Assembly (NCBI GenBank): GCA_004284765.1
Contig: NQJD01000013.1
Coordinates: 1-32,000 of the forward strand
Direction: 5' to 3'
Length of the DNA: 32,000 nucleotides
From: Candidatus Electronema aureum
Lineage (GTDB): Bacteria; Desulfobacterota; Desulfobulbia; Desulfobulbales; Desulfobulbaceae
Shown here in pieces: positions 1 through 32,000 of this stretch (position 1 is the first letter of the stretch; the number at the start of each line of letters is the position of its first letter). The notes under the pieces were generated by a model that had not been told where the DNA came from, made no database searches, and was given only the letters and a program-made list of their open reading frames with translations. The position numbers and the translations under genes are program-made.

Positions 1-96
1 CTGATTCGTAAAATTTTGGCGCACACTGTTTGTGTCTTCCTTAATTTGGTCTATAACCGCCCTCCACTTGACTTGGATGGCTTGATTGCTGCCTAA
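1..96 (+). mobile_element. 3' end of a DDE transposase gene (IS982-like tail), partial at the window edge
   Basis: Frame +1 is open from base 1 and reads LIRKILAHTVCVFLNLVYNRPPLDLDGLIAA, ending at TAA 94-96. The RKILAHT...LN...PL tail matches what I remember of IS982-type transposase C-termini. The IS end and inverted repeat cannot be verified without the other end. Confidence 0.45.
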
Positions 97-118
97 TCAA
101 GTTTAAAAGAGTTGCACA

Positions 119-484
119 TTAGGTGAATGGCTGTTTCGGGGACTGCCTGCCGGAGGCGACAAGGAAATCAACCACGCCCCAGAGCCTCTTTCCTGCCGCG
201 TATTCAACGTTCAGCTCCCGCTCAAGAAAGGGGCGGTATGCAGCCTGATGGAAATCAACTAAGTTGAGCAGCAGGGCGATGAAGCACATCTTCAGCTCTT
301 CCTCGTTCCAGTCATGCACATGCTCCAAGAGCGTTTGCGACAAATGATGCAGCGTCTTTTGTTCAGCCTCAGAACATGACGGCGACACAGAAATCCATTC
401 TTGCAGCGGCACATGCTGCCGGTCGGCAGAGAGACCGAATTCGTCTTCAATCTCTTCTTTTGTCCATTGAGAGAATGGTTTCAT
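119..484 (-). CDS. Hypothetical protein, probably the N-terminal part of an HsdR-N / PD-(D/E)XK-like family gene whose 3' end is missing
   Basis: ATG at 484 sits 3 nt after GAGGTG; the ORF-track start at 490 is a GTG. The sequence MKPFSQWTKEEIEDEFGL...LWGVVDFLVASGRQSPKQPF resembles a family that, as I recall, continues into an E-x-K nuclease-like core. Here the frame stops at 119-121, about 20 bp from the transposase stop. Confidence 0.5.
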   Translation of the reverse strand: MKPFSQWTKEEIEDEFGLSADRQHVPLQEWISVSPSCSEAEQKTLHHLSQTLLEHVHDWNEEELKMCFIALLLNLVDFHQAAYRPFLERELNVEYAAGKRLWGVVDFLVASGRQSPKQPFT

Positions 485-816
485 AAGCACCTCTGCTTTT
501 GGATTGAATCTTTGCCCAGTCAGAACAGCTTGCCGCTATTCCGGCAGTGCCAGCCCAGATTCCTTGAGAATCTCTATGCCCTTCAAGATGCTCCTCCGGT
601 CAACAAGCTGAGGAACTGCATGGACGTATCCATTCAGCAGCAGAACAAATATCTGCTGATTCAGCCCTGAAGGATGATCTAGGATGGCAAAAATTCTTTC
701 CTCAGAATCAGCTCGGCGATCTGATCAAAGGAGATGTTCCGTTCCAGCCGCAGCTTTTGGTTCTTCCCGTCATCCCAGAGTATTATATCACATGTAGGCT
801 GTCGTTATGCCTATGT

Positions 817-850
817 AAACCATCTAGCGGCACGCACCGCTGGATGGTTT
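817..850 (-). terminator. Hairpin just 3' of the 858..1648 gene (terminator-like, no clear U-run)
   Basis: AAACCATCTAGCGG (817-830) pairs with CCGCTGGATGGTTT (837-850) at 13 of 14 positions, with a 6-nt loop. It starts 8 nt after the stop codon on the minus strand. Confidence 0.4.
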
Positions 851-857
851 GGTTAGC

Positions 858-1648
858 CTAAATTGCTTCAACACCTTCAGACCTATAGCGTTGTCCTAAT
901 GATTCACCACCACCTACGGCACTATCCAGAAAGGAAGACAATTCCGCCATTGCCGCCAACGCTTCATCAATTCGCTCCAAGTTTTGCCCTTGTCCAGTTT
1001 GTATAAAATACTCTATCAATCTACTAAACCAAATTGCATCTTCCGAACGAAGGAGATTGCAAAATTCCCTGTATGTTAATAATCGATTTTCGGCTCTGTT
1101 GTACAGATCATGACCGATGCTAAACTGAGAAACGTAGAATATCCCAAAATTACGAAGAAATCTGAGGGATACTTTTGTTGACAACGCAAGCAGTCTCGTG
1201 TCGTCGGTTTTTGATAGTTCCAGAAAAGGAACCGATTCTCGCACTCTGTTTAAACATGAAAAAAGACAAGCAGCCAAATAACACGAGGAAACCAGATAAC
1301 ACCCTTCTCTGTTAAACCATAAATCTTCCTTATTTTTTATTCCATCTGGGTTTTTCTCAAATAGAAAAATATCGCACTTATTGCTATCTGATTGTTTTAC
1401 CCTGCGTCTTATTTCGGCCAATCTAAAATGACACTCAACTAAGAAAAGCCTCAATGGATTCAGGTGCTCTAATTGAATTTTTTTCTTTTCTTCTTTTTTT
1501 ACTGCATTGCGCTCTCGCCATGTAATTTTTTCTTTTCTTCTTTTTTTACTGCATTGCGCTCTCGCCATGTAATAACGTACTGGGTGCTCATGGCAACAAA
1601 TAACGATACAAATCCACCGATAATTATGACTAATATTTTAACGTCCAT
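858..1648 (-). pseudogene. TM-anchored hypothetical protein gene interrupted by a frameshifting 47-bp tandem duplication
   Basis: ATG at 1648 opens MDVKILVIIIGGFVSLFVAMSTQYVITWRERNAVKKEEKKK (a hydrophobic helix). That frame hits TAA inside the second repeat copy. ORF 858..1568 resumes from an ATG inside the repeat. Removing one copy leaves 744 nt, i.e. 247 codons plus stop, uninterrupted. The gene body is AT-rich and I recognise no domain. Confidence 0.6.
1479..1572. repeat. Perfect 2 x 47-bp tandem duplication
   Basis: 1479-1525 and 1526-1572 are identical base for base: ttttttcttttcttctttttttactgcattgcgctctcgccatgtaa. Confidence 0.95.
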
Positions 1649-2188
1649 CGTCTTTCTAGCTAAAAATGATTCTACAGTTTCTGTACAACTCCAAAATACC
1701 CCTCTCCTCCACGTCTTGCAAGCAGTTTAGCGGGCAGCATCACTGGAGCATAGGCACGGCACAGACTGGCAGATATTCTGAAGGTGAGCGCGTAACCGGC
1801 TGAGACGCTGCCAAGGGTGTTGAATGCGCCCTTGCTTTTTTTCAGGTGCGAAGGATGACGGAATGCCTTATTATTCCGCTTGATCCGGGCGCGGTGCGCT
1901 TCGCTGCTCTTCTCAAGGATGACCGTGCCGATATTGTACTTTATGGAGAAGCGGTGGGAGAGGGGGCGGGGTAATATCTGAAGCCCAAGGCAGCGGCAAT
2001 TCTCCTCTGGATATCAGTTGAACCTCTCCCTGAATCCGTGTAACGTATCCGGCGATGTGATGAACCGCTCCAAATGGCCGTTGAACAGACCTGCGGAGCC
2101 GTTCAACGACTCTGAACAGGCGAAATGCGGGCCGTCGCCTCAACACATTTGACCCGCTGACTAACAAAGCACAACAAGGGAGAATCTG

Positions 2189-5100
2189 ATGCTCTCGAAG
2201 TTCTTTCTCGACCGGCCTGTATTCGCCTGGGTTATCTCCATCATCATCATGAGCGCAGGCGGGCTGGCGATCTACAAGATGCCGGTGTCGCAGTATCCGC
2301 CCATCGCGCCGCCTGCCATTTCCATTGATGCCTTCTTTCCGGGCGCATCGGCAGAGACGGTCGAGAACACCGTCACCCAGATCATCGAGCAGAAGATTAC
2401 CGGCTTGGATGACATGCTCTACATCTCTGGCACCAGTTCGTCCTCTGGCGGCTCGCGGGTGGAGCTGACCTTTGCGCCGGGTACTGATCCTGATCTGGCT
2501 TGGTCTAAGGTGCAGAACAAACTCCAGCTTGCCTTAGCCAGCCTACCTGATGTGGTGCAGCGTTCTGGCGTGCGGGTGAACAAATCGACCCGCAACTACT
2601 TGATCCTCGTTGGTCTGGTGTCGGAAGACGGCAGCATGGACAGCAACGATTTGCAGGACTATGCCCAGTCGAGTCTTGAGAAAGTTCTTTCCCGTGTGCC
2701 GGGTGTGGGTGAGGTTGAGCCGTTCGGCGCACAGTATTCGATGAAAATCTGGGTCAACCCGGACAAGCTGACCAGCTACAACCTGACGATGGAGGATGTG
2801 GCTGCCGCCTTGCGTACCTACAACGTTGAGGTCTCTGCTGGACAGCTCGGCGGCACACCTGCTTTGCCGGGCCAACGGCTGAACGCGCCCATCGTGGTGC
2901 AGCATCTGCTCCAGACCCCGGAGGAGTTCGCGCAGATACCTATCCGTATCAATGAAGACGGCTCAACCGTGCGGGTCAAAGACATAGGCCGCACTGAATT
3001 AGCCAGCGAGCGCAGCGACGCAATCACCAAGAGCAACGGCAAGCCCTCAGCAGTCATGGCTATCCGTCAGGCTGCCGGTGCCAACGCCCTGTCCACGGCG
3101 GATGCGGTCAAGGCGAAGCTGGAGGAGATGAGCAAGTTCTTTCCGCCCGGCATGAAGGTGATTTATCCTTACGACACCACGCCTTTTACCAAAGTGTCGA
3201 TTGATGAAGTGGTAAAGACCCTCTTTGAAGCGGTACTGTTGGTCTTCATCATCATGTACGTGTTCATGGGCAATATCCGCGCTACTATCATCCCGACCAT
3301 TGCCGTACCCGTAGTGCTGCTCGGCACCTTTGCTGTGCTGGGCTTTGCCGGGTATTCGGTCAACATGCTGACCATGTTTGCGATGGTGCTGGCTATCGGC
3401 CTGCTGGTTGATGATGCGATTGTCGTGGTGGAGAACGTCGAGCGCATCATGAGCGAGGAAGGGCTTTCGCCCAAGGCCGCGACAGCTAAATCCATGGACG
3501 AGATCACCAGTGCCCTGATCGGCATCGGTCTGGTGCTCTCCGCTGTGTTCGGGCCAATGGCCTTCTTTCCCGGCTCCACCGGTGTACTGTATCGTCAGTT
3601 CTCTGTCACCCTGATTGCGGCGATGCTGCTGTCTGTAGTTGTCGCCCTGATCCTCACCCCGGTGCTCTGCGCCTCCTTTCTGCGCCCAGTCAAGGCTGGG
3701 CATTCGCCCTCAGAAAGCGCGATCTTCTTCATGCGCCCTTTCTTCATCGTCTTCGAGTTCTGCTTCGGCTGGATTCGCGGCCTTTACGTGCGCTTTGTTG
3801 CCTTTTCTCTGCGCATCAAAGTCGTCTTCATCGTCTTCTACCTCCTGATCGTGCTGCTGGTGGGCTTCCTCTTCCAACGGATGCCTACGTCGTATATCCC
3901 TGATGAAGATCAGGGCATTCTGCTCGTGCAGGTCAGGCTGCCAGCAGGCTCCACCTTGGAGCAGACTGAGGCGGTTATCAACAAGGTACGCAGCCATTTC
4001 TTAGAAAACGAGAAAGAAGCAGTGGCGAATGTCATGACCGCAGTCGGGCGGAACTTCGGTGGCCAAGGCCAGAACTTGGCGATGAGCTTTGTCAAGCTGA
4101 AGGACTGGAAGCTCCGTCAGCGGCCTGATCTGAAGGTGAAGGCAGTCGCAGGCCGAGCAATGGCGGTGTTCTCCAAGATCAAGGAAGGACAGGTGATCTC
4201 CTTCCCGCCGCCACCGGTAATGGAGTTGGGTATGGCCACAGGCTTTGACTTTCAACTGCAAGACCGTGGTGGCTTGGGACATGAGATGCTGACAGCTTCC
4301 CGTAACCAGCTCCTCGGCATGGCGATGCAGGAACCGCGCCTGATGGCCGTACGGCCCAACGGCATGGATGACACGCCTGAATACCGGGTGGATGTTGATT
4401 GGGACAAGGCAGGTGCGCTCGGCGTACCGCTCGGCTCTATCCACAGCACCTTGGCTACCGCGTTCGGCAGCTCGTATGTCAATGACTTCATCCAAGCAGG
4501 CCGGGTAAAGAAGGTCTATGTCCAGGCCGACGCGCCCTATCGCAGGTTGCCGCAGGACTTAGAGCGGCTCTACGTGCGCAACAAAGAAGGCAAGATGGTG
4601 CCGTTCTCTGCCTTTGCCTCAGCCCGCTGGAGCCTCGGCTCACCTAAGTTGGAGCGCTTCAATGCCTTCCCCTCCATGAACATTCAGGGGCAGCCCGCGC
4701 CGGGCCACAGCACCGGCGAGGCAATGGCGATCATGGAGCAGCTCGTTTCCAAACTGCCGCAAGGCATCAGCTTCGACTGGAGCGGGCTGTCGTATCAGGA
4801 GCGGATGTCCACCAAGCAGGGGCCACTGCTCTACGCCTTCTCGATCTTCGTCATCTTCCTCTGCGTGGCCGCGCTGTACGAGAGCTGGACAATTCCTTTC
4901 GTCAACCTGCTGATGCTGCCGCTGGGGGTATTCGGCGCAATCGTTGCCACCTCAATGCGGGGGATGCCCAACGATGTCTATTTCCAGATCGGCTTCCTCA
5001 CCACAATGGGCCTTTCGACCAAGAACGCCATCCTGATCATCCAGTTCATCAAGGAGCGAATGGAGAAAGGGCAGGACTTAGTTGAGGCCACGCTGGATGC

Positions 5101-5326
5101 GGTTAAAACCCGCTTCCGTCCAGTCATGATGACTTCGTTAGCCTTCTTCTTTGGCGTGCTGCCGTTAGCCATCGCTTTTGGCGCAGGCGCAGGCGCAATG
5201 AATGCGCTCGGCACGGCGGTCTGTGGCGGCATGATTTCTGCTACCTTCATTGACCTTGTGTTCATCCCGCTGTTCTTTGTGGCGGTGTCAAAGATGTTCC
5301 ATAAGGAGCAGCGCGTGATTCAATAG
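2189..5326 (+). CDS. RND efflux transporter permease (AcrB/MexB-type, HAE1-like)
   Basis: 1045 aa. Opens with the typical FFLDRPVFAWVISIIIM; shows the 12-TM plus two large loop layout, and VDDAIVVVENVERIM and KNAILIIQF motifs. SD AAGGGAGA lies upstream of the ATG. Confidence 0.95.
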   Translation: MLSKFFLDRPVFAWVISIIIMSAGGLAIYKMPVSQYPPIAPPAISIDAFFPGASAETVENTVTQIIEQKITGLDDMLYISGTSSSSGGSRVELTFAPGTDPDLAWSKVQNKLQLALASLPDVVQRSGVRVNKSTRNYLILVGLVSEDGSMDSNDLQDYAQSSLEKVLSRVPGVGEVEPFGAQYSMKIWVNPDKLTSYNLTMEDVAAALRTYNVEVSAGQLGGTPALPGQRLNAPIVVQHLLQTPEEFAQIPIRINEDGSTVRVKDIGRTELASERSDAITKSNGKPSAVMAIRQAAGANALSTADAVKAKLEEMSKFFPPGMKVIYPYDTTPFTKVSIDEVVKTLFEAVLLVFIIMYVFMGNIRATIIPTIAVPVVLLGTFAVLGFAGYSVNMLTMFAMVLAIGLLVDDAIVVVENVERIMSEEGLSPKAATAKSMDEITSALIGIGLVLSAVFGPMAFFPGSTGVLYRQFSVTLIAAMLLSVVVALILTPVLCASFLRPVKAGHSPSESAIFFMRPFFIVFEFCFGWIRGLYVRFVAFSLRIKVVFIVFYLLIVLLVGFLFQRMPTSYIPDEDQGILLVQVRLPAGSTLEQTEAVINKVRSHFLENEKEAVANVMTAVGRNFGGQGQNLAMSFVKLKDWKLRQRPDLKVKAVAGRAMAVFSKIKEGQVISFPPPPVMELGMATGFDFQLQDRGGLGHEMLTASRNQLLGMAMQEPRLMAVRPNGMDDTPEYRVDVDWDKAGALGVPLGSIHSTLATAFGSSYVNDFIQAGRVKKVYVQADAPYRRLPQDLERLYVRNKEGKMVPFSAFASARWSLGSPKLERFNAFPSMNIQGQPAPGHSTGEAMAIMEQLVSKLPQGISFDWSGLSYQERMSTKQGPLLYAFSIFVIFLCVAALYESWTIPFVNLLMLPLGVFGAIVATSMRGMPNDVYFQIGFLTTMGLSTKNAILIIQFIKERMEKGQDLVEATLDAVKTRFRPVMMTSLAFFFGVLPLAIAFGAGAGAMNALGTAVCGGMISATFIDLVFIPLFFVAVSKMFHKEQRVIQ

Positions 5327-5371
5327 ATAGAACTGCACCTTACGGTGGTTTACGGGTAGTTTGGCTTCGTC

Positions 5372-5400
5372 TGGTAAATCCGCGCTGGTTCGGCTATAAT
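5372..5400 (+). promoter_or_regulatory. Candidate sigma70 promoter for the DUF1566 gene
   Basis: TGGTAA (5372-5377), 17-nt spacer, TATAAT (5395-5400), about 70 nt upstream of ATG 5469. The -35 is weak. Confidence 0.3.
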
Positions 5401-5468
5401 AAACGTCTGGACACCCGTAAACAGCACAGGGCTTTGAACCCTGTTCATCCCCATCTAAGGAGACAGCT

Positions 5469-6410
5469 ATGGGACTTTTCGACGCGTTGCACCTGACCGG
5501 CAACCCGACTGCGGTTGACTGGGAAATGACCCCGGAATACACCTTCGGCACCTTTGAGAGCTGGGGCGGCAGAGAGCGTGTCCGCAGCAACAAAGAGCGG
5601 ATTTATTACTTTTTCATTGATGCTTGGGGAGAAGAACCCAAGCTCTGTCTGATGGAGCGAGGCATTAAATACGCCAGAGTAGCAGCAGAGATATTAGCAC
5701 CACCAGAGATGCTGCGGCGGGCTGTGGTCAAACAGGGCAAGGTAGCCCGATTTGAACGCACTTTGGCTATTGACGAAGAGCTGAAGCAGTGGCTCTTAGT
5801 CAATGTGATGGAAACCGAGGACAACTCTAAGGTGGTGCCAGTAGAAAATGCAGACCGCAGCGACAGCTTGGGGCCTGCTGGTCTGCCGGGGCTTGATGCG
5901 CCACTGCCTGCCGATTGTCAGCCCTTACAGCTGCCAAACACACCGACAGAGTTGATTGAAGAAGAAGCAGACAGTCTGATCAAAGAATACAGCCTGATTG
6001 ATCACGAGCGCAACCCAGAGGGACAGTTTAAAGGCTATTTGGTCGATAGCGGTGATGGTCTCACCGTGACTGACAAAGTCACCGGCCTGATGTGGCAGCG
6101 AGGCGGCTTGGACATCATGAGCGGACGGATGATGCGCAAAGCTATTGAGGAACTGAACCGAGAAGGCTTTGTCGGGTATTCTGACTGGCGGCTACCGACC
6201 TTAGCTGAGGCTCTTTCGCTGATGGAGAAGGAGATGAATGCCAAGGGCCAGCACCTGCATCCGGCGTTTTCCTCAGATCAGCCCTTTATTTTTGTCGATA
6301 CCGTGCGGCGGCCTGGCGGACAATGGTTTGTCGATTTTAAACACGGGCGGGCCTACTGGGCCTCTGGCACCATCCCCGGTGGTTTTGGCCGTCTTTGTCG
6401 TAACGCTTAA
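5469..6410 (+). CDS. DUF1566 (Lcl C-terminal-like) domain protein with an unrecognised N-terminal domain
   Basis: The C-terminal TGLMWQRGG...GYSDWRLPTLAEALSLME matches the DUF1566 signature. SD TAAGGAGA is present. No signal peptide is visible. Confidence 0.75.
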   Translation: MGLFDALHLTGNPTAVDWEMTPEYTFGTFESWGGRERVRSNKERIYYFFIDAWGEEPKLCLMERGIKYARVAAEILAPPEMLRRAVVKQGKVARFERTLAIDEELKQWLLVNVMETEDNSKVVPVENADRSDSLGPAGLPGLDAPLPADCQPLQLPNTPTELIEEEADSLIKEYSLIDHERNPEGQFKGYLVDSGDGLTVTDKVTGLMWQRGGLDIMSGRMMRKAIEELNREGFVGYSDWRLPTLAEALSLMEKEMNAKGQHLHPAFSSDQPFIFVDTVRRPGGQWFVDFKHGRAYWASGTIPGGFGRLCRNA

Positions 6411-6415
6411 AAAAG

Positions 6416-6452
6416 AAAAGGAATCCGGCCTTGGTGGGATCGGATTCCTTTG
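6416..6452. terminator. Bidirectional rho-independent terminator between convergent genes
   Basis: GGAATCCG (6420-6427) pairs with CGGATTCC (6441-6448) around a 13-nt loop. It is flanked by an A-run upstream and TTT downstream. Confidence 0.6.
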
Positions 6453-6483
6453 TACGCAAACCGCTGTTCAGTTTAACTTCGCT

Positions 6484-7635
6484 TCACCGTACTTCCAAGG
6501 CTCGTATTTGGGTGTGACCCGTCTGCGCCAGCCGAGTTTGTTCTTTCTTCTGGAAACCGTAGTCAACCAAGCGCCGAATGTCCCGCCACATGGTTTCGCT
6601 TCCCATAATAGCGACTACAATTGCATCATCTCCCCTTCTAAACTGGCCGACATAGGTCTGGCGAGCTATACTGGTATAGCCGGTTTTGCCTGCTATAGCA
6701 CCCTCTACTTGCCAAAGAGCCTTGTTGTGGTTGCGCAAGGTTTTGCCGTAGGAGGTTCGCGTTTGTGTCTGCCGCATCCGTCCTGCAAAGTCTCGATCCT
6801 GCATAGCGTGACGGAAGATTTGAGCGAGATCACGGGCTGTACTCTGCTGTCCTTCGGCAGTCAGACCAGAGGCTGTACGACAGATGGTGTTTTCCGCGCC
6901 CCAGAGTCGGGCATGAAGAGTCATCAAGTTGGCAAAAGCAGACTCGCTGCCCGCGATTTTTTCCGCTAAAGCAACGCTGGCATCATTAGCTGATTCCAGC
7001 AGCACGGCGTTGATCAGATCATCAGCCTTGTACTGCTGACCGGAATTGAGATAAATTTTGGAACGGGGCATAGCCTCGGCACGAGAACTAACCGGAACAT
7101 TTTCATTTTCCTCCAGCCGTTTCAGAGCAATCAGGCCAGTCAGCACCTTGAGGGTAGAGGCTGGCTGACGTGGATTGTCTGGAGCCTTAGCAAAAATAGG
7201 TTCGCCAGTACGAGCATCCAAAATCATCACGCTCTTTGAGGTGATTTGCCTGCCCAATGCATCAGTAGGAACCGCAGGCTCTTCAAAGACCCTGCTGATA
7301 GCGGCTCTGACTCTTTCCCTGAATCTGCGATCAACTGACACGACGGCATTTCTTCTTTTTTTCGGTGCAGACTTACAGGCAATCTTTGTGGCCTTGCTCT
7401 TTTTGACTGCCGATTTCGCTGCAATTGCTTTCTTGGCGACCTTCTTTGCCGTTTTTGTTGTTTTTGCTTTCTTCGCTGAAGAAGATGCCTGCTTTTTCTG
7501 CGCAGCAGCAACATGCGGACGTTTTTTGCCACCGCTCAAAGCAGGAATTGATGCCGCGTGTACTTGGCTCACGAAAAAACAGACAGCCAGCACGTGGATA
7601 ACAAGAAGACGGTAACGAAATTTAGATATTGTCAT
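6484..7635 (-). CDS. Serine-type D-Ala-D-Ala carboxypeptidase (PBP5/6-like, peptidase S11) with a Lys/Ala-rich N-terminal tract
   Basis: Carries the SxxK motif (ASTLK), the SxN motif (ESANDAS) and KTG (GKTGYT). Signal peptide ...VCFFVSQVHA. The first ATG is at 7635; the ORF-track start at 7641 is a TTG. Confidence 0.85.
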   Translation of the reverse strand: MTISKFRYRLLVIHVLAVCFFVSQVHAASIPALSGGKKRPHVAAAQKKQASSSAKKAKTTKTAKKVAKKAIAAKSAVKKSKATKIACKSAPKKRRNAVVSVDRRFRERVRAAISRVFEEPAVPTDALGRQITSKSVMILDARTGEPIFAKAPDNPRQPASTLKVLTGLIALKRLEENENVPVSSRAEAMPRSKIYLNSGQQYKADDLINAVLLESANDASVALAEKIAGSESAFANLMTLHARLWGAENTICRTASGLTAEGQQSTARDLAQIFRHAMQDRDFAGRMRQTQTRTSYGKTLRNHNKALWQVEGAIAGKTGYTSIARQTYVGQFRRGDDAIVVAIMGSETMWRDIRRLVDYGFQKKEQTRLAQTGHTQIRALEVR

Positions 7636-7677
7636 GGTCAAAAGTGCGGCTGCGTGTTTTAGGCTCCTCCAATATCT

Positions 7678-7706
7678 TAAATATCGGTCAGCCCGTTTTA
7701 TGTCAA
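7678..7706 (-). promoter_or_regulatory. Candidate sigma70 promoter for the carboxypeptidase gene
   Basis: On the minus strand: TTGACA (7706-7701), 17-nt spacer, TATTTA (7683-7678). Confidence 0.35.
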
Positions 7707-7802
7707 GCAGTTTAGTCCCGCTTTCTTGAGAAAAATTCTCATTATAATTAGGGGCAGAACACAGGCAAGCGGCACTTTCGAGCTGATTCCTATGCCTTCA
7801 CT

Positions 7803-9503
7803 CTATTGTACTGCTTTCTTTCTCAAAACCAGAAGAGAAATTGCATGATCTTTCTCAGTCCGACTCCAACCTGCGGCAAGATCAAGCGACTGCATCAGTT
7901 TAAATAACTCTGCCCGTAGTTTTTCCGCTGAGGTGTTGACCGAAGCCGAAAAAGCTGGAGCTGCCCAGTTGGCAGCCTTCTGCGCTTCAACAGAAAATAA
8001 AGCCGGACGCAGGACAAAGGCAGAAGCGTTGGCCGTGCTAATCTGCGTTGAAAGTTTCGCACCAAGTAAGTCGCGCATGGCCTGTGGCAGCCCGTCCTGC
8101 TCCTCGGCGACTATCAGGCTTTTTAGGTACGATTCACCGTTGGCAAAATACAGCATCTTGTTGGTCAGAGCAAGAGCAGGATGGGCGACTTGGGCAGGCA
8201 TCAGGTTCCAGTAATAAAGGGAATGTCCGCCTACTTCCGTGATCTTTTCTTTGGCAAAACGCTGGGCTGCGGAGATTATTTTTCGTGTTTTGTCCACGAG
8301 CTGCTGCGTGGTTTCTGGCTGCTGGATTTGGGCAAAAAGCGTTACCTTGGGCAAGGGAAAAAGGCCCGTACTAACAACCTCACCGATGGTCAGTCCGATT
8401 TGTGGCCCCAACGCGGCAATGATCCCTTTAATCGAAAAACCGAACTGTTGCCGCACTGCCACATCCATCGCTTCAAGCTCGGCAGGATCAATGAAAGAAA
8501 GCAGATTTTCGTCTAAACCAGAAAACCAGCCGTAAAACAGGGCTGTTTCGGTCAGCAAGTGCAGAGAGAGATTTTGGCTTGAGCGCAGCTTTTTTTGTCG
8601 CTGACGGACGGATTCATGCAACGCAGCGGCATTATATTCCACCTTAGTTTTCAACTGAAAATTACCCTGATGTTCAAATGCCAACCCGCTCAAACTGTTG
8701 AAACCCTGCATGTAGGTAGCGGCCAGCTTGAGTTCCTTTTGCTCGGAAGCAGCGAAGAAACTGCGAAGCTTATCGGTATTGGCATAAAATTTTGCTAAAT
8801 AACGGTCAGGAGTCGATTCTGCCCAGAACTTCTTCGCCGCTATGAAAAATGGATGCGCTTCCAACCCGCCGCCGCTCTCTTTTTGTTTGAGTGCCGCTGC
8901 GATTAGTTCCGGGTTGTAAGCTAAAATGATTACCCCAGCGCGGACTGTGCCATACAAAAATTCCTCATCATCCAAGCGGATGCGAGTTAGCTCCAAGCCG
9001 TTCACGGTTTCTTTGCTCACTTCGCTCATGGTCAAGCGAGCAATGCTATCAACCGAAGCAGCAGTGGCTGATGTGCCAAAAGCGATCAGTCTTTGCCGCT
9101 GTTCTGCCTCTGGGTTTGCCTTCAGCTGGGCAAGATCAGGACTCAGCTGCGCTATGGTGGCATCATCGCCAAAGAGCTGCTGCAAGATCGAATTGTCGAA
9201 CAAATCCGCTGCACCATCATAAAATTCTTCATAACGCTGAACAGCCTCTTCTGTTGCACCTTGTTCGGCCATAATCTCACGCACGGTCTGTTTGGCAAAG
9301 AAATTGCCCAAGGCTGATTCAGGAAATGCTCGCGAAAGTCCTTTCAAATCGAGCAAAGTAATCACCGCCAGCGTATCAGCGGGAAGATAATCGGCGTAAT
9401 ATTCACTCCTCCCGGCAGGAGGCGTAAATCGCTGCGCCGCATAATAAAAAGCCGCCCCGGTTATTCCAGTCAGCAGAAGAATAAGGACTACGATTTTTTT
9501 CAT
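7803..9503 (-). CDS. Hypothetical secreted or membrane-anchored protein (566 aa; possibly DUF3352-like)
   Basis: N-terminal MKKIVVLILLLTGITGAAFYYAA is a signal or anchor. SD GGAG lies 7 nt upstream. The ORF is long and clean. The family assignment is only a vague recollection. Confidence 0.6.
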   Translation of the reverse strand: MKKIVVLILLLTGITGAAFYYAAQRFTPPAGRSEYYADYLPADTLAVITLLDLKGLSRAFPESALGNFFAKQTVREIMAEQGATEEAVQRYEEFYDGAADLFDNSILQQLFGDDATIAQLSPDLAQLKANPEAEQRQRLIAFGTSATAASVDSIARLTMSEVSKETVNGLELTRIRLDDEEFLYGTVRAGVIILAYNPELIAAALKQKESGGGLEAHPFFIAAKKFWAESTPDRYLAKFYANTDKLRSFFAASEQKELKLAATYMQGFNSLSGLAFEHQGNFQLKTKVEYNAAALHESVRQRQKKLRSSQNLSLHLLTETALFYGWFSGLDENLLSFIDPAELEAMDVAVRQQFGFSIKGIIAALGPQIGLTIGEVVSTGLFPLPKVTLFAQIQQPETTQQLVDKTRKIISAAQRFAKEKITEVGGHSLYYWNLMPAQVAHPALALTNKMLYFANGESYLKSLIVAEEQDGLPQAMRDLLGAKLSTQISTANASAFVLRPALFSVEAQKAANWAAPAFSASVNTSAEKLRAELFKLMQSLDLAAGWSRTEKDHAISLLVLRKKAVQ

Positions 9504-9707
9504 CGTTCAGCTCCTGAAACCAGGGTTGGGAGAGTAGCAAAGGCAAACAGAAAACAGAGAAATTCTACTCCAACCCGGTGCAAAGTCAATGCGCATCAGG
9601 TATGATGGGGCCTTGCCCGCGCTCGGCTGTGCAACGGGCAAACCGCTGTTTTATCTGCTTGTAACCCACAAATTCGGGCGGAAGAATTTACCCACAGGAG
9701 AATATGT

Positions 9708-10391
9708 ATGGATAAAATTATTGTGCTGGCTACCAGCAATCAGAATAAAGTCAACGAGCTGAAAGAGCTGATCAAAGGCTTTCCGGTGGAAATCAAATGC
9801 CTAAAGGATTTCGGCCCGCTGCCGGAGGCCATCGAAGACGGAGCCACTTTTGACGAGAACGCCTACAAAAAGGCTCTGCATTATGCTCGAATTCTCGGCC
9901 TGCCTGCGTTGGCTGATGACTCTGGCCTGTCGGTGGATGCGCTGGACGGTGCGCCCGGTGTCTATTCGGCCCGCTACAGCGGCGAGAGAGCGACAGACTG
10001 GGATAATTGCGAAAAATTGCTTAAAGAGATGGAGGGCAAAACCGCCCGCACCGCCCGCTTTGAGTGCGTCCTTTCGTTGGCTGTGCCGCACGGCCCTGCC
10101 TTAACCTGGGAAGGTCGTTGCGAAGGCCGGATCACGGAGCAGCGGCAAGGTGAGGCTGGTTTCGGCTATGATCCGGTGTTCTTTTACGAGGATTTCGGTA
10201 AAACTTTTGCCGAGGTGAGCATGGCGGAAAAAAGCCGAGTGAGTCACCGAGGCAAAGCCATGCAGGAATTCGCTACTGAATTTGACAATGTGATGAAATG
10301 GATCAAACAGCGGATGAGCGAAATGAAGCCGCCCAAACCAGACCATGCTGAGTTTGAGCATAATGACTGGTCTGAAGAAAGGATGGGGTGA
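9708..10391 (+). CDS. rdgB: Non-canonical purine NTP pyrophosphatase (RdgB/HAM1 family)
   Basis: IVLATSNQNKVNELKELI, ADDSGLSVDALDGAPGVYSARY, GFGYDPVFF and SHRGKA motifs. SD AGGAG. About 25 aa of C-terminal extension. Confidence 0.9.
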   Translation: MDKIIVLATSNQNKVNELKELIKGFPVEIKCLKDFGPLPEAIEDGATFDENAYKKALHYARILGLPALADDSGLSVDALDGAPGVYSARYSGERATDWDNCEKLLKEMEGKTARTARFECVLSLAVPHGPALTWEGRCEGRITEQRQGEAGFGYDPVFFYEDFGKTFAEVSMAEKSRVSHRGKAMQEFATEFDNVMKWIKQRMSEMKPPKPDHAEFEHNDWSEERMG

Positions 10392-10400
10392 GAATTATCT

Positions 10401-10448
10401 ATAGACGTTACGCAGTGCAACGTACAAAGTTACCTGCGTAACGCCTAT
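10401..10448. terminator. 15-bp-stem hairpin after rdgB, at the edge of an AT-rich islet
   Basis: ATAGACGTTACGCAG (10401-10415) pairs with CTGCGTAACGCCTAT (10434-10448) at 14 of 15 positions, with an 18-nt loop. There is no clean T-run. Confidence 0.45.
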
Positions 10449-10522
10449 ATTATTCGCTATATGTTCATTTTTGAATATGACATCGAAAAAATATACTGTA
10501 ATTCACACATTGGATTAAAAAT

Positions 10523-10969
10523 ATGAAAATAGGCGTGGTCGGATACAGTTTTAATAAGTTTGATCTTGATCTTGCTGCGAAAATGATGCGATCTGCATTT
10601 GATATTTTTGTCCCTAAAAATGCTGAATCAGAAAATATTGAAATAGTAAGCGGTCTGACAAATATCGGCGTTCCGAGAATTGCATATCAACTTGCAGACA
10701 GAAGAAATTTTATCACTGTTGGCATTTCTGCGGAACAGGCATTTCAAGTGCATTGCGGAGTGTACCCTGTTAAAAAACAGATAATTCGTGGCATCAATTT
10801 CGGTGATGAATCGGAGGTATTCATAAGATACATAGACTTTCTAATTAGAATTGGCGGCGGCAGGTAAAGTCATAAAGAAGTGAAGATGTTTATCGATAAA
10901 TGTGCAGCCTTTGGTTGGCAAAAATCCGAAAGACTGATTGAGCATGAGCTACCGATGTTCAATTCCTAA
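10523..10969 (+). pseudogene. SLOG/LOG-like Rossmann-fold protein gene with an in-frame TAA (114 aa + stop + 33 aa)
   Basis: MKIGVVGYS...VSGLTNIGVPRIAYQLA...RIGGGR, then TAA (10865-10867), then in the same frame SHKEVKMFIDKCAAFGWQKSERLIEHELPMFNS to TAA 10967-10969. The stop falls inside a GGGxxSxxE-type motif. The region is AT-rich and the family call is tentative. Confidence 0.45.
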
Positions 10970-11622
10970 TACAGCTCAAACCGCACATTCCAGCCGTTCC
11001 TGATGATGGTGTTGAAGATTGGCGTTTTCAGCTCCTGTGGTTTGAATCGCCAGTTTTCGGTGGTAGTTTGCTCAAAGGCACTGATTCCCCATTCTGGCCC
11101 GCTTCGCACATGGCAGAAGAAACGCGTTGAGGTCAGCAGGCCGAAGCTGACTTTAACCGGACAGAGGGAAAAATCTACGGCCCGCACTCGGTCTCGCATG
11201 ATCACAGTGCGGGTGGCGGTATCAAACTCCAAGGTCAGCTCGTACTGCTGGCGCAGGCGAGCTAAGGCCATCCAGCGACACCACGTTGGATCATCGCAAT
11301 GCCAGCTCAGGCGTATTTTCTTCCCCTTTTTCTCCGCTCGCACCGGGTTTGGAATTTCGTTAATGCCAAGCAGCATGAATTCCAGCATCTCCTGAAGCAC
11401 CGGCTCACCGTGTCTATGAAAAAACCAAACCTTGTGGATGATCAAGCGGAGTAGAAACGGAAAGGGCAGAATGTACAGAGCAGCCCAGACAGCCAACGCG
11501 GGCAGAAGAAGCTGGAATTTTAGATGCGGCCAGACTAAGAGCAGAGGTAGAAGACTCAAACCCCAACCGAGTGGCAGGAGCAAAAGCAGACCTAATGTCT
11601 TGGCGTAGCGAGTAAGCAGCAT
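10966..11622 (-). CDS. Hypothetical membrane protein (2-3 TM N-terminus plus soluble C-terminal domain)
   Basis: Start MLLTRYAKTLGLLLLLPLGW at ATG 11622 overlaps the ldcA stop (TGATG). The longer 274-aa version in the ORF track would lie inside ldcA. Confidence 0.65.
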   Translation of the reverse strand: MLLTRYAKTLGLLLLLPLGWGLSLLPLLLVWPHLKFQLLLPALAVWAALYILPFPFLLRLIIHKVWFFHRHGEPVLQEMLEFMLLGINEIPNPVRAEKKGKKIRLSWHCDDPTWCRWMALARLRQQYELTLEFDTATRTVIMRDRVRAVDFSLCPVKVSFGLLTSTRFFCHVRSGPEWGISAFEQTTTENWRFKPQELKTPIFNTIIRNGWNVRFELY

Positions 11623-12560
11623 CAGGGGCGAGCGCAGGTCTGGGGCAAAAATTCCAAGGTGCCGGTGAAGCTGTTCATCACCGCTTCCATGCCGATGGGC
11701 AGGGTATAATTTTCGCGCTGATGGCCAATCGGAAAACCTGCCCAGACCGGATACTTGGCCGCCGCCGTCAGCTCCAGCACCCGCTGCCAAACCTGCTCGT
11801 TGAGGCGAATGATTTCTAAGCGGTCATCATGGCCGGGATCAAACAGACCAAGAATCAGCCCAGTTATTTTGTCCAGCAGACCACCACAGGCGAGATGGGT
11901 CAGCATTCGGTCGAGTTTATAAAGCGGCTCGGCTGTGTCTTCAAGAAAGAGAATTTTTCCCGCAGTCTGCGGCTGCCACGGCGTACCCATCAGGTGACAA
12001 AGAGTGGTCAGATTACCGCCAACCAGTCGCCCTTGGCTGAAGCCACCACGAAGAATTTCTATGCCCGCAGGTCGGACGCAGGGTCGGAACTCACCCGCAA
12101 TTACTTCCCTGAATCGCTCAAAAGACAGGCGATCAGTCGTAGCTAAGGTGCTGATCATCGGCCCGTGCAGGGTGACAAGGCCGCAGTGAGCGGTAATGCT
12201 GTTCAACAGTACGGTCAGATCGCTGAAGCCAATGAGCCATTTTGGGTGGGCGCGGAGGAAATTCCAATCCAGTTTGCTGATGATCCGCAGGCAGCCGTAG
12301 CCACCACGAGCCGCGATCAATGCCTTGACTTCCTCATCTGCCCAGAGTCGGTGCAGCTCAGTCAACCTATGGCGGTCATCAGCAGCTAAATAATCTGTGC
12401 CAGAGCCGTTCGGTGGCTGGCAGCGAATGCGCAAGCCCAGATCACGCAGTACCTGAAGGCCTTGGGCAAAACCTTCCTCGTTCCGCACTGGCCCAGCAGG
12501 ATGAATAATACCAACTGTGTCGCCGGGCTGGAGAGAAGGAGGCAGAATCGGTTGTCGCAT
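11622..12560 (-). CDS. ldcA: LD-carboxypeptidase (muramoyl-tetrapeptide carboxypeptidase, peptidase S66)
   Basis: GDTVGIIHPAGPV, IIAARGGYGCLRI, GFSDLTVLL (Ser nucleophile context) and FPIGHQRENYTLPIG. Confidence 0.85.
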   Translation of the reverse strand: MRQPILPPSLQPGDTVGIIHPAGPVRNEEGFAQGLQVLRDLGLRIRCQPPNGSGTDYLAADDRHRLTELHRLWADEEVKALIAARGGYGCLRIISKLDWNFLRAHPKWLIGFSDLTVLLNSITAHCGLVTLHGPMISTLATTDRLSFERFREVIAGEFRPCVRPAGIEILRGGFSQGRLVGGNLTTLCHLMGTPWQPQTAGKILFLEDTAEPLYKLDRMLTHLACGGLLDKITGLILGLFDPGHDDRLEIIRLNEQVWQRVLELTAAAKYPVWAGFPIGHQRENYTLPIGMEAVMNSFTGTLEFLPQTCARP

Positions 12561-13375
12561 CAGCAGTCCTCCTGCCGCCGGTTGCGCTCATAGATGAGCC
12601 GCAGGCCGGTTAGCGTCAGGGTAGGATCAACAAACTCAACTGCCGAGCTGTGCGGAGCGATGATTTCCGCCATGCCGCCCGTCGCGATCACATTGATCTT
12701 GCCGTCTGCTGCCACTGCGCCCCGCTCTCGCATTTCTTTGCCCAGCAGCTCAATCATTCGATCAATCAGTCCGCCAAAGCCATGCAGTGTCCCAGAGCAA
12801 ATAGCATCAACCGTATTGGCACCAATGACAGCAAGAGGCTTTTCATTCAGCTCAATGCGGGGTAGCTTGGCTGTTCGTTCCGCCAGAGCATCTAAGGAAA
12901 TGCCGATGCCTGGATGAATAGTGCCGCCAAGGTGTTCACCTCTTTTGCTCACGCAGTCAAAGGTAATGGCTGTGCCGACATCAACCACGATCGCCGCAGT
13001 GCCAAAACTCTCCCAAGCAGCAGCCGCGTTAACGATGCGATCTGCGCCTAACTCTGCCGGATTGGTGGTCAGCAAGGTGAGGCCAGTGTCGGTACGATGA
13101 GAGACGGCAATGGGCGAAGTTGGGCAATTAGCGAGATATTTGCTGGCAAACTGGAGCCAAGAGTTTTCTAAAGTAGGTACCACTGAGCTGACGATGAAGG
13201 CGGTGATATCCTCCTTTTGGAGGTTATCGATCTGAAAGAGTGAATAGTAGCGGATGGCCAGCTCGTCCGCAGTCTTGCCGTGATCTGATTTTAGCTGCCA
13301 CTGATGAATCAGAGCTTGATCGTAAAAAACGCCAGTCACGGTGTGGGAATTGCCGACATTGACTGCGAGAAGCAT
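12560..13375 (-). CDS. coaX: Type III pantothenate kinase
   Basis: MLLAVNVGNSHT start, GADRIVNAAAA and VVDVGTAITFD motifs; 271 aa from ATG 13375. The 88-aa upstream extension in the ORF track looks non-coding. The stop overlaps the ldcA ATG (TGATG). Confidence 0.9.
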   Translation of the reverse strand: MLLAVNVGNSHTVTGVFYDQALIHQWQLKSDHGKTADELAIRYYSLFQIDNLQKEDITAFIVSSVVPTLENSWLQFASKYLANCPTSPIAVSHRTDTGLTLLTTNPAELGADRIVNAAAAWESFGTAAIVVDVGTAITFDCVSKRGEHLGGTIHPGIGISLDALAERTAKLPRIELNEKPLAVIGANTVDAICSGTLHGFGGLIDRMIELLGKEMRERGAVAADGKINVIATGGMAEIIAPHSSAVEFVDPTLTLTGLRLIYERNRRQEDC

Positions 13376-13600
13376 GAAAGTCACCGAGGTTGAGTGATCT
13401 GAACTGCTGCCGGATGTACCTTGAGAGCATTGCAGTTGACGGAACCCTGCCTGCCGGGTATAGACAAAGCCGGGCAGAGCAGTGTATCTGGCTCTGTCAG
13501 CTGATTTTAGCATCAAACCGGGCAGGGGAGCAATGACAAGCTGGCAGGAAGAATTAAAAAATGGCGCGGTGGACTGAACACAGGCACTGTGGAGAAAAAT

Positions 13601-15349
13601 ATGAACACTGTCGGGCAATGGATTGCGCAGCATCAGCATTTGCTGCTGGCTGGGTTCGGCCTGTTAGCTTTTGCCTTGCTGCTCAAATGCGGCGAGCGCA
13701 AAGGACGGATGCCGCATCTGATCTTCTTCCTTATCCTCTTCGTCATGGCCGCTGTGATTTACTTGGCCAAGGATGACCCAGCCATCTGGATTCCTGCGGC
13801 AATCGCTCTGCTGACTGTTGCCGCGCCAACAGCCTTGAGCTGGAAGCCAGCGGACCAGCCCGACGGGATGCGGCAGTATGAGGAGGAGCTGAAAACCCTG
13901 CGCCAGCAGATTCTTGATCTGCAAGCCTCCGGCTCAATGGCTGACGACAAGCAGCGGCAGCTTCTTGAAGCGCAGTTGCAGGCGGTGCAGGAGCATTTGA
14001 CCGACATCCGGGAGAGCTGGAAGGAGGAGCAGCAACGCCGCAAGGCTGCGGACGAGGCTCTTGAGCAGATGAAATGCCAGATGCCGGATGCGCGGATTGA
14101 AAAGGCGCAAGTCAGTCTGCGGCAGGGCGACACCAAGGCGGCGAAAGAGACCTTTGCCGAGGTGCGCAAGCAGGCGGGCAAAGCGGCGGCCTTGGCTGCG
14201 CACCACGAAGGGAAGCTGGCCGAAGGCGAAGTGAATTATGCCGAGGCGATGGAGCTGTACCGGACAGCCGCGCTGCTGGAAAAGGACAACCCGGACTATC
14301 TGCTGGCTGCCGGGAAGATGGCCCGCAAGCTCGCGGAGTACAAGCAGGCGCAGGAATGGCTGGAGCGGCTGCTGGAACTGCGGGAAAAGGAGGGAAAAAA
14401 TGATGCCGGATTGGGCGACGCGCTGTATGAGCTGGCTTTGCTGCATAAAGACTTGGGGCAATACGCGGCGGCGGAGCCGTTGTACCTGCGGGCGGTAGCG
14501 GTGAAGGAACAGGCTCTTGGCAAAGAGCATCCTGATGTGGCGGATGTGCTGAATGGCCTGGCTGCGCTGTATTGGCGGGAAGGAAAATACGCAGAAGCAG
14601 AGCCGCTGTATCTGCGTGCTCTCGCTGTGAAGGAGCAGGCTTTTGGCAAAGAGCATCCCAGCGTGGCGCAGACCTTGAACGATCTTGCGATATTGTATAG
14701 GAATCAAGAACGAGTTGCTGAAGCGGAATCTCTCTATCTGCGCTCTCTTGCAATTAGAGAGAAATATCTTGGCAAAGAACATCTTGACGTAGCAGAGAGC
14801 CTGAATAATCTCGCCTTGCTCTGCCGGAAGCAAGGAAGGTATTTAGAAGCAGAGCCGTTATGTCTTCGCTCACTTGCTATTAAAGAAGCTGTTCTTGGTA
14901 AAAAGCATCCACGTATAGCTGTAACTATAAACAATCTCGCTGTACTGTATCGTCAGCAAGGAAAGTTCAGAAAATCTGAGTCTCTGTCTCAGCGCGACTT
15001 GATAATAACTGAGAAAGCATTTGGCAAGGAGCATCCAGATGTTGCTGTCACTCTGAACAATCTCGCTGAACTTTACCGAATGCAAAGCAGATACGCAGAA
15101 GCGGAGCCGCTGCTTCATCGCGCTCTTCAAATTCGTGAGGACAAGCTCGGTAAAAACCATACCGCTGTCGCAACCACCCTGCACATCATGGCCGATCTCT
15201 ACCGCGACCAAGGAAGATACGCGGAAGCAGAGCCGCTGTATCAACGCGCCCTGTCCATCTTGCAGGCAAAACTCCCTGCCGGGCATTCGCGCATCAGCGG
15301 CTGCCAGAAGGACTACGATGAGATGAAGGAGAAGATGGCGGGGATGTAA
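13601..15349 (+). CDS. Membrane-anchored coiled-coil / tetratricopeptide repeat protein (7 kinesin-light-chain-type 42-aa TPR units)
   Basis: ATG 13601 lies 6 nt after GGAG. There are three hydrophobic helices, then a Q/E/K-rich coiled-coil segment, then 7 units of the type LNNLAxLYRxQGRYxEAEPLYxRALAIxExxLGKEHPDVA. Confidence 0.9.
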   Translation: MNTVGQWIAQHQHLLLAGFGLLAFALLLKCGERKGRMPHLIFFLILFVMAAVIYLAKDDPAIWIPAAIALLTVAAPTALSWKPADQPDGMRQYEEELKTLRQQILDLQASGSMADDKQRQLLEAQLQAVQEHLTDIRESWKEEQQRRKAADEALEQMKCQMPDARIEKAQVSLRQGDTKAAKETFAEVRKQAGKAAALAAHHEGKLAEGEVNYAEAMELYRTAALLEKDNPDYLLAAGKMARKLAEYKQAQEWLERLLELREKEGKNDAGLGDALYELALLHKDLGQYAAAEPLYLRAVAVKEQALGKEHPDVADVLNGLAALYWREGKYAEAEPLYLRALAVKEQAFGKEHPSVAQTLNDLAILYRNQERVAEAESLYLRSLAIREKYLGKEHLDVAESLNNLALLCRKQGRYLEAEPLCLRSLAIKEAVLGKKHPRIAVTINNLAVLYRQQGKFRKSESLSQRDLIITEKAFGKEHPDVAVTLNNLAELYRMQSRYAEAEPLLHRALQIREDKLGKNHTAVATTLHIMADLYRDQGRYAEAEPLYQRALSILQAKLPAGHSRISGCQKDYDEMKEKMAGM

Positions 15350-15350
15350 G
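15284..15350. repeat. Direct repeat copy 1 (67 bp; the 3' end of the TPR gene)
   Basis: cattcgcgcatcagcggctgccagaaggactacgatgagatgaaggAgaagatggcggggatgtaAg matches 16020-16086 at 65 of 67 positions. Confidence 0.9.
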
Positions 15351-15369
15351 GGCGTTTCGCGAAACGCCC
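15350..15369. terminator. 20-bp perfect palindrome or hairpin between the TPR gene and the convergent brnA
   Basis: GGGCGTTTCGCGAAACGCCC. It begins at the last base of the TPR stop codon and lies 29 nt from the brnA stop. No T-run is present. Confidence 0.5.
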
Positions 15370-15397
15370 CTACAGGGTGCATTCGTCCGCTTTTCTG

Positions 15398-15694
15398 TCA
15401 TGCAGTCTGCTTGGCATCAACATGCCGCTGAAGCACGGCGTTGAGTTCAGCCTGCCATCCCTCGCCCCGCGCCTTGAAAAACTCGACAATCTCCCTGTTG
15501 ATGCGGACAGCAAGCTGCGCTTCCTTCTTCCCGTTCTGCGCAGGACGCTTCACCGGTCTGCCGTTCTTGTACAGCTTCCCCTCAGCAAAGAAGGCATCCG
15601 GCAGCTCCGGGATTTCATCATATTCAGCTTGGCTGATCTCGTGGCTGTCAACCTTCTGCAAATTGCTTTTCAAACCAGCGTTGCTCTCTTTCAT
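15398..15694 (-). CDS. brnA: BrnA-type antitoxin (DUF4415-like)
   Basis: 98 aa. ...EIPELPDAFFAEGKLY...GRPV...QLAVRINREIVEFFKARGEGWQAELNAVLQ matches the BrnA pattern. SD GAGGAAGG. It overlaps the toxin gene by 47 nt. Confidence 0.8.
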   Translation of the reverse strand: MKESNAGLKSNLQKVDSHEISQAEYDEIPELPDAFFAEGKLYKNGRPVKRPAQNGKKEAQLAVRINREIVEFFKARGEGWQAELNAVLQRHVDAKQTA

Positions 15695-15929
15695 TGGCCT
15701 TCCTCATGGAAATGATGCGAATACTGTCGCCTCGCCCGGTGTGAACAATAACAACCAAGCGGCCAGCAAGCTCGCCCATTGTTATCTCTCTGCATTCTCC
15801 ATATTCCTGCCGCGTGTCCGCCCATGTGATGCGGCGCGGGCCGTTGAACACCTCCGGCGCGTCTTCAAAATCAAGTCCCCGCTCGTCCAAAGCCGCCTGC
15901 CGCTTCTTGCTGTCGTATTCAATCCTCAT
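15648..15929 (-). CDS. brnT: BrnT-type toxin (DUF497 ribonuclease family)
   Basis: MRIEYDSKKRQAALDERGLDFEDAPEVF...ECREITMG...LVVIVHTGRGDSIRIISMRKANEREQRWF. The first ATG is at 15929; the ORF-track start is a TTG. The toxin gene lies upstream of the antitoxin gene, as in BrnTA. Confidence 0.8.
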   Translation of the reverse strand: MRIEYDSKKRQAALDERGLDFEDAPEVFNGPRRITWADTRQEYGECREITMGELAGRLVVIVHTGRGDSIRIISMRKANEREQRWFEKQFAEG

Positions 15930-16019
15930 CGTTTCATTGTAATGACAGAACCTGCTCTGTTTCAAGCAGTTTTTTCAAAGAGGCAAGCGGCGCGGAATGA
16001 TCTCGAACGCATTGAAAAT

Positions 16020-16086
16020 CATTCGCGCATCAGCGGCTGCCAGAAGGACTACGATGAGATGAAGGCGAAGATGGCGGGGATGTAGG
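16020..16086. repeat. Direct repeat copy 2 (67 bp; orphan copy of the TPR gene tail including a stop codon)
   Basis: It would encode HSRISGCQKDYDEMKAKMAGM followed by TAG. No TPR homology lies upstream of it. Confidence 0.9.
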
Positions 16087-16112
16087 ATTTGATTTGTTGA
16101 GAAATAAGGCAA

Positions 16113-18878
16113 TCATGCCTTCTGAATTCTGGTTTTGATGTACTTCAGCGGCGGCGTGCCCGACCATTTACAGGCCAGATTCGGCGGCAACAAGACATTC
16201 GTGTTAAAGCCGCCACAGCCGGGAAACTTTGGATCGCCTTCTAGCCCATATCTGCCGCCGAAACCGCCTGCTGCCGCAATCACACCCTGCCGGATGTCCC
16301 ATGTGACCTTGGCTGCCGCTTTAATTTCACCCCAAGGCGAGGCGACGATCACTTGATCGCCGTCAGCGATGCCGAGCTTTTTTGCGTCCATCCAATTGAT
16401 CCAGACAGGATTGCTGCTACATTGGTTCATCAGGGCCGGATTCCAGCAGGTGGAAGTGTGTTCATGCTCCAGCACTCGGAAGTAGCCGAGAATCAACGGA
16501 TAGTCAGTATCAGGCCGCAGCTCTGGCCAATCCTCCCACGGCGGAAGATAATCAGGCAGGGCATTCAATCCGGCCTTTTCTGCAACCGGATTGATGAAAT
16601 TGTACTTGCTGGTCGCGCTGTGACCTGAAGCTCCGTAGCCGGACGGCGGGTTAATGGAACCCCACTGCTCATATTTGCGGAACGCCTGCGGATCAGTGAT
16701 AAAATAGCCGGTCTCGCGCAGTTCCTCCAGTGTCACCCGCTGATTGCGGAGCTGGTTGCGCATGTATTCCTCTTCGCTTTGCCACGGGAAGAACTCGCCA
16801 AAGCCTAGCCGCTGCGCCAGCTCGGTGAAAATCTGTACCACCGGCCTTGAATCATACAAGGGCTGCACCGCTTTCTCTCCGAGCGAGATGAAAGATTCAT
16901 ACATCCAGTCTGAGGCCACGCGGCTTTGCTCTAAATACGTGCAATCGGGCAACACCACGTCGCACAGCTCGGCAGTGTTACTCATGTAGCAGTCAATGGC
17001 GCAGGAAAACTCCAGCCGCTCCATCGCCCGCCGCAAACTCGGCTCCGCGCCGCTCGACATAACCGGATTACCGAAATAACAAAGCATCGCTTTCAGTCGC
17101 CCGGCCTGCGCATCTTCCTCAAAATAGGCGGGAATCCAGCCGCTCCAAAGCCTGCCGGGATTGAGCTTGAATTTTGCGGCGTTGTTCGGTGGCTTAGGCT
17201 GATTGTCCGCCCATGCTGAGGCCAGCTTGAATTTGCTGACCAAAGCCGGGCCGCCCGGCGCGTCAAAGCTGCCCATAAGGGCGTTTAGAGCTTGAATGGC
17301 TTGGGTGGCATGGGTGGCGTTCGGTGCCTGAGCCACACCGGTCCACGAAAGTGCGGCGGTGGCAGGCGCAGCTGAGGCGAATTCGTGGGCCAGCCGGGTT
17401 ATAGTTGCGGCAGGCACCCCGCAGATCGTCTCGGCCCATTGCGGCGTGCGGGCAATGCCATCCCCCTCTCCTAAAAGCCGTTTTTTGAACTCGGCGAACC
17501 CGTAGCACCAGTTTTCAGTGAACGCCTGGTCGTGCAGATTGTCCGCCACGATGACGTGGCACATCGCCATTGCCATCGCCCCGTCTGTGCCGGGAATGAT
17601 CGGAATCCACTCCGTCGCAATCTGCGCAGTCTCGCAGCGGCGCGGGTCAACCACCACTAACTTGGCCCCATTTTTCACCGCCTGCTTGAGCAAGTTGACT
17701 TTGCGCTGTCCGGCGGAAGTCGCCAGCTCATTGATGCCGAAGAGCAGAATGTACTGCGAATGGGCATAGTCAATCCAAGGCCGCTTTTCGCCAAGACAAT
17801 GCTCGTTCGCCATGCGGTTGGGATTGTCGCACATCTGGCGATGGGTGGTCTTGTTCGGCGTGCCGTAAGCGGCCATCACTGCGTCGTGGCACCAACTATT
17901 GTAGTCGTTGCCCTGATGAAAGCCAACCGTCTTCGGATCAAAGCTCTTCAGCTTGGCGGCAAGCAGATCAAGTGCCTCGTCCCATTCCGCTTTGCGGAAT
18001 CTGCCGTTCTCGCGAATCAGGGGAGTTTTGAGACGATAGGCGGAATAGGTGTTTTTATGCGCATTTGCCCCTTTGATGCAAAGCCGTCCGCCGCCTTTGG
18101 GATCACCAGCCAATCCCTTGCAGCCGACAATCACCCCGTCTTTCACCCGCACCTCCTGCCCGCAAAGACCAAGGCAGATATAGCAGTGCGTCTTGACGAC
18201 GTGTTCCGGCTCTATCTGCGCCGAGCCTTCAACCAGCGTGACTAAGGTCTTGTTTAACTCCAGCGCAGCAAGAATCGGTTCCAGCACTACCAGCGCACTG
18301 TCTGCTGCTGACAGCACAGCCATCGTCAGTTCAGCCAGCCCTTTATAGAAATCTGTTTTAGCCAAAGCAGCAAGCTGGGCACAAAACTTGTCCGCCCAAG
18401 ACAGCAAGTGATTCTGGAGAAAATCAGCCTGTCGTTCCTCGTTGCCGGGCTGTGCCGCCAAATAAGCCATGAATTCCAGTTCAACCGCAATATGATCGTC
18501 CAAATCCGGCCAAGCAGGATTGAGATGCACCCCGCTATCGTGATAAATTTTCCGTACCTGAAAGATTGGCTCCTGCATGACCAGCGGCTCGCCGGAAAGA
18601 TGGCAGGAAGCATAGGGAAAAGCAGGATTCTGACCTGCATTGAGAAACAGCTCTGCGTAGTCATGGCGCAGCTCGCGGAAAACTGCCTCTGTCGGGGCGG
18701 ACTGGAGAAAATCGATCATCCGGGGTAGGCCAGATGACCGCTTTTTGCTGAAAAAATGCTCAGTAACCTGACTATTTGCAAGTTTTCTCAGCAAGGGCAA
18801 AGAAATTTCATCCCGATACAACAGGGAAATAAAGCGGTAGATTGTTGATCGCGCTAACTTCATTTGAGTGCCCATCAT
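16113..18878 (-). CDS. Molybdopterin (Mo/W-bisPGD) oxidoreductase catalytic subunit fused N-terminally to a TorD/DmsD/NarJ-type chaperone domain; no Tat leader
   Basis: Residues ~10-190 carry DYAELFLNAGQNPAFPYASCHL, DDHIAVELEFMAYL and FYKGLAEL (TorD family). Then come C232-x2-C235-x3-C239...C267 (4Fe-4S), THRQMCDNP (candidate Cys ligand), VVVDPRR and IPIIPGTDGA, and a C-terminal GIADGDQVIVASPWGEIKAAAKVT barrel. It is a single 921-aa ORF. Confidence 0.9.
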   Translation of the reverse strand: MMGTQMKLARSTIYRFISLLYRDEISLPLLRKLANSQVTEHFFSKKRSSGLPRMIDFLQSAPTEAVFRELRHDYAELFLNAGQNPAFPYASCHLSGEPLVMQEPIFQVRKIYHDSGVHLNPAWPDLDDHIAVELEFMAYLAAQPGNEERQADFLQNHLLSWADKFCAQLAALAKTDFYKGLAELTMAVLSAADSALVVLEPILAALELNKTLVTLVEGSAQIEPEHVVKTHCYICLGLCGQEVRVKDGVIVGCKGLAGDPKGGGRLCIKGANAHKNTYSAYRLKTPLIRENGRFRKAEWDEALDLLAAKLKSFDPKTVGFHQGNDYNSWCHDAVMAAYGTPNKTTHRQMCDNPNRMANEHCLGEKRPWIDYAHSQYILLFGINELATSAGQRKVNLLKQAVKNGAKLVVVDPRRCETAQIATEWIPIIPGTDGAMAMAMCHVIVADNLHDQAFTENWCYGFAEFKKRLLGEGDGIARTPQWAETICGVPAATITRLAHEFASAAPATAALSWTGVAQAPNATHATQAIQALNALMGSFDAPGGPALVSKFKLASAWADNQPKPPNNAAKFKLNPGRLWSGWIPAYFEEDAQAGRLKAMLCYFGNPVMSSGAEPSLRRAMERLEFSCAIDCYMSNTAELCDVVLPDCTYLEQSRVASDWMYESFISLGEKAVQPLYDSRPVVQIFTELAQRLGFGEFFPWQSEEEYMRNQLRNQRVTLEELRETGYFITDPQAFRKYEQWGSINPPSGYGASGHSATSKYNFINPVAEKAGLNALPDYLPPWEDWPELRPDTDYPLILGYFRVLEHEHTSTCWNPALMNQCSSNPVWINWMDAKKLGIADGDQVIVASPWGEIKAAAKVTWDIRQGVIAAAGGFGGRYGLEGDPKFPGCGGFNTNVLLPPNLACKWSGTPPLKYIKTRIQKA

Positions 18879-18915
18879 CTTGCTCTGCTTGTCAAATCTA
18901 ATTGCTTTTTATGCC

Positions 18916-19809
18916 TTACTCGCCAGCTTTCATGCCAATTGTACGTAAACACTCAAGCACTGGGGCATAATCAACAGCCTGTTTCCAACCGCTTATTTTT
19001 GCACCCTGCGCTGCTGAAGAATTTTCCTTCATGTCTATAAGGGCTGAGGAAACTTTTTTACTCACATCAGTCTTGACATGAGCAAGAGCAGCTAAGGGCC
19101 ATTCAGGATAAAGAACAGTTGAGTGAACAAAAGGGAAATCATCCTCAACTTTATTGATAATCCTGAAATCATCCATGTTGATTTTTCCATCTTCTGCCAT
19201 TCGCTCTAATGTATCGGTACGCACTGTCCCTACATCAACAAGCTTATCCGCAACAGCATGAACGACCTGCTCATGGGTGCCAATCTCTGCATATCCTAAG
19301 CAGTCTTTTTCCGGGTCGATGCCGTTGGTCTTCAGCAGATACAAGCCAGCATGAAGTCCACCAAATGAAGATTTCTTAACAAAACCAAATTTTTTCCCTT
19401 TGATATCCTCCAGCTTTTCAATCAGGCTATCTTTGCGGACAAAGATCACACCGCCAAACTGATGTACGCTTTTATTTTTGATTTTGTTGATCATGGTTGC
19501 TACAGCTTTCACGCCGTATTTTTCCCCCATTTCCGCGACAATGGCAGGATTAGCCAAGATGAAATCAATCTTTTTCTCTTTGATTGCTGCGTCCATAGCA
19601 AGAAAGGTTACAGGCATGACGGAGAACGAGATCCCTGTGGCTTTGCTAAGATATTCCCCGTGTCCATTCCATTGCGTGATGACCTCGCTGGCACCGTTTT
19701 TTGCCAGTACCCCGATTGTATACTCCTCCGCAGCTGCCTGAAAGGTCTGTAGCAGGACGAATGCCGCTAACATAGCGGTAGCTAATAATAATCTGTTTCT
19801 ACGAATCAT
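18916..19809 (-). CDS. PhnD-like periplasmic substrate-binding protein (phosphonate-bd fold)
   Basis: Signal peptide ...LLQTFQAAA, then YTIGVLA, IDFILANPA, GGVIFVRKDS, IKGKKFGFVKKSSFGG and GTVRTDTLERM. SD AGGAG. It ends 37 nt upstream of the oxidoreductase ORF on the same strand. Confidence 0.8.
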   Translation of the reverse strand: MIRRNRLLLATAMLAAFVLLQTFQAAAEEYTIGVLAKNGASEVITQWNGHGEYLSKATGISFSVMPVTFLAMDAAIKEKKIDFILANPAIVAEMGEKYGVKAVATMINKIKNKSVHQFGGVIFVRKDSLIEKLEDIKGKKFGFVKKSSFGGLHAGLYLLKTNGIDPEKDCLGYAEIGTHEQVVHAVADKLVDVGTVRTDTLERMAEDGKINMDDFRIINKVEDDFPFVHSTVLYPEWPLAALAHVKTDVSKKVSSALIDMKENSSAAQGAKISGWKQAVDYAPVLECLRTIGMKAGE

Positions 19810-20066
19810 GTTGTATCTCCTACGTGTTAAATATGCTCCCCAACTGCCCTAACCAAACGGCGCAAGCCTATCCGGGAATGTTCAAAAAATCAAGAGAGAA
19901 GCAGAGTAGTGGCAAAAATTTCCTTCCTCACACTCTTCTCGTCTCCGGCTAATACTTCCTGAACATTTTTTCATTCAAGTAGCACTCTGACAGTCCATGT
20001 ATTCTTTCGTCGGCCAGTACCGTACAAAAGAAGGGGGATAACTCAAACCGTTCTCAGGGAGAAAGC

Positions 20067-21473
20067 ATGAAGAACAGCGGAACAGTACGTCTTTTAGCCT
20101 TTGTTGCAACTTTTGCCGCCGTAGTGAGCACGCAGGAATGCTTGGCTCAGGCGCAAAAACAGAACAAAGAAACCATCTTGCGCATTCATGGCTCTAACAC
20201 CATTGGCGCACAGCTTGCGCCGGATTTAGCTAAAGTCTTTTTGCAAAAGCTGGGCGCGGATTCAGTCAAACAGGTTGATCTCGCCGCAGGCACCGAGATT
20301 AACATCGAAGGGCATTTTCCCAATCAAGAGCTGGTTAAGGTCATCGAAATCCGGGCGCACGGCTCTTCTACCGGTTTCAAGGGACTGAAGGACAAGCAAT
20401 GCGACATTGGTATGGCCTCTCGGAAGATTAAAGACAATGAAGCGCAAGAGTTAGCTTTTCTCGGCGAGATGACGAGCAGTGCCAGCGAGCATGTTTTGGC
20501 CTTAGACGGTGTAGCGGTGATCGTCAATAGCGCGAATGCTGCTGTGTCCAAGCTGAGTTTCGCCCAATTGTCCGACATTTTTTCCGGCAAGCTGATAAAT
20601 TGGTCGAAAATTGGCTGGGCAGACGCGCCGATCAGCATTCAGGCGCGGGATGAGAACTCAGGTACGCACGACACATTTCAGAGCATCGTGTTGGGCGAGA
20701 AAAAAATGGACGGGGCGGCGAAACGCTGGGATTCCAACGACAATCTTTCTGCGGCGGTCAACGCTGATACCCACGCGATTGGCTATTGTGGCCTGCCTTA
20801 TGTCAAGCACAACAAAGCCTTGGGTATTTCCGATGGTGGCCCAGCAGTACGGCCCACGGTTTTTACCGTTGCTACTGAAGATTATCCGGTTAGCCGCCGC
20901 CTTTATTTTTACACCCCGGCTGCTCCAGAAAATTCGTACACGCAGGACTTCATCGCCTTTGCCTTGAGCCAAGAAGGACAGGAGCAGGTCAGAAAGCACA
21001 AATTTGTTGATTTGACCATTTCTGCTGAGGAACACAAGGTTGATGTCGCGTTGGGAACGAACCAAAATTACCAAGTGCTGTATAAATATCTGACTGCCGT
21101 GCGAGGTGCGAAACGACTGTCGGCAAACTTCCGCTTTAAAGGAGAAACGCTTGAATTAGACAACCGATCCTTGCGCGATGTTGAACGAATAGTGGATTTT
21201 CTGGCGGAAAATAGAGCAAAGGAAATTATTTTAGCAGGATTTTCCGACCGCAGTGAGGATATAGCCCGCAATATAGAAGGACCTACTGATAATAAATACG
21301 CCAAGAATTTTGATCTTTCCTGCAAACGGGCGGAAGCCGTTAAAGAAGAGCTGAATTCACGCGGTATCAAAATTGGCGATATCCTTTGTGTCGGCAGCGA
21401 GATGCCAGTCGCGTCGAATAGTACCGAACTGGGTCGGGAGAAAAACCGCCGGGTTGAGGTCTGGGTGAGATGA
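20067..21473 (+). CDS. PstS-like phosphate-binding domain fused to a C-terminal OmpA-like peptidoglycan-binding domain
   Basis: Signal peptide; GSNTIG, HGSSTGF, CDIGMASR, ALDGVAVIVN and LSDIFSGKLINW (PBP-like type 2). The C-terminal segment LAGFSD...SCKRAEAVKEEL...NRRVEVWV is OmpA-like. Confidence 0.85.
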   Translation: MKNSGTVRLLAFVATFAAVVSTQECLAQAQKQNKETILRIHGSNTIGAQLAPDLAKVFLQKLGADSVKQVDLAAGTEINIEGHFPNQELVKVIEIRAHGSSTGFKGLKDKQCDIGMASRKIKDNEAQELAFLGEMTSSASEHVLALDGVAVIVNSANAAVSKLSFAQLSDIFSGKLINWSKIGWADAPISIQARDENSGTHDTFQSIVLGEKKMDGAAKRWDSNDNLSAAVNADTHAIGYCGLPYVKHNKALGISDGGPAVRPTVFTVATEDYPVSRRLYFYTPAAPENSYTQDFIAFALSQEGQEQVRKHKFVDLTISAEEHKVDVALGTNQNYQVLYKYLTAVRGAKRLSANFRFKGETLELDNRSLRDVERIVDFLAENRAKEIILAGFSDRSEDIARNIEGPTDNKYAKNFDLSCKRAEAVKEELNSRGIKIGDILCVGSEMPVASNSTELGREKNRRVEVWVR

Positions 21474-21509
21474 CCGCATCAATTCCTCATGTTCTCACAA
21501 CAATCCTCT

Positions 21510-21519
21510 GACAATTGTC
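21510..21519. promoter_or_regulatory. Perfect 10-bp palindrome upstream of the Cys-rich operon (possible operator)
   Basis: GACAATTGTC lies 65 nt upstream of ATG 21584. There is no further support. Confidence 0.25.
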
Positions 21520-21583
21520 TGGTTGAATGAGGGCAGTCGAAGTGGAGAAGCAGCTGGCTGACATTTTCAAATGAGGAGGAGTC

Positions 21584-21787
21584 ATGCTGGAACGAAATGA
21601 GAGTACCTTGGAGCGGGCCTTGGAAAAAGCGGCAAAGATCATCTGTAGCTTGCAATACGGACGCTGTCCTGTCCAGGAAGAGCATTTTCCCGGCTGTCCC
21701 AGCGTGTGCAATGAGGACAGCCTGCCGTGGCAGTGCTGGGTTTCCTATCTGCGGGCCACCGCAACCGGGGCAGGGGCAGCGGCGTGA
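21584..21787 (+). CDS. Small Cys-rich protein (67 aa), unknown function
   Basis: Strong SD GAGGAGGAG lies 2-5 nt before the ATG. The composition is plausible: a helical N-terminus (ESTLERALEKAAKIICSL), then RCPVQEEHFPGCPSVCNEDSLPWQCW. The overlapping frame of ORF 21597.. looks like R/S/P/G-rich noise here. Confidence 0.55.
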   Translation: MLERNESTLERALEKAAKIICSLQYGRCPVQEEHFPGCPSVCNEDSLPWQCWVSYLRATATGAGAAA

Positions 21788-21815
21788 CGATGGACTGCAA
21801 TCTGCGGGTGCCAGC

Positions 21816-22145
21816 TTGGCGTGGAAGACGGAAAAGAACAAACTGAACTGCTGGGAGTTCAAAGAATGCGGCAGGGAGCCGGGCGGTCGCAACGCGGCAT
21901 TGTTCGGAATCTGTCCCGCCGCTGTTGTGCAGCAGGCGGACGGCATACATGACGGCAAAAACGGCGGACGCTGCTGCTGGTTCGTGACCGTTTCTTTCTC
22001 CAAAGGCAAACCTCAAGGAGGTTGCTCAGAAAACTCCGGCTGCTGCTGGAGCTGCAAATTCTACAATCTGGTCAGAAACGAAGAGCATACCGGTTTCATC
22101 CTCCGATATATCAGTCCAAGCCGGATACGGCCTGTTCAAAAATAA
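21816..22145 (+). CDS. Two-CW-type Cys-rich domain protein (~109 aa; start codon uncertain, TTG 21816 proposed)
   Basis: NCWEFKECGREPGG...GICPA...GKNGGRCCW...CCWSCKFYNLVRNEE matches my recollection of the family labelled two-CW domain. There is no in-frame ATG after the upstream gene's stop. A terminator follows. Confidence 0.65.
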   Translation: MAWKTEKNKLNCWEFKECGREPGGRNAALFGICPAAVVQQADGIHDGKNGGRCCWFVTVSFSKGKPQGGCSENSGCCWSCKFYNLVRNEEHTGFILRYISPSRIRPVQK

Positions 22146-22173
22146 CTGCCCGTCTTTCCTTTTGTCTCAACCG

Positions 22174-22204
22174 GCCAGCCAAAATTTCAGCTGGCTGCTT
22201 TTTT
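22174..22204 (+). terminator. Rho-independent terminator of the Cys-rich operon
   Basis: GCCAGC (22174-22179) pairs with GCTGGC (22190-22195) around a 10-nt loop, followed by tgcTTTTTT. Confidence 0.6.
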
Positions 22205-22435
22205 CTATTTTTCCGCATTCCTCATCAAATTTTCATTGCTGCTTAACACATTCCTAACACCTGCCGGTTAAATAATTGGTCAGGAGAGTTACGCCAGTTC
22301 CCTCTGCGGCAAGGCAACCAGTGCAAGCTCCGGCACTGTGTCGCGGTAGGGAGCTGCTCTTTTCACGACAGGCTGTGTTGATGGCATGTCGCTGCCGTCA
22401 TGTTGGATATGAATCAATTTTCTAAGGAGAGAGAG

Positions 22436-23590
22436 ATGAGAAAACTGTATTTTCAAGGTGCAATCACCTTGACTGCCGGAGCCATGCTGCTCGGCGCATC
22501 AACTCGAGCGTCTGCGCTGGAGATCAAATCCGGCAACGACAAAGTTGATGTACAGCTTAAAGGCCATATCGCCAGAGCAATGATGATGGCTGATGACGGC
22601 AATGACAGCAAATTTTTTCACGTTGATAACAGCAACTCGGAGAGCCGAATTATTCTTGATGGTAAGGTCAAAGCCTCTGATTCCCTCACTGTTGGTAGCA
22701 CTTTTGAGGTGCAATGGCAGGCAAATCCATCTGACAAAGTGTCAATGGGTGAAGAAACTATCTCCGGTGAATTCAAAGAACGAATCATGGAGGTTTATTT
22801 TGATGCCAAAGATATGGGCAAATTTTCCTTGGGACGCGGTGACATGGCTTCAGACGACAGCACCGAAGTTGATTTATCCGGTACTGATTTAGCAGGCAAT
22901 TCCGGTGTAGCTGACGTGGGCGGCAGTTTCAAATTTTACGATCCCGCAGCGGAAGCACTCGTTCCTGATGAAAACGGCGAAGTCGTCGATAACCGCTTGG
23001 CGGTGAGCAATGTCTTTGACAACATGGACGGTTTGAGCCGGAGAAACCGGGTGCGCTACGACACGCCCAAGTTTGCAGGTTTCGGTCTCGGTGTTTCCAC
23101 TGGTGAAAAGGAAATGGCTGATGTCACGCTGATTTATTCCGGCGAGTTGAGCGGCACTAAGTTAGAAGGTGCGCTGGCTTGGTCTGATCCGGGCAGTGAG
23201 AAAAGCTACAGTCAAATCAACGGCTCCGCCTCGCTGCTGTTCGATTTTGGCCTTAATTTTACCGCTGCGTTTGGTAGCCGCGATGTAGATAACATGCCTG
23301 CGGGCGGCGATGAGCCGACCTTCACGTATGGCAAAATTGGCTACAAATGTGACAAACTGCTGCCTTTTGGTTCTACCGCTGTTTCTGTGGATTACGGCGC
23401 GTACGAGAACGTCAAGCATCAGAATAAAGGCGAGGAAGGCACTGCCTACGGCCTTCAGCTGGTGCAAAAGGTGTCTGACTGGAACACCGAGCTGTATGCG
23501 GCATGGCGTAATTTTGAGTTAGAGGATAACAGCGGCGCAGGCTACGAGGATATTTCGATTGTTATGGCCGGGGTACGGCTCAAATTCTAA
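22436..23590 (+). CDS. Outer-membrane porin (beta-barrel), paralog 1
   Basis: SD TAAGGAGAGAGAG before ATG 22436. Signal peptide ...ASTRASA. Alternating beta-strand pattern and a C-terminal ...VRLKF with terminal Phe. Confidence 0.8.
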   Translation: MRKLYFQGAITLTAGAMLLGASTRASALEIKSGNDKVDVQLKGHIARAMMMADDGNDSKFFHVDNSNSESRIILDGKVKASDSLTVGSTFEVQWQANPSDKVSMGEETISGEFKERIMEVYFDAKDMGKFSLGRGDMASDDSTEVDLSGTDLAGNSGVADVGGSFKFYDPAAEALVPDENGEVVDNRLAVSNVFDNMDGLSRRNRVRYDTPKFAGFGLGVSTGEKEMADVTLIYSGELSGTKLEGALAWSDPGSEKSYSQINGSASLLFDFGLNFTAAFGSRDVDNMPAGGDEPTFTYGKIGYKCDKLLPFGSTAVSVDYGAYENVKHQNKGEEGTAYGLQLVQKVSDWNTELYAAWRNFELEDNSGAGYEDISIVMAGVRLKF

Positions 23591-23604
23591 GCAGGAAAAT
23601 CAGC

Positions 23605-23637
23605 GGCGGATGTCCCTATCTACCCGGGACATCCGCC
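23605..23637 (+). terminator. 12-bp-stem hairpin after porin 1
   Basis: GGCGGATGTCCC (23605-23616) pairs perfectly with GGGACATCCGCC (23626-23637). The downstream sequence is T-rich but has no clean run. Confidence 0.5.
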
Positions 23638-23762
23638 CTTCAATCGTTCTTGCTTCTTCTAACTCTCTCGGTTGATAATCTTTTTCTCTGGAAAAACAGA
23701 TTCTACCGAGGTATTATGATACAAAAGTTTTCACCGTCATAATTTTTCAGGAGAGAAGAACG

Positions 23763-24902
23763 ATGAAGAAACAAAAAATCACATTGGCTGCTGCGGCCTT
23801 ATTGCTTGCTACCGCCACCGGTGCTGCGGCTTTAGAGGTTAAAACCGGTAGTGATAAAGTGAATGTCGAGCTGTACGGTCAGATCAACCGGGCGATTATG
23901 AATGTTGATGATGGCAATGAAAGCAAGGTCTTTCATGTGGATAACATCAACTCTAGCACCAGAGTTGGTTTAAACGGAAAGATTGAAGCTGCCGATTATC
24001 TAACCGTGGGCAGCCAGTTCGAAGTAGAATGGATGGCCAATCCTTCTGATAAGGTGTCAATGGAGGAAGAGAGCATTACCGGTAAGTTTGAAGAGCGGTT
24101 GATGGACATTTATCTTAATTTTAAGAATATCGGTAAATTCTCTGTCGGCAAAGGGAAAATGTCCTCTGATGACACATCCGAGGTTGATTTATCCGGTACG
24201 TTAGTAATCTCCAATTCGGATGTGGCCGATGTGGGCGGCGGCATCAAGTTTTATGATTCAGCAGCTCCGGTTTCTGTTCCGCCTGCCGAGGGCGAGGAAG
24301 TCGTGGACAAGCGACTGGCAGTAATCGATGTATTCAACAACATTGACGGTTTGAGTCGGAAAAATCGGGTGCGTTACGATACGCCTTCTTTTGCTGGTTT
24401 CGGATTAACCGCAGCTGTGGGTGAAAAAGATGTTGCTGACATCGCCTTGACTTATTCCGGCGAATTGAATGGAACTAAGCTCAAAGCAGCTGTGGCGTAT
24501 TCTGATCCGAATAAAAATTACACGCAGATCAATGGTTCGGCCTCAGCCCTGTTTCCTTTTGGTTTCAGTTTAACCGCCGCCTCTGGTGTTCGCGACGTGG
24601 ACGATATGCCAGCTGGCAGTGATGATCCTGTTTTTACCTACGGTAAAGTCGGTTATCTCTGCAACGAGTTATTCCCGGTCGGTTCTTCAGCACTATCTGT
24701 TGATTATGGTGTGTACAAGAACATCAAACAGCAAAATCTCGGTCAAGAGGGAACAGCGATGGGTGTGCAGTTTGTTCAGCAGCTTGCTGACTGGAACTCC
24801 GAGCTATATGCGGCTTATCGCAATTTTGAGTTGGAAGATACTACCGAAGCAAACTACGAAAATATCAACATTGTAATGGGTGGCGCACGGTTTAAGTTCT
24901 AA
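23763..24902 (+). CDS. Outer-membrane porin, paralog 2
   Basis: Aligns with paralog 1 over its full length, at roughly 60% identity by eye. SD AGGAGAG. Signal peptide ...TGAAA. C-terminal ...ARFKF. Confidence 0.8.
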   Translation: MKKQKITLAAAALLLATATGAAALEVKTGSDKVNVELYGQINRAIMNVDDGNESKVFHVDNINSSTRVGLNGKIEAADYLTVGSQFEVEWMANPSDKVSMEEESITGKFEERLMDIYLNFKNIGKFSVGKGKMSSDDTSEVDLSGTLVISNSDVADVGGGIKFYDSAAPVSVPPAEGEEVVDKRLAVIDVFNNIDGLSRKNRVRYDTPSFAGFGLTAAVGEKDVADIALTYSGELNGTKLKAAVAYSDPNKNYTQINGSASALFPFGFSLTAASGVRDVDDMPAGSDDPVFTYGKVGYLCNELFPVGSSALSVDYGVYKNIKQQNLGQEGTAMGVQFVQQLADWNSELYAAYRNFELEDTTEANYENINIVMGGARFKF

Positions 24903-25003
24903 GCAGGTCGTTCCCTATTTTCCCACCTGTGCTGGAGATGCCGCTTGGTATCTTCAGCCGTTTTTCCTCGTTCGCCGCCCCCTTTTCTTTCCACACATCT
25001 CTA

Positions 25004-25705
25004 ATGGCAAAAGAAAAAATCCTGATAATTGAGGACGCGGAGGATATCCTTGAATTAGTCCGCTACAATTTAGCCAAAGAAGGCTATCAGGTGAGTTGCG
25101 CCATGTCCGGCGAAGAGGCCTTGAATGCGGTACGTCAGGCCACTTTTGATTTGATTTTGCTGGATATTATGCTACCAGGTTTAGACGGCTTGGAGGTCTG
25201 CCGACGGCTGCGGCGGAACATCGCCACAGCTCATGTCCCCATCATTATGCTCACTGCCAAAAGCGAAGAAACCGACATGGTGGTCGGCTTGGAGCTGGGC
25301 GCGGATGATTACATGACCAAGCCTTTTAGCCCGCGTGTGCTCACTGCCCGCATTCGGGCCGCGCTGCGCCGCTCGCAACAGGAAGGTCAGTTGGAAGAAA
25401 AAGCTGATATCTTCAGCTTCGGCGATTTGCAAATTGACTGCTCACGTCACGAAGTTTCGGTCAAAGGCGAGTTAGTGCGCCTAACCGCCACTGAGTTTGG
25501 CATTTTGCTTTGCCTAACCAAGCGACCTGGCTGGGTCTTTAGTCGTTATCAGATTGTTGAGGCGGTACGCGGCGAGGATTACAGCGTCACCGACCGAGCT
25601 GTGGATGTGCAAATTGTTGGCCTACGAAAAAAGCTCGGCGAGCTGGGTTGCTGCATTGAAACTGTGCGCGGGGTTGGCTATCGTTTTAATGCTCAAACCG
25701 GGTGA
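25004..25705 (+). CDS. OmpR/PhoB-family response regulator (receiver plus winged-helix)
   Basis: MAKEKILIIEDAEDI, LILLDIMLPGLDG, MLTAKSEE...GADDYMTKPF, and a C-terminal LTATEFGILL...VRGVGYRF. There is no histidine kinase gene in the window. Confidence 0.9.
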   Translation: MAKEKILIIEDAEDILELVRYNLAKEGYQVSCAMSGEEALNAVRQATFDLILLDIMLPGLDGLEVCRRLRRNIATAHVPIIMLTAKSEETDMVVGLELGADDYMTKPFSPRVLTARIRAALRRSQQEGQLEEKADIFSFGDLQIDCSRHEVSVKGELVRLTATEFGILLCLTKRPGWVFSRYQIVEAVRGEDYSVTDRAVDVQIVGLRKKLGELGCCIETVRGVGYRFNAQTG

Positions 25706-26604
25706 TCCAAGATTGCCAAGCCAAAGCCAGTTTTTCCATAACCATTACCGTTGTAAAGCATATATCTTTGCCCATCATGATCAAACACAAAGGGATATTC
25801 AATCATTTCAGAATCCCATCCGGTCAGAGATACATCTATACCAGATAAATGATCAAGTCTGTCCCAATGCTTACCATCAGTTGATTCTGCATAGCCAATT
25901 CGATAGGAATGCCCACGGAAAGAATACCACATTCGCCAGCGGTCTGTATCATGAATAACTGATGGACGAGATATTGCATATTCATGTTCAGTCGAATAAT
26001 CAATTGCAACAAGACCATCCCGCTGCCAGCTTATTCCATCATGAGATTCAGCATATTTTATATGATATTTATGTTCTGGCTTTCCATTGCGTATCTGCCA
26101 GCCTGTACAGGACAAATACCACATTTTCCAAATATTTTCTTCATGGATAACACAGCAGCTGGCGCAAAAATGAGGCTCTCGTACAGAGCGGTCAAGAATT
26201 GGGCCGTTGGAATATCTCTTAAATATTTTTCCATCTGTACTAATTGATAATCCTATTGAGTTCCGAAATGGGACGGTTACACCAAGATTCCACCCTATAT
26301 AATAAAAATATTTTTCATCACCTTGCTGTGTAAGCCAAGTTGCCATTGCGCCGCTATCATCAAATTCTCCCATTTCTCCTGGTGATAAAACTGGTTCAGA
26401 AGACAAATCAACGATTTGATCAGGACGAGTGATGTCAATCACTACATAACCGGTAAAGCTTCTGTTTAAATTGTCTCTGGTGCTGAAATAAATTTTGAAT
26501 AATCTATCTTCCACATTTTCAGCAACAGGAACGGCAGCATGTGACCTCATCCACTCAATATTACCTGACGGACAAAAAACATGGCCAAGTTTTTTCCATT
26601 TCAT
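25693..26604 (-). CDS. Five-bladed beta-propeller glycosidase-like protein (GH43/GH130/DUF377-like)
   Basis: Repeated W/Y-rich blades (WKMWYLS, WRMWYSF, RYMLYNGNGYG) are typical of this superfamily. AT-rich. The 3' end overlaps the regulator gene by 13 bp. Confidence 0.5.
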   Translation of the reverse strand: MKWKKLGHVFCPSGNIEWMRSHAAVPVAENVEDRLFKIYFSTRDNLNRSFTGYVVIDITRPDQIVDLSSEPVLSPGEMGEFDDSGAMATWLTQQGDEKYFYYIGWNLGVTVPFRNSIGLSISTDGKIFKRYSNGPILDRSVREPHFCASCCVIHEENIWKMWYLSCTGWQIRNGKPEHKYHIKYAESHDGISWQRDGLVAIDYSTEHEYAISRPSVIHDTDRWRMWYSFRGHSYRIGYAESTDGKHWDRLDHLSGIDVSLTGWDSEMIEYPFVFDHDGQRYMLYNGNGYGKTGFGLAILDHPV

Positions 26605-26611
26605 GGTATGT

Positions 26612-27277
26612 TTATATTTTTCTCAATCTCGTACTCGGTACTTTTGAACGTTCAGTTGCTGTACTAATATATACACCTTCTGGTTCTGTATCAGCCAAGA
26701 GGAGCGCGTTAGCCCCAATGACGCATCTATCTCCTACTTTGATGTGATCACGTAATGTTGCATTTACACCAATAAAACATTGTTCGCCAATTTCAACACC
26801 TCCAGAAATAACCACATGAGATGATATAAAATTATGATCCTTTATTACCGAGTGATGACCAATATGATTTCCGCTCCAGATAGTCACGTTGTTGCCGATA
26901 GTGACAAAAGGCTGAATAGTATTGTCTTCTAATATAAAACAATTTTCTCCGATCATCCCCTGATTAAGAACTGTGGCTTTAGGGCTAATAAAATTAGCAA
27001 ATTGATATCCTAACAATTTTGCTTTGATATATTTTTCTTTCCTTACAGCATTAAGTTTTGAATAACTTAATGCCACAAAAAAAGCGTGATCTGTCGGAGG
27101 ATAGAACCTCAATACATCTTCAAACGCAACAACAGGAAGATCGCAAAATTTGTGTTCTTTTATATATTCTGCATCAACTACAAAAGCTACAGTTTGGCAT
27201 TCTGAATCAGTGCTGAAATAAAAATGAGCAATCTGGGCAATGTCTCCTGTGCCAAAAATAACAAGTTTTTTTTTCAT
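26612..27277 (-). CDS. NeuD/PglD-family sugar acyltransferase (left-handed beta-helix)
   Basis: MKKKLVIFGTGDIAQIAHFY Rossmann-like N-domain plus hexapeptide repeats (IGENCFI, IGNNVTI, IGEQCFIGVNATL, VGDRCVIGANA). The ATG overlaps the upstream stop (ATGA). Confidence 0.8.
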   Translation of the reverse strand: MKKKLVIFGTGDIAQIAHFYFSTDSECQTVAFVVDAEYIKEHKFCDLPVVAFEDVLRFYPPTDHAFFVALSYSKLNAVRKEKYIKAKLLGYQFANFISPKATVLNQGMIGENCFILEDNTIQPFVTIGNNVTIWSGNHIGHHSVIKDHNFISSHVVISGGVEIGEQCFIGVNATLRDHIKVGDRCVIGANALLLADTEPEGVYISTATERSKVPSTRLRKI

Positions 27278-27909
27278 AGTATTTTTTTCACAATAATTGT
27301 AAATTCGTAAAGACCGTAATCGTGTAACAAGGATACATTTTTTGAGTATAATCTCTTGCAACGATCAAACAGTACACAAGGATCAGCGTAATAAAGATAA
27401 TCACGTTTTTTATCAGTATCAGAATATGATGTTAAGCAATTAAAGGCGAATCCAACGCGACTCGTTCGATGCAGGTCGTCTAAAACAGAATGAATGTAGT
27501 CGCTCCATTCAGCATTCGTCTTTTCAAGACGGACATTAAAAATACCACTTGCCATTCCATAATCGGCATTTTGGTCAGGATGAGACGAGATAACAAACCT
27601 TACTTGCGATCCGCGCTGACAATGCCGCGTTGCGGCTTGAATCATCTCACGAGATACATCAATTCCAATATATAAAAATTCCTGATATCTACTTAGGAGG
27701 AAATGGTAAAATGCCCCATAGCCGCAACCAAGGTCATTCAAAGAAAAATTTGAATCTGTAACAATAAGTTTACAAAGTTGTTCAAAGCGGATCGTTTGAC
27801 TTTCGTGTCCATTCCAATCGACACCTTGAGGCGTCTGTCCATGCTGCGCAAGTTTTTCTGCGTAATAAGCAGCAACATCATTAAGAAGATCAACTTTCTT
27901 TTCTTGCAT
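27274..27909 (-). CDS. Class I SAM-dependent methyltransferase
   Basis: Motif I LNDLGCGYGAF. Start taken at ATG 27909 ([11 protein letters not shown]), a 20-nt overlap with the GT2 gene; ATG 27978 is an alternative. Confidence 0.75.
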   Translation of the reverse strand: MQEKKVDLLNDVAAYYAEKLAQHGQTPQGVDWNGHESQTIRFEQLCKLIVTDSNFSLNDLGCGYGAFYHFLLSRYQEFLYIGIDVSREMIQAATRHCQRGSQVRFVISSHPDQNADYGMASGIFNVRLEKTNAEWSDYIHSVLDDLHRTSRVGFAFNCLTSYSDTDKKRDYLYYADPCVLFDRCKRLYSKNVSLLHDYGLYEFTIIVKKIL

Positions 27910-28819
27910 AAATTTCTCGCACGATGGTATAAGGCCGCTGCTTCGTTTCCGAAAAAATTTTTGAAAGGTAAATACCAATCACGCCAACAAAGGAAATTAT
28001 CATGCCACCAAGCAACCATATTGAAGCCATGATCGATGTCCATCCGCTCAACGGTTTAGCAAGAAATGCCAAATGCACAAGCAACCAAGTAATATAGCTT
28101 ACAGCAAGAAAAGAAATAATAATTCCAATGTAAAAAATGATAATCAATGGAGCATTACTGAATGAAGTTACTGAGTTGACCAATAAAGCCATTTTTCTAC
28201 GTAAAGTATATGTTGTTGCACTCTCACTGTACTTTTTTATAAAATGAGGTTGTTGATTAAAACCAGTGATTTGCCAGAGGCCTGCTATTAAAATTTCTCT
28301 TTCTTTATGGAGTAATAAAGAATCAACGTAACGTCGTGTCATTAATCGTGCTGTAACGGCATTTTCAGGCAAAGAGAGTCCTGTTAGGATGTTAAATAAA
28401 CTATAGAATAAACTTCCGCTCCAACGCTCAAACCATCCCCCTTTGCGCTGTTCTTGAACCCCATAAATCACATCGCAGCAATCTCTTTGCATCTGCATGG
28501 AAAAGCTGATTAGATATTCTGGCTCTTCTTCAAGATCACTGTCGATTAAAAAAATTTGTTCCCCTTTAGCATAGGAAAGTCCTGTCATCATCGCTTTGTG
28601 ATGGCCAAAATTACGAGAAAGATCAACGAGAATAACGTGATGATCACGCACGGTAAGTTCTATGGCCAGCTCAAGACTCTTATCAGGCGAGCCGTCATTG
28701 ACGAAAATAATTTCATATTCTTCGTCAACGATCTGGCGGGCCACTGCACTTGCCCGTTCATGGAATTCTTGAATATACGGGGCAGATTGATAGAGAGTTG
28801 TGACAATAGAAAGCTTCAT
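27890..28819 (-). CDS. Family 2 glycosyltransferase with C-terminal TM helices (polyprenyl-phosphate glycosyltransferase-like, GtrB/ArnC type)
   Basis: [33 protein letters not shown] (DxD-like), and two C-terminal hydrophobic helices. ATGA overlap with the wbqC-like gene. Confidence 0.85.
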
Positions 28820-29511
28820 GGAAGAATATGTTTCATATAATGACATGCTTCTTTGCCACAATTAAACAAAAGATCAAGAATCGTTACGCCATGCTTGAAA
28901 TTTCCCCAAAGTTGTGTATATTCAGGGTAGCCTGCATAATCAAACCATGTCAATTTGATGTTCATATCACGGAACACCTGTTCTTCGATATAATTTTTAG
29001 CAGCTGGGCCTGAAATATATTCAGTGCCGCCTGCCTGCACACAAAGATCAGCTAACCGTTCAGTTTTACTGTTGATCAAATTGTAATCACTTGAATGAGT
29101 GATAGCAGTTTTGATCCCCAAGTAATGACAAATAGCTTTAATAAATTTTCGATTAAGTTCGGATAGACCACTATATGACTCGCCAAGATACAGCGGCTCA
29201 AGCCATTCAGCAATTTCGCTAAAATGTTCTGCCCGACGATAGTTCATCATTAATTTTTTCCAATGATCTACAGCCCAGTCAGTTCCATCAATTTCAGTTT
29301 CATTTATTTTCTGATAAAATTTACCTTTTACTATAACTGGAACTGTCATCCATTGGACACCTTGTGGTGTTTTAATTTGATTTCTATTTCGCCAGTCTCT
29401 TCGGGTAAACTGCATGTCGTCATAAAGAATAAATTCATCAACAGCGGCAATTATATCAAAGTAGCCCTTCCAAGGAATATAATTTGATTGAATAATAGCT
29501 ATTTTTTTCAT
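28816..29511 (-). CDS. WbqC-family protein
   Basis: [21 protein letters not shown]...[21 protein letters not shown]...WMTVPV is the characteristic WbqC N-terminus. Confidence 0.8.
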
Positions 29512-29666
29512 ATATTTTTTGTTGCAACGCATCGTATATGATACCGATACTGTTTGTGATAAAGTAGCTCACGTCGCGAATATTCCTCTTCAGTCCTTCT
29601 TGCGCTGTCAGCGACAGAATTGAGGGGTAAAATTACCATGTTTCCTTCTTTGCTCCCAGTAAATAA

Positions 29667-30479
29667 ATGAACCTTGCTATAAAAAACGCCTTAGTGCTGG
29701 GTGCGAGCCGAGGCATTGGCCGGGCAATTGCCCGCAGATTGACCGCTGAAGGAGCGCAACTGATCTTGCCTTGGTTTGATTGGCCTGAATCCGTGCAGGA
29801 AATGGAAGAGGAATTCAGCGGACACCTTACCTTGCAGGCTGATCTGCGTGATGCGGAGAGCGTGCAGGCAATGAGTCGGCGTATCGCGAACGAATACGGT
29901 ACGCTCCATGTCCTGATCAACAACATTGAGCGTGGCGGTATGCCGGTGGTTCATGGCAGCTATCGCCGCCCAGTCAATCGCGAGCAGTGGCAGCTGGAAC
30001 TCGACACTACGCTACACGCCAAGTGGTTGGTTTTTGATGCCTGCCTGCCCTTGCTGCGGCAGGCCAAGCAGGCGGCAGTGGTCAATATCTCCTCAGTGGC
30101 AGCGATCACCGGACGTTCTGGCCCAGCTGGTCTACTCTTCAGCGACGGCTATACTGCCGCAAATCGAGGTATCAGTTCGTTCACCGAAACGTGGGCGCGG
30201 ATAGCTGCGCCAAGCATTCGGGTCAACGAGCTGATGCTCGGCTTGATCGACAGCCGCCACGGGCCAAGCACTAAGGGATGGTCTTTATTAAAGGAAGCGG
30301 AACGAGAGGCACTGCTGCGGCACACTCTGCTGGGGCGCACTGGTAGCCCAGAAGAGGTAGCGGAAGCCGCGCTTTTTCTGCTGAGGGCAGATTATATGAC
30401 CGGCGCGACGCTTCGGTTAGATGGCGGCTTTGTCTTGGGTGGGGAAAAGGTGCCAGAGATGCCGGACGGGGTAATCTGA
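29667..30479 (+). CDS. Short-chain dehydrogenase/reductase (SDR) family protein
   Basis: LVLGASRGIGRAIARRL (TGxxxGIG-type), NNIERGG and NISSVAA. The active-site region reads YTAANRG rather than YxxxK. Confidence 0.85.
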   Translation: MNLAIKNALVLGASRGIGRAIARRLTAEGAQLILPWFDWPESVQEMEEEFSGHLTLQADLRDAESVQAMSRRIANEYGTLHVLINNIERGGMPVVHGSYRRPVNREQWQLELDTTLHAKWLVFDACLPLLRQAKQAAVVNISSVAAITGRSGPAGLLFSDGYTAANRGISSFTETWARIAAPSIRVNELMLGLIDSRHGPSTKGWSLLKEAEREALLRHTLLGRTGSPEEVAEAALFLLRADYMTGATLRLDGGFVLGGEKVPEMPDGVI

Positions 30480-30482
30480 GGC

Positions 30483-31925
30483 TCAGACAAAGTCGATGCT
30501 CACTGGGCAGTGGTCGGAGCCGTGGATATCATCGTGAATTTCGGCGGCCCGGACTCGGTTTCGGCTGCGTTCGTCCACGACGAAATAATCGATCCGCCAG
30601 CCCACATTGCGCTGCCGAGCAGCGGTGCGGTAGCTCCACCAGCTGTAGCGTTCCGGCTCGGCATGAAAGAGGCGGAAGGTATCGAGATAGCCTGCTTGGA
30701 CTAACTCATCCATCCAAGCTCGCTCCTCAGGAGAGAAGCCGGGACTCTGCACATTTGCTTTGGGATTGGCAAGATCGATTTCCTTGTGCGCTACATTCAA
30801 ATCGCCGCACAGCAGCACTGACTTTTCCACTGCCAACTGGTTCAAATGATCCAGCATCGCTCGGTTGAATGCCTGCTTAAAGGCCAAGCGTTTCAGGCCG
30901 TCTTGGGTATTAGGAAAATAGGCGGCGACTAAGTAAAAATCAGCAAATTCAAGGGTCAGCACCCGGCCTTCGCAGTCGAATTCTTCATGTCCCAAGCCGT
31001 AACGCACCCGCAACGGTTCTTTGCGGCTGAATACCGCCACTCCAGAGTAACCCTTTTTCTTAGCCGGATGCCACCAGACCTGATAGCCGGGGATGCTCCG
31101 GGCGGCTTCGGGCAATTGCTCTGGCAGGGCTTTGATCTCCTGCAAAGCAATGATGTCGGCGTTCAGCTTACTCATGCTATCAAGAAAGCCTTTGTCCATC
31201 ACCGCCCGCAACCCGTTGACATTCCAAGATACCAAGCGCAGGACTGGGCATGGAAACTGCTCCTTGCCTGCCGTCTTGCGCGGCTGTACACCGAGCTGCG
31301 GACAATAGGCAGCAATCACGCAGCGGTTGCAGTGCGGAGCGCGAGGTTTACAAGTGCCTTGGCCGAACGCCACCAGCAAAGAGTTAATGCGGAGCCAGTG
31401 CTGCTGCGGCAGTTTGGCCCGCAGAGCGGTCTCGGTCTCTGCGGGACTGCGGGTCTGCACATAGCCCCAGATGTTCATGATCCGATGTACGTGGGTGTCA
31501 ACGCAGATAGCAGGCTTGCTGAACGCCACCGCCATGACTAAGTTGGCGGTTTTACGACCTACGCCCGGTAGCCGGAGCAGTTCCTCGATGGTCTCTGGCA
31601 CCTGCCCAGCAAAGTCACGGCGGAGAACTTCAGGCAATGCGGCAAGGTAGCGGGCTTTACTGCGAAAGAAGCCCACGGGATAGATCAGCTTTTCCAATTC
31701 CGCAACTGAAAGTCGGGCAAGAGCCTCAGCGTTTTCTGCCTGAGCAAAGAGCCGCCGAGCTGCCCCCGCCGTGACTTCGTCTTTAGTGCGAGCGGAAAGA
31801 ATGGTTGCGGTCAAGACTTTGAAGGGGTCGTTCGTCTGGGCGGCAATCAAGTCAACCACCGGCACTTGGTATCCAGCAATCTCCTTGTTTAGCAGGGCAA
31901 CAACAGTATCGATGGGAAAAGTCAT
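30483..31925 (-). CDS. Fusion protein: endonuclease III (Nth, HhH-GPD plus 4Fe-4S) and exodeoxyribonuclease III (Xth/EEP AP endonuclease)
   Basis: The N-terminal half has LPGVGRKTANLV, VDTHVHR and CKPRAPHCNRCVIAAYC (C-x6-C-x2-C-x5-C). The C-terminal half has LRLVSWNVNGLRA, ALQEIK, GDLNVAH, WRIDY and SDHCPV. It is one 480-aa ORF. Confidence 0.9.
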   Translation of the reverse strand: MTFPIDTVVALLNKEIAGYQVPVVDLIAAQTNDPFKVLTATILSARTKDEVTAGAARRLFAQAENAEALARLSVAELEKLIYPVGFFRSKARYLAALPEVLRRDFAGQVPETIEELLRLPGVGRKTANLVMAVAFSKPAICVDTHVHRIMNIWGYVQTRSPAETETALRAKLPQQHWLRINSLLVAFGQGTCKPRAPHCNRCVIAAYCPQLGVQPRKTAGKEQFPCPVLRLVSWNVNGLRAVMDKGFLDSMSKLNADIIALQEIKALPEQLPEAARSIPGYQVWWHPAKKKGYSGVAVFSRKEPLRVRYGLGHEEFDCEGRVLTLEFADFYLVAAYFPNTQDGLKRLAFKQAFNRAMLDHLNQLAVEKSVLLCGDLNVAHKEIDLANPKANVQSPGFSPEERAWMDELVQAGYLDTFRLFHAEPERYSWWSYRTAARQRNVGWRIDYFVVDERSRNRVRAAEIHDDIHGSDHCPVSIDFV

Positions 31926-32000
31926 GGTTCGCGCTTATCAAACACTCAAATGGAAACCGCTTTAGATCGTCTCCGCAAGAGTCGTAATGCGTACTGACTG

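Follow-up and report, generated by a model that had tools for sequence, protein, structure and literature searches.

On the minus strand of the analyzed window, a 32,000-nt stretch of DNA from the cable bacterium Candidatus Electronema aureum, a single gene encodes a TorD-type chaperone domain fused to the catalytic part of a Mo/W bis-PGD oxidoreductase. On balance, we favor the view that this is a functional, soluble cytoplasmic enzyme made of one polypeptide, PsrA/PhsA-like and with its chaperone built in, that likely acts as a sulfur-anion reductase, and that the gene for a periplasmic binding protein (SBP) beside it is an incidental neighbor. The protein is 100% identical to an NCBI entry named “thiosulfate reductase [Candidatus Electronema aureum]” and is organized as follows:

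16113-18878, minus strand: whole fused gene, 921 aa, with TorD domain, linker, FS0 domain and Mo/W-bisPGD catalytic domains (open reading frame; four Pfam domains)
18264-18878, minus strand: TorD/DmsD/NarJ-family chaperone domain, residues 1-205 (Pfam, NCBIfam, PDB match, conserved residues, dN/dS)
18198-18263, minus strand: linker, residues ~206-227, in a conserved ungapped tether from L196 to C232 (alignment, pLDDT, dN/dS)
18036-18197, minus strand: FS0 [4Fe-4S] domain, residues 228-281, with C232, C235, C239 and C267 (Pfam Molybdop_Fe4S4; invariant Cys)
16113-18035, minus strand: Mo/W-bisPGD binding domains, residues 282-921 (Pfam Molybdopterin and Molydop_binding)
17829-17831, minus strand: codon of C350, the predicted Mo/W ligand, within an invariant HRxMCD motif (alignment to PsrA)

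A sequence-only reading had described one 921-aa frame with a complete TorD-like domain at residues ~10-190, and both points are borne out. The frame is intact and uninterrupted, and the domain is recovered by Pfam (Nitrate_red_del, the TorD family, PF02613; residues 54-167, E=1.3e-28), by the NCBIfam TorD model (103 bits, residues 3-191) and by an end-to-end alignment with Shewanella TorD (PDB 1n1c; residues 6-204 against 6-206, 80 bits). The TorD motifs quoted in that reading are present, and across 48 sequences H129 of the D-x-D-D-H motif and the F78/L79/N80/P85/P88/Y89/S91 block are invariant, as are all four cysteines of the quoted FS0 motif C232-x2-C235-x3-C239...C267. Pfam places Molybdop_Fe4S4 at residues 226-279, Molybdopterin at 282-689 (E=3e-40) and Molydop_binding at 795-913; the profile searches suggested earlier, with these models and those for TorD and Phosphonate-bd, all matched, and every Pfam match of the fusion protein and the SBP lies above the gathering score. 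C350, also invariant in the 48 sequences, aligns in a phmmer alignment with Cys173 of Thermus thermophilus PsrA, which we take from the PsrABC structure to be the Mo ligand.

The N-terminus of the fusion protein (MMGTQMKLARSTIYRF...) lacks a twin-arginine motif, as had been noted, and so does the linker; in 47 of the 48 family members an RR motif is absent from both. Likewise, the observation that no PsrB/DmsB-like or membrane-anchor gene lies alongside is confirmed, with no 4Fe-4S ferredoxin or NrfD-type gene anywhere in the 32-kb window. Ferredoxin-like open reading frames occur within 5 kb of the fusion gene at only 4 of 81 loci, none of them a conserved PsrB-type neighbor. Thus, the missing RR motif and the lack of a conserved ferredoxin-like neighbor point to a cytoplasmic, single-subunit enzyme.

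The fusion is genuine, and many sulfur-cycling bacteria have conserved it. The fusion proteins group in a tight clade whose members share at least 50% identity and reach at most 38% with anything outside; the clade is found in 80 genomes spread over Desulfobulbales, Desulfobacterales and Desulfohalobiaceae, and its carriers include the culturable Desulfofustis glycolicus and Desulforhopalus vacuolatus. The architecture is encoded at all 80 genome loci, so that the suspicion of a singleton assembly artefact can be set aside, and the four-domain arrangement is shared by at least 115 of the best 120 protein clusters. With the catalytic half as query, one 50%-identity representative scored 878 bits, after which scores dropped to 336 bits at 38% identity. 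All three segments of the gene are under strong purifying selection, with dN/dS (101 pairs) of 0.084 for the TorD domain, 0.131 for the linker and 0.066 for the catalytic part. The linker lies where Tat-dependent relatives bear their signal peptide; positions 196-231 are gap-free across 48 sequences, L206 is invariant, and L208, T214, L215 and G218 are at least 81% conserved.

We propose that a dedicated TorD-type maturation chaperone, positioned at the N-terminus where exported relatives bear a Tat signal peptide, would keep the apo-enzyme ready for Mo-bisPGD insertion in cis, and that the mature enzyme would then remain in the cytoplasm. The leucine-rich, conserved linker of fixed length may be a vestigial leader that fills the peptide-binding groove of the chaperone. 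An AF2 model of the full-length protein has a pLDDT of 86.6 (93 for linker residues 210-229) and a pTM of 0.89; with the 205-residue domain (22% of the chain) free to take any position, we would expect a lower pTM. A docked TorD domain and a vestigial-leader role are suggested by pTM, pLDDT and conservation. The earlier proposal, a cytoplasmic enzyme with its chaperone in cis, fits this model, the conservation at 80 loci and the purifying selection on TorD domain and linker.

The confident placement of the TorD domain relative to the core would also suit a domain that, no longer serving mainly as a chaperone, now works as a lasting structural or regulatory part of the enzyme; it might shield the face of FS0 at which PsrB would dock, or gate the electron donor or the substrate funnel. 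That the domain is kept in the mature polypeptide under strong selection agrees with this, as does the lack of a conserved PsrB partner among the loci. In addition, the nearest leaderless outgroup has no adjacent TorD gene, which suggests that cytoplasmic relatives may not strictly need a chaperone. However, the invariant TorD/DmsD signature residues (the DH motif with H129 and the F/L/N...P..PY.S block) fit retained chaperone chemistry, and the two roles are not mutually exclusive. We regard a mainly structural or regulatory role as rather unlikely.

For the self-chaperoned enzyme that we favor, a sulfur anion such as thiosulfate or polysulfide is the most likely substrate by analogy with its relatives, and this is the least certain part of the reading. 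The reaction would be reduction or cleavage of the anion, with electrons passing via FS0 to or from a soluble carrier encoded elsewhere, e.g., ferredoxin. The closest solved relative of the catalytic part is PsrA (2vpw) both by sequence (237 bits) and by fold (Foldseek, E=5e-41, TM 0.79), and the best NCBIfam model is PhsA at 316 bits, under its equivalog cut-off of 694 (for TorD, 103 against 132).

The genomic context in relatives points the same way, as the gene there sits in a sigma-54/two-component-regulated cluster with a TauE/SafE permease, a member of the sulfite-exporter family whose TauE identity is confirmed by Pfam. Across the 34 loci with at least 5 kb on both sides of the fusion gene, we counted histidine kinases at 27, receiver (REC) domains at 27, sigma-54 activators at 26 (the latter two profiles share the receiver domain and may partly cover the same genes), GAF-PAS at 24 and TauE at 17. 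Of 14 cases, 8 have a -24/-12 promoter ahead of the operon, compared with a 2% background. The window itself contains no such TauE, histidine kinase or sigma-54 context, so the functional assignment is carried over from the relatives. At six diverse loci, a distinct monophyletic clade of PhnD-like SBPs occurs near the fusion gene, usually by or near a histidine kinase gene.

A substrate outside sulfur chemistry (arsenate, selenate, an N- or S-oxide, an organic compound) or a non-redox hydratase reaction appears about as improbable as a mainly structural or regulatory TorD domain. Acetylene hydratase, a cytoplasmic monomer with FS0 and W-bisPGD, is among the next-best solved relatives together with ArrA and formate dehydrogenases, and no NCBIfam family cut-off is reached. 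PsrA His145 and Arg332, presumably substrate-binding residues, align to G323 and T513 and are not conserved, so the substrate may not be polysulfide. Moreover, the SBP clade associated with the fusion scores almost equally on a “putative selenate” model and on phosphonate models. On the other hand, PsrA is the best match by sequence and fold and PhsA the best HMM, the taxa are sulfur-cycling Desulfobacterota with a TauE/SafE permease as conserved neighbor, and the second FS0 Cys is followed by L, A or G, whereas acetylene hydratase has at this place an Asp that we take to be essential.

The sequence-only reading also paired the enzyme with the SBP encoded upstream. The features concerned are:

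18916-19809, minus strand: PhnD-fold periplasmic binding protein (SBP), 297 aa (Pfam, NCBIfam)
18879-18915, minus strand: 37-nt intergenic gap between SBP gene and fusion gene (read directly)
18725-19948, no strand: segment without E. nielsenii counterpart, with the SBP gene and the opening ~50-60 codons of the fusion gene (blastn synteny)
20067-25705, plus strand: neighbors divergent from the SBP gene, five genes travelling with it
20067-21473, plus strand: PstS-family/OmpA fusion
21597-22145, plus strand: two-CW protein
22400-24902, plus strand: two Porin_4 genes
24929-25705, plus strand: PhoB-like response regulator

The protein is as described: it matches Phosphonate-bd (E=3.7e-50) and begins with a recognizable Sec-type signal peptide (MIRRNRLLLATAMLAAFVLLQTFQAAA/EE). 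In the PDB, only ArrX and PhnD give meaningful matches to it. Were SBP and enzyme to function as a unit in E. aureum, the SBP would bind, sense or deliver the anion of the enzyme and the genes would be co-transcribed. The shared strand and the 37-nt gap, in which no terminator-like or sigma-70-like site is reported, leave room for co-transcription, which may occur; the best NCBIfam match of the SBP is the ligand-sensing periplasmic domain of the tetrathionate sensor TtrS (137 bits), and the SBP clade at six loci indicates that partnerships of this kind exist.

However, the adjacency occurs at 0 of 80 related loci. In the sister species E. nielsenii, the flanks are 95% identical and synteny ends at window position 18724 and restarts at 19949; a porin and a 405-aa TauE-type permease occupy the SBP position. 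The two fusion genes are ~100% identical past about codon 65 and ~65% identical before it, with no identity upstream, which places the breakpoint within the first ~60 codons. Judging from this synteny, 18725-19948 is a lineage-specific replacement, a recent rearrangement in E. aureum. The closest SBP homolog (87% identical; an ortholog in L081/L082) lies between a divergent PstS-OmpA gene and PhoU with no fusion gene following, other close homologs are orphans amid housekeeping genes, no ABC permease, ATPase or histidine kinase lies near the SBP gene in the window, and identity to the fusion-associated SBP clade is only 22-29%. Thus, on comparative grounds the window SBP is not an evolutionarily coupled partner of the fusion gene; its more probable home is the phosphate-type envelope cluster that flanks it on the far side, and it is probably not part of the enzyme's system. 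A link between this enzyme and some periplasmic binding protein retains some support through the other clade, as a sensor and a different protein, and is not supported for the window SBP; we consider a functional unit in E. aureum slightly less probable than either alternative above.

Finally, the view that the fusion arose from faulty assembly or annotation, or that the gene is a decaying pseudogene in this genome, is effectively refuted: interrupted versions occur in three relatives and the first ~60 E. aureum codons are replaced, with a 7-codon deletion relative to relatives, but the three examined split cases are all lesions (an in-frame TGA at R265 in E. scaldis, a frameshift in L089, a deletion and frameshift in L088), the same uninterrupted architecture is found at 70 full-length loci from independent assemblies, closed genomes among them, the window protein retains every family-invariant residue, and dN/dS is far below 1.

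Compared with known systems, the fusion enzyme most resembles PsrA (T. thermophilus PsrABC, PDB 2vpw) and PhsA, its top sequence, fold and NCBIfam matches, with an FS0 motif identical in kind and an aligned Cys ligand. It differs in being only ~27% identical and far under the PhsA equivalog cut-off, in lacking a Tat leader, PsrB or PsrC genes and equivalents of His145 and Arg332, and in bearing an N-terminal TorD domain. The window SBP shares the PhnD fold with TtrS-type sensors and ArrX/PhnD-type binding proteins, but is a stand-alone protein of 297 aa without kinase domains, nearby ABC partners or conserved linkage to the enzyme. TorD/DmsD/NarJ chaperones (REMPs) are separate proteins that act in trans; the fusion has a full-length TorD fold domain with the conserved motifs of the family, whereas its chaperone is covalently joined to the client and kept. 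NarJ serves NarG, a cytoplasm-retained enzyme without a functional twin-arginine leader, and the fused TorD domain would similarly serve a leaderless enzyme that stays in the cytoplasm.

In agreement with the earlier remark that the arrangement was not known as described, our literature search found no paper on a TorD-molybdoenzyme fusion, and the words “fused” and “fusion” are absent from Bay et al. (2015; PMC4464133). During thiosulfate disproportionation by Dissulfuribacter thermophilus, leaderless cytoplasmic PhsAB-like enzymes increase, as does a trio of “PEP synthase,” TM protein and TauE (PMC13490349); by annotation and gene order, similar PEP-synthase-like/TauE genes flank the fusion gene in Desulfocapsaceae. 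Those enzymes (DITHS69_2027/2028; also in Desulfolithobacter dissulfuricans) are likewise Phs-like without Tat leader or membrane subunit, and the cytoplasmic thiosulfate cleavage proposed for them is similar to our sulfur-anion reading, but they keep a separate FeS B subunit and a fused chaperone is unreported there. The MOLY cluster (MolyA, MolyB and the TorD-like MolyC), a candidate marker of sulfur disproportionation (PMC9676032, PMC12998232), also combines a Psr/Phs-like Mo enzyme with a TorD-family chaperone, and not a membrane anchor, in Desulfobacterota; it consists of three separate genes, B subunit included, and a Tat-dependent extracellular location is predicted for it, whereas the fusion, with neither B subunit nor leader, is one polypeptide.

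The fusion gene and the PhnD-fold binding-protein gene upstream of it (the window SBP) lie on the same strand:

16113-18878, minus strand: fusion gene, an uninterrupted ORF of 921 aa
18916-19809, minus strand: window SBP, an ORF of 297 aa, 37 nt from the fusion ORF

In Pfam profile searches, the fused protein contains four domains, every one scoring far over its gathering cut-off:

Residues 54-167: Nitrate_red_del (TorD/DmsD/NarJ, PF02613), 100.2 bits against a gathering score of 22.2
Residues 226-279: Molybdop_Fe4S4, 35.6 bits
Residues 282-689: Molybdopterin, 139 bits against a cut-off of 24
Residues 795-913: Molydop_binding, 67 bits against a cut-off of 26.8

The TorD part aligns end to end with the solved Shewanella massilia TorD (query 6-204, 1n1c 6-206; 80 bits). 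The top relative of the catalytic part among solved structures is the polysulfide reductase subunit PsrA of Thermus thermophilus, which leads in sequence similarity (2vpw, 237 bits) as well as in fold similarity (Foldseek E=5e-41, TM 0.79); ArrA, FdhH and Nap are other fold matches. The fused protein belongs to the DMSO-reductase superfamily and has a genuine PF02613 domain, and at equivalog level it lies outside PhsA, PsrA, TorD and DmsD: the best NCBIfam model, PhsA (thiosulfate reductase), reaches 315.8 bits against a cut-off of 694, and the TorD (102.7 against 132) and DmsD (59 against 162) models also stay below theirs. The NCBI entry that it matches at 100% is named ‘thiosulfate reductase [Candidatus Electronema aureum]’, a freshwater cable bacterium.

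The cysteines of the N-terminal [4Fe-4S] domain (FS0; C-x2-C-x3-C-x27-C, C232, C235, C239 and C267) are unchanged across 48 sequences. C350, within an HRxMCD motif, does not vary among the 48 homologs and pairs in a phmmer alignment with PsrA Cys173, the Mo ligand of that enzyme; by this alignment C350 occupies the predicted position of the protein ligand to Mo/W (Cys, Sec, Ser or Asp), a defining trait of the DMSO-reductase superfamily. G323 and T513 align with PsrA His145 and Arg332 (pairwise phmmer, indicative only at this moderate identity), the substrate-binding pair of the active site in the PsrABC structure, and these two replacements speak against a simple PsrA-like assignment. Acetylene-hydratase-like chemistry, which in the structure of that enzyme involves an Asp directly after the second FS0 cysteine, is rejected, since in every aligned homolog the residue next to C235 on this side is L, A or G.

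A twin-arginine motif is absent from the N-terminus and the linker (residues ~206-227) of the fused protein, and likewise from 47 of the 48 family members. No ferredoxin (PsrB/PhsB) or NrfD-type (PsrC/PhsC) gene was found within the 32-kb window, and no ferredoxin-type partner is conserved among relatives (ferredoxin-like ORFs lie at most 5 kb away in 4 of 81 loci). What the sequence-only reading had described, namely two ORFs with a short gap, a TorD-type domain joined to a Mo/W-bisPGD catalytic subunit, and no Tat motif or neighbouring ferredoxin or membrane-anchor gene, is borne out in full, and the Pfam models Nitrate_red_del, Molybdop_Fe4S4, Molybdopterin, Molydop_binding and Phosphonate-bd all exceed their cut-offs.

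The fusion is not a singleton. Scanning one genome per species gave 80 loci, all of which encode it, and the four-domain architecture is common to at least 115 of the 120 best protein clusters. The carriers comprise Electronema, Electrothrix, Desulfofustis, Desulfocapsa, Desulforhopalus, Desulfopila, Desulfobacteraceae, Ca. Desulfaltia, Desulfatiglandales and Desulfovermiculus. When the catalytic half was searched against a library clustered at 50% identity, it matched one fused representative at 878 bits and the next sequence at 336 bits (38% identity); because of this drop, we regard the fused proteins as a tight, isolated clade.

The TorD domain was never free-standing, being joined covalently to its client in all 80 loci, and the three seemingly split cases that were examined are all lesions of the fused gene. 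In Ca. Electrothrix scaldis (CP138355, 4173-6965; P0087 at locus L092), a single in-frame TGA stands where all other homologs have Arg265 (GGGRLC); a nonsense mutation, a sequencing error and a read-through site are possible explanations. At a second locus (L089) the gene is broken by a frameshift, and at a third (L088, 4567-12738) a degenerate copy has lost the FS0 cysteines C235 and C239 to a deletion of ~13 codons and a frameshift. Upstream of the L088 copy lie genes for an SBP, an sCache-PAS kinase, a sigma-54 regulator and a REC protein; its downstream neighbours are RnfC, RnfD and RnfG, with one more gene of the Rnf/Nqr family that is truncated at the locus end.

A search for an unfused ancestor with the TorD part alone returned 10 matches, of which three were looked into. 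L089 and L088 were ruled out as damaged fused genes, and the third (P0416) as an ordinary NrfD-ferredoxin-MoA-TorD operon at 34% identity. No TorD gene was found near the closest outgroup proteins (P0243/P0391). The P0391 loci (L085-L087) encode two tandem leaderless Psr-like Mo enzymes with DUF1638, YdjY and an 867-aa Fer4_20/Pyr_redox_2 flavoprotein, adjoining ArsR-rhodanese regulators and SAM methyltransferases, and represent another uncharacterised cytoplasmic Mo-enzyme system of Desulfobacterales. A second, distant TorD-Mo enzyme fusion (P0371, 30% identity) suggests that this kind of joining may have evolved repeatedly. Further distant relatives of the catalytic domain include two Mo subunits with a PsrB-like four-cluster ferredoxin fused to their N-terminus (P0277, P0311) and a Mo enzyme fused to a class-V, cysteine-desulfurase-like aminotransferase (P0304). 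A full-text literature search, whose scope did not extend to the cable-bacteria genome paper and supplement of Kjeldsen et al. (2019, PNAS), found no description of the fusion, which is a conserved, apparently so far uncharacterised variant of a known enzyme-chaperone system.

Both halves are under constraint. In the 48-homolog alignment the TorD motifs are invariant (H129 of D-x-D-D-H, and F78, L79, N80, P85, P88, Y89 and S91), and dN/dS over 101 gene pairs (Nei-Gojobori) amounts to 0.066 in the catalytic part, 0.084 in the TorD domain and 0.131 in the linker. The invariant motifs and the low dN/dS of the TorD domain are indirect signs of a putative chaperone activity (competence for cofactor insertion). 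The segment L196-C232 is ungapped family-wide, with L206 invariant and L208, T214, L215 and G218 conserved. An AlphaFold2 model built from the 48-sequence alignment has a pLDDT of 86.6 (93 in the linker) and a pTM of 0.89; as the TorD domain makes up 22% of the chain, we infer from this pTM that it is confidently placed against the catalytic core in the predicted structure.

The window SBP has a Sec-type signal peptide and a PhnD-fold Phosphonate-bd domain (171 bits against a Pfam cut-off of 27), and scores just under the cut-off of TIGR01098 (111.4 against 112.05). Its top NCBIfam model is the tetrathionate sensor kinase TtrS (137 bits against a cut-off of 750), matched over the periplasmic part only (model positions 2-252 of 555), and no HisKA/HATPase kinase domain was found in its 297 aa. 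ABC permease or ATPase genes were found neither in the window nor adjoining the SBP homologs P0122, P0126 and P0130. WD40 matches in a PDB search, repeated weak hits to a 30-residue stretch, were taken as spurious.

The proposal that this SBP and the enzyme form a conserved pair is rejected, as the SBP lies upstream of the fusion gene in 0 of the 80 related loci and its close homologs sit in other contexts. The sister species Electronema nielsenii (L001) is ~95% identical in nucleotide sequence on both sides, yet has no counterpart of window positions 18725-19948; its corresponding segment encodes a porin and a TauE/SafE permease of 405 aa, oriented divergently to the fusion gene. The fusion genes of the two species are ~100% identical from ~codon 65 on and ~65% identical over the first ~60 codons, with no identity upstream, and these steps place a recombination breakpoint inside the 5' end of the gene. 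Since Electronema sp. PJ, like E. nielsenii, has TauE genes in this position, it is the arrangement in E. aureum that is derived, and the whole conserved neighbourhood of the relatives has been lost from the window. On the far side of the SBP lie a PstS-family/OmpA fusion, a two-CW protein, two Porin_4 genes and a PhoB-like response regulator (24929-25705), which suggests a phosphate-type envelope cluster:

20067-21473, plus strand: PstS-family phosphate-binding domain with an OmpA-like peptidoglycan-anchoring domain, 468 aa (also L081 4376-5770 and L001 5474-6946)
21597-22145, plus strand: Cys-rich two-CW ORF (NCBIfam ‘two-CW domain’, 92 bits against a cut-off of 35)

The divergent placement of the PstS-family/OmpA gene beside the PhnD-like SBP is conserved in a related Electronema. 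An ortholog 87% identical to the window SBP (loci L081/L082) is divergent from this same gene; homology to the window stops exactly at the SBP stop codon, and PhoU comes next (186 bits, over cut-off). Other close SBP homologs are orphans amid housekeeping genes, without ABC partners. The simplest reading is that the window SBP belongs to a phosphate-type envelope neighbourhood and that a recent replacement put it beside the fusion gene. No terminator-like site was found in the intergenic gap, so co-transcription is possible; it would carry no evolutionary weight, and the pairing is a lineage-specific juxtaposition. Of the sequence-only reading, then, the fusion stands as real, conserved and leaderless, but the window SBP is not its conserved partner.

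Several other features of the window were observed. A BrnT toxin/BrnA antitoxin pair (15398-15965, minus strand) lies 150 nt downstream of the stop codon of the fusion gene, bracketed by a 65-nt direct repeat (15284-15348 and 16020-16084, 98% identical) that duplicates the 3' end of a TPR-protein gene (13589-15349); the segment looks like an insertion that copied its target. The two-CW ORF is conserved in E. nielsenii and is overlapped by a long antisense ORF (21479-22009). From ~26000 to 29500, GC content falls to 37-39% (against ~50-57% elsewhere) over clustered genes of the hexapeptide acyltransferase, methyltransferase, family-2 glycosyltransferase and WbqC-like types, probably a horizontally acquired surface-polysaccharide island. 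Two base-excision-repair enzymes share a single polypeptide:

30483-31925, minus strand: Nth (endonuclease III, HhH-GPD) with a complete Xth (exodeoxyribonuclease III), 480 aa

Four sizeable ORFs on the minus strand had no Pfam match (7803-9503, 566 aa; 10966-11790, 274 aa; 858-1568, 236 aa; 25693-26604, 303 aa, the last with a weak NCBIfam match only), and no tRNA genes were found in the window.

A different PhnD-like SBP family does occur close to the fusion gene, at six diverse loci (L006, L046, L061, L068, L077 and L088), usually with a histidine kinase gene adjoining or nearby. These six SBPs form their own clade (46-69% mutual identity). The window SBP shares only 22-29% identity with them and falls among proteins from unrelated contexts. 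Phosphonate, phosphite and ‘putative selenate’ binding-protein models give similar scores for the fusion-associated SBPs. Given this clade and the nearby kinases, it is plausible that a periplasmic SBP and a kinase act as a sensor for the fusion operon in some lineages. The idea of a binding protein tied to the enzyme therefore has some support, as a sensor, for this clade and not for the SBP of the window.

ORFs were called and clustered in the 80 loci to define the conserved neighbourhood. The usual order in Desulfocapsaceae starts with a PEP-synthase-like gene (PPDK_N and PEP-utilizers), a DSP-type phosphatase and a sigma-54 response regulator, followed by a 160-aa membrane protein, a PAS histidine kinase, a single REC and the fusion gene, and then by GAF-GAF-PAS-HisKA, a TauE/SafE permease with a long N-terminal extension and a ~200-aa membrane protein. 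Desulfobacteraceae have the same neighbour genes, divergently arranged. Profile searches within 5 kb of the fusion gene, over the 34 loci having at least 5 kb on both sides, detected a kinase in 27, REC in 27, a sigma-54 regulator in 26 (counts that may overlap with those for REC, because both profiles include the receiver domain), GAF-PAS in 24, TauE in 17 and an SBP in 3. In 8 of 14 cases, against a 2% background, the first gene of the operon is preceded at a distance of ~88 nt by a -24/-12 element (TGGCGC-N5-TGTGCA).

The fused protein is a conserved, selected, leaderless, single-subunit enzyme of the Mo/W-bisPGD type with a covalent TorD domain and predicted metal binding. Chaperones of the redox-enzyme maturation protein (REMP) type are regarded as independent proteins, which attach to the Tat leader and to the apo-enzyme and later leave them; in the case of NarJ, the binding site is the N-terminus of cytoplasmic NarG, which has no leader. 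Here, the TorD domain would act in cis while the cofactor is inserted, and the leucine-rich linker of fixed length, placed where exported relatives have their Tat leader, may be bound as a vestigial leader; in leaders, it is chiefly the hydrophobic core that REMPs recognise (PMC3316669). The entry point for electrons is presumably FS0, with a soluble carrier whose gene lies elsewhere as the donor. The NAD(P)H-type FeS flavoprotein adjoining the closest leaderless outgroup and the Rnf genes beside the degenerate L088 copy are hints only to this carrier.

The affinity to PsrA/PhsA, the TauE neighbour and the carrier taxa point to an inorganic sulfur anion as the putative substrate, by transfer from relatives. 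In proteomics of Dissulfuribacter thermophilus, a leaderless PhsAB-like enzyme is up under thiosulfate disproportionation, as is a trio of ‘PEP synthase’, a TauE-co-occurring membrane protein and TauE (PMC13490349), which by annotation and gene order would match the Desulfocapsaceae genes flanking the fusion gene. A far-reaching scheme, which we consider rather unlikely, would make the whole clade a self-maturing, one-polypeptide cytoplasmic reductase of the thiosulfate/polysulfide type, in which TorD as a permanent subunit replaces both Tat leader and PsrB; in concert with a TauE-type permease, the membrane protein that co-occurs with it and a sigma-54 three-component sensor (the dedicated PhnD-like SBP clade and kinase), it would constitute an unrecognised cytoplasmic step of sulfur disproportionation and cable-bacterial sulfide oxidation.

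A natural, conserved fusion with a leaderless client offers a ready system for asking whether a REMP chaperone must dissociate, what it binds when there is no leader, and whether a single polypeptide can mature itself, which would aid heterologous expression of Mo/W enzymes. Models of Desulfobulbales and cable bacteria leave cytoplasmic sulfur/thiosulfate handling open (PMC10821171), and leaderless Phs-like enzymes and TauE modules have been brought into view by recent proteomic work (PMC13490349). The fusion clade, found in Electronema, Electrothrix, Desulfocapsa, Desulfofustis and others, is a concrete candidate for a cytoplasmic sulfur step, and Desulfofustis glycolicus DSM 9705 and Desulforhopalus vacuolatus DSM 9700 are culturable carriers. 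We expect it to be of moderate interest to molybdoenzyme and sulfur-cycle specialists.

Compared with known systems, the window SBP shares the Phosphonate-bd domain of PhnD-type ABC binding proteins but not their adjacent permease and ATPase genes, and corresponds only to the periplasmic part of TtrS, in which a PhnD-like domain is fused to HisKA/HATPase. Psr and Phs are defined by a Tat leader and B and C subunits, all three of which the fused protein lacks. The MOLY cluster has separate A, B and TorD-like C genes, with A and B predicted to be extracellular (PMC9676032, PMC12998232), whereas the fused protein is a single polypeptide with neither B subunit nor leader. The closest functional concept is provided by the leaderless cytoplasmic PhsAB-like enzymes of sulfur disproportionators, from which the fused protein differs in having no B subunit and a fused chaperone. 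In a survey of NarJ-subfamily chaperones, the words ‘fused’ and ‘fusion’ do not occur in the text (PMC4464133). TorD, DmsD and NarJ chaperones are free-standing and bind the Tat leader of their client in trans, whereas in the fused protein the client has no RR leader and the chaperone is part of the same chain.

Follow-up and report, generated by a model that had tools for sequence, protein, structure and literature searches.

A predicted cable-bacterial operon for two small cysteine-rich proteins, candidate accessory sensors in a phosphate locus

A phosphate (Pho) locus of the cable bacterium Candidatus Electronema aureum encodes two small, unrelated, cysteine-rich proteins on one predicted operon: ORF67, a member of an apparently undescribed family, and a stand-alone copy of the two-CW domain. 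The reading we favor, with confidence a little short of even, is that both are cytoplasmic accessory sensor proteins whose genes became linked within a cable-bacterial subclade. The genes lie in a stretch of 32,000 nucleotides (the window; contig NQJD01000013.1, positions 1 to 32,000), and the features on which the argument draws are as follows.

20067 to 21473, plus strand: pstS-ompA, encoding a phosphate-binding domain of the PstS family joined to an OmpA-like C-terminal part (Pfam PBP_like_2 and OmpA)
21475 to 21535, plus strand: non-coding stretch 5′ of ORF67, CGCATCAATTCCTCAT ... ATTGTCTGGTTGAAT, conserved in the related loci L011 and L006
21573 to 21581, plus strand: Shine–Dalgarno sequence of ORF67, GAGGAGGAG, by direct reading
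21584 to 21787, plus strand: ORF67, a predicted 67-aa cytoplasmic Cys-rich protein, from its ATG (21584) to its TGA (21787)
21597 to 21815, plus strand: upstream extension of the two-CW frame, accidental and non-coding (stops in relatives, pN ≥ pS)
21816 to 22145, plus strand: two-CW gene (stand-alone domain, 109 aa), from its TTG (21816) to its TAA (22145)
22172 to 22212, plus strand: intrinsic-terminator-like hairpin (8-bp stem, 10-nt loop) and T-run
22400 to 23590 and 23763 to 24902, plus strand: two outer-membrane porin genes (Pfam Porin_4)
25004 to 25705, plus strand: OmpR-family response regulator, best match PhoB (NCBIfam)

On comparative grounds, ORF67 is a real protein-coding gene under constraint. 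The initial annotation had described a 67-aa reading frame with five cysteines behind a strong Shine–Dalgarno sequence, and all of these elements are in place; the cysteines are C21, C28, C38, C42, and C51, and a GGAGG-type site 5′ of the gene is kept in all relatives aligned. The motif had been given as CP-x9-CP-x2-C and needed correction, the true spacing being CP-x8-CP-x2-C. Comparison with relatives gave a dN/dS of 0.06 to 0.11, indicating purifying selection. The homologs, 61 to 70 aa long and so far seen only in Desulfobulbales-type genomes, share the core ALEKAAKxIC-x6-CP-x8-C-x3-C-x5-PWxCW and an arrangement of two helices with a Cys loop.

In this genome, no stop codon interrupts the two-CW frame upstream as far as ATG 21597, which gives a 182-aa ORF overlapping ORF67, and a single 182-aa protein made from that codon would reduce ORF67 to a spurious overlapping frame. 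We consider the probability of this to be negligible. In most relatives the frame of the 182-aa ORF contains one or two stop codons, with pN at least equal to pS, and the extension is on this account judged accidental. The initial annotation had allowed that ORF67 might lack homologs and that the overlapping frame might be favored; instead, ORF67 has more than 100 homologs and a dN/dS of about 0.1, and it is the shifted frame that is stopped. Moreover, the strong Shine–Dalgarno sequence is placed for ATG 21584 and not for ATG 21597, and members of the two-CW family are mostly 100 to 115 aa long with the domain at the N terminus, the family domain starting at N11 of the 109-aa form. The 182-aa ORF was thus ruled out as a candidate gene, and we conclude that the comparative data refute the single-protein reading.

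The second gene begins at an unusual codon. Beyond the ORF67 stop, TTG 21816 is the sole ATG, GTG, or TTG in the two-CW frame, which bears out the earlier remark that the frame has no ATG there. Gene callers choose the same codon (P0001), in line with its nomination as the best start, and two-CW orthologs begin with ATG at the equivalent position. It had been suggested that a differently assembled sequence might reveal an upstream ATG; the independent F5 assembly (L013) shows no difference over the ORF67/two-CW junction, and the missing ATG is therefore not an assembly error.

From TTG 21816, which lies 28 nt past the ORF67 TGA, the window protein has 109 residues, nine cysteines, and three CW dipeptides, just as first described. 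Its identification as a two-CW domain in the initial annotation is upheld by a score of 93.8 bits against NF045718 (cut-off 35), a match that spans model positions 1 to 80 of 80 and residues 10 to 89 of the 109-aa form. NCW occupies residues 11 to 13 and GGRCCW residues 50 to 55, and both Cys-Trp dipeptides are invariant in an alignment of 54 sequences (A1). The window protein has six of the family's seven conserved cysteines (C12, C18, C33, C54, the GTxC Cys, and the CxxC pair): the GTxC Cys, which ≥90% of members have, is replaced by Ser in the window copy and is missing from its ortholog at L014 (P0002), and an extra Cys lies seven residues downstream of the missing one. HMM-based membership in the family still holds despite this loss. 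The window copy belongs to a divergent cable-bacterial subclade marked by doubled cysteines (RCCW and GCCW), a variable middle (residues ∼56–76, which vary within the cable-bacterial clade), and a conserved FILRYISPS tail. With a dN/dS of 0.10 to 0.23 in its N-terminal core, this gene too is, judged comparatively, real and under constraint.

The large, soluble two-CW family comprises roughly 1,758 representative clusters from bacteria and methanogenic archaea, and 154 of the 245 members examined are at most 130 aa long, with almost none containing a TM-like stretch. Among 49 long members, the domain is fused to HATPase_c (13), HisKA (8), REC (8), and PAS (8) domains and, more rarely, to cNMP-binding (4), Pkinase (3), GGDEF (2), MCP (2), and PP2C (2) domains; its placement is N-terminal in 37 cases, C-terminal in 20, and in the middle in 4. 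Neighbors of the stand-alone genes include PAS-histidine kinases at 17 of 80 loci, PP2C phosphatases at 8, and CBS proteins at 5. Given its fusion to kinase, GGDEF, MCP, PP2C, and receiver domains, the two-CW domain behaves as a sensor or input domain, and recurrent fusion to such diverse output and transmitter domains places it, as far as sequence can, among signal-transduction input domains. The suggestion in the initial annotation that the pair could be a metal- or redox-sensing module thereby gains indirect support from the two-CW fusions and gene neighbors.

Sequence and structure searches set ORF67 apart from described proteins. It gave no credible match in Pfam, NCBIfam, PADLOC, PHROGs, or a PDB sequence search, and its AF2 model (helix 2–23, Cys-rich loop, helix 48–62; pLDDT 73.5) gave no fold match to the PDB in Foldseek. 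None of 47 family members matched Pfam DUF1127 at E values up to 1. The name DUF3795, attached in UniRef to one ORF67 homolog (P0287), was also tried and rejected: none of the 47 members, P0287 included, matched Pfam DUF3795 at E values up to 1. It had been proposed that ORF67 is a distant relative of the two-CW protein, an idea that did not survive profile comparison (hhalign probability 0.5%). By these searches, the ORF67 family is undescribed in databases and unrelated to two-CW. For the two-CW protein, we found no PDB sequence match, no PDB fold match and nothing significant in BFVD with Foldseek, and no PADLOC or PHROGs match. Literature searches on the two-CW domain (including CGREPGG, NCWEF, and NF045718) returned nothing relevant, and those on Cys-rich proteins of cable bacteria or Electronema returned none.

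Both proteins might instead serve as structural zinc-binding adaptors, scaffolds, or nucleic-acid binders without any sensing function. In most cases, a small Cys4-type site binds zinc structurally, and the family alignment and AF2 model place the four invariant ORF67 cysteines in the loop joining the two helices. However, the two-CW fusion partners are typical of input domains rather than DNA-binding adaptors, and the 80 two-CW genome loci come mostly from groups commonly considered anaerobic or microaerophilic, a lifestyle that would be compatible with a cofactor sensitive to oxygen. Neither point is decisive, and on balance we consider a purely structural role unlikely.

ORF67 and the two-CW gene lie on the same strand, with a 28-nt gap, no internal terminator, and an order conserved in relatives, and on these features we predict a bicistronic operon. 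The initial annotation had called this unit terminator-bounded, which stands for the 3′ side and fails for the 5′ side. Downstream, the hairpin (22172–22197, six of eight stem base pairs G-C) is followed by CTTTTTTCTATTTTT and has a folding energy of −13 kcal/mol (z = −2.1), and its stem and T-run are conserved in L011, there directly 3′ of ORF67. A loop of 10 nt is unusually long, and a consensus terminator scan missed the hairpin because its loop exceeds 8 nt. Upstream, scans of the 110-nt gap between the pstS-ompA stop (21473) and ORF67 detected neither a terminator nor a sigma-70-like promoter, and thus pstS-ompA, ORF67, and the two-CW gene may form a tricistronic unit. The pstS-ompA gene, which scores 189 bits against an NCBIfam PstS-family subfamily model (below the 206.6 cut-off), sits 38 to 142 nt 5′ of ORF67 in five distinct cable-bacterial loci and is probably co-transcribed with it.

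The DNA upstream of ORF67 was also searched for regulatory elements. The conserved stretch at 21475 to 21535 is partly kept in L010, where the upstream gene differs. The palindrome GACAATTGTC (21510–21519), to which the initial annotation drew attention, is present, but 22 such 10-mers occur in the window against ∼31 expected, and relatives read the non-palindromic GACGATTGCC and AATAATTGTC at the same site. We therefore rejected it as an operator, its frequency being at chance level and the palindrome not being conserved. An E. coli-type Pho-box scan, the consensus being that of E. coli, gave weak matches only, and a sigma-54 promoter scan upstream of ORF67 gave no consensus match. By eye, a sigma-54-like spacing can be seen upstream of ORF67 in the window, which neither L010 nor L011 shares. 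A shared CGCAT..TTCCTCAT element is also present within coding regions elsewhere in the window and is, on account of that recurrence, a weak signal. Scanning the window for Rfam families and tRNAs gave no matches.

The window order is pstS-ompA, ORF67, two-CW, porin, porin, PhoB-like regulator, and a porin gene also lies 3′ of ORF67 in L011 and L012. In NCBIfam, the window regulator scores highest against two PhoB models, reaching 241 bits where the cut-offs are 270 and 296, and it shares 56% identity with the regulator in front of a PhoR-like kinase in the Pho locus of Electrothrix aestuarii (homology from M26). In that locus, the order is phoU-pstC, ORF67, and a response regulator–histidine kinase (RR-HK) pair. 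Across 62 distinct ORF67 loci, 23 have Pho-type neighbors, compared with 0 of 77 control loci carrying two-CW only, which come from other phyla and are hence an imperfect control. The neighbors comprise a PhoR/PnpS-like kinase overlapping the ORF67 start, pstS-ompA, pstC and pstA, and phoU; the kinase and regulator fall just short of the NCBIfam equivalog thresholds (PhoR/PnpS and PhoB, respectively). At about 12 loci the kinase gene ends inside, or within a few nucleotides of, the start of the ORF67 homolog, as in L143, where the kinase (2161–4011) overlaps the homolog (3989–4183). Full-length identity between the overlapping kinase and that encoded in the E. aestuarii locus is 46%. L015 has the order pstC-long, ORF67, two-CW, pstA-long; phoU adjoins ORF67 in L098, L126, and L155 (in the last of these ORF67 lies between phoU and an RR-HK pair), and in L010 ORF67 is two genes downstream of phoU. 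The remaining 39 of the 62 loci have no Pho gene in the DNA at hand, many of these contigs being short. Thiovibrio, Desulfolithobacter, and related genomes carry ORF67 beside nadE-like genes, MCP genes, and hybrid kinases, and in four loci it lies beside thiS-thiG. We conclude that the genomic association of ORF67 with pst/pho genes, as read from gene order, is partial, with three other context types present.

The pairing of the two genes is narrower than that association. The initial annotation had proposed that ORF67 and stand-alone two-CW genes might co-occur in other genomes; co-occurrence proved rare, confined to three cable-bacterial lineages among the 62 distinct ORF67 loci, with flanks that differ among them. 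The junction measures 28 nt in the window, is an overlap or 17 nt in L010 and L015, and is 30 nt with an AGGAGG in L016. One explanation, which we regard as quite possible at clearly less than even likelihood, is that the adjacency is incidental: a variable slot 3′ of ORF67 would gain and lose small accessory genes, and the two-CW gene would merely share the transcript, functionally unconnected to ORF67 and to phosphate signaling. Apart from the rarity of the pair, the slot itself speaks for this, because it holds TA-like genes in Electronema sp. TJ and unrelated DNA in L094 (whose ORF67 is 91% identical), and L011 has lost the two-CW gene by clean deletion. The closest two-CW ortholog (L014, 72% identity) is found by itself behind a HigBA-like pair, two-CW genes in other phyla have no recurrent small Cys-rich partner beside them, and Pho neighbors are absent from all 77 two-CW-only loci. 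Yet the three lineages that carry the pair have diverged so deeply that dS is at or close to saturation, and they still keep the same gene order and tight junction in three different genomic contexts. Their two-CW genes are also one orthologous group, forming with L014 a 5-leaf clade among 90 sampled domains.

A precursor-peptide (RiPP-like) pair, in which both products would be modified and exported Cys-rich small proteins, is very improbable. The size and Cys content of the proteins and the variability of two-CW residues ∼56–76 are compatible with it. Against it, the window has no maturase, radical-SAM enzyme, cyclase, protease or peptidase, exporter, or other transporter adjoining the pair (the neighbors being pstS-ompA, the porins, and the regulator), and neither ORF67 nor the two-CW protein has a signal or leader peptide. 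Furthermore, purifying selection acts on the conserved cores of both proteins (dN/dS about 0.1), large cytoplasmic signaling proteins carry the two-CW domain as a module at their N or C terminus, and neither protein matches PADLOC or PHROGs.

The constraint, family membership, fusions, neighborhoods, and pair history are observed, and the cofactor, the partners, and the joint action that the accessory-sensor reading assigns to these proteins are inferred. One transcript, probably starting upstream of pstS-ompA and ending at the hairpin and T-run, would carry both soluble proteins, with the two-CW protein probably translated by coupling from its weak TTG. As a single-domain copy of a widespread signaling input domain, it would hold a metal or Fe-S center and inform a partner of redox or metal status. 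ORF67, modeled as a helical hairpin with a four-Cys loop and genomically tied to a PhoR/PnpS-like kinase, phoB, phoU, pstS, pstC, and pstA, would be a small accessory modulator of the PhoR/Pst signaling complex, a role we assign because the gene overlaps that of a PhoR-like kinase and lies inside pst/pho loci. Its logic would be comparable, by analogy, to that of PhoU or of the small PhoR-binding DUF1127 proteins. Linkage of the two genes in the cable-bacterial subclade could then feed a Cys-based signal into Pho control.

A bolder version, which we think quite unlikely, would make ORF67 and two-CW a Cys/Fe-S redox switch that docks on a PhoR-type kinase or the Pst complex, such that the redox state of each cable-bacterial cell gates its uptake of phosphate and its polyphosphate turnover; ORF67 would then represent a novel class of small PhoR modulators, and two-CW a widespread domain newly recognized as an Fe-S or metal sensor. 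Cable-bacterial polyphosphate metabolism follows redox zonation (PMC9159916), and the redox switch, if true, would provide a molecular handle on it. More generally, two-CW as a signaling input module offers a concrete hypothesis, a metal or Fe-S sensor, for a named and unstudied domain, and the placement of ORF67 on or beside a PhoR-like kinase and pst/phoU suggests a new small-protein regulator of phosphate signaling in sulfur-cycling Desulfobulbales, cable bacteria included. Both proteins are short and predicted to be soluble and should therefore express easily for metal and interaction work.

Among known systems, the closest is the NF045718 two-CW family itself, whose full model the window protein matches and whose NCW, CGRE, GxCPA, GGRxCW, and CxxCxFY motifs it carries; unlike the family generally, it is without the GTxC Cys, starts at TTG, and belongs to a clade linked to ORF67 in three lineages. 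WhiB-like proteins and the N-terminal Cys clusters of FNR and NreB give regulators and kinases sensitivity to redox state, O2, or NO. Fe-S sensors of this type are our working model for two-CW, an analogy drawn from its fusion partners and its anaerobic or microaerophilic groups, although the two-CW Cys spacing differs, no solved structure matches it in sequence or fold, and the Fe-S cluster is putative. PhoU (PF01895), which has a metal-binding helical-bundle fold, is a non-enzymatic accessory regulator linking PstSCAB to PhoR and is encoded in pst/pho loci, a position like that of ORF67; in these loci PhoU has about 220 to 240 aa, compared with the 61 to 70 aa and two-helix Cys loop of ORF67, and no homology was detected between them. 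Finally, the DUF1127 small proteins (the A. tumefaciens SDPs and E. coli YjiS) bind PhoR and modulate Pho signaling (PMC12501420). ORF67 differs from them in having no sequence relationship, in being Cys-rich, and in being seen so far only in Desulfobulbales-type genomes, and its contact with PhoR is putative; like ORF67, the DUF1127 proteins are small and cytoplasmic, many of them under 50 aa, and their contact with a kinase is the role that, by analogy, we propose for it.

The freshwater cable bacterium Candidatus Electronema nielsenii F5 carries, on its contig 19 (locus L013), DNA about 97% identical to the window; we therefore treat F5 as a close relative in a different assembly. The initial annotation correctly reported five cysteines in ORF67 (the 67-aa Cys-rich protein), nine cysteines and three CW dipeptides in the two-CW frame, the gap between the genes, and the position of an upstream palindrome. 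The features are as follows.

21573-21581, +, GAGGAGGAG 5' of ORF67, read from sequence
21584-21787, +, ORF67, ATG to TGA, read from sequence
21816-22145, +, two-CW gene, 109-aa frame from TTG, starting 28 nt past the ORF67 stop
22172-22197, hairpin with an 8-bp stem, then CTTTTTTCTATTTTT; RNA fold –13 kcal/mol, z = –2.1

The hairpin's 10-nt loop is the sole reason that a consensus terminator scan overlooked it. Between the end of the upstream gene pstS-ompA (21473) and ORF67, scans gave no terminator and no promoter-like site; the transcription unit may therefore hold three genes, pstS-ompA, ORF67, and two-CW. The palindromic form is not kept in relatives, and perfect 10-bp palindromes number 22 in the window against about 31 expected. 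A similar element, CGCAT(CAA)TTCCTCAT(C), occurs twice, 5' of ORF67 (21475-21490) and just past the terminator, 5' of the first porin (22213-22226). Both copies are kept in the related locus L011, and the pair could be a shared operator, but this short motif also turns up within coding sequence in other parts of the window. About 1.4 kb of the window (23591-25002), the second porin gene plus spacer, is unaligned against L013 6779-6899 of F5, which may reflect a strain difference or a tandem porin collapsed in the draft assembly.

Three further genes of the window lie on the minus strand. In a 921-aa fusion (16113-18878), a TorD/NarJ-type chaperone domain at the N-terminus (residues about 3-190) is followed by a molybdopterin catalytic subunit of the PhsA/DMSO-reductase family; these are normally separate proteins. 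Directly adjoining it is a PhnD-like periplasmic binding protein (18916-19809) that NCBIfam matches best (137 bits) to the sensor portion of tetrathionate kinase TtrS. A 480-aa fusion (30483-31925) combines HhH-GPD (endonuclease III-type) glycosylase and ExoIII-type Exo_endo_phos nuclease domains.

The claim that the two-CW gene has no ATG start holds only downstream of the ORF67 stop; upstream, the frame is open to ATG 21597, giving a 182-aa ORF. We reject this extension as accidental because the equivalent DNA of most relatives carries 1 to 2 stop codons in that frame, with pN ≥ pS. For the ORF67 frame, comparison with relatives gave dN/dS of 0.06 to 0.11. F5 has exactly the same sequence over this junction, so the TTG is not an assembly artefact. 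Orthologues have an ATG at the equivalent place: in L016 (E. halotolerans) an AGGAGG site and ATG lie 30 nt past the upstream stop, and in L010 and L015 (Electrothrix bin13) the ATGs overlap that stop or sit 17 nt past it. The window has a 30-nt deletion around the start region. We conclude that both genes are real and under constraint.

Profile search found more than 100 ORF67 homologues (48-117 aa, most 61-75 aa), the hosts being Electronema, Electrothrix, Desulfolithobacter, Desulfobulbus sp. N3, Thiovibrio, and Thermodesulfobacteriota. They share the core ALEKAAKxIC-x6-CP-x8-C-x3-C-x5-PWxCW, with four invariant cysteines and one nearly invariant; in the window's ORF67, the motif first given as CP-x9-CP-x2-C is in fact CP-x8-CP-x2-C. 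Searches of Pfam, NCBIfam, and PDB gave no match to ORF67, and a DUF3795 name on one UniRef homologue was not reproduced when family members were searched. The suggested distant kinship with two-CW was not borne out (hhalign probability 0.5%). AF2 predicts two helices with a Cys-rich loop between them (pLDDT 73.5), a fold without a match in PDB.

The second protein was rightly assigned to the two-CW family, matching NF045718 end to end (93.8 bits, cut-off 35). When 1.84 billion representative proteins were searched with a profile (E up to 1e-3), 1,758 clusters emerged; the family has the core N-C-W-x4-C-G-R-E-P-G-G ... G-x-C-P-A-A ... G-G-R-x-C-W ... G-T-x-C ... C-x2-C-x-F-Y, in which seven cysteines are conserved; of these, the GTxC cysteine is missing from the window copy. 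Among 245 collected members, 154 are ≤130 aa, and hydrophobic TM-like stretches are almost absent. The long members (n = 49) are fused to histidine-kinase modules, receivers, PAS, cNMP-binding, Ser/Thr kinase, GGDEF, MCP, and PP2C domains. Two-CW usually lies N-terminally (37 domains, against 20 at the C-terminus and 4 in the middle). Stand-alone copies at 80 genome loci neighbor PAS-histidine kinases (17), PP2C phosphatases (8), and CBS proteins (5). In this locus set, most hosts are Nitrospirota, Desulfobacterota, methanogens, or members of other groups usually considered anaerobic. The AF2 model has a confident core (pLDDT about 90) and no match among solved structures, and a sequence search of PDB likewise gave none. 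This pattern is characteristic of input domains that bear a cofactor; a cofactor in two-CW is our inference. The proposed redox- or metal-sensing module thus gains indirect support for two-CW from its signaling fusions and neighbors; the idea of a RiPP precursor pair is not supported. In the set P0003-P0007 and P0098-P0101, some members carry two tandem two-CW domains in one protein of 190-265 aa, and P0100 (820 aa) has two copies with cNMP-binding, Ser/Thr kinase, and PP2C domains. A conserved 360-385-aa protein (weak DUF4469 match, no confident family) adjoins two-CW in opposite orientations in L014 (5760-6839, +) and L016 (5344-6501, –).

A Pho-type neighbor, that is, a phosphate-sensing or uptake gene, occurs at 23 of 62 distinct ORF67 loci versus 0 of 77 two-CW-only control loci, which come from other phyla. 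In one clade, the 3' end of a Cache-HAMP-PAS kinase gene lies inside, or a few nucleotides from, the start of the homologue (in L143, kinase 2161-4011 and homologue 3989-4183). The best NCBIfam matches of this kinase are PnpS (394.6 bits, cut-off 400) and PhoR (309, cut-off 334), and along its whole length it shares 46% identity with the kinase encoded at the Electrothrix aestuarii locus, where pstC and phoU (minus) are followed by ORF67, a regulator of OmpR type, and the kinase (plus). The order in L015 is pstC-long, ORF67, two-CW, pstA-long. ORF67 is preceded by pstS-ompA in the window, as it is in several relatives within Electronema, and two porins and then a regulator with PhoB as its best match follow downstream. 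The link is not universal: other contexts are thiS-thiG and nadE-like, MCP, or hybrid-kinase genes.

The pstS-ompA product (20067-21473, +) fuses a PstS-family phosphate-binding domain to an OmpA-like peptidoglycan-binding C-terminus, and the fusion is a conserved upstream neighbor of ORF67 at several cable-bacterial loci. In the kinase-overlap clade (L121-L148; e.g. L148 4332-6740), the order DbpA helicase, kinase, ORF67, and an 800-aa protein without a Pfam or NCBIfam match is kept in 7-8 loci. A 12-bp hairpin and T-run (24931-24958), 3' of the second porin, falls within the mechanically listed response-regulator ORF (GTG 24929), whose true start is probably ATG 25004 because the similarity with the E. 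aestuarii regulator starts only from M26.

The main rival explanation is that the adjacency of ORF67 and two-CW is incidental, in a variable slot. The suggested co-occurrence held, with the pair adjacent, only in the window and F5, in L010, L015, and L093, and in L016. In L011, synteny with the window extends to either side of the slot, and the shared terminator persists along with 18 nt left over from the 3' end of two-CW, indicating that the gene was deleted there. In L014, the closest two-CW gene (72% identical) stands without ORF67, directly after a HigB/HigA-like pair (4228-4855), and in Electronema sp. TJ, TA-like genes fill the slot 3' of ORF67 (DUF7387 and UPF0175 + DUF3368; L006 2313-3250). 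The pairing is dispensable and the slot variable. On the other side, the paired copies and L014 form a 5-leaf clade in a neighbor-joining tree of 90 two-CW domains; the linked copies are therefore one orthologous group, diverging along with ORF67, and the pairing is old enough for synonymous sites to be saturated.

Our best working model is that ORF67 would be a small Cys-loop accessory of PhoR/Pst signaling, with two-CW as a wired-in sensor, a stand-alone module that a cable-bacterial subclade would have put on the ORF67 transcript. Polyphosphate metabolism in cable bacteria tracks redox zonation (PMC9159916), which makes a Cys-based input into their Pho control plausible. In its logic, ORF67 would parallel PhoU and the small DUF1127 proteins shown to bind PhoR (PMC12501420), without homology to either.
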